Positions 1-64,000 of a stretch of 64,000 bases of DNA are shown one piece after another. Every line of letters starts with the position of its first letter. The stretch's first letter is position 1. The position numbers were made by a program, and so were the translations under genes. Source of the DNA: Minisyncoccia bacterium (GTDB taxonomy: Bacteria; Patescibacteriota; Minisyncoccia; Phycocordibacterales; UBA9973); assembly GCA_044228545.1 (NCBI GenBank), contig JBGAUR010000001.1, forward strand, positions 450-64,449, written 5' to 3'. The notes beneath the pieces were generated by a model, which was not told the DNA's origin, ran no database searches, and worked only from the letters and a program-made list of their open reading frames with translations.

Positions 1-514
1 TGTAAACAACTTGGAGCATTCCTGAACCCAGGATGTGGCCCGCGTCTTTGAATGAAAATTGAAAACCGTGATCCACATTCAGAACTTGATGGTAATCTAG
101 TGTTTCCCAGAGGTCTAAAGCTTTTCTAGTATTTTCTTCTGTATATATTTCATCGAGACCGTGATCTTTATCCCGAGAAAGTAAGTGATTAGTATCGGCA
201 AGCATTACTTCGGCAATATCTTTTGTAGGAATAGTGGAGATGATCCTACCCTTGAAACCTTCACTTATTATCTTTGGTATCCTACCTATGTGATCGATAT
301 GCCCATGGGTTATAAAAAGTATATCTATTTCAGATACTGGGTAGTTGAAAGGGTCCCAGTTTACACTTTCTGCAAGTTGCTCACCTTGGATCAAACCACA
401 ATCTATTAAAAATTTTTTACCATTGCCTTCGATTAAGAAATTTGCACCAGTCACAGTCGCAGTCCCAGAACAAAAGGTCACTTTCAGATTCTTGTCATTT
501 GCCATATGTGTCAT
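1..514 (-). CDS. MBL-fold metallo-hydrolase (metallo-beta-lactamase superfamily), N-terminal part; the gene continues beyond the window start
   Basis: The minus-strand frame is open from ATG (complement of 512-514) to position 1. The translation MTHMANDKNLKVTFCSGTATVTGANFLIEG...ITHGHIDHIGRIP carries the HxHxDH zinc-binding motif of the MBL fold. The track ORFs 185-409 and 345-563 are antisense to it. Confidence 0.55.
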   Translation of the reverse strand, partial: MTHMANDKNLKVTFCSGTATVTGANFLIEGNGKKFLIDCGLIQGEQLAESVNWDPFNYPVSEIDILFITHGHIDHIGRIPKIISEGFKGRIISTIPTKDIAEVMLADTNHLLSRDKDHGLDEIYTEENTRKALDLWETLDYHQVLNVDHGFQFSFKDAGHILGSGMLQVVY

Positions 515-574
515 ATTATACCTTAAATATCAAAATTATCTAAAAAATAACCTTATTTTCTAGTAAAAACAAAA

Positions 575-600
575 AATTCTTCCGAAAATGTGGAAGAATT
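575..600. terminator. Perfect 9-bp inverted repeat AATTCTTCC-N8-GGAAGAATT in an AT-rich spacer
   Basis: Read directly. It lies between the HD gene (ends 845) and the MBL gene start (514). Confidence 0.3.
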
Positions 601-844
601 ACTTGTTAGGACTATTTGAAGGATATTACCATAGCCGTTAAGCTAAGTGGGACTGGGGATGATAGGGATTTGTTCACATTAATAACGTTACAGCACTCTA
701 TCAAAACACTCTGTCCCCTATAAAATATGATCTAGGTAATACAAATCAAATAACCCTACTTAAAGTATACCTACCTGGGAGAACTCTGCAAGTTTTTTTC
801 TAAAAAAACACACTTTTGACATAGTTTCAAGTTAGATTCAGAGT

Positions 845-1495
845 TTAAATTTCAAAATTTTTCAATTCTTCGATAATTTCTTTTACTGATTCATCATTTA
901 TATCTTCTGATTTAATATTTGAGTGAGAAAAAATATATTTTTCTATATCTCTACCGCAATTTACCAATCTATCACGTTCTTCTTCGTGCACACTTAGTTT
1001 GTGACCCTTGTATCTTTTACTTGCATCATTCATTCGTTCGTCATATGAAAGAATTCCGTGTGGACCAACTCGTCCATCCGCATAGTGAATCAATTTTTGA
1101 ATAAGATCGCCTTCCTTGCTATGCTTACACATAAAAGAAAATCTATTTTCTCCAGCCAAATATCTAACTTTCTCTGATAAACCAAGTTCTTCTATGATTT
1201 TAATTGTTGCTTCATGCTCATCTTCTCCATATTTATTAATAAATTCTTTTTTTACAATTCTTACATCTTCCACTTCTATATCTGAAAGTCCAAAGACTGA
1301 TTTAGTTTGGTCTAAATTAAATTTTATTACATTACCCATGTCATGTAGTAGACAAGTTGTGATGATTAATTTTTTATCCAGTTTTAAATCTAGAGAATCA
1401 CATACAATAGAAGCAACAGCTGCTACTCGCAACTGGTGCATTTGTAAATGTGGCATTATTTTATATTCTTTGTATATATCAGTAATTTTCCTCAT
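845..1495 (-). CDS. HD-domain phosphohydrolase
   Basis: HQLRVAAVASIVCDSL...LHDMGN matches the H...HD metal-binding signature of HD hydrolases. It is the last gene of the co-directional cluster. Confidence 0.6.
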   Translation of the reverse strand: MRKITDIYKEYKIMPHLQMHQLRVAAVASIVCDSLDLKLDKKLIITTCLLHDMGNVIKFNLDQTKSVFGLSDIEVEDVRIVKKEFINKYGEDEHEATIKIIEELGLSEKVRYLAGENRFSFMCKHSKEGDLIQKLIHYADGRVGPHGILSYDERMNDASKRYKGHKLSVHEEERDRLVNCGRDIEKYIFSHSNIKSEDINDESVKEIIEELKNFEI

Positions 1496-1499
1496 AAAA

Positions 1500-2039
1500 T
1501 TAAAATCTCATATCATTCCAATCAAGACCATATCTCTCACGAATTAATTTAGTTTCACCTTGTGATAACGCTTCATACTCAACTAAATCAAGTAATTTAA
1601 TAGCTTCACCAACGTGCTCTTCACTACTACCTTCTATCTCAAGATAAGCTGGCATTTTAGGATATTGATCAAGATCAAAAATCCAATCTTTATATGTAAA
1701 AGATACTCGGTCTTTTTCTTGATGAGCATAGTGAACCAACCCAATCGCTTCTAGAATTAGCTTAGCATTATTAAAATCAGAAACATCAATATTTACTTCC
1801 TTAGATTGTCTAGTATTTCCAACAAATGTTTCTAAAGATTTCCATGTTATTTCATTTTTTCCATCGGTAGTACTACGAACCCTTAAGTACCAAGGATGAC
1901 TACCTTTTAGAGCTTCTTCTGTACAATACCAATCAACCGTGAGTCTGGTATCTTTTACTCTTATAGCACCTAAATTCTCTAATTTAGCTAAAATTAAATC
2001 TTTATCAATCTCTAATACCTTTGTTTCAATCTCGTGCAT
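1500..2039 (-). CDS. CYTH-domain protein (triphosphate tunnel metalloenzyme / class IV adenylyl cyclase-like), paralog 3
   Basis: N-terminal EIETKVL, central YLRVR, and C-terminal YLEIEG acidic motif are typical of CYTH. There is a 4-nt gap to each neighbouring gene. Confidence 0.65.
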   Translation of the reverse strand: MHEIETKVLEIDKDLILAKLENLGAIRVKDTRLTVDWYCTEEALKGSHPWYLRVRSTTDGKNEITWKSLETFVGNTRQSKEVNIDVSDFNNAKLILEAIGLVHYAHQEKDRVSFTYKDWIFDLDQYPKMPAYLEIEGSSEEHVGEAIKLLDLVEYEALSQGETKLIRERYGLDWNDMRF

Positions 2040-2043
2040 AAAA

Positions 2044-2595
2044 TTAACTCATTCCATACTTCTCAAAAAGCATAATATCGTACTTTCCATCTATAATATG
2101 GTCATCTTTAGTAATACCTAAATCACCAAGAAAAGAAAAAAGTTCTTCTTGAATTTTAATCCGAGCTTCTGGGTCTGATGTTTCAACTATTTTCTCAACC
2201 TCAATAAATTCACCCAACCCTTCCACTAAATCAAGTACAATTTCCATATCATTCAAAGTGGTTTTTACTCTTTTCTTTTCAACTGTTGGAACCTGTTTAT
2301 ACCCAATTAATTTTATAACTTCAAGCATTTCATTGCCATCTGATATTTCAAATTCTTTTTCAATACAATCCTGTCTACTTGACTGTGGTATTTTTAGAGT
2401 AAATAGATGTGACTCATTTTGTTTACGTACTCTAAGTACCGGCACACCTAGTGGTGGAGGGAAAATTTCTTTTTCCGGTATAAATATATAATCAATCTGA
2501 TGTAATTCCTCACCGAACACACACCCTAGGGTTTGAAGTTTTTGTATTATCTCTTCTCTATTATTTAGCCTGGCTTTAATCTCCACTTCGTACAT
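2044..2595 (-). CDS. CYTH-domain protein, paralog 2
   Basis: N-terminal MYEVEIKARL, LRVRKQ, and C-terminal GEFIEVE. It shows the same architecture as the flanking paralogs. Confidence 0.65.
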   Translation of the reverse strand: MYEVEIKARLNNREEIIQKLQTLGCVFGEELHQIDYIFIPEKEIFPPPLGVPVLRVRKQNESHLFTLKIPQSSRQDCIEKEFEISDGNEMLEVIKLIGYKQVPTVEKKRVKTTLNDMEIVLDLVEGLGEFIEVEKIVETSDPEARIKIQEELFSFLGDLGITKDDHIIDGKYDIMLFEKYGMS

Positions 2596-2611
2596 GGTCT
2601 TAATATAACAT

Positions 2612-2633
2612 AAAATCCCCTTTCGGGGATTTT
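2612..2633 (-). terminator. Hairpin AAAATCCCC-TTTC-GGGGATTTT (GAAA tetraloop on the transcribed minus strand), 12 nt after the ndk stop
   Basis: Read directly. A 28-nt string including it (2608-2635) is identical to 16851-16878. Confidence 0.5.
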
Positions 2634-2644
2634 ATTAGATTTAA

Positions 2645-3229
2645 TTATTCATCAACACCAAAGCGTTTGTAATCCATAAGTTTTATATCACCAAACCAAT
2701 GTTTAATTTCATGTTCAGCTTCTTCTGGAGTCTCTGAACAGTGGACGATATTCATAACTGCGCGTTTTTCCATGTTTGCAAGCGCAGGACTGTCGATTGA
2801 GAAATCTCCACGGATTGTTCCCATTTCAGCTTTGTAAGGCATAGTATCACCTGCAACTTTACGAACGACATCAACAGCGTGAACTCCTTTTACAACCATT
2901 TTTACAAGTGGAGCTGAAGTCATATAATCTATAAGCCATTTACGTATTTCAGGGCCAATCTTAGCAGCTTCTGTTGTGCCAAAATCTTTCATAGCATCAT
3001 AACCATATTTCTCATAAGTAGTTAGTGTTTTATTTCCAAGACGTGTTATCCACTCTTCACTTTTTGGATAGTGATCATTAACTTTATCAAATTCTGGGAC
3101 AAACATTTCAAGTGCGACAATCTTAAGATCTCGTTGTTCAAAACGCTTGATAACTTCACCGATTAAGCCTTTTTTAACTCCATCTGGCTTCATCATGACA
3201 TATGTAACTTCTTCTTTTGGGTGTTTCAT
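2645..3229 (-). CDS. ndk: Nucleoside diphosphate kinase with an internal insertion of about 30 aa. The track start at 3271 is probably an over-extension; the ATG at 3229 gives MKHPKEEVTYVMMKPDG.
   Basis: YVMMKPDGVKKGLIGEVIKRFEQRDLKIVALEMF and the active-site region NIVHCSETPEEAEHEIKHWF match the NDK motifs N.IHGSDS..A..EI..WF. Confidence 0.85.
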   Translation of the reverse strand: MKHPKEEVTYVMMKPDGVKKGLIGEVIKRFEQRDLKIVALEMFVPEFDKVNDHYPKSEEWITRLGNKTLTTYEKYGYDAMKDFGTTEAAKIGPEIRKWLIDYMTSAPLVKMVVKGVHAVDVVRKVAGDTMPYKAEMGTIRGDFSIDSPALANMEKRAVMNIVHCSETPEEAEHEIKHWFGDIKLMDYKRFGVDE

Positions 3230-3302
3230 ATAAATAAAAAATCGCTTTCGCGGTTGTAATAATATACTCAAACTATAGCAAAAATCGGGGTATTTTGCAA
3301 TT

Positions 3303-3875
3303 TTACTTTTTTACCTGTTTTTCGAAAGTAAACACTGAATAGTCATGTGGGTTTACATCGTAATTATGCAAAACTTGTAGCGCTGAACACACAACATGGT
3401 CCTCCCATTTAAAACCAAGTTTATCTGAGATTTCTTTTATTTCTTCAATTGTATCCCCCTCCAACTCTATATATGGAGGTATTAACGGCCACTCATCTAT
3501 ATCACATTCTATATTGTCTAAAATATATCTTGTTCTTATTCTCTCCTCATATACTTTTGGAACTAATCCTATTTCTTCAAGAAGCTGGGATGTTTTGTCG
3601 AAATCTGAAACTTCGACTTCGATTTCTTTCATCCCTTGATCTTTTAGAGGATTATTTCCCACTCCTAATCTTTCTTTATAGCTAAGAGTTATTCTGTTCC
3701 CTTCATCTCTAAGTCTAACCCAAGCATTTCGTTCTTTTGAAAGTTTTAAATTGGGAAAATCGTAGGGTTTAAGTCTATAATCAAATCTACCTACAAGAAC
3801 GGCTCCTAGATTTTTTAAATCTTCTTCAATTTTATCTTTATTAATATTTAGAAATTTTACTTCTATTTCTTCCAT
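3303..3875 (-). CDS. CYTH-domain protein, paralog 1
   Basis: MEEIEVKFLNINKDKIEEDL, WVRLRDEG, EIEVEVSDF, and C-terminal YIELEGDT. The stop overlaps the upstream ATPase gene by 1 nt. Confidence 0.65.
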   Translation of the reverse strand: MEEIEVKFLNINKDKIEEDLKNLGAVLVGRFDYRLKPYDFPNLKLSKERNAWVRLRDEGNRITLSYKERLGVGNNPLKDQGMKEIEVEVSDFDKTSQLLEEIGLVPKVYEERIRTRYILDNIECDIDEWPLIPPYIELEGDTIEEIKEISDKLGFKWEDHVVCSALQVLHNYDVNPHDYSVFTFEKQVKK

Positions 3876-6610
3876 TATCCTTGTTGTCTATACTTTGACA
3901 TTATTTCCTCTTCTACTTCTGCACGCTCGCGACCAAATTTTAGATATGAAAGTTCTTTGATTTTTTCTACAATTTCCATATTGCCTTGTGGAGGCGGGAA
4001 TGTTCCCATATTAAAGGGTTTTGTTGGCTGACCTGCCACTAGCATCGATACATAAGCATTTCTATTCTCTATTTTCATTATATCCGCAGAGGTAAATATA
4101 GGTTTAAACTTACTCTCTAGGAATTGTGCATCTTCCGCTCCAACACGGAAAACTGTCATTGAGCCGACGTTACCAAAAACTGCATTCTTGATATTGTCCT
4201 CAAGTTGAGCGATGTATTGGTGGGCAACAGTTAGAGAAAGTCTATACTTACGAGCCTCTGACAAGATAGACTCAATTGAATCCGTAGTAACATTTTGGAA
4301 CTCGTCTATATATAGGAAGAAATCTTGCATCTTTTTTCCATACATATCTACACGTGAAAGTGCAGCCATCTGAATTTTGTTTACTATTAGAAGCCCGATA
4401 AGGTTAGCATTTATATCACCAAGGCGACCTTTTGAAAGGTTTACCAATAGAATCTTTTTATTGTCCATTATATCTCGGAAGTTAAATACAGATTTTTCCT
4501 GAAGAACAACTGGACGCATAATATCGTTGGAAATAAAGTTGTCGAATTTTGAAGTGATATATGGTACGAAGTTCGCAAGGGATTGATCCCCTGTTGTTTG
4601 TTCTGCTCCTTTCCAGAACTGCGTAATGATAGGATTTTTACAATGAGAAAGCTTCATGTCACGGAACTCTTTGTCGGCAAGCACTCTTCCAATTTCTAAA
4701 AGTGTTGAACCAGACTCTGGATGTTCCATAACAAGAAATGCTGAATTCTTGAAATATTGTTCAAACATTGGTCCTCCTGATGTCTTCATATCAAAAAGCT
4801 TGTTGAATATATTCATCAGCTCATTGACTACAAAAGTCTTCTGTTCTGGGTATTTAGGATCATATTCGAGCATGTTTAGACCCATAGGACGAGCAGTGTA
4901 AGCAGGATCAAAATATATAACGTCATCTATGCGTTCCTTTGGAATATAACTCAAAATATCTTGAATATCTGTTCCATGAGGGTCAATATAGCAAACACCG
5001 TGGCCTGCCTTAATATCCTGAGCTATCATATTCTTCATGATTGTCGTCTTACCTGTACCTGTCTGACCTATCACATATAAGTGTCGCATACGGTCTTCGT
5101 CTGCAAAGTGAATGGCTGTATCTTTACCTCTGTAACTGTTAACTCCGAGTATAACGCCTTGTTCCCCCATTTCGATAGGCGCAGGGGCAATACCGGCTTT
5201 TGCTTGCTTGAGTTGAGGAGATGAAGTGATACCGTGTGGGAAGTGGAAGACTGTTGCAAGTTCTTTAAGATTTAGTGGCATTGAATATTCATCGGAAAAG
5301 GTACGGTAAGAAAAATCATGAGTTAATTGGTTTAGATCTTTACCTTGTGGGTGGTTCCAATTGAAACCATTGCGATCAGACTCTGTAAATTGATTGAATG
5401 ATGACTCGATATCTGAAAGAATTTGTTTAGCTCTCAGACTACTCTCAGCTGAAGCAATCACCCGAATATTACAAGCCATTATAGTGCTCTTCATTTTTTC
5501 AGTAATATTCTCTACTGCTTTATCGTTAACCTTTTTCTCTTCTTTGTTTTTTGATTGTCCAAATACAAGCTCTTTGGCAATAGAGCCTAGGCCTTTAGTA
5601 AACTGCCTTGTCATACTTGAAGCTGTGCGCACTGACATCCCCTCTTTTACATCTCCGAGTATTATGTGGAACTTTCTGATAATGTCATCATCTTCTGGGC
5701 AAATAGTAAACTGAATTGCTGCTCCTTCTCCAGATTTTTTGAGCTTAGTGAAGACATTGAGAATAATATTTAGTGGATCGTGATCTATAGCATCATAAAG
5801 CTTTATCGGATAAACTTCGTGATGAGCAAGTGTTGCATAAGAAGCTACCACTGAGCCACTGTCAGTAAATATATTATAGTCATCTGGCGCTTCATTTATC
5901 TTTGCACTAGGGTGGACACCTAAAAGTTGTTTTTCAAAAAGATCTGCTTTGTGTGTTGGCACTGCAGTGTAGAAAACAAAGTGATCAGTATCTTCAGCTA
6001 ATGCAATCTCTAGTGTAAAATGGTTACGATTATAATTCTGCCTACCTTCACCTACTGAATGCATTCCGGCATAAAATTGCTCCATAGCAGAGAGTAACTC
6101 TTTTAAACCTTTTTTTTCTTTCTCATCATTTGTTGGATCAGGTAAAGTAATCTCAAATAACTTCATATCGAGCGATTTGAAGAGTGGAGTACTTTCTTTG
6201 AGTCCAGGGATTTTATGCCTACTATATAAATATTGAACTAGGAATCTATGAAAATCATCATCAAGGTGAGGATTGTTCATCTTAGCCACTATTGAAAGCG
6301 CTGTTGAGATGCCTTTATCTAATAGAATTCCTAACATCTCTTCCATCTTATTATCGTGCGATTCAGGGTGGAGTCTAAGCACCAAGTCATTCGCATCAAC
6401 ATCTTCCATGACAGCACTTTTATGCATTACTTCTTGTGGTTCATATTTCTTATACTCTTGGATAACATCATGAGCAAGATTTTCTTTTGAATAATCTTGT
6501 CCTTGATCTATGAGAGCTTTTTCTTTTTCAGCAATATGGGCACGCAAAAATTCAAGCTCCTCTTCCGGAGTCTTGAACTTTGGAGCATTGTTTAAATTAA
6601 AACCTTCCAT
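3875..6610 (-). CDS. Type IV coupling protein-like ATPase (VirD4/TraD/TrwB family, FtsK-HerA superfamily) with a roughly 500-aa N-terminal extension and no obvious transmembrane anchor. The track start at 6679 is TTG; the ATG at 6610 is preceded by TGATATAAT.
   Basis: The Walker A block HLYVIGQTGTGKTTIMKNMIAQDIKAGHGVCYIDPHGTD aligns with TrwB HLLVNGATGTGKSVL...VIVDPNGD. The Walker B and arginine-finger block FLYIDEFQNV...ARKYRLSLTVAHQYIAQLED aligns with TrwB LWLFIDELASL...GRKAGLRVVAGLQSTSQLDD. Confidence 0.6.
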   Translation of the reverse strand: MEGFNLNNAPKFKTPEEELEFLRAHIAEKEKALIDQGQDYSKENLAHDVIQEYKKYEPQEVMHKSAVMEDVDANDLVLRLHPESHDNKMEEMLGILLDKGISTALSIVAKMNNPHLDDDFHRFLVQYLYSRHKIPGLKESTPLFKSLDMKLFEITLPDPTNDEKEKKGLKELLSAMEQFYAGMHSVGEGRQNYNRNHFTLEIALAEDTDHFVFYTAVPTHKADLFEKQLLGVHPSAKINEAPDDYNIFTDSGSVVASYATLAHHEVYPIKLYDAIDHDPLNIILNVFTKLKKSGEGAAIQFTICPEDDDIIRKFHIILGDVKEGMSVRTASSMTRQFTKGLGSIAKELVFGQSKNKEEKKVNDKAVENITEKMKSTIMACNIRVIASAESSLRAKQILSDIESSFNQFTESDRNGFNWNHPQGKDLNQLTHDFSYRTFSDEYSMPLNLKELATVFHFPHGITSSPQLKQAKAGIAPAPIEMGEQGVILGVNSYRGKDTAIHFADEDRMRHLYVIGQTGTGKTTIMKNMIAQDIKAGHGVCYIDPHGTDIQDILSYIPKERIDDVIYFDPAYTARPMGLNMLEYDPKYPEQKTFVVNELMNIFNKLFDMKTSGGPMFEQYFKNSAFLVMEHPESGSTLLEIGRVLADKEFRDMKLSHCKNPIITQFWKGAEQTTGDQSLANFVPYITSKFDNFISNDIMRPVVLQEKSVFNFRDIMDNKKILLVNLSKGRLGDINANLIGLLIVNKIQMAALSRVDMYGKKMQDFFLYIDEFQNVTTDSIESILSEARKYRLSLTVAHQYIAQLEDNIKNAVFGNVGSMTVFRVGAEDAQFLESKFKPIFTSADIMKIENRNAYVSMLVAGQPTKPFNMGTFPPPQGNMEIVEKIKELSYLKFGRERAEVEEEIMSKYRQQG

Positions 6611-6617
6611 TAAAACT

Positions 6618-6626
6618 ATTATATCA
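6618..6626 (-). promoter_or_regulatory. Extended -10 (TGATATAAT on the minus strand) ending 7 nt before the ATPase ATG; leaderless-type arrangement
   Basis: Read directly on the reverse complement of 6611-6630. Confidence 0.35.
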
Positions 6627-6656
6627 TAAAGATTTTTATAAACTGATATAAAAAAA

Positions 6657-6673
6657 GCCGGAGTGCGTCCGGC
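6657..6673 (-). terminator. Hairpin GCCGGA-GTGCG-TCCGGC, followed on the minus strand by a T-run; terminates the 163-aa gene
   Basis: Read directly. An A-run at 6650-6656 sits on the plus strand. Confidence 0.45.
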
Positions 6674-6702
6674 TGGCAAGTTGGCAATCCTATTTGGTAG
6701 GA

Positions 6703-7194
6703 TTAAAACCTTTTTGCCATAAATTCTTTCGGGTTTTGGATGAATTCCAATAATGAGAGACCATGGAGTCCGGCTGCTTGGGACCAGTCATTAGATATCT
6801 CAAACATTGATTTACCATCTTTCCGGAATGTAGCTATTGCAATTTGTTTAAAAAGCACAGCCCCTTTCATCTCTGAAAGGAATTCCAGTTGACCCATTAT
6901 TGTTGGATTCTTGACCATGAAATCAACACGGCCGATTTTAAAGAAAGTTGAAACTTCGCCGGTATTCCTGGGAGAAAGCACAGACGTAAAATCCATACCA
7001 TTTCCGCCAAGTTTATTAAGCTGATCAATTTTGTTCCAGATGTTCTCAGAAACAACTTTTAAACCAGCTAAGCCGGGAATTTCAGCAGCCTCTTCACTGT
7101 TGTTTTCAACTAATGAAAAGCTGCATTCAAATTTACTGAATTTACCCAGGAAGAAATTCAAAACCTCTTCAAGGGAGAAGTACTCATATGTCAT
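6703..7194 (-). CDS. Hypothetical protein of 163 aa
   Basis: It is a long ORF with its own TTGACA-17-TTTAAT promoter and its own terminator. I recognise no family. Confidence 0.4.
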   Translation of the reverse strand: MTYEYFSLEEVLNFFLGKFSKFECSFSLVENNSEEAAEIPGLAGLKVVSENIWNKIDQLNKLGGNGMDFTSVLSPRNTGEVSTFFKIGRVDFMVKNPTIMGQLEFLSEMKGAVLFKQIAIATFRKDGKSMFEISNDWSQAAGLHGLSLLEFIQNPKEFMAKRF

Positions 7195-7229
7195 AACAGA
7201 AAGGTTTTAGTTATTTGAAACTTGTTTAA

Positions 7230-7258
7230 ATTAAAGCATTTTTTATTACTTTTGTCAA
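7230..7258 (-). promoter_or_regulatory. Sigma70-like promoter: TTGACA (7258-7253), 17-nt spacer, TTTAAT (7235-7230)
   Basis: Read directly. It lies immediately downstream of the map stop and 35 nt upstream of the 163-aa gene. Confidence 0.35.
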
Positions 7259-7263
7259 TATAC

Positions 7264-8031
7264 CTATCCTATAGTCAAAATCTCTGCATCACCTTCTGTT
7301 ATGAGAACTGTATGTTCGAAATGGGCGCTACGAGAACCATCAACTGTTTTTATCGTATATCCATCTGGAAGGGTCATGATAGCAGCTCTGCCTATATTTA
7401 GCATCGGTTCTATTGCAATAACCATACCAGGAACTAACTTCTCTCCTTTCCCGGGTTTGCCAAAGTTTGGAATAAATGGATCTTCATGAATCTTTTTACC
7501 GACACCGTGCCCAGAGAGTTCCTTTACTATCCCGTATTTTTTACCAACAAATTTTTCAATTGCATGACCAATATCGCCTACAGTATTACCACCTACCGCT
7601 TGCTCAATACCAACAAGTAGGGCTTCATGGGTAATTTCTAAAAGTTTTTGTGATGCTTTAGGAACTTTGCCTACAGGTACAGTAATAGCATGATCTGTAA
7701 AAAGTCCTTTGTGTTTTATGCCAAGATCAATTGATATAATGTCTCCTTCTTTTAGAATTTTATTTTCACCTGGAATCCCGTGCACAATTTCATTATTAAC
7801 TGAAGTGCAGAGAGATGCTGGATAAGCTTTATTTTGTCCTTCTGGTTTATAGTTTAAAAATGCTGGCTCATCGCCACCTTCTTTTATGAGTTTGTAGGCA
7901 TATTCATCTAGTTCTTTTGTAGTAACTCCAGGAGCTACTTTTTTAGCCACTTTCGCTAAAATAGAGGCCAATCTATGCCCCCCTTCTCTAAGTATTTCAA
8001 TCTCTTCTTTGGTTTTAATAATCACTACCAT
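7264..8031 (-). CDS. map: Methionine aminopeptidase type I
   Basis: It has the full MAP fold signature (EGGHRLASIL..., HGIPG, metal ligands D/D/H/E/E). It sits in the expected position after adk. Confidence 0.9.
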   Translation of the reverse strand: MVVIIKTKEEIEILREGGHRLASILAKVAKKVAPGVTTKELDEYAYKLIKEGGDEPAFLNYKPEGQNKAYPASLCTSVNNEIVHGIPGENKILKEGDIISIDLGIKHKGLFTDHAITVPVGKVPKASQKLLEITHEALLVGIEQAVGGNTVGDIGHAIEKFVGKKYGIVKELSGHGVGKKIHEDPFIPNFGKPGKGEKLVPGMVIAIEPMLNIGRAAIMTLPDGYTIKTVDGSRSAHFEHTVLITEGDAEILTIG

Positions 8032-8078
8032 ATACGGCTTATACTATATAAATATAGTACATTATGCAATATATAAAT

Positions 8079-9767
8079 TTATTCAAACTCTTTTTTGTAT
8101 TCTTCAACATCCCATACCTTCTCCAAAGATTCTTGCGAATAAGAACTTATTATATTATTACCTGACTTATCACTTTTACGATTGAAGAGTCTAAAGGAGC
8201 TTGCCATAGTATGGCGTTTTTTGTGTCTCTCATAGAAGGACTCTCTAGGTAATGGAATTTTATATTTGCGGTAAAAAGAAAGCTCTTGCTCTGTAATTTT
8301 ATATCTTTTATTTGATAATTTAGATAGAATAACCTCGTTCACAATATCATCACCAACATCAAGAATAGAGTCAGGGAGCTCCTCTGCTTTGATTGTATGA
8401 TCAAATATTTGATCCTCTGTTTTATCTTCATATCTAAAACCATGCAAATTTATTTCATCCTTTGTAAGCGGATATAACTCTTGAGCTTCTGTGTCTAGAT
8501 AAGGGAAATAAGATAATTCGGTAGGTAAATAATCTCCGAAAACATATTTATTCCCTTTTTTATCAATATATGGCATGTCAGACATGTGCTTTTTTATTTC
8601 TTCAACTAACTTTAAATATTCTTCTTTTGTATATTGCTTATTCAAAATACAATATTCTGCATCTTTTAAACCATTACAACCAAAACAATTTTTACTTCTA
8701 TAAATTTGACTCACATATGTCACATCCTGACAGTTCCACGCTGAATAACTACCAATAATATTAGAAGAGAAGGCTGGGAGATCTGATTCATAAGCAAGCT
8801 CTGATCCTCCACCAGCATCAGTATCATAGGAATCTCTTGCTCCATCAGCATAGTTATCGAATCTACAATTTTCACTCGAAAGCATTAAAAAAGAATCTTT
8901 ACAGTTATGACAATTAGTCAAAAGGTCACCAGAACAGTCAACGCAATTAACCATCCTGACAGCTTTTCTGGGATGAGTATTTAAAATGGGTTCAAATTCT
9001 TTCTTAGCTCTTTCAACCCCAGAGTAAGTATGCAAAGCATATTCTTTCATCAGCTCTTCATATTTTTCTTTACCAACATCTTCATTTTTAAAAAAATATG
9101 ATTTTCCTCGAAGCCCTGTGCACATAAAACAGTGGTTACAATTTCGGCAATCATAACAGAAGGCAGAATCTGAACATGATCGTGAATCATACACATATCT
9201 ACATTGATAACAATGTTCAGTGTTTACAGTTTCGTAATTGCCTTCATCTTTCCCAAAGCTCGTATGCACATCTACTAAGTCCTTACTATTTACAACATAG
9301 AAAGAATACATAACATTCTCAAGCTTCCAAGCCTTTATCACTAAATAGCAATCTTTTCCCATTGCAAAGTCATTTGTATACATACAATTAGTACTCAGTA
9401 ATCCATCATCTGTATCCATTGCTGGTTTCGGAACAGTTTTTATTAAATCAACATATTGCTCAAAAAATGAACGGGAAAAATCATAGTCCCTTCCATAATC
9501 AAAAGCGTTCCATTGATCGGAATGCCATAATTTAGGAGTATATACGGTAATATCAGACTTAGGAGAATATAAAGAGATAACGGAATTCCCTGACAAACCA
9601 CATGTCGATTTATAATAATTAACATAGTTTCTCCAACTAAACCTTCTTTGTCTTCTACATTCTGGGCAAAACGTCGGCGGAGGAACTTTTATTTTTTCAT
9701 AAAAGGAGAAATCATCAACCTCTATATTAAAGGAGTTTTTACAATTCTGACAATTCCTAGTTTCCAT
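8079..9767 (-). CDS. Cysteine-rich protein of 562 aa, unknown family (paralog A)
   Basis: ATG at 9765-9767. An N-terminal zinc ribbon C-x2-C...FY...P-P-x2-CP-x-CRRQRRFSWRN is followed by a WHSDQWN..DYGRDYDFSRSFFEQ block, CxxCxxCxxC clusters and a CILNKQYTKEEY motif. It is paralogous to 42309-43955 and 60546-62231. Confidence 0.6.
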   Translation of the reverse strand: METRNCQNCKNSFNIEVDDFSFYEKIKVPPPTFCPECRRQRRFSWRNYVNYYKSTCGLSGNSVISLYSPKSDITVYTPKLWHSDQWNAFDYGRDYDFSRSFFEQYVDLIKTVPKPAMDTDDGLLSTNCMYTNDFAMGKDCYLVIKAWKLENVMYSFYVVNSKDLVDVHTSFGKDEGNYETVNTEHCYQCRYVYDSRSCSDSAFCYDCRNCNHCFMCTGLRGKSYFFKNEDVGKEKYEELMKEYALHTYSGVERAKKEFEPILNTHPRKAVRMVNCVDCSGDLLTNCHNCKDSFLMLSSENCRFDNYADGARDSYDTDAGGGSELAYESDLPAFSSNIIGSYSAWNCQDVTYVSQIYRSKNCFGCNGLKDAEYCILNKQYTKEEYLKLVEEIKKHMSDMPYIDKKGNKYVFGDYLPTELSYFPYLDTEAQELYPLTKDEINLHGFRYEDKTEDQIFDHTIKAEELPDSILDVGDDIVNEVILSKLSNKRYKITEQELSFYRKYKIPLPRESFYERHKKRHTMASSFRLFNRKSDKSGNNIISSYSQESLEKVWDVEEYKKEFE

Positions 9768-9771
9768 AAAT

Positions 9772-10368
9772 TTAATCTATTTTGACTTTTATAATTCCAG
9801 TCAAGTTCTCACTTGATAAATAACCACACCATTTTTCTAAATCTGGAATATCTATTTTTATTGGTATTTCTGGCTTAGTAAATATTACTATATTTTTATA
9901 GCTTTTCTTTATTACTTCTTCTTTTGCTACACAATTATCTATGTGGCCAGAAAATATTATCTTATTTAAGCCCAAACAGGAATCAAAAACTTGTTTACTG
10001 AATGCTTCAATATTTTTTACAAGAACGACTCTATCTTTTATATCTTCCAAATTTTTTACAGCATTAATAAAAAGATCTTCATTGCCACTATCTAAAATTA
10101 TTACCTGGCTATCTCGATGATTCTCTAAATCTTCAGTTGAATTAACAAAGGCTAAGGTTGTATGTTTATTACCTATCTGTTCTAAAAAGTTATCTTTAGC
10201 CATAGGAAAGGCTGTAAAAAATAATATTTTTGAACCAGATAAAAATAAATCTTTGATGAGGGTAATAGTAAAATGAGAACCTCCAGATTTTTCTCCATAT
10301 ATAACTAAATAAGGTAAATCTTTTTCTTGTATTTTATATTCATTACCATTAAGTAGTACCTGGTTCAT
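9772..10368 (-). CDS. Hypothetical protein of 198 aa
   Basis: It is a long ORF tightly packed between pyrH-like and the Cys-rich gene. I recognise no family. Confidence 0.4.
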   Translation of the reverse strand: MNQVLLNGNEYKIQEKDLPYLVIYGEKSGGSHFTITLIKDLFLSGSKILFFTAFPMAKDNFLEQIGNKHTTLAFVNSTEDLENHRDSQVIILDSGNEDLFINAVKNLEDIKDRVVLVKNIEAFSKQVFDSCLGLNKIIFSGHIDNCVAKEEVIKKSYKNIVIFTKPEIPIKIDIPDLEKWCGYLSSENLTGIIKVKID

Positions 10369-10372
10369 ATAT

Positions 10373-11059
10373 TTATTTTATAACAGTTCCAATAAAGTCT
10401 TCACTATTGAGATATTTTTTAAGATTCTCTATATTTTTTCCGTTTAAGATTGAGACTTCAAGACCAAGCTCTTCGGCTTTTGCTGCAGCTACTGGATCAA
10501 AAGGAGCATTGAGTCCTGGATTCCACTCTGTTGGCAATATTGCTCGGAAATCTGCCCAAGAGCTTTGTTTTATAATCTCGGCATCTGGGAACTTTTTCGG
10601 GTCCTTATTATAAGCATAATCAATATTTGAAAGGTTTATTACCTTTTTTGCTCCTACGCTACCTGCTGCATGGACTGCTGCAAGGTCGCTACTATTACCT
10701 GGCTTCCAGCCTGCTCCTATAAGCACTGGTTTATCTGTACTGGGAATACTATCTGGATCCATGATTATAGAGCTATGAGCAATATTACCAAATCCAGTTC
10801 TTATAAGCTCTGCGTTCATACGTGTAGCTGCGATACCAATCCAATCGAGATCATCATGACTAGGAGTCACTATCTCCTTTGATGCAGCTATATAAGTACG
10901 GGCAGTGTGTCCCCCACCTGTAATAATTACAAATTTAAAACCTTTTTCTACGTATTGATTTATAGTTTCTATAAATTGTTTTATAAAAATAGTATCAATA
11001 TCATTTGGCACGATAAGCGAACCACCGAGAGATATTACGATGTGCTTATCAGTTTCCAT
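10373..11059 (-). CDS. pyrH: Amino-acid-kinase-fold protein, probably archaeal-type UMP kinase
   Basis: VISLGGSLIVPNDIDTIFIKQF, FVIITGGGHTARTYI, YNKDPKKFPDAE, and the C-terminal GTVIK parallel archaeal PyrH (IGGSV..P..IDFIK, VVGGG..AR.YI, DPKKDP, GTTIEP). Confidence 0.6.
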   Translation of the reverse strand: METDKHIVISLGGSLIVPNDIDTIFIKQFIETINQYVEKGFKFVIITGGGHTARTYIAASKEIVTPSHDDLDWIGIAATRMNAELIRTGFGNIAHSSIIMDPDSIPSTDKPVLIGAGWKPGNSSDLAAVHAAGSVGAKKVINLSNIDYAYNKDPKKFPDAEIIKQSSWADFRAILPTEWNPGLNAPFDPVAAAKAEELGLEVSILNGKNIENLKKYLNSEDFIGTVIK

Positions 11060-11060
11060 A

Positions 11061-11654
11061 TTAGAGTCCTAGAGTTTTAATTAATTCTTTATGGACGTCT
11101 TCGACTGATTGCTCACCATTGATAGTATAAATAGTATAACCACCTTTATCTTTAAAATAATACATGGCAGGGACAACATTGTTTACATATTCATCAAAAC
11201 GCTTTGCGATGCCCTCGTCTGTGTCGTCACTGCGAGCGCGAAGTTTCATTCGTTTAATTGCTTCTTCTTTTTCAACTTTAATATATACAACCTTAATATC
11301 ACTTCTACTATAAAAATCCATAGCCGCTTCAAAAACTTCAGACTGAGTAACTGTGCGAGGGAAACCATCTACCATCAAATGAGTATCTTCTCCAAGCGAT
11401 GAGACTAAAATGTTGGTAAATAAACTAATGGTTAAAAAATTTGGTTGGAGCCAACCTTGTTCAAGAGTAGTCTGTACCAATTTCCCAGTATAACTACCCC
11501 CTGCAATAAGTTTTCTAAACTCTGAACCCGGGTAAGCAAGAGTGATTTGGGCATTTGGATCTTTTTCTTTTAAATATTTCTGTAGAAGCTCAATCTGAGT
11601 ACCTTTACCAGAGCCTGCTATACCAAAGAAAAGAAATGTATGTGGTTTATTCAT
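11061..11654 (-). CDS. adk: Adenylate kinase
   Basis: P-loop FLFFGIAGSGKGTQ, NMP-binding and LID regions. It follows secY as in the canonical spc cluster. Confidence 0.9.
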   Translation of the reverse strand: MNKPHTFLFFGIAGSGKGTQIELLQKYLKEKDPNAQITLAYPGSEFRKLIAGGSYTGKLVQTTLEQGWLQPNFLTISLFTNILVSSLGEDTHLMVDGFPRTVTQSEVFEAAMDFYSRSDIKVVYIKVEKEEAIKRMKLRARSDDTDEGIAKRFDEYVNNVVPAMYYFKDKGGYTIYTINGEQSVEDVHKELIKTLGL

Positions 11655-11714
11655 ATGTTTATATTATATACTAATTACTTCCATATTAAAAAAGACCTCA
11701 TTGTAAGGTCTTTT

Positions 11715-12986
11715 TTAATATTCTCTCATTGAAAGCTGAGCTTCGACTTTCTTAATCAAATCAAGAACGACTGACACGACGATTAGAAGCGCTGTACCTC
11801 CGATAGCAAAAGCAGAAATTCCCGTGACAGATTTAACGATAAGAGGTAAGACCGCTATGAGACCGAGGAATATTGCACCCATTAGAGTAATACGATTTAG
11901 AATTTTAGCTATATAGTCTCGAGTTGCAGTACCTGGTCTAATCCCTGGAACGAATGCACCATTTTTCTGTAGATTTGTAGAGAGTTGATCTGGATCGAAA
12001 GTCACTGCTGTATAGAAGTAAGTAAATAAAAATACAAATATAAAGTAAGCTAGTGAATAAAGCCAAGTATTATTCACAAACCAAAGTAATCCTTTTGAAA
12101 TACTTAGAAGAGTAGCGTTAGCACTTGTTGCTAAGAAATTTCCAATTAGTTGAGGGAAAAGAAGTATTGATAGAGCAAAGATTATCGGGATAACACCAGC
12201 TTGATTCACGCGTAGAGGTAAATATGTCTGAGTACCTCCAGAAACCTTGTCTCCATGCATCTGTCGTGCATAAGTCACCGGGATTGGTCGCTCTGCTTCA
12301 GTAACAACTACAACACCAGCGACAATAGCAACTCCAACAGCTAAGAATAGGATATATGTTGGAAGATTCGCCATATCAAAGGTAAACAGGAATTGTGAAA
12401 TCTCTGTCGGAATATTTGCAACGATACCGGCAAAGATTATGAGAGATACTCCATTACCAATACCAAATTCAGAAATAAGTTCACCGATCCACATTATGAG
12501 CATTGATCCAGCCACAATTACTGATACGTTGGCAATCATTCCGAACAAATCTACATCTCCAAGAATTCCTTGGCGCTTTAAAAGTATTAAAAGACTTAGC
12601 CCTTGAATTATCGCAAGAGGGATAGTAAGAGTGCGACTGATTTGAGTAAACTTCTTGCGTCCTATTTCTCCATCTTCTTGGTACATTGCTTTCAATCTTG
12701 GGGACATTATAGTAAGAAGTTGCATTATTATAGATGAAGTAATATATGGTCCAACACCAAGCATCAATATAGATAAGTGCGAAAGTCCACCTCCAGTAAA
12801 TATACTAAGAGTACCTAGGAATTGGTTGTTGTTTAGAAAAGCATCGAGTCTCATCTTGTCGATACCTGGGATTGGAATACCTGAAAGTAGACGAAACACA
12901 ATAAGAGCAACTAACACAAATAAGACACGAGATCTAAGTGTCTTATCTGTAAATATAGTTTTTATTTTATTCCAAACGGTTTCCAT
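11715..12986 (-). CDS. secY: Preprotein translocase subunit SecY
   Basis: It has 10 TM segments, conserved SecY motifs and the expected position after rplO. Confidence 0.95.
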   Translation of the reverse strand: METVWNKIKTIFTDKTLRSRVLFVLVALIVFRLLSGIPIPGIDKMRLDAFLNNNQFLGTLSIFTGGGLSHLSILMLGVGPYITSSIIMQLLTIMSPRLKAMYQEDGEIGRKKFTQISRTLTIPLAIIQGLSLLILLKRQGILGDVDLFGMIANVSVIVAGSMLIMWIGELISEFGIGNGVSLIIFAGIVANIPTEISQFLFTFDMANLPTYILFLAVGVAIVAGVVVVTEAERPIPVTYARQMHGDKVSGGTQTYLPLRVNQAGVIPIIFALSILLFPQLIGNFLATSANATLLSISKGLLWFVNNTWLYSLAYFIFVFLFTYFYTAVTFDPDQLSTNLQKNGAFVPGIRPGTATRDYIAKILNRITLMGAIFLGLIAVLPLIVKSVTGISAFAIGGTALLIVVSVVLDLIKKVEAQLSMREY

Positions 12987-12988
12987 AA

Positions 12989-13417
12989 TTATTTTATACT
13001 TCCACCAGCTTTTTCAATTTTCTCCTTTGCAGATGCTGAAACTTTACAACCTACAACAGAAACATTGACTGTGATTTCACCACTACCTAGAATTTTAACT
13101 TTTGGTAGAACTCCACCTAGTTTACGAACAAGCTTCTTTGCAAAAAGAGTCTCAGGATTAACAATTGCTCCTTTTTCAAAAACATTTAATGCACCAACGT
13201 TTACAGGTGAGAACTTTGAGACAGTTGAATTGAATCGGTAGCCACGAAGCTTAGGGAGCTTCTTAATAATATCACGCATTTGTGGGCGACGCTTGTTACC
13301 AGCACGAGCTGTCTGACCTTTGCCTCCACGACCTGAAGTCTTACCTCGAGTACCTCCACGTCCTACAAGGCGAGATTTACGATTTGGATTCTTTCTTTTT
13401 AGTGTATGTAATTGCAT
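12989..13417 (-). CDS. rplO: 50S ribosomal protein L15
   Basis: Gly/Arg-rich N-terminus GRGGTRGKTSGRGGKGQ. It lies directly after rpsE with no L30 gene between them. Confidence 0.85.
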   Translation of the reverse strand: MQLHTLKRKNPNRKSRLVGRGGTRGKTSGRGGKGQTARAGNKRRPQMRDIIKKLPKLRGYRFNSTVSKFSPVNVGALNVFEKGAIVNPETLFAKKLVRKLGGVLPKVKILGSGEITVNVSVVGCKVSASAKEKIEKAGGSIK

Positions 13418-13424
13418 ATAATTT

Positions 13425-14060
13425 TTATTTAGCGTCTACTACTTCAACCTCTGTTACTCCTGCACTAGCGAGTAGGTCTTTTTCAGAAACTGCGGCTTCA
13501 GCTATAACTTGAGCAATCTTTGGAAGAGCCGCTTTTGCACGTAGTTGATAAAGTGCAGCATAGGCAACACGAGCGTTGTTTAATTTATTCTTACTACCAG
13601 AGCGAAGTTTTGCAGTAACATTTTTGATACCTGCAAGTGTAAGCATGTCGCGAACAGTACTACCAGCAACTAAACCTTTTCCATGGTTTGGCATAATTGA
13701 AAGCTTTGAACTTGAAAATTTATCGTGAACCTCATGCATTATAGACATATCTTTTGTAGTTTTTATCTTGAACATGTTCTTCTTTGCTTGACGAAGAGCT
13801 TTAGCGATAGCTACTGCTGTGTCTCCTCCTTTTCCTGTACCAAGACCAACAGAACCTTTCTTGTCCCCTATAGCAATTGCAACAGCAAATGTCATACGAC
13901 GTCCTCCTGCAACAACGCGAGTAACGCGACGAATAGAAACCATCTTCTGATCAAATTCTGGTTTTGGACGCTCGAAGAAAGTGCGTGGCTTTCTATCACC
14001 ACCTTCTTTTCGTGGTCCTGACCCTCTAGTATTATTTGTTTTAGGTTTTGTTGTATCCAT
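13425..14060 (-). CDS. rpsE: 30S ribosomal protein S5 with a basic N-terminal extension
   Basis: RVTRVVAGGRRMTFAVAIAIGDKKGSVGLGTGKGGD matches the S5 core. Confidence 0.9.
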   Translation of the reverse strand: MDTTKPKTNNTRGSGPRKEGGDRKPRTFFERPKPEFDQKMVSIRRVTRVVAGGRRMTFAVAIAIGDKKGSVGLGTGKGGDTAVAIAKALRQAKKNMFKIKTTKDMSIMHEVHDKFSSSKLSIMPNHGKGLVAGSTVRDMLTLAGIKNVTAKLRSGSKNKLNNARVAYAALYQLRAKAALPKIAQVIAEAAVSEKDLLASAGVTEVEVVDAK

Positions 14061-14069
14061 ATATTTATA

Positions 14070-14414
14070 TTAAAATTCTAAACCAGAACTTCTAGCAGAA
14101 TCTGCAAGTGCTTTCACGCGACCAGTGTATTTAAAACCATTGCGATCAAAAACAACTTTTTTGATCCCCTTTTCATTTGCAAGCTTTGCAACATTTGCAC
14201 CGACTAGAACTGAGCGCTCTGTCTTTGTGCCTTTCTTTGCGTCCATATCAGAAGCAGAAACTACAGTGACATGTTTTGAATCATCAATAATTTGAGCATA
14301 AATGAATTGGTTTGATCGGAATACTGAAAAACGTGGTCGCTCTGTTGTACCAAGAATCTTTGTACGAATCTTTTTCTTTAATCTTATTCTTTTTTCTGCT
14401 TTTTTGTTCATCAT
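14070..14414 (-). CDS. rplR: 50S ribosomal protein L18
   Basis: Position, and the motif [19 protein letters not shown]. Confidence 0.85.
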
Positions 14415-14426
14415 AAAATAAAATTA

Positions 14427-14963
14427 TTATGCGGCTTTCTTACCTTGCTTACGACGGATAACTTCACCAACATATCTGAAACCTTTACCTTTGTAAGGTT
14501 CTGGTTTTTTCATTGATCGGACAGAAGCAGCAAATTGGCCAACTAGTTCTTTATCAATACCAGATATAGCAATGATATTTTTATCAGCAGTAACAGTAAG
14601 ACCTTGTGGGATTGGTACTTTAACAGGGTGAGAAAATCCTAGAGCAAGGTTTAGTGTAGTACCAGCAACATCTGATTTGAATCCAACTCCTTCTAGAACA
14701 AGACTCTTTGTATAACCATTGTTTACACCTTCTACCATGTTTTTAACATGTGAAGCGTATGTTCCCCATAGTGCATTGATTGTACGATCACCTGTTTTGT
14801 TTGGAGTAAAAGTTATCTCACTACCATTTATATTTATTGTGACAGGACCTGAGAAGTCACGTGATAGAGTTCCTTTTGGACCTTTCACAGAAAGAGTAGT
14901 ACCAGAGAGTTTTACTTCTGTACCATTTGGGATCATAACTGTTTGTTTTCCTATACGTGACAT
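14427..14963 (-). CDS. rplF: 50S ribosomal protein L6
   Basis: MSRIGKQ...V, a two-repeat L6 fold, and position. Confidence 0.9.
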   Translation of the reverse strand: MSRIGKQTVMIPNGTEVKLSGTTLSVKGPKGTLSRDFSGPVTININGSEITFTPNKTGDRTINALWGTYASHVKNMVEGVNNGYTKSLVLEGVGFKSDVAGTTLNLALGFSHPVKVPIPQGLTVTADKNIIAISGIDKELVGQFAASVRSMKKPEPYKGKGFRYVGEVIRRKQGKKAA

Positions 14964-14972
14964 ATAATTTAA

Positions 14973-15350
14973 TTACCAAACTTTAAATAAAACTTCCCCG
15001 CCGACCATCTCCTTGCGAGCTTGTTTATCTGTCAAAATTCCTTTTGGTGTAGTCATAACAGTAAGACCATAAGAACGCTTTATATCTTTAACTCCTTTAT
15101 AAACACGGCATGAAGATTTTGAAACTCTCTCTGCTCCTTTTACTTTTGGCATACCATCTACGTAAACGATTCCAATTTCAAGGGTTGGCATTCCTTTCTT
15201 CATCTTTTTAGTAACAGAAGAAACATAACCTTCTTTCATAAGGCATTCTGCGATTGATTCTTTGATTTTTGAATAAGGAACGGTTACAGACTCATGTTCT
15301 GCAACACCAGCATTCTTTATCATATTTATCATGTTTGCGATTTGATCCAT
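14973..15350 (-). CDS. rpsH: 30S ribosomal protein S8
   Basis: MDQIANMINMIKNAG...; position after rpsN. Confidence 0.9.
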   Translation of the reverse strand: MDQIANMINMIKNAGVAEHESVTVPYSKIKESIAECLMKEGYVSSVTKKMKKGMPTLEIGIVYVDGMPKVKGAERVSKSSCRVYKGVKDIKRSYGLTVMTTPKGILTDKQARKEMVGGEVLFKVW

Positions 15351-15362
15351 ATATATTGTTTA

Positions 15363-15548
15363 TTACCAACTAGATTTACGAACACCTGGAAGCATACCTT
15401 CGTTTGCAAGTTCACGGAAACATATACGGCATAGGCCGAAATCTCTCATATAAGCATGGCCTCTTCCACAGCGAAAACAACGATTTGTCTCTCGTGTTGA
15501 AAACTTAGATTTCTTATGATGTCTTGCTAAAACTGATGTTTTTGCCAT
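15363..15548 (-). CDS. rpsZ: 30S ribosomal protein S14, zinc-binding type Z (61 aa)
   Basis: [25 protein letters not shown] shows the C4 zinc motif of short S14. Confidence 0.9.
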
Positions 15549-15655
15549 ATATAAAAATGATCGTTCTTAATCGAGTGATGTCTTGTGTCTTTTCTTAAAG
15601 CCTTTATTTATGCCTTAAGGAGAAACACAGATCCTCTCAATACCGAACTTCCCCT

Positions 15656-15684
15656 ATACTATCAGATACCCCCTTTTGTGTCAA
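15656..15684 (-). promoter_or_regulatory. Promoter TTGACA (15684-15679), 17-nt spacer, TAGTAT (15661-15656), about 100 nt upstream of rpsZ
   Basis: Read directly. It has the same -10 hexamer and the same flanking GAG/GGG as the tuf and rpsS promoters. Confidence 0.4.
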
Positions 15685-15689
15685 ATAAC

Positions 15690-16290
15690 AAAGATCGGGC
15701 TTGCATTAGAATTAAGCCATGTAGTATAATGTAACGGTATTTGACAAACAGGGGTGGTTCCCTAATAAACGAGATTCCGAAACAGTAACCTGTTTCAAGT
15801 GTGGCGTGGGTCTTAAAAAACCATACGCCAAGTGCGTATTCCCGTAAAAAGGAATCTCACCTACGTCACACTTGGTACAGGTTTTTTATTTATCTCGTAT
15901 TTCCTAATAGCAACTAACGAAAGTTAGTTGGTTGTTATAAAGGGGATGCGAGATTAACATAATCCAGAACGACATCCTGAAATTCTGGTAGGTGGTGACC
16001 GAAATACACTAAAAAATGTCAGCAAAATTTGCTAGATGTTTTCCAGGAGATGAAGGCAATATTATTTGTCAGCATTGGAATGGAAGCTGGATTGTCTTCC
16101 CAGGTGGTAGTGAAGACCAGACGGAGAAAAGAAAACGCCTCCGTGTCACAAGGACAAAGAAGCGTTTTCAACAAGTATAAGGCTATAAACCTTTACAAGG
16201 CACTCTCAAGAAATTGGGGGTGCTTTGTATTTATATTATATCTCAACAAAGGGATCTAACGTAAGTACCCTTTGTAAACTTTATGGGGAT
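15690..16290 (-). other. ORF-free, GC-elevated segment inside the spc cluster; candidate structured non-coding RNA or decayed insertion
   Basis: There is no minus-strand ORF of 60 aa or more, and GC is visibly higher than the flanks. It contains the hairpin GGCGTGGG...CCATACGCC and a TTGACA-17-TAAGAT promoter at its upstream edge (16319-16291). The only track ORF (16029-16259) is on the opposite strand. Confidence 0.25.
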
Positions 16291-16336
16291 ATCTTATATT
16301 AAGACTCTCAGTATGTCAAATAACTCTTATCCAAGC

Positions 16337-16726
16337 TTATATTTTAAACAATAAATAGTTAAATAATAATATATACCCATATATTAAAAAGATTATTTTT
16401 AGTATAAAAAATACCCACCCAGGTAAACTTAACCATTCACTAGATTTAATATCAGCTTCTGTGTTGCCCCCATTCTTGTATTCGTGAAAGGTAAAAAAGA
16501 AAAACCAGATCAAAGATGATACTAAATATTGAATAAAATCAAAAAATAAGCTTGAAATAAATAAAGATAAGGGCATTATGAGTTCTTCAGGAATTAACGG
16601 TTTGTCAAATTTAGTAATCTTAAAAATCCAAATTATTGCTATTCCAGCTAAAGATAATTGCCTAGCAATATTACTAGTCTTTTCTGTAAATTCATATGAA
16701 TCATTTTTATACTCTTTTAGTTGCAT
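16337..16726 (-). CDS. Small polytopic membrane protein (129 aa) inserted between rplE and rpsZ
   Basis: It has 3-4 hydrophobic helices (LSLAGIAIIWIF, FISSLFFDFIQYLVSSLIWFFFF, VFFILKIIFLIYGYILLF). I recognise no family. Confidence 0.4.
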   Translation of the reverse strand: MQLKEYKNDSYEFTEKTSNIARQLSLAGIAIIWIFKITKFDKPLIPEELIMPLSLFISSLFFDFIQYLVSSLIWFFFFTFHEYKNGGNTEADIKSSEWLSLPGWVFFILKIIFLIYGYILLFNYLLFKI

Positions 16727-16855
16727 GTTTTTCTGGGGCCAGTGTGATCTGTACCTTTTCTACCTGAATACTTTCTTAAAACAAACTTACCATTTATAGA
16801 ACCACGCCTAATAGCTTTTTTTGATTTCTTCTTTGCCATACATAAATATTAACAT

Positions 16856-16877
16856 AAAATCCCCTTTCGGGGATTTT
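16856..16877 (-). terminator. Hairpin AAAATCCCC-TTTC-GGGGATTTT, 11 nt after the rplE stop, identical to the ndk-downstream copy
   Basis: Read directly. The identical 28-mer is ACATAAAATCCCCTTTCGGGGATTTTAT. Confidence 0.5.
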
Positions 16878-16887
16878 ATGAGGAGGT

Positions 16888-17427
16888 CTATTTTTTGAAC
16901 GGGACACCGATCATTTCAAAGAAGTCTGTTGCTTCGGCTTTGGATTTTGCTGTAGTCACGATTGTGATAGCTAGTCCAAATATATCTTTGATATCTTCGT
17001 CACCTGTCTCTGGAAATATTGTGTGCTCTTTTATTCCGTAAGTCATGTTGCCAATATTGTCCACTACCTTTCTCTCAATTCCACGGAAGTCTTTTGTACG
17101 AGGTATAGCAACATTGATAAGCTTGTCTAGGAATCCATACATGCGAGCTCCACGAAGTGTAACCATCACACCAATTGGATCACCGAGGCGGATCTTGAAT
17201 GTTGCGATAGATTTCTTTGCACCACGAGTTGCAGGCTTCTGACCTGTAATCTTTGCAAGTCGATCCATTATGAATTTATTGCGATCTTTGTCTTTCTTTA
17301 TACCAGTACCTGTACCTGTTGCAATAACAACCTTCACAAGGTGAGGCGCAGCCATAGAGCTCTTGTAGCCGTATTTAGCTTTTAGAGTAGTGTATGCTTT
17401 TTTTTCTTTTTGTTTAACTGTTTCCAT
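16888..17427 (-). CDS. rplE: 50S ribosomal protein L5
   Basis: L5 signature, and position after rplX. Confidence 0.9.
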   Translation of the reverse strand: METVKQKEKKAYTTLKAKYGYKSSMAAPHLVKVVIATGTGTGIKKDKDRNKFIMDRLAKITGQKPATRGAKKSIATFKIRLGDPIGVMVTLRGARMYGFLDKLINVAIPRTKDFRGIERKVVDNIGNMTYGIKEHTIFPETGDEDIKDIFGLAITIVTTAKSKAEATDFFEMIGVPFKK

Positions 17428-17435
17428 AATATTTT

Positions 17436-17654
17436 TTAGCTAGTCTTTTTAACATTTGATACATTTATTGGCATAGCAATATCTATAACCTGGCTCTGTT
17501 CCCCTTTTTTCATAGCCTTGCGAGATTTCTTGTGCATATTCACTCCTTCAACAATAACTTTGTTTAGGGTTGGCATAGCTTTTACAACCTTACCTTTTTT
17601 GCCTTTACTTGCACCAGCTATAACTATTACATTGTCTCCTTTCTTGATTTTCAT
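17436..17654 (-). CDS. rplX: 50S ribosomal protein L24 (short, 72 aa)
   Basis: MKIKKGDNVIVIAGASKGKKGKV is a KOW motif; position. Confidence 0.85.
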   Translation of the reverse strand: MKIKKGDNVIVIAGASKGKKGKVVKAMPTLNKVIVEGVNMHKKSRKAMKKGEQSQVIDIAMPINVSNVKKTS

Positions 17655-17658
17655 AAAA

Positions 17659-18030
17659 TTAAATAACCTCTTGTGCTAAAGAAATAATCTTCTGGTATCC
17701 TCGTTCTGCGAGCTCGCGTGGGATTGGTCCGAATACACGACCCCCTTTTGGATCCATCTTATCTTTTTCCAAAATAACTACAGCATTATCATCAAAACTA
17801 ATGTATGATCCGTCTTTACGTCGGTAAGACTTAACAGTGCGGACAACAACAGCTTGATGAACATCTTTTTTCTTGACTCCTTTACGAGGCTCAGCAATTT
17901 TGACTGAGATAATAACCTTATCTCCTAGTCCAGCATAACGACGCTTGGAAGAACCAAGTACCTTGAAAACTTTTCCGACTTTACCGCCGGCGTTATCTGC
18001 TATATTTACTACTGTTCCATCTTGTATCAT
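17659..18030 (-). CDS. rplN: 50S ribosomal protein L14
   Basis: MIQDGTVVNIADNAGGK... is highly conserved L14. Confidence 0.95.
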   Translation of the reverse strand: MIQDGTVVNIADNAGGKVGKVFKVLGSSKRRYAGLGDKVIISVKIAEPRKGVKKKDVHQAVVVRTVKSYRRKDGSYISFDDNAVVILEKDKMDPKGGRVFGPIPRELAERGYQKIISLAQEVI

Positions 18031-18037
18031 ATAATTT

Positions 18038-18304
18038 TTACGCTACTACTTTAAATTTCTTATCTTTTGATATTGGTCGTGTTTCTTCTATCTCTACGAC
18101 ATCACCAATCTTCTTACTATTGTTCTCGTCGTGAGCTTTGTACTTCTTGGATTTCTTGATTCTCTTGCCGTATTTTGAGTGTTCAACGAATCTTGTAACT
18201 TTTACAACTATAGTCTTATCCATCTTATCTGAGGTAACTACACCTTTTAGAGTTTTATTTGTTTTTTTATTTGTGCTTGTCATATAATTATCGTGCGACA
18301 ACAC
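18038..18304 (-). CDS. rpsQ: 30S ribosomal protein S17
   Basis: [18 protein letters not shown]...; it overlaps the rplP end, so no rpmC lies between them. Confidence 0.85.
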
Positions 18305-18704
18305 GTGTAGTTACTGGTAATTTTGTACCTGCTTTACGCAATGCTTCTTTGGCAACTGCTTCTGGTACACCGTCGACTTCAAATATTACTCGGCCTGGGC
18401 GGATATCTAGACAGTAACCTTGTGGATCACCCTTTCCCTTTCCCATTCCTACTTCTGCTGGCTTTGCTGTAAAAGGTCTATCAGGGAAAATACGAATCCA
18501 CATACGGCCAGTCTTGCCGATTGTACGTGATGTAACCTTACGAGCAGACTCTATCTGGTTTGAACGAATACGGCCACCTTTTGTAGCTTTTAGAGCGTAT
18601 GAACCAAAGGCAATAGTAATACCTCGAGTATCTGGAGTGACTTTCGTCATATCAGTTCTACCTGTTTGCCACTTTCTAAATTTTACTTTTTTAGGTAATA
18701 ACAT
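18288..18704 (-). CDS. rplP: 50S ribosomal protein L16
   Basis: [16 protein letters not shown]... Confidence 0.9.
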
Positions 18705-18709
18705 AAAAA

Positions 18710-19393
18710 TTAATTCTTATTATTTCTAGTATTATTCTCTGGTGTATTAAAAACTTCACCGCGGTAAATCCAGACCTTGATTCCGATATCTCCATAACTC
18801 ATATGAGCTTTCTCGCGAGCAAAATCTACATCTGCACGGAATGTTTGAAGTGGGATTGAACCTCTTTTAATCTGCTCAGAGCGAGCGATTTCAGATCCAG
18901 CTAAACGGCCTCCAACATAAATACGTGCTCCTTTTACTCCACGAGCAGCCATAACCTTTTCAATAGCTTGCTTGATAACACGACGGTATGGGAGACGTTT
19001 TTCAAGTCCTTCAGCGATAGCACATCCAACGATTGCAGCATCTGCATCTGGATTTCCAACTTCAACAATATCAAATTTAAAGTCTTCTGGTATTAAAATC
19101 TTCTTCTTTTTCATTGCAGATATTAGGTCAGCCTTCAATTTTGCTGCACCTTCACCTGAACGTCCAATGATCATACCTGGACGTGAAGTATGAACCATTA
19201 TTTTTGTTGATTTAACATTTCTTTCTATTTCAATACGAGAAACGTAAAAGCCGCGTAGTTTCTTTGCTAGAAATTCACGGATAACAACATCACTTGCAAG
19301 AAGAGTTTTGTATTTCTTATCAGCAAACCATCGTGACTTCCAATCACGGTTTATTACTAGTCTATGTGCGTATGGATGGACAACTTTTGACAT
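18710..19393 (-). CDS. rpsC: 30S ribosomal protein S3
   Basis: KH domain and the S3 C-terminal domain. Confidence 0.9.
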   Translation of the reverse strand: MSKVVHPYAHRLVINRDWKSRWFADKKYKTLLASDVVIREFLAKKLRGFYVSRIEIERNVKSTKIMVHTSRPGMIIGRSGEGAAKLKADLISAMKKKKILIPEDFKFDIVEVGNPDADAAIVGCAIAEGLEKRLPYRRVIKQAIEKVMAARGVKGARIYVGGRLAGSEIARSEQIKRGSIPLQTFRADVDFAREKAHMSYGDIGIKVWIYRGEVFNTPENNTRNNKN

Positions 19394-19396
19394 ATA

Positions 19397-19831
19397 TTAT
19401 TTATCTTCTTTCTTAGTTACCTTTTTAGTTGCGACTTTTTTAGTTTTTGGTTTTTCTGTTTTTGTTTCAGCCTTCTTTTCCTTTACTACTTTTTCCTTCT
19501 TTGTTGATGTATTTTCAGAAAGTGTAAGCATAATGTGACTCATGCGCTTATTGATTCGAGATGCTGAACCTCGAGCACGAGGCATACTTCTCATCATAAC
19601 AACTCCTTTGTTTACTGTAACATTTGAAATTATAAGGTTTTCTTCTGATACACCTGCCTGTTTAGCATTAGCTACTGCTGAAGCAAGTAATTTCTCGATA
19701 GGACCTGATGCACGCTTTGGGAGTGATTTTAAATGAGTAAAAGCGTCAGCAACCCTTTTGCCTTTGATAAGTCCTGCTACAAGGCGAACCTTGCGTGGGG
19801 ACTGTCTGTAGTTTTTTAAAAATGCTTTCAT
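19397..19831 (-). CDS. rplV: 50S ribosomal protein L22 with a Lys-rich C-terminal tail
   Basis: SPRKVRLVAGLIKGKRVADA... Confidence 0.85.
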   Translation of the reverse strand: MKAFLKNYRQSPRKVRLVAGLIKGKRVADAFTHLKSLPKRASGPIEKLLASAVANAKQAGVSEENLIISNVTVNKGVVMMRSMPRARGSASRINKRMSHIMLTLSENTSTKKEKVVKEKKAETKTEKPKTKKVATKKVTKKEDK

Positions 19832-19841
19832 AATCTAAATT

Positions 19842-20183
19842 TTATTTCTTTGAATCGGTTGCTGCTTTAGCTGACTTTGCTGCGGATATTTCGGCTTCTT
19901 TCTTCTTCTCTTCTAATTCTTTCTGCATCTTACCTCCGTGCTTAGTGAACTTGCGAGTAGGAGAGAATTCTCCGAGTCTATGTCCTACCATATCTTCACT
20001 GACTAGGACTTCTATATGAGCTTTTCCGTTGTGGACACCAAACACGAATCCAACCATTTCAGGAGAGATGACGCAAGCTCGAGACCAAGTTTTTATCATA
20101 CCTGTCTCAATAGGCTTTTTGCCAGCTATCTTTTTAAGTAGCCTTTCATCAACATATGGACCTTTTTTGAGTGACCTTGTCAT
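19842..20183 (-). CDS. rpsS: 30S ribosomal protein S19. The true start is the ATG at 20183 ([10 protein letters not shown]); the track start at 20189 is TTG.
   Basis: [19 protein letters not shown]...[13 protein letters not shown]. Confidence 0.9.
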
Positions 20184-20220
20184 ATACAATATAAATAAGC
20201 TCTTGTGAGCTCGTTCGTCT

Positions 20221-20248
20221 ATACTAGCAAACTTAAAAATAATGTCAA
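20221..20248 (-). promoter_or_regulatory. Promoter TTGACA (20248-20243), 16-nt spacer, TAGTAT (20226-20221), 30-40 nt upstream of rpsS
   Basis: Read directly. It is near-identical to the tuf promoter (ACTAGCAAAYYTAAAAATAATGTCAA). Confidence 0.45.
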
Positions 20249-20266
20249 ATCCTAAAGATTATAACA

Positions 20267-20659
20267 TTAAAATATTACTATGATTTTAGGTAGGAAGATA
20301 ATTATCCCTATAATACCAGCAATTATTACAGCAATCGACACAGCCCCAGCAGCGACATCTTTGGTATCGCGAGCATATGGGTGATAATTAGGGCTTGTAA
20401 GATCAATATCAATTTCAATGGCTGTATTTATCATTTCAAAAAGAATCACGAGTCCTATTGCAAAAATTATCAATACCCATTCGATGCTAGATATACAAAG
20501 CACAACTCCCAAATATATTGCGAGTATTGCAAAGAAAATATGAACCCATGCATTGTGAGTTGTTTTTAAAAATATAGAAATCCCCCGAAGTGCATGATTA
20601 GTACTTCGAAGTCTAGATATTATCGAGAATCGTGTTTTTTCCGGTAGTTTATTTTCCAT
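20267..20659 (-). CDS. dgkA: Diacylglycerol kinase / undecaprenol kinase family (DgkA) membrane protein, inserted between rplB and rpsS. The track start at 20677 is TTG; the ATG at 20659 gives MENKLPEK.
   Basis: LRGISIFLKTTHNAWVH...EMINTAIEIDIDLTSPNYHPYARDTKDVAAGAVSIAVIIAG matches the DgkA motif (E..NSAIE..VD......H..A..AKD.AAGAVL). It has 3 TM helices. Confidence 0.65.
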   Translation of the reverse strand: MENKLPEKTRFSIISRLRSTNHALRGISIFLKTTHNAWVHIFFAILAIYLGVVLCISSIEWVLIIFAIGLVILFEMINTAIEIDIDLTSPNYHPYARDTKDVAAGAVSIAVIIAGIIGIIIFLPKIIVIF

Positions 20660-20665
20660 ATCGCT

Positions 20666-20675
20666 ATTATATAAC
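20666..20675 (-). promoter_or_regulatory. -10 element (TGTTATATAAT on the minus strand) ending 6 nt before the dgkA ATG; leaderless-type
   Basis: Read directly on the reverse complement of 20660-20680. Confidence 0.35.
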
Positions 20676-20770
20676 AAAAGTGAGATAAAAGATTAATTTT
20701 ATGAGCCCAGCCTGCGCCCCCGCAGAGAGGGTAAAGCGCGAATAAAATTAATCATTTATGAAGCTCTAAA

Positions 20771-20795
20771 ACAAAAGCGCCTTTTGGGCGCTTTT
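20771..20795 (-). terminator. Hairpin AAAAGCGCC-TTTTG-GGCGCTTTT immediately after the rplB stop, flanked by A and T runs
   Basis: Read directly. It is an intra-cluster terminator separating rplB from dgkA/rpsS. Confidence 0.5.
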
Positions 20796-20799
20796 GTTT

Positions 20800-21651
20800 T
20801 TATTTTGTATTTTTTGATTTTCCAACCTTTCGGCGAGAGACGATCCACATGTTTGAGTATTTCTTTGGAGTACGAGTCTTCTGACCTTTTCCAGATGGTT
20901 TACCCCACATAGTCTTTGCACGACGAAGACCTCGTCCTTGTGCACCTTCACCCCCTCCGTATGGGTGATCAACTGGGTTCATAGCACTTCCACGAACTGT
21001 TGGGCGGATACCCTTCCAGCGTGAACGTCCTGCTTTACCAAAATTTTGAAGTTTGTATTCAGAATTCGAAACTTCACCGATACATGCATAGCAATTTTCA
21101 GAAACTTTTCGAACTTCTGTTGATGGCATCTTTATGTTTGTATATCCTCCATCGTTTGCAACTACTTGAGCAAATACTCCGGCACTTCGTGCGAGCTTAC
21201 CACCATTGCCAGGTTTGATTTCAATATTGTAAACAAACGTACCGACAGGAATCAATTTAAGTGGTAGACGATTTGCTGTAGTTAGAGGAACTTTTTCACC
21301 TACTACAAATTTATCACCAACTTTTATAGATTTAGGAACGATAACATAGCGTTTTTCACCATCAGCATAAACTGCAAGACCTATAAACGCATTTCTATTT
21401 GGATCGTATTCGATAGACATTATCTTTGCAGGAATATCTTTCTTGTTGTACATGAAATCAATCTCACGGTATAGACGCTTGTGACCACCCCCTTTGTGGC
21501 GAGTAGTAATACGGCCTTGATTATTTCTTCCAACAGATCTCTTAAAACCTTTGGTTAAAGATTTCTGTGGTTTACTCGCAGTCAAAACGTTTCTGTATGA
21601 AACAGTAGTTTGATGACGCTTTGATGGAGTTGTTGGTTTATATGTTTTCAT
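20800..21651 (-). CDS. rplB: 50S ribosomal protein L2
   Basis: Conserved C-terminus GGGEGAQGRG...; 283 aa. Confidence 0.95.
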   Translation of the reverse strand: MKTYKPTTPSKRHQTTVSYRNVLTASKPQKSLTKGFKRSVGRNNQGRITTRHKGGGHKRLYREIDFMYNKKDIPAKIMSIEYDPNRNAFIGLAVYADGEKRYVIVPKSIKVGDKFVVGEKVPLTTANRLPLKLIPVGTFVYNIEIKPGNGGKLARSAGVFAQVVANDGGYTNIKMPSTEVRKVSENCYACIGEVSNSEYKLQNFGKAGRSRWKGIRPTVRGSAMNPVDHPYGGGEGAQGRGLRRAKTMWGKPSGKGQKTRTPKKYSNMWIVSRRKVGKSKNTK

Positions 21652-21652
21652 A

Positions 21653-21982
21653 TTATACGAATGCTATTTTATCTCCTTTCTTCAAATAAACGACCGCTTT
21701 TTTACCACCACTTTTTGTACCAATAACTCCACGGCGCATTACAACCTTTGAAGTTCTTTGAGTTATAGAAATTTTAATTGGTGTGACATTGTAAAGCATT
21801 TTGATAGCTTTCTTTATCTCATTCTTATTTGCATTACCTGTTACATTGAAAGTGTAAGCACCTTTATCTGCGCCGATTGCTGATTTTTCTGTGATACGTG
21901 GACCGATTATCATTGGGTGTGTTTTTGCACTTCCTTTTTTCTCAACCACTTCTTTTGTTTTTTTGTTTTTTGTTGTTGCCAT
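21653..21982 (-). CDS. rplW: 50S ribosomal protein L23
   Basis: Position between rplD and rplB, and L23-like core. Confidence 0.85.
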   Translation of the reverse strand: MATTKNKKTKEVVEKKGSAKTHPMIIGPRITEKSAIGADKGAYTFNVTGNANKNEIKKAIKMLYNVTPIKISITQRTSKVVMRRGVIGTKSGGKKAVVYLKKGDKIAFV

Positions 21983-21985
21983 ATA

Positions 21986-22666
21986 TTATTTCTTTTCAGA
22001 TTTACCACCTAGGAAGGCGATACTCTCTGTTGGTTGTGAAATGATAATGTATCTGTAAGACAGCAAATCAACTGGGTTCATATTTCGAACTTCATCAATC
22101 TCAACTGTCGGAATATTTCCAAAACTTTTCTTCAAAACTTCACTCTTAGCTGGAACAGTGATATAAGTGTTTGGCTTTTTACCACCAACCATCTTTTCAA
22201 AACCAGAAACTTTACTAAGATCTTTGACAATCGCGACAGCATCTTTAGTTTTGATATTTTTAAGTGTTAGTTCTTCTAAGAAAAGAATTTGTCCTTTGCG
22301 AAGTTTTTCAGAAAGCACAGTGTAGAGAGCTTTTGTTCTCATTTTCTTATTGATCTTTTGCTCATAACTCTTCTCATTGCGAGGACCGTGAGTTATACCT
22401 CCTCCTTTCCAGATTGGTGAACGAGTTGAACCATGGCGAGCGCGTCCTGTACCCTTTTGTCTCCAAGGTTTCTTACCACCTCCACGGACTTCTCCACGTG
22501 TTTTTGTATGTGCAACAGGAGTACGAGCATTTGCTTGCATCGCAGTTACAACTTGGTGAACTAGGTCAGCATTCCAAGGCAAAGCAAATAGAGACTCTGG
22601 TAGATTTAACTTACCAACTGACTTACCTTTTTGATTGTATACTTGTGTTTCCATAATATTATCCAA
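21986..22666 (-). CDS. rplD: 50S ribosomal protein L4
   Basis: Position, and L4 motifs. Confidence 0.9.
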   Translation of the reverse strand: MDNIMETQVYNQKGKSVGKLNLPESLFALPWNADLVHQVVTAMQANARTPVAHTKTRGEVRGGGKKPWRQKGTGRARHGSTRSPIWKGGGITHGPRNEKSYEQKINKKMRTKALYTVLSEKLRKGQILFLEELTLKNIKTKDAVAIVKDLSKVSGFEKMVGGKKPNTYITVPAKSEVLKKSFGNIPTVEIDEVRNMNPVDLLSYRYIIISQPTESIAFLGGKSEKK

Positions 22667-23258
22667 TTATTTCTACAAGAGTTCCACGTCGTCCTGGAAT
22701 TGCTCCTTTTACGATTAATTGATTGTTTTCTTTATCAACACCAACTATTTCTAGATTTTTTACAGTGATGCGATTTCCACCAGTTCGTCCTGCCATGCGC
22801 ATTCCTTTTGGAACTTTATTTCGAAGACCTCCTCCGATAGAACCTGGTTCACGCTCAGAGTGCTTCTGTCCATGAGAACGTGGTCCTCCATGGAATCCGT
22901 GTCGTTTAACAACACCTTGGAAACCTTTTCCTTTTGAAAGTCCTGAAATAGTTACAATATCACCTTTTGCAAATGCATCGACGGTGATATGATCACCTAC
23001 TGCTATCTCTTCGATATCTCGAAATTCGCGCAAGTGTTTATATGCACCTTCTTTTACATGTCCTAGGTGAGCTTTCGTTGCACGATTTACTTTTTGTTCT
23101 TCAAATGCAACTTGAATAGCAGTATAACCATCCGTATCAGGATTTTTAACTTGAGTGACAACCATTGGACCAGCATCTATAACTGTAGCTGGTATCACTG
23201 TGCCGTCATCATCAAAGCACTGCATCATATGCTGTTTTTTACCAAGAATAAATTTCAT
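22659..23258 (-). CDS. rplC: 50S ribosomal protein L3
   Basis: Position, and L3 motifs (GKGFQGVVKRHGF). Confidence 0.9.
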   Translation of the reverse strand: MKFILGKKQHMMQCFDDDGTVIPATVIDAGPMVVTQVKNPDTDGYTAIQVAFEEQKVNRATKAHLGHVKEGAYKHLREFRDIEEIAVGDHITVDAFAKGDIVTISGLSKGKGFQGVVKRHGFHGGPRSHGQKHSEREPGSIGGGLRNKVPKGMRMAGRTGGNRITVKNLEIVGVDKENNQLIVKGAIPGRRGTLVEIIG

Positions 23259-23270
23259 AAATTAATATCT

Positions 23271-23636
23271 TTACATCATCTTCACGTCTATATCAACTCC
23301 AGATGGAAGAGATAAGTTCGTAAGCGCTTCGATAGTTTTTGGATTCGGATTTAGAATATCGATAACACGCTTATGGATTCTGATTTCAAATTGTTCACGA
23401 GCATTCTTAAAAACAAACGACGCTCGGTTGACAGTGTATTTCTTTATCTCTGTCGGAAGTGGAATAGGTCCTACGATTTTTGCATCATAGCGAAGTGCAG
23501 TATCGATAATCTGTTTTACAGATGTATCGAGTATCTTATTCTCATACGCTCTGACGCGTATGCGAAGTTTAACAACTGCTTCCTCTTTATCCTTTTTTAC
23601 TTTTGTCCCACTTGTAGGGGCTTTTTTTGTTGTCAT
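23271..23636 (-). CDS. rpsJ: 30S ribosomal protein S10 with an N-terminal extension
   Basis: [15 protein letters not shown]... is the S10 core. Confidence 0.9.
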
Positions 23637-23671
23637 ACGTTTGTTGTTTAGAAAGAACGGAATGGTTAATA

Positions 23672-24871
23672 CTACTTAATAACTTTTGTCACAACACCAG
23701 CACCAACAGTCTTTCCACCTTCACGGATAGCAAAGTGTTGTTGATCTTCAAGAGCAACTGGGGTTACGAGTTTAACTGAAAGTTTAACTGTGTCACCTGG
23801 CATAACCATCTCAACTCCACTAGGAAGTGCAGCTTCCCCAGTAACGTCTGTTGTACGGATGTAGAATTGTGGTTTGTATCCAGTAAAGAATGGAGTGTGG
23901 CGACCACCTTCTTCCTTCTTCAAGATGTAAACTTCACATTCAAATTCTGAGTGAGGTGTAGTTGTACCTGGCTTACAAAGAACTTGTCCACGAGTAATAT
24001 CTTCTTTTTTGATACCACGGATAAGGATACCAGCGTTGTCTCCAGCCATACCTTCTTTTAGGTTTTTGTTGAACATTTCAATACCAGTAACTGTAGTCTT
24101 TGCTGTATCTTTGATTCCAACGATTTCAACGTCTTCACCAACTTTAACAATTCCACGTTCGATTTTACCAGTAACAACTGTTCCACGGCCTTCGATTGAG
24201 AATATATCTTCAATAGGCATTAGGAATGGTTTTGCTGTATCACGTTCTGGAACTGGGATATAAGTATCAAGAGCATTTACTAGCTCAAGAACTTTCTTTG
24301 CCCATTCATCATTGTTATCTGCTGATTCAAGAGCTTTAAGTCCTGATCCACGGATAACAGGAGCATTTGCGCCATCAAAGCCTTGTTTTGTAAGGAGTTC
24401 ACGGATTTCTTCTTCAACTAGGTCGATCATATCTTTATCATCAACCATGTCGCATTTGTTTAGGAATACGATTATTTTTGGAACACCAACTTGTTTTGCA
24501 AGGAGAACGTGTTCACGAGTCTGAGGCATCGCACCATCAGTTGCAGCTACGACAAGTACAGCACCGTCCATTTGAGCGGCACCTGTAATCATGTTTTTGA
24601 TGTAGTCAGCGTGTCCTGGAGCATCGATGTGTGCATAGTGACGAGCTGGAGTCCAGTATTCGTTATGAGAAAGAGCGATCGTGATACCACGAGCTTTTTC
24701 TTCTGGAGCTGAGTCGATTTGATCTACGCCTTTAATTTTAGCACCGTATCCATCACCTTGACGATTAAGTACTGATAGGATTGCTGCTGTTAATGTTGTT
24801 TTACCATGGTCAACGTGACCAATAGTTCCCACATTTACGTGTGGCTTATCTCTGTTAAATTCTTCTGCCAT
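23672..24871 (-). CDS. tuf: Elongation factor Tu
   Basis: [22 protein letters not shown] and the full 399 aa. Confidence 0.97.
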
Positions 24872-24961
24872 ATATTTTATTGGTTCCGACTACGCCGGAA
24901 CATAAATTAATTAATAATTAAAGGTGCTCCGACTATGTCGGAGGAAATCCCAATGTCACTC

Positions 24962-24989
24962 ATACTAGCAAATCTAAAAATAATGTCAA
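24962..24989 (-). promoter_or_regulatory. Promoter TTGACA (24989-24984), 16-nt spacer, TAGTAT (24967-24962), about 85 nt upstream of tuf
   Basis: Read directly. The 5-prime UTR contains two related palindromes: TTCCGACTACGCCGGAA (24884-24900) and CTCCGACTATGTCGGAG (24927-24943). Confidence 0.45.
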
Positions 24990-25032
24990 TCTTCCCAAAT
25001 CAAAAACTCCCCATTGGGGAGTTTTTGATTTA

Positions 25033-26616
25033 CTATATCTCTATTTGTTTAGGCTTAGGGTTATTGTTTTCACTATTATCCTGAGCACTGCTACAACCTG
25101 GATCACCATCTTTACCACCAAAATCAATCTTTCCATCCCCATCGTTATCAATTAAATCACTACATTGAGGAAGACTATTCGCTTCATTATTATCATTTGG
25201 ATCATAACTTGTATCATTACCAGCATCACCTTCAGTATGACAACCTGGATCAGCTATGTCTATTAAACTATCAGAATCATTATCTGTGCCATCACTACAT
25301 TGTGGATCACCTCCACCACCTGCTGCTTCAAAACATGCAGCTGTTGACCCTCCACCTGATCCTTGGCAAGTCCATGTCCAAGGGCCACTAACTCCACCAG
25401 TTCCACCACCAGGATAGGTACCAGCAACACAATTGAAGTGGGTCGCTGCACACATACCATTTACAATAGTCTCATCCAATACAACCACTGTAGAATTTGC
25501 AGTTGCATTAGTTCCAAAGCCATCACATTGTACAGAGTAAGTTGTTGTAGAAGATAGACTTACATCGACACTTCCGTTTATATTACCGTTAGTATTAAAA
25601 CCAGAACCAGTACAAGAGTCTGCGTTTGTAGAAGACCAAGTCAAAGATGTAATTCCTCCACCATAAGACAATACACTGGGGTTTGCATACAATGTGGCTG
25701 TAGGAGTTTTAGGATTAGATGGAGAAACAGACACATTCACTTGCGACACATCATTAGGATATCCTGTCTTAGTACAGGTAATTGTATATATATGTGTTCC
25801 AGCAGATAGGCCAGATATTACCTCAGAACCACCTAGTGTAGACTTATTTCCACTCCATCCATTTGAGGCTACACAACTATCTGGTGAACCAGTTGTAACC
25901 CAAGAAAGAGTTGTTTGGTCATCAGGAAGAGTCATGGAGCGAGGATTAGCTGATAGTTGAACGGTCATGCCAGATTGTTGAGGAAGTACGGTTATAGTGA
26001 CCTGTGCTTGTGCAGAATTACCAGAACCATCGTCACAAACTACAGTATAAGTTGTTGTTGTTATTAGAGATACGTTATCAATTCCAGATATTGCTCCACC
26101 GGTAGAAAAATCACTACTATTACAAGAAGTTGCGCCGGTAGAAGACCAAGTTAAATTCGCTGATCCTCCTCCATAAGGTAAAGTATACGTATCGGAAGTT
26201 AGATTAGCTGTTACACCGTTTGCAGCAAGAACTTCTATCTGAACTTGGTCTGATGCGTCAGCGAATCCAGTTTTATGACAAGTAATTTCATAAGTATAAG
26301 TACCTATAGAATATAGATCAGTTATTGCTTCATTCCCACTATTTGGAGACTTAGTACCAGTCCACATGCCGTTTGTTGTAGCGTCACAACTATCTGGTGA
26401 ACCAGTTGTAACCCAAGAAAGGGTTGTAGTACTGTTAGGTTGAGTTATTGGTGTTGTTCCAGATAGATCAACTGTTATTGCTGAATTAACAACTTGGTAA
26501 GGTTCATCGTGGTCAATTAATATCCAAGTAGCACTGACTGGTTTTGACACTGAAAACAATAGAACAAACATTAATCCTAGGAGTGCAAATTTATATTTAT
26601 TTAATATTTTTTTCAT
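25033..26616 (-). CDS. Secreted protein with a signal peptide, four Ig-like repeats and an acidic C-terminal C-x-DG-x-DND-x-D calcium-binding-like module
   Basis: N-terminal MKKILNKYKFALLGLMFVLLFSVSKPVSA. The repeats are TTLSWVTTGSPDSC...TYTYEITCHKTG and ANLTWSSTGATSC...TTYTVVCDDG, each present twice. The C-terminus is CSDGTDNDSDSLIDIADPGC...CSDLIDNDGDGKIDFGGKDGDPGC. Confidence 0.55.
   Translation of the reverse strand: MKKILNKYKFALLGLMFVLLFSVSKPVSATWILIDHDEPYQVVNSAITVDLSGTTPITQPNSTTTLSWVTTGSPDSCDATTNGMWTGTKSPNSGNEAITDLYSIGTYTYEITCHKTGFADASDQVQIEVLAANGVTANLTSDTYTLPYGGGSANLTWSSTGATSCNSSDFSTGGAISGIDNVSLITTTTYTVVCDDGSGNSAQAQVTITVLPQQSGMTVQLSANPRSMTLPDDQTTLSWVTTGSPDSCVASNGWSGNKSTLGGSEVISGLSAGTHIYTITCTKTGYPNDVSQVNVSVSPSNPKTPTATLYANPSVLSYGGGITSLTWSSTNADSCTGSGFNTNGNINGSVDVSLSSTTTYSVQCDGFGTNATANSTVVVLDETIVNGMCAATHFNCVAGTYPGGGTGGVSGPWTWTCQGSGGGSTAACFEAAGGGGDPQCSDGTDNDSDSLIDIADPGCHTEGDAGNDTSYDPNDNNEANSLPQCSDLIDNDGDGKIDFGGKDGDPGCSSAQDNSENNNPKPKQIEI
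25873..26421 (-). repeat. Intragenic tandem duplication with a period of about 513 bp (171 aa)
   Basis: The 36-mer ACAACTATCTGGTGAACCAGTTGTAACCCAAGAAAG occurs at 25873 and again at 26386. Confidence 0.5.
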
Positions 26617-26634
26617 AGATTTCAGTTATTTTTA

Positions 26635-28047
26635 TTAATTAGGCGCACTATCACCACAACCAACTATTCCTGGCTGACCACCAGAACTATAACAACCCCT
26701 ATAGATAAATGTTCCCCCACAACTACCGATATAAGCAGCTGGGTTATTTTCTGCATATATATCTCCGATTCCACCACAATAACTAGGCATTACATCACCC
26801 CTAGGATCTCCAGGTACAACCAATAAGTGTGTATCTTCATCTATACAAGTTTCATTTGGATCACAAGGTACTTTGTTGTGCACCAGGAATCCATCAGCGT
26901 AGTATGTTCTATCACCAGACAATACAAAGTTATATAGCGGTGTAGTCTCAGGAACATTCTTGCTTTCAATAGAGTTAATAACCTCATTGCCAGATTCTTT
27001 AATAAGAGTATCGCCAACTTCAAGCTTGGTTACACTTATACCAATATGCTCTTGTCTAGTTTTTTCAGGATTTAGTGATTTCCAACCTTGCGTTGTCTTG
27101 AATGGATGTTCTTCGGTAACAAACAGACGCCCTTTGTTAAATCCATATATCTTGCCATCTGATTTTAGTGGACGATGATATGCTAAAACTTCATTATTAG
27201 ACTTTTCTCCTTTTACTACATCCCCAATCTTAACATCTTGAATATTTTTTATTGAACCATCAGCCATTGTTACTTTTGTATCGGAGATAAAACATACGTG
27301 GTACGCATTTGGACCACCAGTAGGTGGAGTACCTGTGGCTCCACAGATATTTCCCCCAGCCATACTTGTAGGACTATTTGAGTGTACGTGACCTTCATAA
27401 AAACCTGCAGTTCCTTCTATTTCACAACCAGTACCATTACATGCTTGACCATTATAATAACTAGTTGACTGGTTTGCTGGGATAGTAAACACAACGATTC
27501 TTGGATCAAGAGGGAGTGGACCGTATTGAGTGGTACCTGTTAATTGAGCGTTAACTGTTATCGCTGGGTGATTAGCTGGTCCAACATAATTTATCTTACC
27601 CCATCGGAAATTACCGGAGAAATATAATGTAGCTATACATGGGGATATTCCAGTATCAACACCAGTTAAATAATTAGCAAAATAGTTTCCAGTTAATGTT
27701 GGTGATTGAAATGGAGTAGAAGCTGGGGGTCCAAAAGGGAATGTCTCATTAAATCCAATATAAGTAGCAGGTATTATTGATACAGGGGTCCCACCATTGT
27801 TGCCCACAGTAAGAGAAACCTGCTCAGTATCGCAGTTGTTAGAAGTTATTTGGCCCTTCGCTAAAAATGTTGTAGCTGTGGTAGTGAAAGGACCAGCAGG
27901 ATCTAGATAAGCAAGTGTTGTTATATTTCCACTTGGTTGACAATTGTATACGTAAGTTGCAGCATCAGCATTTGAATAACTAAAAGCTAATAAAAGAAAT
28001 ACAGATGCTAGTGTTATATATTTAATGTTTTTTAGAAGTTTTTTCAT
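26635..28047 (-). CDS. Secreted protein with a Hint (hedgehog/intein-like, BIL-type) autoprocessing domain and a 79-aa Cys-rich C-terminal peptide. The track start at 28071 is GTG; the ATG at 28047 gives a signal peptide.
   Basis: The Hint domain spans aa 260-399, from CFISDTKVTMADGSIKNIQDVKIGDVV (Cys codon 27292-27294) to FLVHN (26875-26880), followed by KVPCDPNETC...CGGIGDIY...SCGGTFIYRGCYSSGGQPGIVGCGDSAPN. Confidence 0.6.
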   Translation of the reverse strand: MKKLLKNIKYITLASVFLLLAFSYSNADAATYVYNCQPSGNITTLAYLDPAGPFTTTATTFLAKGQITSNNCDTEQVSLTVGNNGGTPVSIIPATYIGFNETFPFGPPASTPFQSPTLTGNYFANYLTGVDTGISPCIATLYFSGNFRWGKINYVGPANHPAITVNAQLTGTTQYGPLPLDPRIVVFTIPANQSTSYYNGQACNGTGCEIEGTAGFYEGHVHSNSPTSMAGGNICGATGTPPTGGPNAYHVCFISDTKVTMADGSIKNIQDVKIGDVVKGEKSNNEVLAYHRPLKSDGKIYGFNKGRLFVTEEHPFKTTQGWKSLNPEKTRQEHIGISVTKLEVGDTLIKESGNEVINSIESKNVPETTPLYNFVLSGDRTYYADGFLVHNKVPCDPNETCIDEDTHLLVVPGDPRGDVMPSYCGGIGDIYAENNPAAYIGSCGGTFIYRGCYSSGGQPGIVGCGDSAPN

Positions 28048-28057
28048 AAGATTATAA

Positions 28058-29344
28058 TTACATATTAACACTATTAATTTTTTTTCTCCTATTCATATAT
28101 ATTCCAAAGGAAGCCACAATAACAAGTACAATTACTCCTAGAATAATAAATTTGCGATCTAAAGTAGGAGTGTAACTCTTAGGAACTTTTGCAGTTTTGA
28201 ATTTAAATTCTTTTTGATCTAAAACTTTACCACTTGGATCACTTAAAACAACCTTAACAAGGGGGTCTTCGCAAGTAGTTTTTACAGGATAAGATATTTT
28301 ATTTATGGGGCTTGATATATCTCGGCTTATTGTCTCTGTATTTTCTTCTATACATTGTCTACCTTTTTTATTAGTAATAGAAGTAGTGAGTGATACGTTA
28401 GAAGCCATACCAGCTGTCATACCCGAACCAAACCATATCAAAGAGAGTTCTGCAGTTTCACCTGTTCTATAATAATCTTTATCGAGAGAAATTTGCTGAA
28501 TGGTAGCACTTAGTCCTTTAATTATATAGTTAAGAGAAACATTGTTAGAAAAATTTACACCGTCAGATAAACTCAACTTTAAATTGTAAGGTTTAGATAT
28601 ATCACCTTTAGGTAGAGTGACTGAAAAAGTTTTTTTCTGACTCTTTTCAAAAATGATTGCTTCGTTTTCTTCAGTTGTCTGTGGAGCAGGTTCTCCATAT
28701 GAGCTAGAATATCGAGTATCGAAGAATGGACTAACCGTTAAAGATTCCATTGAATTATTTATTGCGGTACAAGTAAGACTAAGTGTTTGATCAGAGTTTA
28801 TCTCTACAGTTTTTGTAATTAGATATTTTGTGTCTTTATCTCCTAAAATCTGGACATAACATGACTCAGGTAGTATTTGTATACCCTTAGTAGAAGCGGT
28901 TAACTTTATCTTACCAACAACAACGTTTGCAAATGGAAAACCACTTTCGTTTTTACTATCTAAAAGAATTACAAAGTTACCATTTAGTCCAGACGGTGGA
29001 GTATAAACGATTTCTCTAGAAACAGAACTCTCTGGATGTAGTGTAAGAGCTTCATCATAGACTTTTTCATCAGCCAAATATGGATTCTTCTCATCTGAGA
29101 ATAATTTGATTCCATACTTTACCCCTGTCTGTAAACCTTGACCATTTGCTATTTTAAAGGATATTTTAAAAGTTTTTCCATCTTGAAATACTATTTTTGC
29201 ATTATTTATATCAACTGATGCAACCAGTACACCTTGAGCTTTTGGAAGTTCACTCTTAACTTCTGGAGCAGCACTAGATACTGTATAAAAAAACAAAGAG
29301 AAAAAAACAAAGAAACCAGCAAAGGAAGATTTATATAGATTCAT
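28058..29344 (-). CDS. Surface protein with an N-terminal signal peptide and a C-terminal TM anchor
   Basis: N-terminal MNLYKSSFAGFFVFFSLFFYTVSSA, and C-terminal FIILGVIVLVIVASFGIYMNRRKK. It is the first gene of the secreted-protein operon. Confidence 0.5.
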   Translation of the reverse strand: MNLYKSSFAGFFVFFSLFFYTVSSAAPEVKSELPKAQGVLVASVDINNAKIVFQDGKTFKISFKIANGQGLQTGVKYGIKLFSDEKNPYLADEKVYDEALTLHPESSVSREIVYTPPSGLNGNFVILLDSKNESGFPFANVVVGKIKLTASTKGIQILPESCYVQILGDKDTKYLITKTVEINSDQTLSLTCTAINNSMESLTVSPFFDTRYSSSYGEPAPQTTEENEAIIFEKSQKKTFSVTLPKGDISKPYNLKLSLSDGVNFSNNVSLNYIIKGLSATIQQISLDKDYYRTGETAELSLIWFGSGMTAGMASNVSLTTSITNKKGRQCIEENTETISRDISSPINKISYPVKTTCEDPLVKVVLSDPSGKVLDQKEFKFKTAKVPKSYTPTLDRKFIILGVIVLVIVASFGIYMNRRKKINSVNM

Positions 29345-29494
29345 ATTGAAAAATTATAATGGCTAATTGTTATCTTAGAATTATACCACTCTGAATTATT
29401 AAATAGTAGTAAAAGTTATCCCCAAAATAAAAAATAGCCTTGCATGTAAATGCAAGGCCGCCTTTCGGCTGAGTATTATTTTATGAAACAGAAG

Positions 29495-30259
29495 TTACGG
29501 CACTACTTTGTAGTGTATCCGGCGGGTAAATTGTACCCCGCTTGATACATACACCCTCTGCATTACCCATTTGGTATCAGAGAGAAAAATATTGTCGTAT
29601 ATACCGCCGCCATTCTGAAACTGGGCGCCGTTATTCAGCGAATTCCACCAACCAGTGGAGGTGCTTCCGTTGGGAGCAATAGCCGTACCAGACCTTTTAC
29701 CATTCACGATGGTCTTGTAATAGATATACTTATTCTGGTCCGGAGTGCTAACCTGGTAACCGCCGGGGAAAGCTGTAGAAAAAGTGGTGTCACCATTCTC
29801 CAGCCATTTTGAACCATTTTTACAAATGAACGTAAACATGGTGTCATACACAGCGATTGGCACTACTTTTGAAACTAATGCTCCATCTTCACCGGTAAGG
29901 GTGATAGTTGTAGAAGCTGATGTTTCTAAAGCAGGAATACTGGCAGATTTTTTGTCTTCAGCCAAAGCACCGAGTGTAATTTCGGTCTTAGTGGCATATT
30001 GGGTGTTCCAGTTCAACTGGCCAGGTGTTCTTGCCCAGAGGGTGTCCGGGTTCAAAACCGGATTGGATGTAAAGATAGCAGCATTTTTGGGTGGCGGCGG
30101 ACAATCGGCCGAATTTGTTTGTACCCCTGGTAAAAGGGGACATAAATCTACCGGGTCCGATTTTGATGGAGTATCTTTAGTGCAGCTAACCAGAGCTGCA
30201 GCCATTGCGAATGTGATATAGCCCACAAGCAGGCTTCTGATTGCTGTTTTCATGATCAT
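29495..30259 (-). CDS. Lipoprotein (lipobox LVSC) with atypically high GC
   Basis: N-terminal MKTAIRSLLVGYITFAMAAALVSCTKD. The coding sequence is about 48% GC against roughly 33-35% in the flanks. A GC-rich terminator hairpin lies at 29437-29458. Confidence 0.5.
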   Translation of the reverse strand: MIMKTAIRSLLVGYITFAMAAALVSCTKDTPSKSDPVDLCPLLPGVQTNSADCPPPPKNAAIFTSNPVLNPDTLWARTPGQLNWNTQYATKTEITLGALAEDKKSASIPALETSASTTITLTGEDGALVSKVVPIAVYDTMFTFICKNGSKWLENGDTTFSTAFPGGYQVSTPDQNKYIYYKTIVNGKRSGTAIAPNGSTSTGWWNSLNNGAQFQNGGGIYDNIFLSDTKWVMQRVYVSSGVQFTRRIHYKVVP

Positions 30260-30428
30260 TGTTTTTTTTGATGAAGAATACAGATCAAGCCTTGATTTAT
30301 AAGACTAAAACTGTATTCCCCACCAATAAAAACGTTTTTCAATGTGCAAATCGTGTTTAAGACACAACAAGGACCTTCATGTCAAGTATAAGCACTTTTG
30401 TGCATTTTGTCAATTTCTACAAGGCTAT

Positions 30429-30448
30429 TTATCCACAAATTATCCACA
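30429..30448 (+). promoter_or_regulatory. Two tandem perfect DnaA boxes TTATCCACA (30429-30437, 30440-30448) in the divergent lipoprotein/nusA intergenic region
   Basis: Read directly. There is a 2-nt spacing, they are head-to-tail, and they lie about 95 nt upstream of nusA. Confidence 0.4.
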
Positions 30449-30541
30449 ATTTGACGAGAGAGCTTTATTATAGTACGATGCGACAAGCTAGTCCGTTTTC
30501 GAACCGGACTTTTTTAATTAAAAATTTAATAACAACTAAAT

Positions 30542-31738
30542 ATGTTAGACCTCAAAACAATGAAATCCGCGCTTGAGCAACTCGAACAGGAGCGCAAAAT
30601 ACCCCGTGAAAAGATCATCGATGCTATCGAGCAAGCTCTTGCTGCTGCCTACAAAAAAGATTATGGAAAAAAAGGGCAAATAGTTCGTGCAACTATTGAT
30701 ATTGAAACTGGAAAGATGGAATTCTATCAAGTGAAAATTGTTGTCGATGATTCGATCGTACGCATGACAACAGATGAAGATGCTGAAGAAGAAATTTCTG
30801 AAGATGACAACCGTGTTCGCTTCAATGAAGAGCATCATATATTACTTGCTGATGCGAAAAAAATAAAAAGTGATGCAAAACTCGAAGAAGAAATAATTTT
30901 CCCATTGGAATCAAAAGAGGATTACGGTCGCATTGCTGCACAGACAGCAAAACAAGTTATAATCCAAAAAATCCGCGAAGCAGAACGTGGTGCTATTATC
31001 GACGAGTATGGAAGTAAAGAAGGTGAAATAGTAAATGGCTTCGTTCAAAAAGTTGAACGTGGAATCGTTTATGTTGATTTCAATCGTGCAACTGGAATAA
31101 TTTTACCTGAAGAACAAATTCCTGGAGAATTTTATAAACGTGGTGAACGAATCCGCGCATACCTTTATTCTGTTGAAGAAACTCCTCGCGGTGTAAACCT
31201 AAAACTTTCTCGCACTCATCCTCAACTTATAGAAGGTCTATTTGCATCTGAAGCACCAGAAATTGCAGGAGGTGTAGTAGAAATAAAAGCAATTGCTCGT
31301 GAAGCTGGAGCTCGTAGTAAAATTGCTGTTTACTCAAATGATGAACATGTTGATCCAGTTGGATCTTGTGTTGGTCAGAAGGGTGTTCGTGTGACTACAG
31401 TCATGAGTGAACTTGGTGGAGAAAAGATCGACATAATTCCTTGGTCAGGAAATCCTAGTGAATATATCGCAAGTGCTCTTTCTCCTGCGCGGGTTCTTGA
31501 TATAGAAGTCAATGAAACTGAACACAAGGCAGTGGTTGAAGTTACAGCAGATCAGCTTTCTCTTGCGATTGGTAAGGGTGGTCAGAATGTTCGCCTTGCG
31601 GCAAAGCTTACTGGTTGGAGAATAGATATCAAAGGTGTAACTGGTGAGGTAGTATCTAGTGAAGATGATATAATAAGTGAAGATGCAAGTGTGGTATCAC
31701 TCGACGAAGGTCTAGTTGATGATGGCACAAATGCATAA
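30542..31738 (+). CDS. nusA: Transcription termination/antitermination factor NusA
   Basis: NusA N-terminal domain, S1 and two KH domains (EIVNGFVQKVERGIVYVDF..., VGSCVGQKGVRV, AIGKGGQNVRLA). Confidence 0.9.
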   Translation: MLDLKTMKSALEQLEQERKIPREKIIDAIEQALAAAYKKDYGKKGQIVRATIDIETGKMEFYQVKIVVDDSIVRMTTDEDAEEEISEDDNRVRFNEEHHILLADAKKIKSDAKLEEEIIFPLESKEDYGRIAAQTAKQVIIQKIREAERGAIIDEYGSKEGEIVNGFVQKVERGIVYVDFNRATGIILPEEQIPGEFYKRGERIRAYLYSVEETPRGVNLKLSRTHPQLIEGLFASEAPEIAGGVVEIKAIAREAGARSKIAVYSNDEHVDPVGSCVGQKGVRVTTVMSELGGEKIDIIPWSGNPSEYIASALSPARVLDIEVNETEHKAVVEVTADQLSLAIGKGGQNVRLAAKLTGWRIDIKGVTGEVVSSEDDIISEDASVVSLDEGLVDDGTNA

Positions 31739-31759
31739 TTAAAATTATCTAAAAAATTT

Positions 31760-32347
31760 ATGGCAAATATAAATCACAAACCATCAAGATATATGCTCAA
31801 TCTGCTCCACGTACTTCCTCCATTTGCAGATGAAAATAAAAAAATAGTAAACACTATTATAGAAAATAATAAAGGCTCAAGAAATAAATATGAGTTGATT
31901 ACAGAGAGTGGGCAATTAAAACTTGATCGTGTAGGTTACTCACCATTAGTGTATCCATTTTCATACGGAGCAATTCCTATGACATGGGACGAAGACAACG
32001 ATCCCTTAGATATTGTTGTAGTGAATGTAACAGAAGAATTTGTACCTGGATCATTAGTTGAAATAAGAGTTATTGGTGTAATGAAATTCATAGATAGTGG
32101 AGAAGTTGATGATAAAATAATTGGTGTAGTGAGCGATGACAAGAAAAATGATCATATAAACTCTATCGAGGACTTGGGTGATTACTTTAAGACAGAAACA
32201 AAATATTTCTGGGAAAAATATAAGGAGCTCAAGAAACCAGGAACAGGAGAAGTGAAAGAATTTTTTGGAGCAGATGAAGCCGTTAAAATAATCAATGAGT
32301 GTAAAGAAAGATACAACAAAGATTACGCTCCTAAACTAGAAAATTAA
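31760..32347 (+). CDS. ppa: Inorganic pyrophosphatase
   Basis: IIENNKGSRNKYELITESGQLKLDRV...YGAIPMTWDEDNDPLDIVV matches family I PPase motifs. Confidence 0.85.
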   Translation: MANINHKPSRYMLNLLHVLPPFADENKKIVNTIIENNKGSRNKYELITESGQLKLDRVGYSPLVYPFSYGAIPMTWDEDNDPLDIVVVNVTEEFVPGSLVEIRVIGVMKFIDSGEVDDKIIGVVSDDKKNDHINSIEDLGDYFKTETKYFWEKYKELKKPGTGEVKEFFGADEAVKIINECKERYNKDYAPKLEN

Positions 32348-32422
32348 TTACTCAATCAAAAAATCCACCAACTGGTGGATTTTTTGACAAATAACCAATG
32401 TACATATAAACTAGATAAACTT

Positions 32423-33493
32423 ATGAAAACAACAATAAACAAAAAAGATAAAAGCGAGTTAGAAATAATAGGATCACTTCCTGTAGCAGATTTTGAAAAA
32501 TACGAAGAGAAAGCTCTATCTATTATAAGTGAGCGCCTTGAACTTCCAGGATTCCGAAAAGGAAAAGCTCCCGCATCTGTAGTAAAAGAGAATGCCACTG
32601 AAATGATAATTCTAGAAGAGATGGCAGAACTTGCAATCAAAGATGCCTATATAAAAATAATCGAAGAAAATAAAATCGAAGCTATTGGTCGCCCACAAGT
32701 CGCTATTACTAAGATCGCTAAAGGTTCAGATTTAGAATTTAAAATTCTAACTGCAGTACTGCCAGAAATGAAACTTCCAGATTATAAAAAACTTGCAAGC
32801 GACGAGAAGAAGAAAAATCCTATCGCTGAAGTTGTAGTAGATGAAGCAGATGTGGAGAAAACAATTCTCGATCTTCGCAAAATGCGCGCAGAACAAGCTC
32901 GTGGGGCAAATCACGAAGGACACGAGAACATGACTGAAGAAGAGCACGCAAAAGCGCACGAGATTCCAGAAAGTGAATACCCGAGCTTCGATGATGCTTT
33001 CGCAAAATCTTTTGGTGATTTTGAAAATGCAGATGCACTGAAGAATAAAATTCGTGAAAATATGAAGATTGAGAAAGAGACTCTCGAGAAAGATAAACTT
33101 CGTATGGTGATTGTTGAGAAATTAATTGCAGAAACTTCTGGAGAAATCCCTGAGATACTTATTGAAAGCGAAATACAAAAAATACTTTATCGCCTAGAGG
33201 CAGATGTTACAAATGCAGGACTAAACTTTGCAGATTATTTAGTACAGATAAAAAAGACTGAAGATGATTTGAGAAAAGAGTGGCGTGGAGATGCAGAGAA
33301 GCGTGCAAAGCTACAAATGATAATCAGAAATATTGCTGATAAAGAAAACTTAAAGCCAACAGAAGAAGAAATAGAAAAAGAAGTTGGAAATATTATGACC
33401 ATGTATAAAGATGCAGATCCAATTCGTGCTCGCGCGTACATCGAGAATATACTTGAAAACGAAAAAGTATTTAATTTCTTAGAGAATCAATAA
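32423..33493 (+). CDS. tig: Trigger factor, short form (about 357 aa) that probably lacks the PPIase domain
   Basis: It has the ribosome-binding signature GFRKGKAP. The tig-clpP neighbourhood is conserved. Confidence 0.7.
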   Translation: MKTTINKKDKSELEIIGSLPVADFEKYEEKALSIISERLELPGFRKGKAPASVVKENATEMIILEEMAELAIKDAYIKIIEENKIEAIGRPQVAITKIAKGSDLEFKILTAVLPEMKLPDYKKLASDEKKKNPIAEVVVDEADVEKTILDLRKMRAEQARGANHEGHENMTEEEHAKAHEIPESEYPSFDDAFAKSFGDFENADALKNKIRENMKIEKETLEKDKLRMVIVEKLIAETSGEIPEILIESEIQKILYRLEADVTNAGLNFADYLVQIKKTEDDLRKEWRGDAEKRAKLQMIIRNIADKENLKPTEEEIEKEVGNIMTMYKDADPIRARAYIENILENEKVFNFLENQ

Positions 33494-33517
33494 TAAATAT
33501 TTTGTGCAAAAAAAAAT

Positions 33518-33550
33518 GGCCCGTGTGGATGAAAATCCTGGGGCCTTTTT
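33518..33550. terminator. Hairpin GGCCC-N18-GGGCC flanked by an A-run and a T-run; probably a bidirectional terminator for tig and the lipoprotein gene
   Basis: Read directly. Confidence 0.45.
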
Positions 33551-33577
33551 TGATTTACTAACACTGCTTGGCTGAAA

Positions 33578-34045
33578 TTATTTTTGTTTAGCAACTATTG
33601 TACCAGTCCATGGACCATTATGAGTAAACGACCTTACCGGCCAGCTTACCAAAACAGCACACTTGCCACCTGGAGGAACATCAAACCAATTTTGCAAAGA
33701 TAACCACAACTGATTGGTTTGTGAACCTACCCCCATATCACAGCGGGCGGTACCGATCTGTCTGTTGTTTTTGTCAAAAACTGGTATTGACTCGGAGCTA
33801 TACGGCTTGGTTAATACATAACAAATGGTTGTTTCTGTATTAATGTTATTACCGTAAACATAAGAGTCATAGTATTGCTGGTCGTAATAATAGCCTCCGC
33901 CATTATTTATACCAAGCTCAACCCATGTTCCTGCGATTTGGAAGCCGACAGTAACGCCAATATTGTTCAAAACATCTTTTACCTCGGTTTTAGAACAACT
34001 GGTCAGAACGAGAGCAGCAATTGCTGCAAAAAATAAATTTTTCAT
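33578..34045 (-). CDS. Lipoprotein (lipobox LTSC), GC-elevated
   Basis: N-terminal MKNLFFAAIAALVLTSCSK. GC is higher than the flanks. Confidence 0.45.
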   Translation of the reverse strand: MKNLFFAAIAALVLTSCSKTEVKDVLNNIGVTVGFQIAGTWVELGINNGGGYYYDQQYYDSYVYGNNINTETTICYVLTKPYSSESIPVFDKNNRQIGTARCDMGVGSQTNQLWLSLQNWFDVPPGGKCAVLVSWPVRSFTHNGPWTGTIVAKQK

Positions 34046-34229
34046 GATTTTATTAATTATTGGTGATTTAGATTATTGATTTCTAGGGACCAAAATTGAT
34101 CCATACAATTCAACAATCTAAACCTTCATGAAAAGCCATACAATTTCTCAAAGATCATTTCTTTGTATATTATAACATATAATATCACTAAATGTCAAGT
34201 AAGCTTGGATTGGCGTAATACCCTTATTT

Positions 34230-34238
34230 TGCTATACT
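34230..34238 (+). promoter_or_regulatory. Extended -10 TGCTATACT ending 6 nt before the clpP ATG; leaderless-type
   Basis: Read directly. Confidence 0.35.
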
Positions 34239-34244
34239 ACTCTC

Positions 34245-34835
34245 ATGTTAATCCCTACAGTAATAGAAAAAAGTCAGTTTGGTGAACGAGCGTATGATAT
34301 ATATTCGCGCCTTTTAAATGAGCGTATTATTTTCCTAGGTGGCCCTATTGACGATCATACTGCAAACCTTGTAATAGCTCAGCTCCTATACCTTGACCAC
34401 ACAGACCCTAAGAAAGATATATATTTATATATCAACTCCCCTGGTGGTTCGGTTACTGCAGGACTCGCAATTCTCGACACTATGGGCTTTGTTAAAGCAG
34501 ATGTCTCTACTATATGTGTAGGTATTGCCGCTTCTATGGGGGCAGTACTACTTTCGGCTGGCGCAAAGGGTAAAAGATTTGCTCTTCCAAACTCTGAAGT
34601 TATGATTCACCAAGTTATGGGTGGCGCTGAGGGGCAAGCATCTGATATTGCAATCAATGCAAAACACATCCTTCGCACAAAAGACACCTTAAATAAAATC
34701 CTTGCAAAAAATACAGGGCAAACTGTAACTCAAATAGAAAAAGACTCAGATCGCGACTACTGGATGACAAGTGATGAAGCAAAAAAATACGGAATCATAG
34801 ACGATATAGTTTCTAAACCTAAAAATAATAAATAA
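34245..34835 (+). CDS. clpP: ATP-dependent Clp protease proteolytic subunit
   Basis: Ser-His-Asp triad context ([15 protein letters not shown]). Confidence 0.9.
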
Positions 34836-34837
34836 AA

Positions 34838-35587
34838 ATGCAAATAATAATCATTATTGTTTTAGTTTTAATTATTTTTTTATTACTAAAAAGGGAATTT
34901 AGTAGAAGTTTCACTGAGCAAACTTTTCTTTCCATAGTGAACCACACTTTCAGGACTCCATTGACTCGAATCAAATGGATGGCAGACGCACTAAAGACTG
35001 ATATGCCAAGGAAGGATGAACTTGAATTAATAAATAATTTGGATAATTCAGTAAACAGACTCCTTGAACTTGTAGATATTGTCGCTGGTATAAAAAATAT
35101 CCAAAATACTTCCACTTATGATCTAAAGGCAGTTTCAATGCGAGAGATTTTAGAAGAAGCTTTGAAAAAATACAGTGGGCTACTTCATGATAAAAAAATC
35201 TCTCTTCAAGTTCCTTCTCTTATAAATCTTCCGCTTCTATCAGTTGATACAAAGAAAATTTCTTTTGTTATAAATGTTGTGATAGAAAACGCAATTCTCT
35301 ACTCAAAAGAAAACGGTAAAATAAATATCGAGGCTGAATTAAAAAACGACAAGTTAATATTGAAAATCGAAGATAACGGTATAGGTCTATCTAGAAAAGA
35401 CCGTAACAATTTATTTAAGCGTTTTTATAGAGGTGCACGTGCAACAAAAATGAATACAGACGGTATGGGTCTTGGACTTTACGCTTCAAAGGAAATCATT
35501 CAAAGACACCACGGGGAGATATATGCTAATTCTAAAGGAGAAAACCTAGGTACTACTTTCTATATTGTTCTCCCTAGAACCAAGTAA
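34838..35587 (+). CDS. Sensor histidine kinase with a single N-terminal TM helix, a HisKA domain and a HATPase_c domain; no adjacent response regulator
   Basis: H-box VNHTFRTPLTRIKWMADAL; N/G boxes ENAILYSKENGKINI, DNGIGLS, GMGLGL. Confidence 0.7.
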   Translation: MQIIIIIVLVLIIFLLLKREFSRSFTEQTFLSIVNHTFRTPLTRIKWMADALKTDMPRKDELELINNLDNSVNRLLELVDIVAGIKNIQNTSTYDLKAVSMREILEEALKKYSGLLHDKKISLQVPSLINLPLLSVDTKKISFVINVVIENAILYSKENGKINIEAELKNDKLILKIEDNGIGLSRKDRNNLFKRFYRGARATKMNTDGMGLGLYASKEIIQRHHGEIYANSKGENLGTTFYIVLPRTK

Positions 35588-35811
35588 TTTTATAGTATCG
35601 ACAAAACCTGTTATTTCTAGTATTATACAGATATCGAATTTTAACAGTTTAGTAAGTGTTTACTTTCAAAAATACAGTCCTACCTGACACAGAAATCGAA
35701 AACAATCTTATGAAAAAAAGTTTTACCTTGGTAAGTGTGCTACATAAGAATACAGAATATAAAATAGGTCTATAAAAGGCTCGTGTATTTAGAAGTGACA
35801 CTGTCACTTAT

Positions 35812-37338
35812 ATGTCATTAACAGCAATAATAATTTCAGTACTTGCACTCGCTGCAGGTGTTGGTGTTGGGTATTATTTGCGCCTTATCATTTCTCTTGG
35901 TAAGAAGGGTTCAATGGAACTCGAAATCAAGCAGATCATGCTCGGTGCAAAAGAAGAAGCTCAAAGAGTCCTCGACGAAGCTAAGAAAAAAGCCGAAGAG
36001 AAGGCTGAAGAAGTACAATTAGAAAGCAAGAAAAAAGAAGAGGAGTGGAAGCAAACAGAACATCGTCTTATAAAAAAGGAAGAGCTTCTAGATGCTCGCC
36101 AAGTCGAGATTGATCGTGAAGTAGAAAATATCAAGCTTAAAGTTGAAGAAGTTAAAAAAGTAAAAGATCGTGTTGAGAATATGCAGTCTGAAAAAGAAGC
36201 TGAGCTTGAGAAGATTGCTCATCTTTCTGTAGATGATGCAAAAAATATTCTATTCAAGAGTATTGAAGAGCGTTATGAAGAAGATTTGCTTGTAAGAATG
36301 CAAAAGATGGAAACAGCAAATACAGAGAAGCTTGATCGTCGTGCAAAAGATATCCTATCTGCAAGTATCAATCGCCTTGCTTCATCTACAGCAAGCGAAA
36401 TGATGACGACTTCAGTAAATATCCCAAACGATGAGATCAAAGGAAAGATTATCGGTAAAGAAGGACGTAATATCCGTGCATTTGAACGTGCTGCAGGAGT
36501 TGAACTTATTATCGATGAAACTCCAGGCGCAATCGTAATATCTTCCTTTGACCCAGTTCGTAGACAAGTAGCCCGTCTTGCGCTTGAAAACCTTATATTA
36601 GACGGCCGTATCCAACCAGCAAAAATCGAAGAGGTGGTACTAAAAGCACAAGAAGATATCAATAAAATCATAAAAGATAAGGGTGACCAAGCTGTGTACG
36701 AGTGTGGAATATTTAATCTCGACCCTCGTATTGTAGCTATCGTTGGACGCTTATACTTCCGTACAAGTTATGGACAAAATGTTCTTCAACACTCTATCGA
36801 GATGGCCCACATTGCAGGAATGCTTGCTGAAGAACTTGGCGCAGATATTCAAATCGCAAAGGCAGGTGCACTTGTACATGACATTGGTAAAGCACTCGAT
36901 CATGAAGTTCAAGGTACGCACATCGACATAGGTATCCGTATCCTTCAGAAATTTGGTGCAGATCCAAGGATTATCACAGCAATGAAAAGTCACCACGATG
37001 ATTGCCCTCACGAATCTATCGAGGCTGTGATCGTCCAAACAGCGGATATGATCTCAGGTGGCAGACCTGGCGCAAGACGTGATAGTGTTGAGAATTACAT
37101 TAAACGTTTGCAGGACCTTGAAGCGCTAGCTAAAAGTTTTGAAGGGGTTGAGAAATCTTATGCTCTATCTGCTGGACGCGAAATCAGAATATTCGTCACT
37201 CCAGAGAAAGTAACAGATATAGGTGCAAAAGATATGGCACGTGATATCGCAAAGAAAATAGAGCAAGAACTCACTTACCCAGGAGAAATAAAAGTTACAA
37301 TGATAAGAGAGAATCGTATTATTGAGTTTGCAAGATAA
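35812..37338 (+). CDS. rny: Ribonuclease Y
   Basis: N-terminal TM helix, coiled coil, KH domain (GKIIGKEGRNIRAFE) and HD domain (HDIGK). Confidence 0.85.
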   Translation: MSLTAIIISVLALAAGVGVGYYLRLIISLGKKGSMELEIKQIMLGAKEEAQRVLDEAKKKAEEKAEEVQLESKKKEEEWKQTEHRLIKKEELLDARQVEIDREVENIKLKVEEVKKVKDRVENMQSEKEAELEKIAHLSVDDAKNILFKSIEERYEEDLLVRMQKMETANTEKLDRRAKDILSASINRLASSTASEMMTTSVNIPNDEIKGKIIGKEGRNIRAFERAAGVELIIDETPGAIVISSFDPVRRQVARLALENLILDGRIQPAKIEEVVLKAQEDINKIIKDKGDQAVYECGIFNLDPRIVAIVGRLYFRTSYGQNVLQHSIEMAHIAGMLAEELGADIQIAKAGALVHDIGKALDHEVQGTHIDIGIRILQKFGADPRIITAMKSHHDDCPHESIEAVIVQTADMISGGRPGARRDSVENYIKRLQDLEALAKSFEGVEKSYALSAGREIRIFVTPEKVTDIGAKDMARDIAKKIEQELTYPGEIKVTMIRENRIIEFAR

Positions 37339-37354
37339 AATAAATTAAATCCAT

Positions 37355-37669
37355 ATGAATATAGAACAAATTGGAAGAGGTAAGTTAGAAAAAATAGCTG
37401 CAGAAAGTCCTGAGTTGCAAGCAATATATCTAAAAAAGTTTGAAGAAATAGAAAAAAGAATACTTGTTGGAGAAGCAACATGGGACCAGCTTGAGGATCT
37501 TATATATGAAGCGCTAACAAGTTCAGAGGAAGTACAAAATATAGCGATGGATTTTCTCAAAAAGAGAGTTGAGGAAAGAAGGAAAAATCCACAATATAAA
37601 TCTTTGGTTTTAAAAGAAGATAGGACTGGATTTGTACATCCAGACTATCAAGAAAATAGAGAAAATTAA
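37355..37669 (+). CDS. Hypothetical protein of 104 aa
   Basis: ORF only. Confidence 0.3.
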   Translation: MNIEQIGRGKLEKIAAESPELQAIYLKKFEEIEKRILVGEATWDQLEDLIYEALTSSEEVQNIAMDFLKKRVEERRKNPQYKSLVLKEDRTGFVHPDYQENREN

Positions 37670-37718
37670 TCCGAGTGAAATAGCTATCACAAAAAAGAGC
37701 CATTTATTTGGTTCTTTT

Positions 37719-38102
37719 TTATATTTCTTCTCTTTTCAAAATGATTAAATTCAAATGAAAATGTCCTGGCATTGTTTGACCTTTTGGCAAATTTTCCCAG
37801 ATAGCATCGTAGTTTTTTGTTAAATAATCTTTTTTTATTTGTTCAAATTCTTCCCTTTCTTCAGATGTAAGTAATTCCCAACTAAAAGGAATTTCTCGTT
37901 TTGTTGCTAACATATGAGTAGTTGTTGCGACTGCATCATATGGAAATTGATTGTCTATAATAACCCAATGATTAAATTCTTTAATTGGAGTTTCTTTAAA
38001 GGGGTTGTACTGTATGCCCTTTTCTTCCCTTTCCCTCATCACTTTCATATACTTTGTCATCATCGCATCGCTACGTAAAAATGTCCGTGTAATGTTTGCC
38101 AT
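37719..38102 (-). CDS. Hypothetical protein, possibly HIT-like (GHFHLNLI)
   Basis: It has a weak, degenerate histidine-triad-like motif. The family call has low confidence. Confidence 0.3.
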   Translation of the reverse strand: MANITRTFLRSDAMMTKYMKVMREREEKGIQYNPFKETPIKEFNHWVIIDNQFPYDAVATTTHMLATKREIPFSWELLTSEEREEFEQIKKDYLTKNYDAIWENLPKGQTMPGHFHLNLIILKREEI

Positions 38103-38178
38103 AAATATTTATGGATTATAGCATAAAAAAATACCAAGCGGACTTGGTATTAATGCAAAATCTTGAGCATTTAAAATA

Positions 38179-38679
38179 TTATTTCTTTAAGGACCAGGAT
38201 GCATTGATCAAAATCCCAAACGATAATATTGGCTTACCTTGGAAGGTAGTGCCTAACTCAACAAACTCAAAGATTTTAATATTGCCAACCTTTTCCATTT
38301 TCTCAACACCTGCTCCCAGGTATTTACCTTTGGAATTCAAACTCTTAGCAAATACTCCATATACATCCCAATTTTTTTTCAAGAAATAGCCATTGAGTGA
38401 TACTAAAGAGTTATTACCGAAGCCGTACATAACCTTATGAAAGGTTTTTTCGGTGATAAATGTTACATCGGCAAGCAAATTCTGGTTTACAGTAAATGGT
38501 TTACCGCTTCCAGAGAAGGAAGTCTCTGCAACTGTGGCCAATACTGCTCCGGCGTTAACTTTTTTTATTAACTGAGCATTTATAAGTTTAGAAAATAAAG
38601 ATACGACAGCAATAAGGATAATCTTTTTCATTTTGTTTGATTTAAGGTTCTTTAATATTATTTGAACATATTCTGACAC
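38179..38679 (-). CDS. Secreted hypothetical protein with a signal peptide
   Basis: N-terminal MKKIILIAVVSLFSKLINAQ. Confidence 0.4.
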   Translation of the reverse strand: MSEYVQIILKNLKSNKMKKIILIAVVSLFSKLINAQLIKKVNAGAVLATVAETSFSGSGKPFTVNQNLLADVTFITEKTFHKVMYGFGNNSLVSLNGYFLKKNWDVYGVFAKSLNSKGKYLGAGVEKMEKVGNIKIFEFVELGTTFQGKPILSFGILINASWSLKK

Positions 38680-38779
38680 GAATTCTGTATTCTGTCATAT
38701 TTGTCGTCAAAAGATATAAAATTGCTATTTAAGCTATATTTTGTATAATATAAATGTTGTCAATTATTACGACAAATCT

Positions 38780-39529
38780 ATGAAAAACCCTAAATTATTG
38801 GGAACATTAAAAGATATTGGACTTGATGAGACAGAAGCACAAATCTACCTGACTTCCCTTTCATTAGGCCCAACTACAGTACTGAAGATCGCTCGCAGTA
38901 GTTATATCAAGCGCACGACGGTATATGGAGTTATTGAATCCTTGCAGAGCAAAGGTCTAATGCGAATTGAGTTAAAGGGACTGAAGCAACTATATGTGGC
39001 TGAAAACCCAGAGAAACTAGAGGCGATACTTGATAATAGGAAAAGAGAATTTAGCGCAAAATTGCCTGACTTTATGGCTCTTTATAAGCTAGAAGGTGGT
39101 GAAAGTACTATAAAATACTACACTGGGCTCAAAGCCATGAAACGTATATATCTGAGCACTCTAGATGAGGTAAAAAGTGGTGATGAATACCTTGTGATAA
39201 CCAACCAAGAAAAGTGGTTCCTCCTTGATCCAGACTTTTGGATGAAGGAGTATATAGAGGAAAGGGCGAAATTGCCTTGCAAAACAAGGCTAATATCCCA
39301 AAATTCCAATACCGCTCTAGAACATCAGAAGTTTGAAAGAAATTACAACGAAAAATTCAAGATTTTCGGAGAAAATGTTTCAATAAATATAGATATGGTG
39401 CTTATCCCGAACAAACTCATAATTGTTGACCTACTTCCACCTCTTACAACCCTTGTAATAGAAAATAAAAATATCATTGAACTCCAAAAACAACTTTTTG
39501 AAATTATCTGGAGCTCTATACCAGAATAG
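38780..39529 (+). CDS. TrmB-family winged-helix transcriptional regulator
   Basis: GLDETEAQIYLTSLSLGPTTVLKIARSSYIKRTTVYGVIESLQSKGLM is a TrmB-type N-terminal HTH. Confidence 0.6.
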   Translation: MKNPKLLGTLKDIGLDETEAQIYLTSLSLGPTTVLKIARSSYIKRTTVYGVIESLQSKGLMRIELKGLKQLYVAENPEKLEAILDNRKREFSAKLPDFMALYKLEGGESTIKYYTGLKAMKRIYLSTLDEVKSGDEYLVITNQEKWFLLDPDFWMKEYIEERAKLPCKTRLISQNSNTALEHQKFERNYNEKFKIFGENVSINIDMVLIPNKLIIVDLLPPLTTLVIENKNIIELQKQLFEIIWSSIPE

Positions 39530-39687
39530 ATTGAGTATTTTGTCAATCCAGATGTGAAAGCTTGCGTGAAAATACCCTTGGTATATAATAGTATTACTCC
39601 TATTTTAAGGAACGCGTTTCAAAAACGGTCGAACATTATTCAGAAAAATTTTCACTTTTTCTCGCGAGATTGTGAAAAAACAAATAA

Positions 39688-39960
39688 ATGAATAAACAAG
39701 CATTAGTAGAATGGGTTCACGGCAAAATCGGCGGTACAAAAGTGCAAGCTGAAGAAGTTGTGAACGGAATGTTTGATGCTATCGTATCTACTTTGAAGAA
39801 AGGTGGCGAAGTATCAATCGCGGGAATTGGAATCTTCTCAGTCAAGCAACGCGCAGCTCGTATGGCTCGCAATCCAAAGACTGGTGAACAAGTCAAAGTC
39901 CCTGCGACAAAAGTGCCTAAGTTCCGAGCAGCGAAAGCTCTAAAAGACGCTGTAAAATAA
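39688..39960 (+). CDS. hup: DNA-binding protein HU
   Basis: MNKQALVEWVHGK...ISIAGIGIFSVKQRAARMARNPKTGEQVKVPA shows the HU arm motif. Confidence 0.85.
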   Translation: MNKQALVEWVHGKIGGTKVQAEEVVNGMFDAIVSTLKKGGEVSIAGIGIFSVKQRAARMARNPKTGEQVKVPATKVPKFRAAKALKDAVK

Positions 39961-40072
39961 AATATTATACAGATTGAAGGACCACTCTATTCTATCCATG
40001 AGTGGTTTTTTAATGCGTGGTTAAGTGCTATGATTAAAAGAAACTTTAACCTGTACTCTTAAAAAAATAAAT

Positions 40073-41152
40073 ATGATAAAGATAACCACGGGCCAGGGCT
40101 CCCCTTTCTACAGCTCTTTAAAGACAAAAGTTTATTCCCACTTTGAAGAAAATGGAATCTCAATTAAGGGTAACTTGGTTCTGTTTATCAAAACAGGTAT
40201 CATTATAACCCTTGCAGTATTTCTTTATGTTTACCCTTACACCACACAAATGACTCTTTCAACCTATTTATGGTTTAGAGCAATGAGTGGAGTGGTTATG
40301 GGATTAGCCGGATTTAATATTGGCCACGATGGAGCTCATGGTAGCTACAGCAAAAACGAAGTTGTAAACGAAATCATGAGTTGGGTGTTTGACGCTTCGG
40401 GAGCCAGTAACTTCATGTGGAAAACAAAACATAATGTCATACATCATGGTGTAACCAACACACCAGAAGACGATGATGTAGACACTAATAGTGCTCTGCG
40501 TTTAGGCTTTTGGCAAAAATGGCGTTTTGTTTATATTTTTCAACCCTTTTATGCCTTTATCCTTTATGGAGTACTCCACTTCTTCTGGTTTGCTGTTAAA
40601 GATATCCATAAGTATTTTACTGGTAGAATTGGTGGTCGGAAAATAAAGCCGATGACAAAAAACCAGAAAATATTCTTTTGGGTTGGTAAATTTGTTTACT
40701 TATTCAAATCTTTAATCTTACCGATGATTGTGTTTGGCTCTGTAAAAGGTGGCCTTGGGTTTATCGTACTTGAATTTGTATGTGGATTTATCATAGCGAT
40801 TGTTTTCCAAATGGCACATGTTCAAAATAAAGCTATGTTTTATGTGGGTAACCCCAATATAAACATGGAATGGGCAGTGTTTCAATTAAAAACAACAGCA
40901 GACTTTGGGACATGGAATCCTATTTGGTTCCATTTATTTGGTGGACTTAACTTCCAAGTTGAGCATCACCTATTCCCAGATATCTCACATGTACATTATC
41001 GTAGAGTACGAAAAATACTTAAGCAACATTGTAGAGAGTTCAATGTGGAATACAATGAGTATAAAACATTCATAGGAGTGTTCATTGACCACATTTCATA
41101 TCTCTGCAAAATGGCCTGGGTTAAAAATCACCCACAACCAGCGGTTGTATAA
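40073..41152 (+). CDS. Membrane fatty-acid desaturase
   Basis: Three histidine boxes HDGAHGS, HNVIHHG and EHHLFPDISHVHY, plus multiple TM helices. Confidence 0.75.
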   Translation: MIKITTGQGSPFYSSLKTKVYSHFEENGISIKGNLVLFIKTGIIITLAVFLYVYPYTTQMTLSTYLWFRAMSGVVMGLAGFNIGHDGAHGSYSKNEVVNEIMSWVFDASGASNFMWKTKHNVIHHGVTNTPEDDDVDTNSALRLGFWQKWRFVYIFQPFYAFILYGVLHFFWFAVKDIHKYFTGRIGGRKIKPMTKNQKIFFWVGKFVYLFKSLILPMIVFGSVKGGLGFIVLEFVCGFIIAIVFQMAHVQNKAMFYVGNPNINMEWAVFQLKTTADFGTWNPIWFHLFGGLNFQVEHHLFPDISHVHYRRVRKILKQHCREFNVEYNEYKTFIGVFIDHISYLCKMAWVKNHPQPAVV

Positions 41153-41174
41153 TTATTGTATTACAGAAAATGGG

Positions 41175-41203
41175 ACCGGATCACACAAGATCCGGTTTTT
41201 TTA
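41175..41203. terminator. Hairpin ACCGGATC-ACACAA-GATCCGGT plus a T-run, between the convergent desaturase and zupT genes
   Basis: Read directly. Confidence 0.5.
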
Positions 41204-41205
41204 TT

Positions 41206-41955
41206 TTATTCTAAAAATGTAAGGAGAAGCATTAAACCAACTCCAACAATGACAGTAATTATTTGAAATATAGAATTATTATTTCCTTGGTGTTTGTGTA
41301 ATTCTGGAATTAGATCCGCAACTGCTATATATATAAATCCTCCAGCTGCAATTGGCAGTAGCCAGATTATTGAAGCCTCAGCTACAGAACCCAACACTAA
41401 TGCAACAATAACTCCTACTACAGATAGTAGAGCTGAAACAAAGTTCAACCACAGTGCTTTATTTTTTGAGTATCCTGAGTGTAATAAAACAGCAAAATCA
41501 CCAATCTCTTGAGGGATTTCGTGTAAAATAACTGCAATTGTAGTTGCGATACCAAGAGGTATGCTGACAAGGAAACTAGCTCCAATAATAACTCCGTCGA
41601 TTAGATTGTGAATCCCATCAGATACGAGAATCAACTTCCCTACTGGGTGTATTTCAGGATGTGCAGCATCTTCTCCGTGATGATGCCAGTGAAGGAACTT
41701 TTCTAATATAAAGAATACCAATATACCTGCTATAACTAAGGAGCTTACCAAAGCATTATCTGTTCCCTGTTCAAAGGCTTCAGGAATTATATGAATAAAA
41801 GCATCTCCAAGAAGCGCTCCAACAGCAAGACTTATAAAAATACCAATATATTTCTTCAAGGTTTCCTCTTTAAAAGAAAGAGTAAAAACTCCTACGAGTG
41901 ATATTAGGCTTATAAGTAGAACACTACCTACTGCATATAAATATGTTGTGATCAT
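41206..41955 (-). CDS. zupT: ZIP-family metal transporter (ZupT-like)
   Basis: HEIPQEIGDFAVLLHSG is the ZIP signature. It has 8 TM helices. Confidence 0.8.
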   Translation of the reverse strand: MITTYLYAVGSVLLISLISLVGVFTLSFKEETLKKYIGIFISLAVGALLGDAFIHIIPEAFEQGTDNALVSSLVIAGILVFFILEKFLHWHHHGEDAAHPEIHPVGKLILVSDGIHNLIDGVIIGASFLVSIPLGIATTIAVILHEIPQEIGDFAVLLHSGYSKNKALWLNFVSALLSVVGVIVALVLGSVAEASIIWLLPIAAGGFIYIAVADLIPELHKHQGNNNSIFQIITVIVGVGLMLLLTFLE

Positions 41956-41957
41956 TG

Positions 41958-42031
41958 TGGTGCGGGATAAGAGAATCGAACTCTTGCCAACAGTTTGGAA
42001 AACTGTAGTTCTACCACTAAACTAATCCCGC
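41958..42031 (-). tRNA. tRNA-Gly (anticodon TCC), CCA encoded
   Basis: Manual fold of the reverse complement: GCGGGAT acceptor, anticodon loop TTTCCAA, 4-nt variable loop, T-arm AAGAGTTCGATTCTCTT, and terminal ACCA. Confidence 0.8.
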
Positions 42032-42178
42032 GATTTTACTGTAAAAAAACTTGTCGGGGTGCCGGGAATTTCTACCCTTACAGGGTCAGTATACTTTTTA
42101 AAATTTACTATCGTAAATATTTAAAAAGTCTTCGAATCCCGGACGCAAGCAAAGCAGTTTGCTTGCTCATCCGACTTG

Positions 42179-42251
42179 TCGGGGTGCCGGGATTCGAACC
42201 CGGAGTCGCCTGTTCCCAAAACAGGAATGTTAGCCGTTACACCACACCCCG
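42179..42251 (-). tRNA. tRNA-Pro (anticodon TGG)
   Basis: Manual fold: CGGGGTG acceptor, D-stem GTGT/ACAT, anticodon loop TTTGGGA, T-arm CCGGGTTCGAATCCCGG. No CCA is encoded. Confidence 0.8.
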
Positions 42252-42308
42252 AACCCGAAAAACACTCATCTATATTAGCATATTTTGCATAAAACACAAT
42301 TATAAAAT

Positions 42309-43955
42309 TTAAGCAATTTCTTTTAGATAACAACTCTCACAAGCAATTTTTTCATACCCCCAACTTTTTGGATAAAATGCATTTATATTTTTATTACAAT
42401 AAAAACAATTGTAAAATTCACTTTTACTTGGACTTGTAGTAATAAGACGCTCTTTCGTACGTACATCAAAGTGAACTCTTGGAATAGCAATCTGCATTTT
42501 CTTGAGAAAAGATAGTTCCGCTTCTGATATATTATATCTCCATCCAGTTACAGGACAAACTAAGGGTTGTTTACAAATACTTACATCAATAGCTTCAATT
42601 GATTCTGGTATATCTTTAGTATTCATACCTTCGACTTTTACTCCTTCACCTTCGTCCCAATATCCACCCTTTTCTAATACATACTCTCTTGTAACTTCTG
42701 GAAAATAAATCGCTGCAGTAGAAAAATTGTAAGGGCATAAACCAAGTGAGTATGGTGGAAATTTACCATATTCCCCCTTCTCTTTCATATCAGAAATTAT
42801 TTTTGATTTCAAAACTTCGTATTCTTCTTTTGTATACTGCTTATTTAAGATACAATACTTCTTCTTACGCAAACTAATACAACCGAAACAATAATCGATT
42901 TCGAGGCACTCGTCACAATACTCAGAATATCTTGCTCCATCACACCATATAGAATAATTCAGTTGGTACCCATTAGTGCAACAGCTATTATTACCAGATA
43001 GTTCAATTTTCCAACAACCGGTCAAATCTATACAATCTTTTGCCTCACGACCTCTTAAACAATCTACACAATTTTCAGATTCCTCCCAAAAGAAAACATT
43101 AGTACAACTTTTGCAGTCACTAAGATAACTACCAAAAGAATCATATGTTTTAATACTAAAATTCTCTCTATGAACGACTTGTTTCTTTAATATTTCTTGA
43201 TATTGGGAACGTAATTTTTCAAGATTTTTATTGGAAGAAAAATCAAATTCCTTAACTTTTTCTAAATACTCTTCTTTCGTATATTGAACATTTAAAATGC
43301 AATACGACTTCCCTCTTAGATTCCAACACATAAAGCAATTACTACAATTTCTACAATCAAAAAGGAAAGAACTATTTATGCAATCTCTACTATTTCTAGA
43401 GAAAAATAATTCATAGGAGTTAAAACAGTAAACGCAATCATAGCACTTTTCAAGATCAAACACATGTGATGTATCTATCGAGTCTTTTACCTTTACTGCC
43501 CTATATCCGTAAATAAGATCTTCGCAATGTGAAACCGAGCGACTCAAATAACAATTCTTAGATTCCCATGCATCATCACACCAATCACAATTTAGATTTT
43601 GTGCTCCTTGTTGGTGTGGGCGAGGAACTTTTTCTTGAAGTTCTTTTAATTGATCAATAAATGGCCGACTTGAATCGTAATCTTGTCCATATTCCATCGG
43701 ATCCCAAGCATCACTCCACCATTCTTTTGATGTATATATTGGATATCTTGGATTCTCTGGTAAAACAGTAATGAGCTTTTCCCCAGACAAATCAGACTTC
43801 CCTGTTCTAAATTTGCCAAACGGCCAAAAAGCCATATGTTGTTTCCATCTGCAATATACACAAATATCAGGCCCAACAATATCAACTTTATTATATAAAT
43901 CCCTTTCTATTGGAGTTATCTCAAAATTTGCTTTGCAATACAGACATTCTTTCAT
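42309..43955 (-). CDS. Cysteine-rich protein of 548 aa, unknown family (paralog B)
   Basis: The same architecture as 8079-9767: CLYCKANFEITPIERDLY...CVYCRWKQ, WWSDAWDPMEYGQDYDSSRPFIDQLKEL, and two CILN(V/K)QYTKEEY motifs. Confidence 0.6.
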   Translation of the reverse strand: MKECLYCKANFEITPIERDLYNKVDIVGPDICVYCRWKQHMAFWPFGKFRTGKSDLSGEKLITVLPENPRYPIYTSKEWWSDAWDPMEYGQDYDSSRPFIDQLKELQEKVPRPHQQGAQNLNCDWCDDAWESKNCYLSRSVSHCEDLIYGYRAVKVKDSIDTSHVFDLEKCYDCVYCFNSYELFFSRNSRDCINSSFLFDCRNCSNCFMCWNLRGKSYCILNVQYTKEEYLEKVKEFDFSSNKNLEKLRSQYQEILKKQVVHRENFSIKTYDSFGSYLSDCKSCTNVFFWEESENCVDCLRGREAKDCIDLTGCWKIELSGNNSCCTNGYQLNYSIWCDGARYSEYCDECLEIDYCFGCISLRKKKYCILNKQYTKEEYEVLKSKIISDMKEKGEYGKFPPYSLGLCPYNFSTAAIYFPEVTREYVLEKGGYWDEGEGVKVEGMNTKDIPESIEAIDVSICKQPLVCPVTGWRYNISEAELSFLKKMQIAIPRVHFDVRTKERLITTSPSKSEFYNCFYCNKNINAFYPKSWGYEKIACESCYLKEIA

Positions 43956-43982
43956 TTATAAAGTATAGCTTATATACAGTAT

Positions 43983-44387
43983 TTATAAAATAATATTTTC
44001 AATGGTTCTCACCCTTGCTGTTCTGGTTTTTAAGTCAATGTAAACTAACAACAGGTCAAACTGCCAAGATGTATTCCCTATTCTTTTATGAATCAAGTAA
44101 GTTTGGATTGTCCTTGATAGTCTTTTAAGCTTCCAAGGGTGCATATTTTCTTCTGGTCTTTTGATAAATGGGTTCTCGTCTTTAAAATCTGGCAAGGTTA
44201 CACATGAAACTGACTTTACTTCAAAAAAATAGAGCTTGTCATCTTTTTGAGCAATTATATCTATTTCACCCCATTTTTTAGTGTAGTTTCTTTCTAATAT
44301 TAGAAAGTCCTGTTTCATAAGAAACTTACAAGCTATATCCTCGCCCAATTGACCAATTTTTTGAGAATCTGAGGTGAATTTTTTCAT
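43983..44387 (-). CDS. yraN: YraN-family (UPF0102) predicted endonuclease
   Basis: GQLGEDIACKFLMKQDFLILERNYTKKWGEIDIIAQKDDKLYFFEVKS matches the YraN motif. Confidence 0.6.
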   Translation of the reverse strand: MKKFTSDSQKIGQLGEDIACKFLMKQDFLILERNYTKKWGEIDIIAQKDDKLYFFEVKSVSCVTLPDFKDENPFIKRPEENMHPWKLKRLSRTIQTYLIHKRIGNTSWQFDLLLVYIDLKTRTARVRTIENIIL

Positions 44388-44657
44388 ATGTTACATGTGT
44401 AACTTGATAATGTGTTTCACGTGAAACTTTTATATATTTATAGGACATAAAAAGGAAAAGACCCCTGTCTTTCAAAAATAACCTTATTATATAAGTCTTT
44501 TTATTACTTTATAGTAAATATTTATTTTGTCAGGAATTGTCTTTTATGAACAATGCCCACATACTTATCCACAAAATCTATAATTTAAAAGGGTTTTTAG
44601 TGTGTATAAAAGACTAATAAAGAACAGTGGACTTTAAGACACTTATAAAATATTTTG

Positions 44658-44728
44658 TGCGGGATAGGAGAATCGAACTCCTGTCTCATCCTTGGCAAGG
44701 ACGTGTTCTACCACTAAACCAATCCCGC
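44658..44728 (-). tRNA. tRNA-Gly (anticodon GCC)
   Basis: Manual fold: GCGGGAT acceptor, anticodon stem CGTCC/GGATG, loop TTGCCAA, 4-nt variable loop. No CCA is encoded. Confidence 0.8.
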
Positions 44729-44866
44729 AAAATAAAATAACTCATAGATTATAACCATTTTTATCGATAATTGCAATTTGTAATTTTAGCCTTAATTTAT
44801 AAGGCTATTTACTAAATATCTGTTTTAGTATACAATGATTTAGTCGCAAATATAACCAAATAATTT

Positions 44867-44938
44867 GCACCCATGGTGAAATGGATATCACAACGGTCTT
44901 CGGAACCGTTATTGGGGGTTCGAATCCCTCTGGGTGCA
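44867..44938 (+). tRNA. tRNA-Arg (anticodon TCG)
   Basis: Manual fold: GCACCCA acceptor, D-stem GTGA/TCAC, anticodon stem ACGGT/ACCGT, loop CTTCGGA, T-arm GGGGGTTCGAATCCCTC. It is followed by hairpin 44939-44957. No CCA is encoded. Confidence 0.7.
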
Positions 44939-45040
44939 CAAAGTACGGGGTACTTTGTACAAGGCGGAGGCAGACGTGCCGAGCCAGGGTCGTGCAAGTT
45001 TTCAGCAGAAAACTATGCCTGACCACAGAAATCAACCCTC

Positions 45041-46540
45041 ATGAAACCACTAATCAATAAAAACTTAATTCCAGATTACGTTACACATGTAACAGAATCT
45101 CTTGAAAAAGCTGGTTTTGAAGCTTTTCTTGTGGGTGGTTGTGTAAGAGATCTCTTAATGGGTGGGACTCCTAAAGACTGGGATATAACCACAAACGCTA
45201 ATCCTGAGCAAATAATACCCTTATTTGAAAAGACTATATATGAAAATACATACGGCACAGTGGGGGTTTGTGTTCCACGTGAAACTAGAAGTGAGGTTAC
45301 ACAAGAAACACCTGAATATCACATTATAGAAGTCACCCCTTACAGAATCGAAGCAAAATATAGCGATTTCCGTCATCCGGACCAAGTAAAATATAGCGAT
45401 AACATAGAAGATGACCTTAAAAGACGTGATTTCACAATGAATGCTTTGGCTTATAGCATATCTAAAGGACACATTATTGACCTTTATAAAGGACAGGATG
45501 ATATTAAAGACAGGGTAGTAAGGGCTGTAGGGGAGGCAGGTGATAGATTTAACGAAGACGCACTTAGAATGTTAAGAGCTGTGCGATTTTCTACTCAGTT
45601 AGACTTTGCAATCGATTATGAAACAATGCAAGCAATTTCAGATAATGCGAGCCTAATCAAAAATATCTCTTTTGAGAGAATTCATGACGAATTTGTAAAA
45701 ATAATTGAATCAAAAAATCCAAGTGTTGGTATTGGTATGCTTTCAAAATTGGGACTTCTAAAACATATAATGCCAGAGCTAGAGGAGGGAATTGGATGCG
45801 ACCAAGGAGGAGCTCATATTTATGACGTTTTTGAACACTGTTTGCAAGCCCTAGAACACTCTGCTAATAAAGGTTTTTCAAAAGAAATTAGACTCTCTGC
45901 ACTATTTCATGACATTGGTAAACCTCGCACAAGACGACCAGGTGAGAAAAAAGCCTATACATTTTATGGTCACGAAGTAGTGGGGGCTCGTATGACAAAG
46001 ACAATAATGGAAAGGTTAAAGTTTCCAAAAAAAGAAACTGACTTTGTGGTGTCTATGGTTCGCAACCACATGTTCTTCTCAGATACTGAGCAAATCACAC
46101 TCTCAGCAGTAAGAAGGATGGTGGCAAAAGTCGGTAAAGAAAATATTTGGGATCTTATGAATATCCGTGAATGTGATAGGGTAGGGATGAAAAAAGTTGA
46201 AGCTCCTTACAGACTTCGAAAATACCACGCGATGATCGAAGAAGTTTTACGTGATCCTATCTCTGTCGGACAACTTGCGATAGATGGGAAAGTGTTAATG
46301 GGGGAGTTGAACATTAAACCTGGACCAAGAATGGGTTGGATTTTAAATGCTCTCCTTGAAGAAGTACTTGATGATCCGAAGAAAAATACAAAAGAATATT
46401 TATCTGAATTAGTTCAAAAATTGGATAAATTGGAAGATAAAGAGTTGAAAATACTAGGGGAAAGTGGTAAGGAGAAAAAAGAAAACCTAGAAGAAGAAGA
46501 AATAAAAAAACTCCACGCCAAGCATGGGGTAAAAAAATAA
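45041..46540 (+). CDS. cca: CCA-adding tRNA nucleotidyltransferase with an HD domain and a Lys/Glu-rich C-terminal tail
   Basis: GGCVRDLLMGGTPKDWDITT is the pol-beta NTase motif; RFSTQL; HDIGK HD domain. Confidence 0.85.
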   Translation: MKPLINKNLIPDYVTHVTESLEKAGFEAFLVGGCVRDLLMGGTPKDWDITTNANPEQIIPLFEKTIYENTYGTVGVCVPRETRSEVTQETPEYHIIEVTPYRIEAKYSDFRHPDQVKYSDNIEDDLKRRDFTMNALAYSISKGHIIDLYKGQDDIKDRVVRAVGEAGDRFNEDALRMLRAVRFSTQLDFAIDYETMQAISDNASLIKNISFERIHDEFVKIIESKNPSVGIGMLSKLGLLKHIMPELEEGIGCDQGGAHIYDVFEHCLQALEHSANKGFSKEIRLSALFHDIGKPRTRRPGEKKAYTFYGHEVVGARMTKTIMERLKFPKKETDFVVSMVRNHMFFSDTEQITLSAVRRMVAKVGKENIWDLMNIRECDRVGMKKVEAPYRLRKYHAMIEEVLRDPISVGQLAIDGKVLMGELNIKPGPRMGWILNALLEEVLDDPKKNTKEYLSELVQKLDKLEDKELKILGESGKEKKENLEEEEIKKLHAKHGVKK

Positions 46541-46980
46541 AGGGAGACCATTGGCCACCCTTTATGCATAGATTCCAAAGAACTTACATTATTGTTCATC
46601 ACCATGTCCGTGGATAGACTCATCACTATTTTCGCCTTTTATAGCTTTGTCATTGTGATTAATCTCAGTCGTGGTAAGAGGAATAAGTAATGTTCCTTTT
46701 GGAATTGGTTTTTTAGTTTTTTTCTTTTGCTTGGCCATGGGCTGTAAGTTTATAGTTGTATGAAAAATTTACAAAAGAAAAGGATTATGTAAAACCTGAT
46801 AGATGATACTTAATCCTTAGGAGTATAGGTTTTTACCTTAAAGATTAACCAGTATAGGAAAATCGAGGCTAAAACTATACAAACGCATCCGAGAACTTTT
46901 TGATAATCCATTTGTTTTGATACTAGCACATATTTCGTATATGTTATACTACTTTTATTAACACTAAAAATACCATAAAA

Positions 46981-47475
46981 ATGATTACAAAAGAACAATA
47001 CTTAGGAATACTAGGAAACGAATTTAGAATTATCAAACATTTAGCAGAAAAAATAAAACCAGAACAGCTTTCTCATAAACCAACAGAGCCTCAGAGAAAC
47101 ATGCAGGAGCTTATGACATATCTAACTCAGATATTTATATCTGGAGTGGAGGGGATAGTTAATGAAGACGGAAGTGCATATAAGAAATATCTTGGGGTAG
47201 GGGAACAAGCTACACTCGAGAATTTTGCAAGTATGCTGGATAAAGAATTTGCCGAGGTAGAAAAACTAATAAATTCTCTTTCCGAAGAAGATATGGGGAC
47301 TGAAGTAAACATGTGGGGAAGGAATCAAAGTAAAGCACTGCATTTGATGGGCATGCTCTCTATTGCTGCCGCATACAAAATGCAACTATTCCTTTATATG
47401 AAACAGTCTGGTACAGAGAATATTGGCACTATGAATCTTTGGGCTGGGATGGATCAACCACCAAAAGTATCTTAA
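46981..47475 (+). CDS. Hypothetical protein of 164 aa
   Basis: ORF only. Confidence 0.35.
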   Translation: MITKEQYLGILGNEFRIIKHLAEKIKPEQLSHKPTEPQRNMQELMTYLTQIFISGVEGIVNEDGSAYKKYLGVGEQATLENFASMLDKEFAEVEKLINSLSEEDMGTEVNMWGRNQSKALHLMGMLSIAAAYKMQLFLYMKQSGTENIGTMNLWAGMDQPPKVS

Positions 47476-47782
47476 ATAAAAAGAACCAACCGGGTTAGCA
47501 GTTGGAACTTAATGGGGTGGATTGAGAGGCATGCTTCTACTTGAAGCTTTTCTTAGACCAAAGTCCTTCTCCTATATTAGGAGGTGAGTCTTTGGATTGA
47601 AATTTTCTTCTCAGATACCACAGTGGTACTGAGAGAATGCGAACGAACTTTCTTAAATGTCTCATAAACCGGGAATTTAATTATTTAACTTATCAAGATA
47701 CTATCATAATGGATTTGATTTTCAAAATTAAATAAAAAACCCCCGACACATGGCCGGGGTATAAATGGAGATTGAGAAAAAA

Positions 47783-48856
47783 TTAAACTCTCAAACTTTT
47801 TTTGATTGATTCACTGACAATACTTGGAAAAGTATTTGCCACATTCAAAATAGGCACCACCACCTCTTCCTCCATAAATTGGCGAGAAGTCAACTGATCA
47901 GATGTCAAAATTTTATTTACGCCTTTTTCAGTACAACCACCTGGAGTGACAACACTTTCACGCAATTTGATTGTAGGATTTTCAACACCTTCTTTTATCA
48001 GAGTTCTTAATGCACTTATCGTACTACTAAAGGTGTTTAATGTTAGCTTCTCAGCTTGCGAAATGGTGTAATTTAAATTTCTTGAAGAGATTATACTAAT
48101 CGTAGATAAGTATTCCTTAATGACATGCTGAGGATCCTTTTGGTTAATCTCTTCAGGAAAGTTGAAACCAGATAGGGAATTTTCAGCACAGTTGAGCCAC
48201 TTCTCTAATGTCATACCAGATTGGTTTTTTGCAATATCAATTCCTACACAATGTAAGGCATTAAATGAACCTACACCTACTATTGAATTAATTATTTTCT
48301 CTGGTTTTCTCTCTATGAGGAGATTGTCTTCAACCAAAAAACGTAATAATTCTGAATCCCTGGTTGAGTGAACAATACCTGAACCGTATGCTATGTTGGT
48401 ATTGCATGTAGCAGATATGGTTCTGTGCGCCACACTCTCTGGTATGAAATTACTTATCTGTTCAGGCATTAAGCCTGAAGCAAAAGAAATAAATTCATAA
48501 CCAAACAATCTTTGCAAACCAACTTTGCTAATTCTGGTCAAGGTATCTCCACAACCTACTGGAGTAACAGCGATAATTATATGACTTGCTGTTGCAATCT
48601 CCTCCATATAGCGGGAGGTGTTTACTTTTTTTGAGAACCATTCTAAGTCGGATGTTTCCCTGCCTATTACAATAATCTGGCCTGGCCTAAACCCAGCTCT
48701 TAACAAACCCAGGGTTATGGATTTAGCCAATTTGCCGTTGCCAATAATGGCAATTCTGTAAGTACTCTTGTTCATCTTAGTGAATTTAAGGGGGTTAGTG
48801 AATATTTTGAATAATTTTAAAAGAACGAAAATGAGCCACCTGATTTGGTGGCTCAT
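47783..48856 (-). CDS. proC: Pyrroline-5-carboxylate reductase-like NAD(P)-binding oxidoreductase. The likely start is the ATG at 48775 (MNKSTYRIAIIGNG).
   Basis: Rossmann motif IAIIGNGKLA, and the C-terminal VVTPGGCTEKG resembles the ProC motif VTSPGGTT. Confidence 0.5.
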   Translation of the reverse strand: MSHQIRWLIFVLLKLFKIFTNPLKFTKMNKSTYRIAIIGNGKLAKSITLGLLRAGFRPGQIIVIGRETSDLEWFSKKVNTSRYMEEIATASHIIIAVTPVGCGDTLTRISKVGLQRLFGYEFISFASGLMPEQISNFIPESVAHRTISATCNTNIAYGSGIVHSTRDSELLRFLVEDNLLIERKPEKIINSIVGVGSFNALHCVGIDIAKNQSGMTLEKWLNCAENSLSGFNFPEEINQKDPQHVIKEYLSTISIISSRNLNYTISQAEKLTLNTFSSTISALRTLIKEGVENPTIKLRESVVTPGGCTEKGVNKILTSDQLTSRQFMEEEVVVPILNVANTFPSIVSESIKKSLRV

Positions 48857-49082
48857 TTTTATTTTTAATCATTTTTCAAGTGATAGATTAAACGCAAAAA
48901 TCAGCCATCAAATATGGTGTCAGGATTGTTCCCGGGATTTGATTATACTGATTTGTAAACTCGCGTTTCATACATTTACCAATATAGCGTATTTCGTATT
49001 AATAAGTCAATGGTCATAAGGTTTAGCTCTCTATTAAAAAACATACGAATCTGGTCGTGTGTTTTTTAAGGAAATTATAGGA

Positions 49083-49694
49083 CTATTTCAACGGCACAGT
49101 AACTGTAAGCTCTATGACCTCATTGGCAAATTTTTGATTGATGCCAAATTCTTTCATATCGATATTGAACTTAGAAGATAGCTCCTTATCAGATGACACT
49201 ACATCAAAGCTAACATTTTTAGAAATTCCGTGGGTAGTCATTACTCCAGAAAGTTTTCCATCTTTTAGAGAAGTTACCTTAAAAGTCGCAGTTGGATACT
49301 TAGCTACATCAAAAAAGTCAGCAGACTTTAGGTGTGGAGTTAATTTGCCTTCATTATCAGTTGAAAGTGAACTCATATCTACAACTACTTCACCTTCTAG
49401 ACTTCCTGAAGCTTCAAATGAGAGCTTAGAATCTATCTTAGCAAATGATCCATTGTGAACTTTTCCTGGACCAAAACCTTTGAATGAAATTTTTACATTT
49501 GTATTATCGATTTCTTTAACTTGAGTGACTGGCTTATTAATACTTTCATCTGCTACTACATTTTTATCCTCAGTTGTAGTGCTAACATCTGAGACAGTAG
49601 CAGCTGGCACTGATGCATCCGGTTTAGTCTGAATGCTATACCATACAACTCCACCTAGAACTAAAACAACCAAAACAATTAAAACTGATTTCAT
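49083..49694 (-). CDS. YceI-family periplasmic or secreted protein
   Basis: TPHLKSADFFDVAKYPTATFK matches the YceI signature. It has a signal peptide. Confidence 0.7.
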   Translation of the reverse strand: MKSVLIVLVVLVLGGVVWYSIQTKPDASVPAATVSDVSTTTEDKNVVADESINKPVTQVKEIDNTNVKISFKGFGPGKVHNGSFAKIDSKLSFEASGSLEGEVVVDMSSLSTDNEGKLTPHLKSADFFDVAKYPTATFKVTSLKDGKLSGVMTTHGISKNVSFDVVSSDKELSSKFNIDMKEFGINQKFANEVIELTVTVPLK

Positions 49695-49965
49695 ATTCTA
49701 TTTAAAAATTTATTATTAATAGATTCCAATTATACATGATTTTATAGATAAATAAAAAAGAATCGCGGTGAAACGATTCTGCTACCATACAGGGTAGTGC
49801 TGTTTAATAAATTGGCAATGTTAATATCCAGATCCGTAAACGTCTGCATCTCCAAAGAGTGCACCCAGTACTAACAGAGAGATTATAAATAACCTCCAAA
49901 ACCAATTTTTTTCTAAAACTTTTTTCATTTGTCTAAATTATAACATAATGTATAGAAAAAGCAAG

Positions 49966-50760
49966 CTATTTTAGCTCTAAAAATATAGGGCAGTGGTCTG
50001 AACCTAGAACATCTGATAGAATTTTTGCTGATTTAACCTTTGATTTTAGTTTCTCTGAAACTAAAAAGTAATCTATCCTCCAGCCAATGTTTCGAGCACG
50101 GGCATTTGCAAAATGACTCCACCAAGTGTAGTGACCATTCCCCTTTATAAATAACCTAAACGTATCCACGAATCCTGCATCAATAAAATTCTCAAAGCCT
50201 TTTCTTTCTTCATCAGTAAAACCTTTCTTACCCATATTTTCTTTTGGTCGAGCCAGGTCATCTGGTGTATGGGCAACATTCAAATCACCGGAGAAAATGA
50301 CTGGCTTCTTTTTTTGAAGTGTTTTCATGTACTCAAGAAATGCCTTATCCCACATATCATGACGCATATCTATACGAGAAAGATCGTCTTTTGCGTTTGG
50401 AGTGTAAACTGTGACAATATAAAAACCTTTAAATTCTGCTGCTATCACACGACCTTCGCCATTGGCATCTCCATATTTATCACTCAAATTTTTATATTTT
50501 TTCGCAATATCTTTTGGAATATCTAGTATTACTGATATTGGTTTTGTTTTAGTAAAAATAGCTGTACCACTATAACCCTTACGATTTGCGGAGTTCCAAT
50601 ATTCCTCGTAATCTCCTAGATCTACTTCTGATTGATGTTGTTCTGCTTTTGTTTCTTGTAAACAAATAATATCCGGCTTGTATTTTTTTACAAAAGGCAC
50701 AAAAAGATTCTTTTTGTGTACTGCTCGTATTCCATTTACATTCCAAGAAATTATTTTCAT
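49966..50760 (-). CDS. xth: Exodeoxyribonuclease III
   Basis: MKIISWNVNGIRA, ICLQETK and the C-terminal SDHCP match EEP-family AP endonuclease motifs. Confidence 0.9.
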   Translation of the reverse strand: MKIISWNVNGIRAVHKKNLFVPFVKKYKPDIICLQETKAEQHQSEVDLGDYEEYWNSANRKGYSGTAIFTKTKPISVILDIPKDIAKKYKNLSDKYGDANGEGRVIAAEFKGFYIVTVYTPNAKDDLSRIDMRHDMWDKAFLEYMKTLQKKKPVIFSGDLNVAHTPDDLARPKENMGKKGFTDEERKGFENFIDAGFVDTFRLFIKGNGHYTWWSHFANARARNIGWRIDYFLVSEKLKSKVKSAKILSDVLGSDHCPIFLELK

Positions 50761-50931
50761 AAATATAGTTTACCAAATCTTAATAATAAAACTAATTTGA
50801 TTTTTTAAATATAAATTGATAGTGTAACTAAATATTGTACACACCTGGTTATTGTCTCCGGCCAAGGTGGAAGTCAAGCGAGACGGTAAATATATAAAAT
50901 GAAACATAGAGCCACCCTGGAGGAAGTGGCT

Positions 50932-51867
50932 TTATTTTTTACTGTGAAACTTTTTGTGTACATCGCGAAGTTGCTTGTCGGTTATGTGGGTATATATTTG
51001 TGTTGTAGCAATATTTGCATGTCCTAGCATCATCTGCACTGATCGAATGTCTGCACCATTGGAAAGTAGATCAGTGGCAAAGGAGTGACGAATGACGTGA
51101 GGTGTAACTTTTTTAGAAATTCCAGCTTTGATCGCATAATGTTTCACAATGCGCTCAATTGAGCGGGGAGTTAGGCGATTGCTTTTATTATTCTTTGATC
51201 CGTTGTGCGAATACTGTATAAAAAGTGGTTCTTCGAGATCTTTTCTACCTTTTAAATAATCCCTGATTGCGTCCTTTGCAGAATCTGATAGAAATACTAC
51301 ACGAACCTTTTCTCCTTTCCCACGAATTGAGAATTCATCTTTCGATAAATCGAGATCTCGATCGAGTGAACAAAGCTCAGATAGACGAAGCCCTGTCGAA
51401 AAGAATAATTCTAGCACGGCTTTATCACGCAAACCTTTTGTTGTGGTTTTATCAGGAGCATCCATAAGTCTTCCAAGTTCGTCGGTAGATATAAGATCAA
51501 GTGATCGCTCTTTAATCTTTGCAAGCTCTATCCGATCTGGGGGAAGCGATGTAACTTCGCGCTTCATCATATATTTAAGAAAAGATCGTAATGCAATTAG
51601 ATGATAATTCTGGGTATTTTTTTTTAGAGTACTAGCTTGTTGGCCACGGATTTTAATTCCTGGCTGACGATTTAGAAATAGTCTGAATTCGCGAATCTTG
51701 TCGTCAGTGATTTGTTTAGGGTCAGTAATTTTTGCAAATTCAAAAAACCTAGATAAATAATGGTCATAATTATTAACTGTCTTGAGACTATTTCCTTTTT
51801 CAATCTCTACATGTTCGAGGAACTCTCTTTTTAATTGTTCGAGTTTTGAAGCCATAGAATGTCGCAC
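50932..51867 (-). CDS. xerD: Tyrosine site-specific recombinase, XerC/XerD-like
   Basis: RHSFATDLLSNGADIRSVQMMLGHANIATTQIYTHI contains the R..H..R..Y catalytic residues. Confidence 0.8.
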   Translation of the reverse strand: MRHSMASKLEQLKREFLEHVEIEKGNSLKTVNNYDHYLSRFFEFAKITDPKQITDDKIREFRLFLNRQPGIKIRGQQASTLKKNTQNYHLIALRSFLKYMMKREVTSLPPDRIELAKIKERSLDLISTDELGRLMDAPDKTTTKGLRDKAVLELFFSTGLRLSELCSLDRDLDLSKDEFSIRGKGEKVRVVFLSDSAKDAIRDYLKGRKDLEEPLFIQYSHNGSKNNKSNRLTPRSIERIVKHYAIKAGISKKVTPHVIRHSFATDLLSNGADIRSVQMMLGHANIATTQIYTHITDKQLRDVHKKFHSKK

Positions 51868-51945
51868 AATAATTGTATCACATAACTTGGCTTAAATACC
51901 CTTATATAGAGGCCTCTTGCAATTTTTTCCAATATGTGCTAATAT

Positions 51946-52215
51946 ATGAGGACGATGTTAACAACAAAGAAAAAGCAAAATATTATAAAGAAAAGCCAGA
52001 TTCACGACAAGGACACAGGATCTCCTGAAGTTCAGATTGCGATATTAAGTAAAAGAATCGATGAGCTTGCAAGTCATTTGAAGGAACATAAGAAAGATAA
52101 TCACTCTCGACGTGGACTTATCAAAATGGTTGCAGATCGTAGAAGTCATCTTAAGTACTTAGAAAAGAAAGATAAGACTCGCCACGCAACTCAACTTAAA
52201 ACATTAAAAGCATAA
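51946..52215 (+). CDS. rpsO: 30S ribosomal protein S15
   Basis: [38 protein letters not shown]. Confidence 0.9.
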
Positions 52216-52261
52216 CATCATGCCTCGCAAGGGGCATTTTGTTTTGGTACAATAAACATAT

Positions 52262-52768
52262 ATGAGCATAATAAAACATAAAGAGCAGAGAGTTGGTGTA
52301 TTTATTGATACAGCAAACCTCTATCATAGTGCTAAAAATCTATACAAACGAAAAGTAAATTTTGGTGCGGTACTTAAAGATGCAGTAGCAGGGCGAAAGC
52401 TTGTGCGCGCAACCGCATATGTCATAACTTCTGAAGGGGGTGAAGAAAAGAACTTTTTTGACGCACTTACTAAGCTCGGCATTGAAACTAAAACAAAAGA
52501 ACTACAAATCTTTGCCGGTGGAAATAAGAAAGGTGATTGGGATGTTGGAATATCAATTGATGCAGTTAAAATGGCACCTAGGCTTGATGCTGTAGTGCTT
52601 GTAGCAGGGGATGGTGACTTCGTACCGCTTGTAGAATATTTGCAGAGTACTTTTGGAGTACAAGTTGAAGTTGTCTCTTTTGGAAAAAGTTCTTCAATGA
52701 AACTAAAAGAACAAGCTGACGATTTCCTAGACCTCTCAGCTAACCCAAGAAAATACTTGATTTATTAA
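52262..52768 (+). CDS. NYN-domain (LabA-like) protein
   Basis: GVFIDTANLY...LVAGDGDFVPLV is the NYN/PIN-like acidic motif. Confidence 0.65.
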   Translation: MSIIKHKEQRVGVFIDTANLYHSAKNLYKRKVNFGAVLKDAVAGRKLVRATAYVITSEGGEEKNFFDALTKLGIETKTKELQIFAGGNKKGDWDVGISIDAVKMAPRLDAVVLVAGDGDFVPLVEYLQSTFGVQVEVVSFGKSSSMKLKEQADDFLDLSANPRKYLIY

Positions 52769-52825
52769 ACCCAATCCTATAACATTCGGTTTAAGGTAAA
52801 TATCGCCGAAATTAAATCTCCTGTC

Positions 52826-53323
52826 ATGAAGATAACAATAACCCCATGCGTAGGTGGCTATAGTTTAGCTGTTTACAAAAATCGTACCTTTAACCCCCAA
52901 AAAATACTGTCTGAAGTTGCACCTCATTTAACCTGGATCGGCAAGCCAGAAGATGTGTATCTGGAGGAAAAATTCCAACTGGAATTGGTGTCATCTGAGA
53001 TAATCAATCCCTATGTCAAAACAAACGGGGAATTGAATTCAAATGCCGCCAGCATAATTCTGGCATTATCCCTCTATGCTGAACTTCCAAAAGAACTGGC
53101 TGCTGCACAAATACTCAGTATTGGTCAGTGTGTAAGGAGTTCAGAAAATGGGTTAGGCTATTTAAGCCTTATGAACGGAGGTATAAAATTCTCACCCCTG
53201 AACGCAGAAAGGAAGTACAAAGAAAAACCCTTGTACGCAGTTACCTGCGAAAGTATTGGGGCTGTATTTGTGAGCCCTTCTTTCATTAACGCAGACTTTT
53301 ACAACAATCCGGGTAGTGGTTAA
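52826..53323 (+). CDS. Hypothetical protein of 165 aa
   Basis: ORF only, with slightly elevated GC. Confidence 0.3.
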   Translation: MKITITPCVGGYSLAVYKNRTFNPQKILSEVAPHLTWIGKPEDVYLEEKFQLELVSSEIINPYVKTNGELNSNAASIILALSLYAELPKELAAAQILSIGQCVRSSENGLGYLSLMNGGIKFSPLNAERKYKEKPLYAVTCESIGAVFVSPSFINADFYNNPGSG

Positions 53324-53393
53324 TATTCCACTTAATAAAATATTCATGGAGGCGAAAGCTTCCATTTTTTATATTAAGTTATAGAATACAAAT

Positions 53394-54206
53394 ATGATAC
53401 AAAAACAAACCGAAAAAACATCTCTATATAAAGATTTAGAAAAAATGTCTTCTAAAAAGATTGCAGATAGTATAAACAAAGAAGATGGTAAAGTCAGCTT
53501 GGCAGTAAAGAAAAACATTAATGAGATCTCAAAAATTATTGATGTAGTGAGTGAGAAAATAAAAAAAGGTGGAAGATTGTTTTATATAGGAGCTGGTACA
53601 AGTGGTCGACTGGGGGTTCTTGATGCTTCAGAATGCCCTCCAACATATGGAATAAAGAAAGGAATTGTAGTAGGAATTATCGCAGGAGGTGATAAGGCTC
53701 TACGAGATTCTGTTGAATCTGCTGAGGATAGTTTAACTGGTGGATGGAAAGATTTATCTAAATTTAAAATCAATAAAAAAGATTTTGTTGTTGGAATTAC
53801 AGCTTCTGGCTCAACTCCATATGTCTTAGGCGCAATAGGTACTTGTAAAAAGAGAGGTATAAAAACTGCTGGGATATCTTGTAACAAGAACTCAAAATTG
53901 AGTGAAATATCTGATTATAAAATAGAAGCGGTTGTAGGACCTGAATTTGTAACTGGTAGTACTAGAATGAAATCAGGCACTGCGCAAAAGATGATTTTGA
54001 ATATGATATCAACTGGGGTAATGATAAAAATTGGTAGAGTTAAAGGAAACAAAATGGTTGATATGGCTCTATCAAATAAAAAACTTATTGAAAGAGGCGT
54101 AAGAATGATAATGTCAGAACATAAAATTGAAAAATCTGTTGCAGAAAAAATCCTACTAAAAGAAGGGAGTGTTAGAAAAGCTTTAGAGAAACTAAAAAAT
54201 AAATAA
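53394..54206 (+). CDS. murQ: N-acetylmuramic acid 6-phosphate etherase (SIS domain)
   Basis: GGRLFYIGAGTSGRLGVLDASECPPTYG matches the MurQ SIS motif; full length. Confidence 0.8.
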   Translation: MIQKQTEKTSLYKDLEKMSSKKIADSINKEDGKVSLAVKKNINEISKIIDVVSEKIKKGGRLFYIGAGTSGRLGVLDASECPPTYGIKKGIVVGIIAGGDKALRDSVESAEDSLTGGWKDLSKFKINKKDFVVGITASGSTPYVLGAIGTCKKRGIKTAGISCNKNSKLSEISDYKIEAVVGPEFVTGSTRMKSGTAQKMILNMISTGVMIKIGRVKGNKMVDMALSNKKLIERGVRMIMSEHKIEKSVAEKILLKEGSVRKALEKLKNK

Positions 54207-54333
54207 TCTTGCGAAAGTAGTATTTTCTGCTATGCTTTGTATATATTACAAATAACCAGTTATTCTCTAGACGGATAGAGTTGAAACCGGACGTGTTTCA
54301 AAACTAGGGTCTGGAGAAAAGCTTATAAAAAAT

Positions 54334-56463
54334 ATGAATAGCAAAGAATACGAAGTAGAAATCGGTGGTAAGAAGATCACTGCGGTTTTTAGTGACTTAG
54401 CAGATCAAGCAAATGGTTCAGTGATGCTCAAATGCGAAGGTACTGTAGTTATGGCAACAGCTGTGATCTCAAAGAGTGGTGAAAATAATCCAGGCTTTTT
54501 CAACCTAACAGTTGAGTACTTAGAGAAGTTTTATGCTGCTGGAAAAATCTTAGGTAGTCAATTTAGTAAAAGGGAAGGGCGTCCATCTGACCAAGCAATT
54601 CTAGCGGCACGTGTCATCGATAGAACAATCCGACCTCTTTTTGATCACCATATAAAAAATGCAGTTCAAGTAATAATCACAGTTATTGCTATCGGTAAAG
54701 CAGATCCAAAAACTTTGGGAGTGAACGCTACATCTATCGCACTTAATATTTCAGACATACCTTGGAATGGGCCAATTGGAGGAGTCCATATAAGTAAAAC
54801 AAAAGAAGATAGTACTCTGAAAGTAAACAATTATATTCCGAGCGCAGATGAGCCAGTCTATGCTCTTGATCTAATGGTCTGCGGAAAAGATAGAACTATA
54901 AATATGATCGAGTCTATGGCTTTCGAACTATCTGATGAAGAGATGGGTCAGGGATTCGACATTGCAATCGAGGAGATAACAAAATGGGAAGCATTCCAAC
55001 AAAAACTCAGAAGTGAACTTGGTAAAGAAAAACTTTCATTTCCAAAGCCTGAAGCAACAAAAGATGTGGTTGACTTATTCAACGACAAAGTAAAATCAAT
55101 AATTGATGCTGGTATTTTTAGTAAAGATGGGAAGAAAGTTGCAAATGATGCAGAATCGCTTTGGAACAATATTTTAAAAGAGACATACAATGAAGAACAA
55201 AAAGAAGAAATCTATGTTGCACAGGATTACCTACATCACTATCTTGATAACATGTTTCATGAAAAAGCAATTGCAGAAAACAAACGCGCAGATGGTCGTG
55301 CACTAGATGAAGTTCGCGCTCTTTATGCAAAGGCTGGTGGTATTTCAGACGTGTTACACGGTTCTGGAATATTCTACAGAGGAGAAACTCATGTGCTATC
55401 AGTTCTCACACTTGCCGGTCCTGAGAGTATGCACACTATAGATGGAGTGGAATTCTCAGCAAAGAAAAGATTTATGCATCACTATAACTTTCCTCCATAC
55501 TCAGGCGGTGAAACAGGCCGTGTTGGAGGACTAAATCGCAGAGAAATGGGTCATGGATTTCTAGCTGAAAAAGCTCTTACACCTGTTATCCCAGAAAAAG
55601 TAAACTTCCCTTACACTATCCGAGTTGTTTCTGAATCAGTAGCTTCAAATGGATCAACATCTCAAGCTTCAATCTGTGCATCAACCGTAGCACTGATGGA
55701 TGGTGGAGTTCCTATAAAAACACCAGTTGCAGGAATCTCAATCGGTGCGATGATTGACACTGCTGATAAGAATAAATATGTATTGTTAACAGACATACAA
55801 GGTCCAGAAGATCACTATGGAGATATGGACTTCAAAGTTGCTGGAACAAAAGATGGTATCACGGCAATACAGCTTGATGTAAAAGTTGATGGAATTCCGT
55901 TAAACATCCTAAAAGAAGCACTTAATCGTGCAAAAGTTGCTCGTCTAAAAATTCTCGAAACTATTACAAAAGAAATATCTACTCCTCGCGCATCTATATC
56001 ACCAAATGCGCCGATGATAGTAGTTACAAAAGTAAAGAAAGAACAGATAGGACTTGTTATTGGTCCAGGAGGAAAAAATGTAAATGCAATTCGTGAAGAG
56101 ACTGGAACTGAAATTACGATCGAAGAAGATGGTACTGTATTTATAACAGGTAAAAACGGCGGAGCAGAAAAAGCAAAGAAGATAATTGAGGATATGACTC
56201 ATGAATACGTTGTAGGAGAACTAGCAAATGGAGAAGTTGTGAAGATAATGGACTTTGGTGCTTTTGTTAAAATAAATGCAGATACGGAAGGGTTAGTACA
56301 TGTATCTGAAATCGCACCATTCCGAGTTGAGAAAGTTTCTGATATCCTTAAAGAAGGAGATGAAGTTCCAGTAAAAATAATTAAAGTGGACGAGAGAGGA
56401 CGTCTTAACTTATCAATTAAAGAAGCGAACTCTGATTTCTTTAAGCCAAATGGAGGAAAATAA
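54334..56463 (+). CDS. pnp: Polynucleotide phosphorylase
   Basis: Two RNase PH domains, a KH domain (GLVIGPGGKNVNAIREETG) and an S1 domain; 709 aa. Confidence 0.95.
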   Translation: MNSKEYEVEIGGKKITAVFSDLADQANGSVMLKCEGTVVMATAVISKSGENNPGFFNLTVEYLEKFYAAGKILGSQFSKREGRPSDQAILAARVIDRTIRPLFDHHIKNAVQVIITVIAIGKADPKTLGVNATSIALNISDIPWNGPIGGVHISKTKEDSTLKVNNYIPSADEPVYALDLMVCGKDRTINMIESMAFELSDEEMGQGFDIAIEEITKWEAFQQKLRSELGKEKLSFPKPEATKDVVDLFNDKVKSIIDAGIFSKDGKKVANDAESLWNNILKETYNEEQKEEIYVAQDYLHHYLDNMFHEKAIAENKRADGRALDEVRALYAKAGGISDVLHGSGIFYRGETHVLSVLTLAGPESMHTIDGVEFSAKKRFMHHYNFPPYSGGETGRVGGLNRREMGHGFLAEKALTPVIPEKVNFPYTIRVVSESVASNGSTSQASICASTVALMDGGVPIKTPVAGISIGAMIDTADKNKYVLLTDIQGPEDHYGDMDFKVAGTKDGITAIQLDVKVDGIPLNILKEALNRAKVARLKILETITKEISTPRASISPNAPMIVVTKVKKEQIGLVIGPGGKNVNAIREETGTEITIEEDGTVFITGKNGGAEKAKKIIEDMTHEYVVGELANGEVVKIMDFGAFVKINADTEGLVHVSEIAPFRVEKVSDILKEGDEVPVKIIKVDERGRLNLSIKEANSDFFKPNGGK

Positions 56464-57355
56464 AAAACCTAACAATTTAGACAGCGACTTAAAAGTTATC
56501 CATACATATACTTCGGATATGGCTGATGCAGTGCGTCAAAATGAAATGTCGGTTATAAAAATAGCACTGGCAGAAAAAGAAAAAAGGGAGAGTGAGGAGA
56601 TGTACAAAAAATCCGAAGGAAGTAATTCTTCAAAAATCTTTCTAATTTTTGGAGGTATTATTTTAATAGGAATTGCTTTGGGAATAACTTACTTTGTAAC
56701 GAAAAAAAATATTGAGACAAACTCTCCAATCCAAACTACAAAAGAAATTGAAGCACCTATTGTTTATAACGAAAAAGTATTTATAGATACAGCAGGACTT
56801 ACGACTCATAATGATTTATCGGGTGCAATAAAGAAAGAAGTTGAAAATACTAGTAAAGATAATTCAGTAAAAGCTATCTTCTTGAAGAAAGATGTAGGCG
56901 GTAAATCAGAATTAGTAGATGTAAATGGCTTTACTTCTTTAATTGGTGAAACTGCACCCCAAGCTTTAATTAGAAACTTGGGTGAAGAATATTTGATAGG
57001 GACTTACAATATTAAAGATGGTGATATCTCAAAACCTCATTTATTCCTAATATTTAATATAAAGGATTATAACCAAATATATGCTTCAATGCTTGCTTGG
57101 GAAAAAACACTACTTAATGATATGAATTTGATTTTCAATATCGATGTAAATGAAGATAGATCTGAGCTTCTTGAAAAACAATGGTCTGACATAATTATAA
57201 ACAACAAGGATGCTAGAGTATTATATGACAATCTAGGAAAAGAAGTCTTGTACTATATTTTTATAGATAAAAATAGTTTCCTTATTACAGACAGTCAGGA
57301 TATGATAAAGGAAATTGGAGCAAGAATTACATCTAAGAAGACAAAACCATTATAA
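56450..57355 (+). CDS. Hypothetical membrane-anchored protein of 301 aa
   Basis: It has a single TM helix (IFLIFGGIILIGIALGITYFV). I recognise no family. Confidence 0.4.
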   Translation: MEENKKPNNLDSDLKVIHTYTSDMADAVRQNEMSVIKIALAEKEKRESEEMYKKSEGSNSSKIFLIFGGIILIGIALGITYFVTKKNIETNSPIQTTKEIEAPIVYNEKVFIDTAGLTTHNDLSGAIKKEVENTSKDNSVKAIFLKKDVGGKSELVDVNGFTSLIGETAPQALIRNLGEEYLIGTYNIKDGDISKPHLFLIFNIKDYNQIYASMLAWEKTLLNDMNLIFNIDVNEDRSELLEKQWSDIIINNKDARVLYDNLGKEVLYYIFIDKNSFLITDSQDMIKEIGARITSKKTKPL

Positions 57356-57357
57356 GA

Positions 57358-57753
57358 TTGCTAATTATAAACAGTCTTGTTAAGATTAAAAATATGAAAA
57401 CAGATACATATAAAGCAAAATTGGAAGAAGAAAAGAAACTATTGGAAGAAGAGCTAAGCTCTATGGGTAAGCTCGATAAAGAGACTGGCGACTGGGAAGC
57501 TACACCTCCGTCCCAAAGTGCTCCAGAAGCAGACGAGAGTGATATGGCAGATCGAACAGAAGATTATGAAGAGCGATCAGCTATAACTGAAACTTTGGAT
57601 CAGAGATTTGATGATATTAATAATGCTTTACAAAAGATAGAGAGTGGTAATTATGGAACTTGTGAAGTTTGTGGAAAACCAATTGAAGAAGACAGATTAG
57701 AGGCAAACCCTGCAGCTCGCACATGCAAGGCTTGCATGGAGAAGGTCGTATAA
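57358..57753 (+). CDS. DksA/TraR-family C4 zinc-finger protein. The likely start is the ATG at 57394.
   Basis: CEVCGKPIEEDRLEANPAARTCKAC after a coiled-coil region. Confidence 0.6.
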   Translation: MLIINSLVKIKNMKTDTYKAKLEEEKKLLEEELSSMGKLDKETGDWEATPPSQSAPEADESDMADRTEDYEERSAITETLDQRFDDINNALQKIESGNYGTCEVCGKPIEEDRLEANPAARTCKACMEKVV

Positions 57754-57792
57754 GAATTTTAATAAAAGCCCATTTGGGGCTTTTATGTTTTT

Positions 57793-59364
57793 ATGTCATT
57801 TTCTAGAGTTTATTCTGCTCAAACACATTTACTAAAAGGTAAAATCGTCACAGTTGAGGTAGATATTACCAAAAATACTCTACACTCTTTCACATTGGTA
57901 GGTCTTCCAGATAAAGCAGTCGATGAATCAAAGGATAGGATGAGCTCGGCGCTCAAAAACTCTGGATTTACTTCTCCTAAAAATCAAAACCAGAAAATAG
58001 TTATCTCGCTTTCACCGGCAGATCTGAAAAAAGAAGGACCTTACTTTGATCTCGCTATAGCTTTGGCGTATTTATTATCAGCCGGTGAAATAGACTTTGA
58101 CCCAGAGAATAGAATTTTCTTGGGTGAATTATCTCTTAATGGTGAACTTCAACCAATTAAGGGAGCACTGCCTCTTGCAGAAGCTGCAAAGAAACTTGGG
58201 TTCAAAGAAATATTTTTACCAGAACAAAATGCAAAAGAAGCAGCGCTTGTCGAAGGACTAACTATCTATGGAGCAAAAACATTGAGAGAAGTAGTGGATC
58301 ACATTTATAAAATAAAATTGGACAAAAAAGGTAACCCAATCGAAAAAGAAAGATTGAAAATAACTCCAACTCCAAAAACAGAAATAATTTATAATAAAAA
58401 AGAACACGGGATAGATTTTTCAGATATTCGCGGACAAGAAGGGGCAAAGCGGGGGATAGAGATAGCTGCTGCAGGTGGACACAATATTGCTATGTCTGGA
58501 CCTCCAGGCACTGGTAAAACAATGCTTGCTAGAGTTTTCTCTCATATTCTTCCTGATTTAAAAACAGACGAATGTTTAGAAATCACAGGAATACATTCAG
58601 TGGTTGGGCTTTTGGACGACGCCCTTGTTACAGAACCACCTTTTAGGGCACCGCACCATACAGCAAGCTATGTATCAATGATTGGTGGTGGTGCTAATCC
58701 AAAGCCTGGTGAAGTTACACTTTCTCATAGAGGAGTATTATTCCTTGACGAATTCCCAGAATTTGAAAAACGTGTTTTGGAATCTCTTCGCCAACCACTT
58801 GAAGACAATATTGTATCTATATCTCGCGCTCGAGGATCGGCAATATTCCCATCGAATTTCATCTTAGTCGCAGCCATGAATCCATGCCCTTGTGGTAATA
58901 AGGGAAGTAAGCAAAAAGAGTGTATTTGTAAACCGAGTGATTTAGATAGATATTCAAGAAAACTTTCAGGTCCTATAATGGATCGTATAGATATCTGGGT
59001 AACCGTCGGAGCAGTAGACTATGAAAAGTTATCTAGCATAGAACCATCTGGAGAAAAGACGAGTGTAATAAAAGACCGTGTAAAGAGAGCTCGCGACATT
59101 CAAAATAAAAGATTTAAAAATTCCCCAAGAAAAATAAACACAAATAGCGAGATGAATGTTAAAGAGCTCGCGATTTATGCTCCGCTTGATCCTGAAATTA
59201 AAAAATTATTAAACGAGAGTGCTGAGAAACTCCAACTATCTGCAAGAGCATATCATCGAACTATAAAACTCGCTCGTACTATCGCAGATTTAGAAGGGAA
59301 TGAGAATATAAACCAAAATCACATTTTAGAAGCATTACAATATAGACCGAGAACAAATAATTAA
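57793..59364 (+). CDS. yifB: YifB/ComM-family Mg-chelatase-like AAA+ ATPase
   Basis: Lon-like N-domain, Walker A MSGPPGTGKTMLA, Walker B VLFLDEFPEF, arginine finger. Confidence 0.85.
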   Translation: MSFSRVYSAQTHLLKGKIVTVEVDITKNTLHSFTLVGLPDKAVDESKDRMSSALKNSGFTSPKNQNQKIVISLSPADLKKEGPYFDLAIALAYLLSAGEIDFDPENRIFLGELSLNGELQPIKGALPLAEAAKKLGFKEIFLPEQNAKEAALVEGLTIYGAKTLREVVDHIYKIKLDKKGNPIEKERLKITPTPKTEIIYNKKEHGIDFSDIRGQEGAKRGIEIAAAGGHNIAMSGPPGTGKTMLARVFSHILPDLKTDECLEITGIHSVVGLLDDALVTEPPFRAPHHTASYVSMIGGGANPKPGEVTLSHRGVLFLDEFPEFEKRVLESLRQPLEDNIVSISRARGSAIFPSNFILVAAMNPCPCGNKGSKQKECICKPSDLDRYSRKLSGPIMDRIDIWVTVGAVDYEKLSSIEPSGEKTSVIKDRVKRARDIQNKRFKNSPRKINTNSEMNVKELAIYAPLDPEIKKLLNESAEKLQLSARAYHRTIKLARTIADLEGNENINQNHILEALQYRPRTNN

Positions 59365-60137
59365 TTGTTGGTATCCAATCTTTTTGCTTCAGCCCAAGCA
59401 AGTTCGTAAATTTTTTTCATTGCATCTGCAATCTCACTACTCTCTATTATTATTCCGAGTTTCTCTCTCCATGAAGCAATCATGACTTTGTTGTCATAAA
59501 TATTTATCTCTGGAGAAAAATAAAATTTATCTGCAGGCACTAGTGCGCTTTCTCGCATCTCATCTTTATCTAATGATTTTCTTTCTCTACCGATATCAGT
59601 GTTAGGAATTATCGCTCGTATATGAATACCGTTTCCTGCACGACGTTTGTAGTATTTCGGGAAATAATTTGGAAGACCTTTGTGCATATCATCAACTGTT
59701 GCATAAGCACGGATTGGTTCGTGAGAGGTGAGAGTATCTTCATACACTTCCATGAGGCCTTCCGTACCTTCATAGAAACGAACTCGGGCACGATCTGTCA
59801 TATTGTGGATTGATTTTAATTCCGGAATTAGTTCTTCTGTTTTTTTTAACGCTTCATGTTTATGACGAATATCTTCTGTTATAAATCTTGAAAGATTCTC
59901 TGGTGATTCGGCACTGTACTCTTGTTTAGGTTCTTTGCCTGAGATAATAACAAGACCTTTTGCAGATAGGGAATCGAGAATATCATAACCGGTTGTACGA
60001 TTTATATTTGCACGTCGAGAAATAGCTGAAACCGTCCCTTTACCAAGCTCAAGGAGGGAGATATACACACCTGCTTCTTTATCTGTAAGACCAATTGCTA
60101 CAAGCTTTGTTTTAAGCTCAACTTGCTCTTTTTTCAT
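59361..60137 (-). CDS. TrmB-family transcriptional regulator (second copy)
   Basis: GLTDKEAGVYISLLELGKGTVSAISRRANINRTTGYDILDSLSAKGLV. Confidence 0.6.
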   Translation of the reverse strand: MKKEQVELKTKLVAIGLTDKEAGVYISLLELGKGTVSAISRRANINRTTGYDILDSLSAKGLVIISGKEPKQEYSAESPENLSRFITEDIRHKHEALKKTEELIPELKSIHNMTDRARVRFYEGTEGLMEVYEDTLTSHEPIRAYATVDDMHKGLPNYFPKYYKRRAGNGIHIRAIIPNTDIGRERKSLDKDEMRESALVPADKFYFSPEINIYDNKVMIASWREKLGIIIESSEIADAMKKIYELAWAEAKRLDTNN

Positions 60138-60252
60138 GCTTTAAGTATATATTACGGGTGATATTTGTGTCAATATCTTTCCACAATTTTCTTTTTTATA
60201 ATTTATAGTCTTATAAATAAGCTATTTTATATATCTTTTTTGACGATATAAC

Positions 60253-60281
60253 TTGACAGATAGATTGTAATTGGTTATATT
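60253..60281 (+). promoter_or_regulatory. Sigma70-like promoter: TTGACA (60253-60258), 17-nt spacer, TATATT (60276-60281)
   Basis: Read directly. It lies upstream of the small zinc-ribbon ORF and Cys-rich paralog C. Confidence 0.4.
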
Positions 60282-60312
60282 CTGTTATGTTATTGGCAAA
60301 CTTAAGAATTTT

Positions 60313-60510
60313 ATGGAAAAAGAAACAATTCCAAAAAAAATTACACGGGTTTGTAAAAAATGTAATAATACTTATATGATAGATTACGAAAATGTACTAT
60401 TCTATAAATCTATCAATAGTGAACTTTTTGAGTATTGCCAAGAATGTAGATTAGTTCCAAAAATTAGAAATACAGAGAAGAAAGACTGGTGCCACAATGA
60501 CCTAAAATAA
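60313..60510 (+). CDS. Small zinc-ribbon protein of 65 aa, a stand-alone copy of the N-terminal module of the Cys-rich family. The track start at 60271 is TTG.
   Basis: CKKCNNTYMIDYENVLFYKSIN...YCQECR parallels CKTCEKEFGIRDEDLVFYEQMKSPTPQYCPDCR of the downstream gene. Confidence 0.4.
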   Translation: MEKETIPKKITRVCKKCNNTYMIDYENVLFYKSINSELFEYCQECRLVPKIRNTEKKDWCHNDLK

Positions 60511-60545
60511 GATTACTAAAATTAGGGTTATGGTAATAAATATAT

Positions 60546-62231
60546 ATGACTAAACAAAATTGTAAAACATGTGAAAAAGAATTTGGTATAAGAGATGAAG
60601 ATCTTGTGTTTTATGAGCAGATGAAAAGTCCAACACCACAATACTGCCCTGACTGTCGTATGATGCGACGTCTTGCTTTTCGAAACGAACGAACATTATA
60701 CAAAAGAAAGTGCGATCTTTGTGGAGAGAACGGAGTATCACTTTATACCGAAGGGACTCCATTCCCAGTGTATTGTCATAAATGTTGGTGGAGTGATAAA
60801 TGGGACCCAAGAGATTTAGCAATGAATTACGATCCGTCTCGTCCATTCTTAGAACAGTTTAAAGAATTGCAAAGTAAAATACCGCGCATTGCACTTCTTG
60901 TGATTGACTCAGTTCGATCGGACTACACAAACAACGCAGGTGAGAATAAAGACTGTTACCTAATATTTGCAGCTGAAAATAATGAAGATTGTTCATACGG
61001 TCGTCTAGTTCAGAGGTGTAAAGGTTGTGTTGACTGTGCATTTATATATGATTCCGAACTTTGTTATGAGTGTATAGATTGTAGAGGGTGTTTCAAATGT
61101 ATGTATTCTGAGCAGTGTCAATCCTCTAGCGATCTATTGTTCTGCTACAACATGCGTGATTCCCAAAATTGTATCTTATGTACTAATGGTAGGCACATGT
61201 CTAATGCAATTTTAAACGTTAAGTATAGTAAAGAAGAATTTGAAAAGAAGAAAACTGAAATACTTTCGAGTTATGAAAATATTGAGGAAGCAAAGAGACA
61301 GTACAATGAACTAAAAAACAATAATATAGTAAAAAATGCATGGCAAACAAAGTGCCACAACACAACGGGAGACTATATGTACAACTGCTATGATGGAGTA
61401 AGACTTTTTGACGTATCAGATGCAAAAAATTGTTCCTATATGGCAGATGCTATGGATATAAAAGACTCTATGGATTGCAATAATTTTTATATAAAGTGTG
61501 AATTTGAATACGATATGATGGGAGTACTTGGTGGAGCAAAGAATAAGCATGGTTTCTATGTTATGTGGTGTAATAATACAGAATATTGTGACTCATGTTA
61601 TCACTCAAATGACTTGTTCGGTTGCATAAGATTAAATAAAGAGAGCTATTCAATACTGAATAAAAGATATGATAAGGAAGAATATCTACAGTTACGAGAA
61701 AAAATAATTGAAAGTATGAAAGTCGATGGAACATACGGTCAATTCTTTCCACCATCACTATCACCATTCGGATATAATGAAACCTTGGCGAAAGAATACT
61801 TCCCAATGAATCGAGATGAGGCAATTAAAAAAGGCTTCAAATGGCAGGAACAAAATTCAGGAACATTTGGTAAGGAAACCGTTATAGAAGAAAATATTCC
61901 AAAAACAACAGAAGATATCCAAGATACTATAACAGGAGATATTCTCGCATGTAATGAATGTGGAAAAAACTACAAGCTTACTCAAACAGAGGTGGAATTT
62001 TATCGTAGAATGCATCTACCAGTACCACATAAAGATTTTGAGTGTCGCCACCAAAACAGAATGAAAAAAAGAAATCCGCGAGCACTTTGGCCACGCTCAT
62101 GCATGTGCACAAACGAAAAACATATGAATCACCAGAGTGGAACATGTAAGGAAAACTTTGAGACAAGCTACTCACCAGATCGAAAAGAAATAGTTTATTG
62201 TGAAAGTTGTTATCAACAAGAAGTTGCTTAG
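60546..62231 (+). CDS. Cysteine-rich protein of 561 aa, unknown family (paralog C)
   Basis: N-terminal ribbon, WWSDKWDPRDLAMNYDPSRPFLEQFKEL, CxxCxxCxxC clusters, two ILN(V/K)(K/R)Y(S/D)KEE(F/Y) motifs, and a C-terminal ribbon CNECGKNYKLTQTEVEFYRRMHLPVPHKDFECRHQNRMKKRN. Confidence 0.6.
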   Translation: MTKQNCKTCEKEFGIRDEDLVFYEQMKSPTPQYCPDCRMMRRLAFRNERTLYKRKCDLCGENGVSLYTEGTPFPVYCHKCWWSDKWDPRDLAMNYDPSRPFLEQFKELQSKIPRIALLVIDSVRSDYTNNAGENKDCYLIFAAENNEDCSYGRLVQRCKGCVDCAFIYDSELCYECIDCRGCFKCMYSEQCQSSSDLLFCYNMRDSQNCILCTNGRHMSNAILNVKYSKEEFEKKKTEILSSYENIEEAKRQYNELKNNNIVKNAWQTKCHNTTGDYMYNCYDGVRLFDVSDAKNCSYMADAMDIKDSMDCNNFYIKCEFEYDMMGVLGGAKNKHGFYVMWCNNTEYCDSCYHSNDLFGCIRLNKESYSILNKRYDKEEYLQLREKIIESMKVDGTYGQFFPPSLSPFGYNETLAKEYFPMNRDEAIKKGFKWQEQNSGTFGKETVIEENIPKTTEDIQDTITGDILACNECGKNYKLTQTEVEFYRRMHLPVPHKDFECRHQNRMKKRNPRALWPRSCMCTNEKHMNHQSGTCKENFETSYSPDRKEIVYCESCYQQEVA

Positions 62232-62235
62232 CATA

Positions 62236-62268
62236 AAAAATCCCTCGATTTTAATCGGGGATTTTTTA
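62236..62268. terminator. Hairpin AAAAATCCCTCG-ATTTTAAT-CGGGGATTTTTT between convergent genes
   Basis: Read directly. Confidence 0.4.
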
Positions 62269-62574
62269 TGCTTTCTTAACTACCTTTTTCTTAGTTGTTG
62301 TTTTCTTTTTTGCTTTAGCTATTGGTTTTGGTGAGAAAGGAGCAGTTTCAATGGTAAATGGTTTTGGAGCAGCGATTAATCTTTCTTTTTTCTTCTTTTT
62401 TACAGTTTTCTTTTTAGCTACGACTTTCTTTTTTGTAGCTGTTTTACTTGTAGCTACCTTGGTGGGTGATACTGTGGTTTTTGAAGTAGTTGTAGTTGCT
62501 GCAGACACATCCGCCATAGGATAGCCTATGAATAGAGTAAGAACTATAAGTAATGGGATCAATCTTTTATTCAT
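62266..62574 (-). CDS. Secreted Lys/Thr-rich low-complexity protein of 102 aa
   Basis: A signal peptide is followed by TTTTSKTTVSPTKVATSKTATKKKVVAKKK repeats. Confidence 0.4.
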   Translation of the reverse strand: MNKRLIPLLIVLTLFIGYPMADVSAATTTTSKTTVSPTKVATSKTATKKKVVAKKKTVKKKKKERLIAAPKPFTIETAPFSPKPIAKAKKKTTTKKKVVKKA

Positions 62575-63790
62575 GGTCTACAAAATCTCTACTGTTAACT
62601 TTTAAGCCCTTATAAGGGTTACCAAGACCTGAACCACTTTCGAAGTGGAACCCTAAGTGGAGGTGTGGCCCTGTAGATTTACCAGTTGAACCAACATATC
62701 CTATTATATCGCCTTTTTTAACATCTTGACCAGCTACTGCAATGACCTCACTCATGTGACCAAATATTGCTTGGCGTCCATCAATAAAGTTTATGACCAC
62801 ATATCGGCCATACCCACCATTATAACCTGTTGGCTTAGCAATTAAAACATTACCCCCTTGAACAGCATATATAGGTGTACCTATTGGAGCAGCAAAATCA
62901 TAGGCTTGGTCAGCATGTAATCCTTGCGAAACTCGGCCTATACCCTTAGGGAACGGCCAGATATAGCCACTATCTATATTACCTTCTGGTTGGCCTGTTG
63001 GACCTTGAGGTTCAGGTTGTTGTGGTGGTTGCTCTACTTGTGGTGTCTCCACAACAGGAACGCTTACAACTGGAGCTTGGATTGCAGGAGTAGGAGCTGG
63101 TGGCTCTTCTTTTACTTCTTGTTTTACTTCTACTTCAACCTTTTTGACCTCTTTTGTATCAGTATTTTTAGCTATAGTTTTATCGTTTTTAGAAATGTCT
63201 TCTTTAGTATCGGGTTTGATACCGAAGATAACTAGATTCTGACCAATCTTTATAAGATCAGACTTCTTAAGATCAGTGTTAGATGCAATGATTGTACTTT
63301 TACTGATTTTTAGCTTTTTAGCAATACTATCTAAAGTATCACCCTTTTTAACTATATATGTAGTAATTTTGACTTCGGGATCATACTGTTCAAGACCTGA
63401 GTCAACATCCAGGTTTCCATTGTTAGATAGAGCTGTGCTGTTTGGCAAAGAAGTAATAACAGGTTCGTCTTTAATACTCTTTAAGTCTGGGTTGATAGAA
63501 GATTCAAGCAATGGAACATTCTGAGAGTTGTGAATCACATCTCCAGATTCTTCTAATTCAGAAGCTTGGGTCTTATTACCGACTATCTTGTCTACTAAGT
63601 CTGAGAAAAAACCAGCCGAAGCGAGGCTTGGCTGGTAAAACAGAAATATAAATATAAAAACAGAAATATAAGCTTTCATAGTAGAAGGCTTGCAAAATAA
63701 GGTTATTTTCATCTTTTGGTGATTTTGCCAAGCAAAACTACCATTAGAATCTTGATTTTTGAGTTTAATAAGCCTAAATAAATTAACCAC
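62567..63790 (-). CDS. LysM-domain M23-family peptidoglycan metalloendopeptidase. The true start is probably an internal ATG after the hydrophobic segment.
   Basis: LysM block YIVKKGDTLDSIAKKLKISKSTIIASNTDLKKSDLIKIGQNLVI; M23 motifs HADQAYDFAAPIGTPIYAV and GYVGSTGKSTGPHLHLGFHF. Confidence 0.8.
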   Translation of the reverse strand: MVNLFRLIKLKNQDSNGSFAWQNHQKMKITLFCKPSTMKAYISVFIFIFLFYQPSLASAGFFSDLVDKIVGNKTQASELEESGDVIHNSQNVPLLESSINPDLKSIKDEPVITSLPNSTALSNNGNLDVDSGLEQYDPEVKITTYIVKKGDTLDSIAKKLKISKSTIIASNTDLKKSDLIKIGQNLVIFGIKPDTKEDISKNDKTIAKNTDTKEVKKVEVEVKQEVKEEPPAPTPAIQAPVVSVPVVETPQVEQPPQQPEPQGPTGQPEGNIDSGYIWPFPKGIGRVSQGLHADQAYDFAAPIGTPIYAVQGGNVLIAKPTGYNGGYGRYVVINFIDGRQAIFGHMSEVIAVAGQDVKKGDIIGYVGSTGKSTGPHLHLGFHFESGSGLGNPYKGLKVNSRDFVDHE

Positions 63791-64000
63791 ATTGAGATCA
63801 CCCTATCTAGGAACTACAGTACGACCACAAATGTGAGGGCTGTAATTTTCTAAATGATATCAACGTGATTGTTACAATCTTTTCGGTAATGCTTACAAAA
63901 TAAAGCTTTTCTTCTATATCTGGAGGTAGAGGAGCCCGGAAGCAACCCTACTCATTAAAGGGTAGCCCATAAGAGCTAGTTAGTCAACAAAGTAATGCAC

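Follow-up and report, generated by a model that had tools for sequence, protein, structure and literature searches.

An open reading frame in front of a Cys-rich paralog

The 64-kb stretch of DNA analysed here (hereafter, the window) carries three members of a large Cys-rich protein family, and directly upstream of one of them lies a short open reading frame that resembles only the first zinc finger of its neighbour. The initial annotation of this DNA read the short frame either as a pseudogenised fragment of a fourth paralog or as a free-standing partner subunit. Is it gene debris or a gene and, if a gene, what would its product do next to the large protein? The comparative data show that 60313-60510 is a genuine protein-coding gene, not gene debris, and for its product we lean, if by no wide measure of confidence, towards an optional, co-expressed accessory that would modulate the downstream protein by mimicking its N-terminal module.

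The large proteins are paralog A (8079-9767, minus strand, 562 aa), paralog B (42309-43955, minus strand, 548 aa) and paralog C (60546-62231, plus strand, 561 aa), with pairwise identities of 30-31%. C is built of a zf_Tbcl and a zf_Tbcl_2 module, a Cys-rich centre and again zf_Tbcl and zf_Tbcl_2; A and B have no small gene in front. The family counts more than 4193 clusters in Patescibacteria, its orthologs are approximately 60% identical across Patescibacteria homologs, and searches for it returned neither a PDB sequence or fold match nor a curated family.

The small gene occupies 60313-60510 on the plus strand, as first reported, and encodes from an ATG start the 65-aa product MEKETIPKKITRVCKKCNNTYMIDYENVLFYKSINSELFEYCQECRLVPKIRNTEKKDWCHNDLK, followed by a stop codon: one divergent zinc finger of the zf_Tbcl (treble-clef) type plus a C-terminal tail. 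A 35-nt spacer devoid of a terminator (60511-60545, plus strand) separates it from the ATG of C at 60546. Gene callers prolong the frame to a TTG at 60271, which would give 79 aa; since this TTG lies upstream of the -10 box and the start of every small-family member aligns with the ATG at 60313, we consider the 65-aa form to be right. When the 408-nt intergenic region is shuffled, a closed ATG-initiated frame of at least 65 codons turns up by chance 1.3% of the time; the real one is unbroken in 3/3 sequenced alleles.

The gene belongs to a lineage-specific segment of 268 nt (60259-60526, plus strand), between the conserved, ancestral -35 box of paralog C and C itself, that comprises the -10 box, the leader, the small gene with its stop and 16 further nt; the closest species, L005, has 43 nt in its place. 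BLASTN homology to L005 and to another relative, L008, ends at 60258 and restarts at 60527 (L005) or 60545 (L008).

A probable two-gene transcription unit

The promoter suggested earlier for both genes holds. It is of the sigma-70 type, TTGACA-N17-TATATT (60253-60281, plus strand), with TTGACA at 60253-60258, a 17-nt spacer and TATATT at 60276-60281, matches the consensus at 11 of 12 positions and would direct the small gene and C jointly. Only two such 11/12 matches exist in 4 kb, the other being the divergent promoter (60173-60144, minus strand) of a TrmB-family regulator gene (59361-60137, minus strand), located in the same intergenic region; this regulator is a conserved neighbour of the C locus. 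The -35 box is kept in the relatives L005, L008, L085 and L009; there the same promoter stands in front of the C ortholog or the C slot, and in relatives that lack the small gene the conserved promoter drives C directly. No terminator-like site is found between the small frame and C, the first one coming 3′ of C at 62243-62260, as part of an intrinsic-terminator-like hairpin with a T-run (62243-62270, plus strand) that would end the two-gene unit. From the positions of promoter and terminator, the small gene and C are probably carried on one transcript. Shine-Dalgarno motifs are not used in this genome, and the AATTTT-ATG context of the small gene is like that of other genes.

A first cistron right behind the promoter, with a short spacer, without a terminator before C and dispensable in most lineages, is also what a regulatory uORF or leader peptide would look like, in which case translation as such would tune C and the translated peptide would be functionless. 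We regard this as highly unlikely given that the product has four invariant Cys and a kept tail, that pN/pS is well below 1 across synonymously saturated lineages, that the spacer (11-39 nt) varies, as does the frame of the small gene relative to the one behind it, and that no conserved RNA structure was found. A programmed frameshift or a read-through fusion with C was likewise rejected, on coordinates, because the frame relation varies among loci.

A divergent zf_Tbcl finger with a tail of its own

The zinc-finger core (60352-60447, plus strand, codons 14-45) has the form C14-x2-C17 ... C42-x2-C45 with F30, Y31 and S33, and can be aligned with the large family's N-terminal module; C14, K15, C17, Y31, S33, Y41, C42 and C45 never vary within the small family. 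The proposed similarity between the small frame and this module clearly exceeds chance level: BLASTP against the N-terminal module of the large paralogs gives 32-36% identity over 36-38 aa; an HMM of the module finds the frame among 7659 ORFs with 29.8 bits (E 1.7e-7); and in shuffling controls the real sequence scores 31.4 bits, against maxima of 16.0 bits in 5000 full shuffles and 19.6 bits in 5000 shuffles that kept Cys in place. Aligning the frame to the terminal modules, as had been suggested, gave significant results at both ends of the large protein, hhalign relating the small family to the N-module with 98.5% probability (E 2e-15) and to the C-terminal zf_Tbcl module with 96.7% (E 4e-10). 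Only residues 11-52 of the small family are alignable to the large one, and the zf_Tbcl_2 modules are unmatched (hhalign probabilities of 49% and 9%); in relatives, as judged by eye, the homology of the small gene runs on into the linker CRxxxRLxxNEK.

Against Pfam PF13451 (zf_Tbcl, "probable treble clef domain"), whose gathering threshold is 24 bits, the window frame has no match at E up to 1, and its relatives P0127, P0128 and P0130 stay below the threshold with 18.6, 20.3 and 22.4 bits. The N-module of the C ortholog P0042 passes it with 32.1 bits, and it is via such above-threshold modules of the large family that the small frame can be tied, transitively, to zf_Tbcl. What the two have in common is a pair of CxxC knuckles approximately 24 residues apart, small size, a predicted hairpin plus helix and the motif CxxC-x3-[FY]-x-[IM]-x5-[ILV]-x-FY ... 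C-x2-CR, and the window frame indeed displays C14-K-K-C17, F30-Y31 and C42-Q-E-C45-R46, i.e., two CxxC pairs with FY between them and CR at the end. It differs from PF13451 by lacking the conserved P-x2-C-P and the basic R-x-rR after the second knuckle, by some 10 additional residues at the N-terminus, by its unique W-x-x-N-P-L-K C-terminus and by the strict linkage of its family to a large-family gene. PF13451 also includes free-standing "zinc-ribbon domain containing" proteins of bacteria and phages, for instance P0129 and P0131; in the literature searched, we found no mention of a function for zf_Tbcl.

AF2 models the small protein with a hairpin (9-13/20-24) and a helix (25-34) at an overall pLDDT of 65.7, about 78 over residues 11-30, and predicts no second helix. 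No significant fold match was obtained in the PDB; 6ydh is among the weak ones (E 2.4, TM 0.34). This entry is HVO_2753, which together with HVO_0758 (PMC10716476) represents the zinc-finger micro-proteins of Haloferax volcanii, also free-standing, prokaryotic, under 70 aa and equipped with two CxxC-type knuckles. Those proteins differ from ours in their C(P)XCG motif and in having no linkage to a parent gene, and they share no significant sequence or fold similarity with the small protein.

The tail ends in DWCHNDLK (60484-60507, plus strand); the family consensus is [DE]-W-[CS]-x-N-P-[LF]-K-COOH. The motif is common to all members of the small family, has no alignable counterpart in the large family and is predicted to be disordered. 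The window and two close alleles read D-W-C-H-N-D-L-K, which has D in place of the consensus P but agrees with the consensus in W, N, L, K and in lying at the very C-terminus.

A rare family of free-standing proteins

An exhaustive phmmer search of 1.84 billion representatives returned six free-standing proteins of 59-65 aa that are matched almost from end to end (E 4e-22 to 2.6e-4), and a profile search added P0132. Identity to the window frame is 35-62% end to end; residues 1-65, for example, align with residues 1-65 of P0124 (E 4e-22) and P0125 (E 2e-19). The small family, as we define it, consists of P0124-P0128, P0130, P0132 and the L009 frame. It surfaced only in the exhaustive HMMER search and was missed by word-based ones: a word-indexed protein search and a scan of JGI metagenomes returned only near-identical alleles and one false match, L086. 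An HMM of the family, run over 101 loci, separates its members (at least 96.6 bits among those found; the window frame scores 124.8) from the N-modules of the large family (at most 52 bits). With 8 clusters among 5.8 billion proteins, where the large family has more than 4193, this is a very rare, previously undescribed family of free-standing 59-65-aa proteins, and the small protein bears out the free-standing part of the second reading of the initial annotation.

Several other identities were considered and set aside. The JGI label "RNase P subunit RPR2" carried by P0126 is taken as a generic zinc-ribbon mis-annotation; a viral origin was dismissed, with no relatives in IMG/VR and chance-level PHROG matches only; and PADLOC returned no defence-system matches.

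Large-family N-module HMMs score the window allele at 31-34 bits and L094-type members at 59.7 bits, and these latter proteins are nearly the same over the first 20 residues of the finger as the adjacent C ortholog. Sequence comparison thus best supports descent from the neighbour's own module for the L094-type members, not for the window allele, for which D-like HMMs score slightly above those from C orthologs (33.7 vs 30.6 bits), D being a full tandem 576-aa paralog that fills the slot between TrmB and C in L039 and L007. Taken as a whole, the small gene would likely go back to an ancient, incomplete duplicate of a large-family gene, taken from its 5′ end and later fitted with a new tail. 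It differs from the N-module of the large family in being free-standing, about 10 times shorter, furnished with that tail, faster-evolving and present at <1% of loci. Gene fission was rejected as the origin: no large protein with a doubled N-module, i.e., with two N-terminal fingers, was found.

Selection and allele variation

Codon comparisons indicate that the small gene is under purifying selection, seven comparisons between lineages giving pN/pS values of 0.16-0.50 (Fisher p 5e-4 to 4e-11); between near-identical strains the ratio is 0.63, which is not significant. Its pN of 0.20-0.38 compares with about 0.05 for C, that is, the small gene evolves faster. Between the window and L085, codons 47-65 behave like the neighbouring genes (pS 0.70, pN 0.11, from 7.0 synonymous and 5.0 non-synonymous changes), and codons 55-65, read from the alignment, hold 5 synonymous and 0 non-synonymous changes. 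Codons 1-46 are unusually conserved (96.4% vs a mean of 81.3%), with a pS of 0.11 against 0.52-0.70 in the flanking genes. A riboswitch or other structured RNA as the cause was rejected, there being no Rfam match and fold z-scores of only -1.1 and -1.3; recent allele exchange is the more likely explanation.

Relative to L001 (ENA contig k141_1177508), with which the window otherwise shares 100% identity across 9.7 kb, 11 SNPs are concentrated at 60275-60531. The strain pair has three divergence islands in 49 kb, the other two (18459-20148 and 35101-39744) being of equal or higher density, and the cluster at the small gene is one of several recombination tracts rather than hypermutation. A diversity-generating (DGR) target was excluded on the same grounds; the window has no second copy or template repeat, all four bases, A, T, C and G, are substituted without adenine bias, and no RT-like ORF is evident by eye among the window translations, few of which were scanned against Pfam.

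Do these data leave room for a decaying piece of a fourth paralog, such as the remnant of a tandem D? The tandem D genes found in the TrmB-C slot, the correspondence of the frame to about 50 N-terminal residues of a large protein and the slightly higher D-like scores would suit it. The frame is only 25-32% identical to the N-terminus of D, though, at a locus where C orthologs are 82-85% identical; it is intact in all three alleles and in every lineage, is under purifying selection, has end-to-end homologues and a conserved new tail that is absent from the large proteins, and is followed by 35 nt with no trace of the remainder of a large gene. The pseudogene reading is largely refuted and retains hardly any credence.

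Linkage to large-family genes and distribution

In 7/7 lineages with recovered context (those of P0126, P0127 and P0132 are left out of this count), the small gene lies 11-39 nt upstream of a large-family gene on the same strand, with spacers of 35 nt in the window, 35 in L085, 22 in L093, 36 in L099, 32 in L094, 39 in L095-98 and 11 in L009. The partner is a C ortholog in five of them (window/L001, L085, L009, L094 and L095-98) and a member of a different, 574-aa subfamily in L093 and L099. The genes further upstream differ wholly among lineages (TrmB, radical-SAM/SPASM, unknown ORFs). This strictly conserved adjacency supports a functional tie between small and large gene.

The expectation that the frame would be conserved in relatives was borne out in part: wherever present it is intact, and L005, the nearest other species, lacks it. 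The small gene is missing from 79/80 GTDB species loci and from more than 99% of large-family loci altogether; given this distribution and its 8 clusters against more than 4193, any role of the small gene must be dispensable. Its tree is also incongruent with that of its partners. The window small protein is 58-62% identical to those of L093 and L099, whose partners are 35-36% identical to C, and 35-39% identical to those of L094 and L095, whose partners are 77-79% identical to C.

Patchiness and incongruence of this kind, together with a recombination tract lying exactly over the segment (codons 1-46 have their low pS there), would be in line with the small gene being carried by a small mobile or recombining cassette that moves for its own sake among strains and paralog slots. 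This seems very improbable to us: the 268-nt segment shows no repeats, target-site duplication, transposase, integrase or second copy in the window, there are no viral matches, and tracts of comparable SNP density are present at other places in the window.

A possible role for the small protein

With >99% of large-family loci, including that of the closest species, devoid of the small gene, a role as a general subunit of the large protein is unlikely. Most likely, as the genomic data suggest, the small protein would be a co-expressed, dispensable accessory acting with or on the downstream protein. Resembling the N-terminal finger, it could dock on the site that this finger usually contacts or, alternatively, compete for the finger's ligand, and the conserved C-terminal peptide could supply a second contact. 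The large protein would then be modulated by a partner that is not part of its core, a distinction that we draw because most lineages do without the small gene.

A zinc finger that works on its own is the principal competitor of the accessory reading. It would bind nucleic acids or regulate (operon autoregulation, RNA binding) with no contact to the large protein, and adjacency would reflect shared regulation or origin. Free-standing single and double zf_Tbcl proteins do exist, and P0129 and P0131 match the window frame at 36-39 bits, about as well as the large-family module does; the fold is found in small phage proteins too, and operator-like sequences are conserved in the intergenic region. 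Against it speak the position next to a large-family gene in 7/7 lineages despite wholly different upstream neighbours and a conserved tail motif suggestive of a dedicated docking peptide, and we judge such independence rather unlikely.

Going back to the accessory, we tentatively speculate that it may be a bacterial counterpart of microProteins: a partial 5′ copy, now selected and co-transcribed, that would mimic a parent-type N-finger and add a new docking peptide. Eukaryotic microProteins are described (PMC9638782) as single-domain proteins of small size whose targets are larger proteins related to them by evolution. By that description, the likeness lies in a small single-domain protein related to a domain of a larger one, here also encoded beside it, and it is one of design, not of family.

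The locus shows that a fragment-like frame can be separated from a pseudogene by comparative data alone. The large family consists of highly conserved, multi-copy Patescibacteria proteins, with three paralogs in this one 64-kb window, and a selected free-standing copy of its first finger, in front of a family member in every recovered case, could serve as a ready-made domain probe: the binding target of the small protein would reveal the role of the large protein's terminal fingers. If the microProtein reading is true, the terminal zf_Tbcl modules would be interfaces for protein-protein contact or ligand competition, and the small protein would offer the first experimental handle on the large family.

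Locus organization

The window contig is of low-GC Patescibacteria, Paceibacteria/Nomurabacteria-type by the labels on homologues of its genes, and harbors three Cys-rich paralogs of ~550 aa: A (8079-9767, − strand), B (42309-43955, −) and C (60546-62231, +). C is divergent from a TrmB-family regulator gene (59361-60137, −) and the 408 nt between them hold a TTGACA-N17-TATATT promoter (60253-60281) followed by a 65-codon ATG ORF (60313-60510, +), hereafter the small gene, which ends 35 nt before C. ORF, spacer and promoter were all found again as the initial annotation had described them. Matches of 11/12 promoter positions are limited to two in a 4-kb stretch, the small-gene promoter and that of TrmB on the opposite strand, and the first terminator-like hairpin downstream of the former lies past C (62243-62260). 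Since no gene in the window carries a Shine-Dalgarno motif, its lack is no argument against translation of the small gene, whose AATTTT-ATG start context is typical of this genome and common to the small-protein family. Database gene calls of 79 and 85 aa are over-extensions.

Several window genes (e.g. upstream of 34245, 43955(−), 11654(−) and 52262) present a TATAAT-like box just 6-9 nt before the ATG, a spacing that suggests leaderless or very-short-leader mRNAs. An out-of-frame ATG at 60287, 5 nt past the −10 box (60276-81), opens a 30-codon frame overlapping the small-gene start. The frame is open in the related contig L085 too, and its ATG may be a leaderless start or be there by chance alone. 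Blocks 60160-60190 and 60217-60258, exemplified by ATATTTGTGTCAATATCTTTCCACAATTTT and ATAAGCTATTTTATATAT, are almost invariant across species that are ~80% identical elsewhere; they include both divergent −35 boxes and probably the TrmB operator. An inverted repeat, AAGTTAAT-N10-ATTAACTT, is kept upstream of the small gene in L094 (~1810-1840) and L095 (~1105-1135), with a degenerate version in L009, and may be an operator. L093 and L099 share another conserved hairpin-like element, CCATAAG...CTTGTGG.

A small protein related to the N-terminal finger of the large family

By BLASTP, ORF residues 14-51 are 32% identical to the first 43 residues of C and residues 11-46 are 36% identical to A. Against an HMM built from 144 N-terminal modules out of 84 related loci, the ORF scored 29.8 bits (E 1.7e-7 among 7659 ORFs), and the real sequence reached 31.4 bits where the maxima of shuffled versions were 16.0 (5000 full shuffles) and 19.6 (5000 with cysteines fixed). 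Profile-profile comparison matched the small family to the N-terminal module (98.5% probability, E 2e-15) and to a related module near the large-protein C-terminus (96.7%, E 4e-10), with no significant match to the other two finger types of the large family. All four tests agree, and on these sequence comparisons the similarity is real. The module homology noted initially thus stands. In Pfam, each end of a large protein bears a zf_Tbcl module (PF13451, "probable treble clef"; 32 bits in the ortholog P0042) with a zf_Tbcl_2 module (PF23477) after it, and by this assignment the supposed ribbon is a treble-clef-type finger. The zf_Tbcl family is described but functionally uncharacterised, and no mention of it was found in the literature searched.

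A word-indexed protein search returned near-identical alleles only. Exhaustive HMMER search of 1.84 billion representatives recovered two generic double-zf_Tbcl proteins along with members matching the ORF essentially end to end: P0124 (65 aa, 62% identity, E 4e-22) and P0125 (65 aa, 58%, E 2.3e-19), both over residues 1-65, P0126 (59 aa, 55%, E 5.6e-13), P0127 (65 aa, 41%, E 8.1e-09), P0128 (63 aa, 36%, E 9.3e-06) and P0130 (62 aa, 35%, E 2.6e-04). Profile search of 5.8 billion proteins added P0132, for 8 clusters in total, and a six-frame scan of the fetched loci one further member in L009. The JGI label of P0126, "RNase P subunit RPR2", is in all likelihood an erroneous annotation of the generic zinc-ribbon kind.

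Common to the family are M1, C14, K15, C17, Y31, S33, Y41, C42, C45, N62 and K65, together with a motif at the extreme C-terminus, [DE]-W-[CS]-x-N-P-[LF]-K, which in the window protein ends in N-D-L-K instead of N-P-[LF]-K. This tail is predicted to be disordered and gave no profile-profile alignment to the large family. The small-family HMM gives its members 96.6 bits or more and large-family N-modules no more than 52, a gap that sets the small family apart. The finger type is known though uncharacterised, and the small family forms a new and rare subfamily within it.

Coding constraint and exchange between strains

Uncorrected pN/pS ranges from 0.16 to 0.50 in seven inter-lineage pairs (Fisher p 5e-4 to 4e-11). 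Between the window and L085, codons 47-65 show pS 0.70 and pN 0.11, and the last 11 codons carry 5 synonymous and 0 non-synonymous changes; flanking genes are about 81% identical (pS 0.52-0.70). These selection tests confirm coding constraint at the codon level. Of the two options initially offered, a pseudogenised fragment or a free-standing protein, the former is rejected by the end-to-end homologues, the conserved tail motif and the coding constraint, and the latter is supported by that family of free-standing homologues. A pure uORF, of which only the translation would count, is less likely than an independent protein, given the conservation at the amino-acid level. The comparisons show that the small zinc-finger gene is genuine and under selection.

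Window and L085 share 96-97% identity in codons 1-46 (pS 0.11); no other 140-nt stretch in 8.5 kb is as conserved, and neither an RNA family nor a significant fold was found as explanation. Segment exchange between lineages may account for it and is the simplest reading. Over 54271-64000, the ENA contig k141_1177508 (L001) departs from the window at only 11 SNPs, all within 60275-60531 (6 non-synonymous and 2 synonymous in the ORF, 3 in flanking non-coding sequence), which at first suggested local hypermutation. That reading is rejected, as this contig (L087, L091) has two further islands, 18459-20148 (69 SNPs in 1.7 kb) and 35101-39744 (342 differences in 4.6 kb), and is otherwise nearly identical to the window over 49 kb. 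Logan contigs L088, L089, L090 and L092 are 100% identical to the window. The three islands are recombination tracts between co-existing strains, and the donor strain must also have carried the small gene.

Patchy distribution and constant partner

The small gene is rare and patchy: a search with C yielded 80 GTDB species loci, and L009 is the one locus among them that carries it. It is absent from the closest species, L005 (C 90% identical), and kept intact under coding constraint where present. Alignment of L005 to the window breaks off after the −35 box (60258) and picks up at 60527; the 268 nt that the window has in between are matched in L005 by 43 nt containing a −10 box of their own. 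L008 is similar. The TrmB-C slot holds different genes in almost every species, such as a 140-aa ORF in L010, a 197-aa ORF in L006 and, in L039 (3268-4998) and L007 (3241-4998), a fourth paralog, D (576 aa, 41% identical to C, also in L002 and L003), directly upstream of the C ortholog in tandem, plus other ORFs. A tandem pair of large-family genes occurs in L093 as well. The window ORF is no remnant of D, being only 25-32% identical to its N-terminus, whereas the C orthologs in those genomes are 82-85% identical to C.

In every fetched contig the small gene immediately precedes a large-family gene on the same strand. The spacer is 35 nt in the window and L001 (partner C) and in L085 (C ortholog, 91% identical), 11 nt in L009 (78%), 32 nt in L094 (77%) and 39 nt in L095-98 (79%); in L093 (22 nt) and L099/L100 (36 nt) the partner belongs to a different 574-aa subfamily, 36% and 35% identical to C. 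Genes farther upstream are wholly different between loci (TrmB, radical-SAM/SPASM or unknown ORFs), and the conserved unit is the small-to-large gene pair itself. No large-family protein checked has a doubled N-terminal finger, hence the small gene is no split-off piece of a longer form, and its reading frame relative to the partner differs from locus to locus, which argues against programmed fusion. In L085, a 1-nt deletion (equivalent of window 61937) splits the C ortholog into 482 + 73 aa downstream of an intact small gene; this could be a Logan contig assembly error or a real frameshift.

Small-gene and partner trees disagree: the window allele is nearest L093 and L099, whose partners are of the other subfamily, and farthest from L094, L095 and L009, all three with C orthologs as partners. 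Resemblance to the C-type N-module is still close in L094-type proteins (59.7 bits); the window allele has diverged further (31-34 bits). These facts fit an old origin by partial copying of the 5′ end of a large-family gene, after which the copy would have gained a new tail, evolved faster and been lost or transferred repeatedly. A selfish cassette, spreading for its own sake, is less likely; the patchy occurrence speaks for it, and against it no repeats, target-site duplication, transposase or integrase and no second copy turned up in the window.

The large family and a possible role

Pairwise identity among A, B and C is 30-31%, and neither Pfam nor NCBIfam has a family for these proteins as such. 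An AF2 model of a large-family protein (pLDDT 73.8) is of low confidence in the Cys-rich centre, PDB gave neither sequence nor fold match, PADLOC no matches, and in BFVD only the finger modules had counterparts, all of them phage "zinc-ribbon domain" proteins. The Cys-rich centre (about residues 120-260) of all three has relatives in phages, as shown by its match to the functionally unassigned phage family phrog_15341 (E 4.5e-6 for B). Paralog A lies inside a ribosomal-protein/secY/adk/map gene string, where its neighbours are the gene of an unknown 198-aa protein (9772-10368) and that of methionine aminopeptidase (7264-8031), a context that may hint at a translation-related role for the large family. 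Elsewhere in the window, a cluster of large surface-protein-like genes (25033-29344) includes a secreted-looking 478-aa protein (26635-28071, −) in which residues 257-358 form a Hint/Vint (intein-like) domain (Pfam Vint, 31.3 bits).

In relatives that lack the small gene, its promoter drives C directly; no terminator separates the two genes in the window, and they would be co-expressed. The main rival explanation holds that an independent zf_Tbcl protein shares only regulation with C; against it, the pairing persists although the genes farther upstream differ. The initial proposal of a partner is plausible from the gene arrangement: the small protein would act on or with C, occupying the site or ligand of its N-terminal finger or docking through its own tail. 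As >99% of loci do without it, such a partner would be a dispensable modulator and not a core subunit. The small-to-large pair is an unusual, consistent gene arrangement, of moderate interest chiefly because the small gene gives natural access to a large, functionally uncharacterised protein family.
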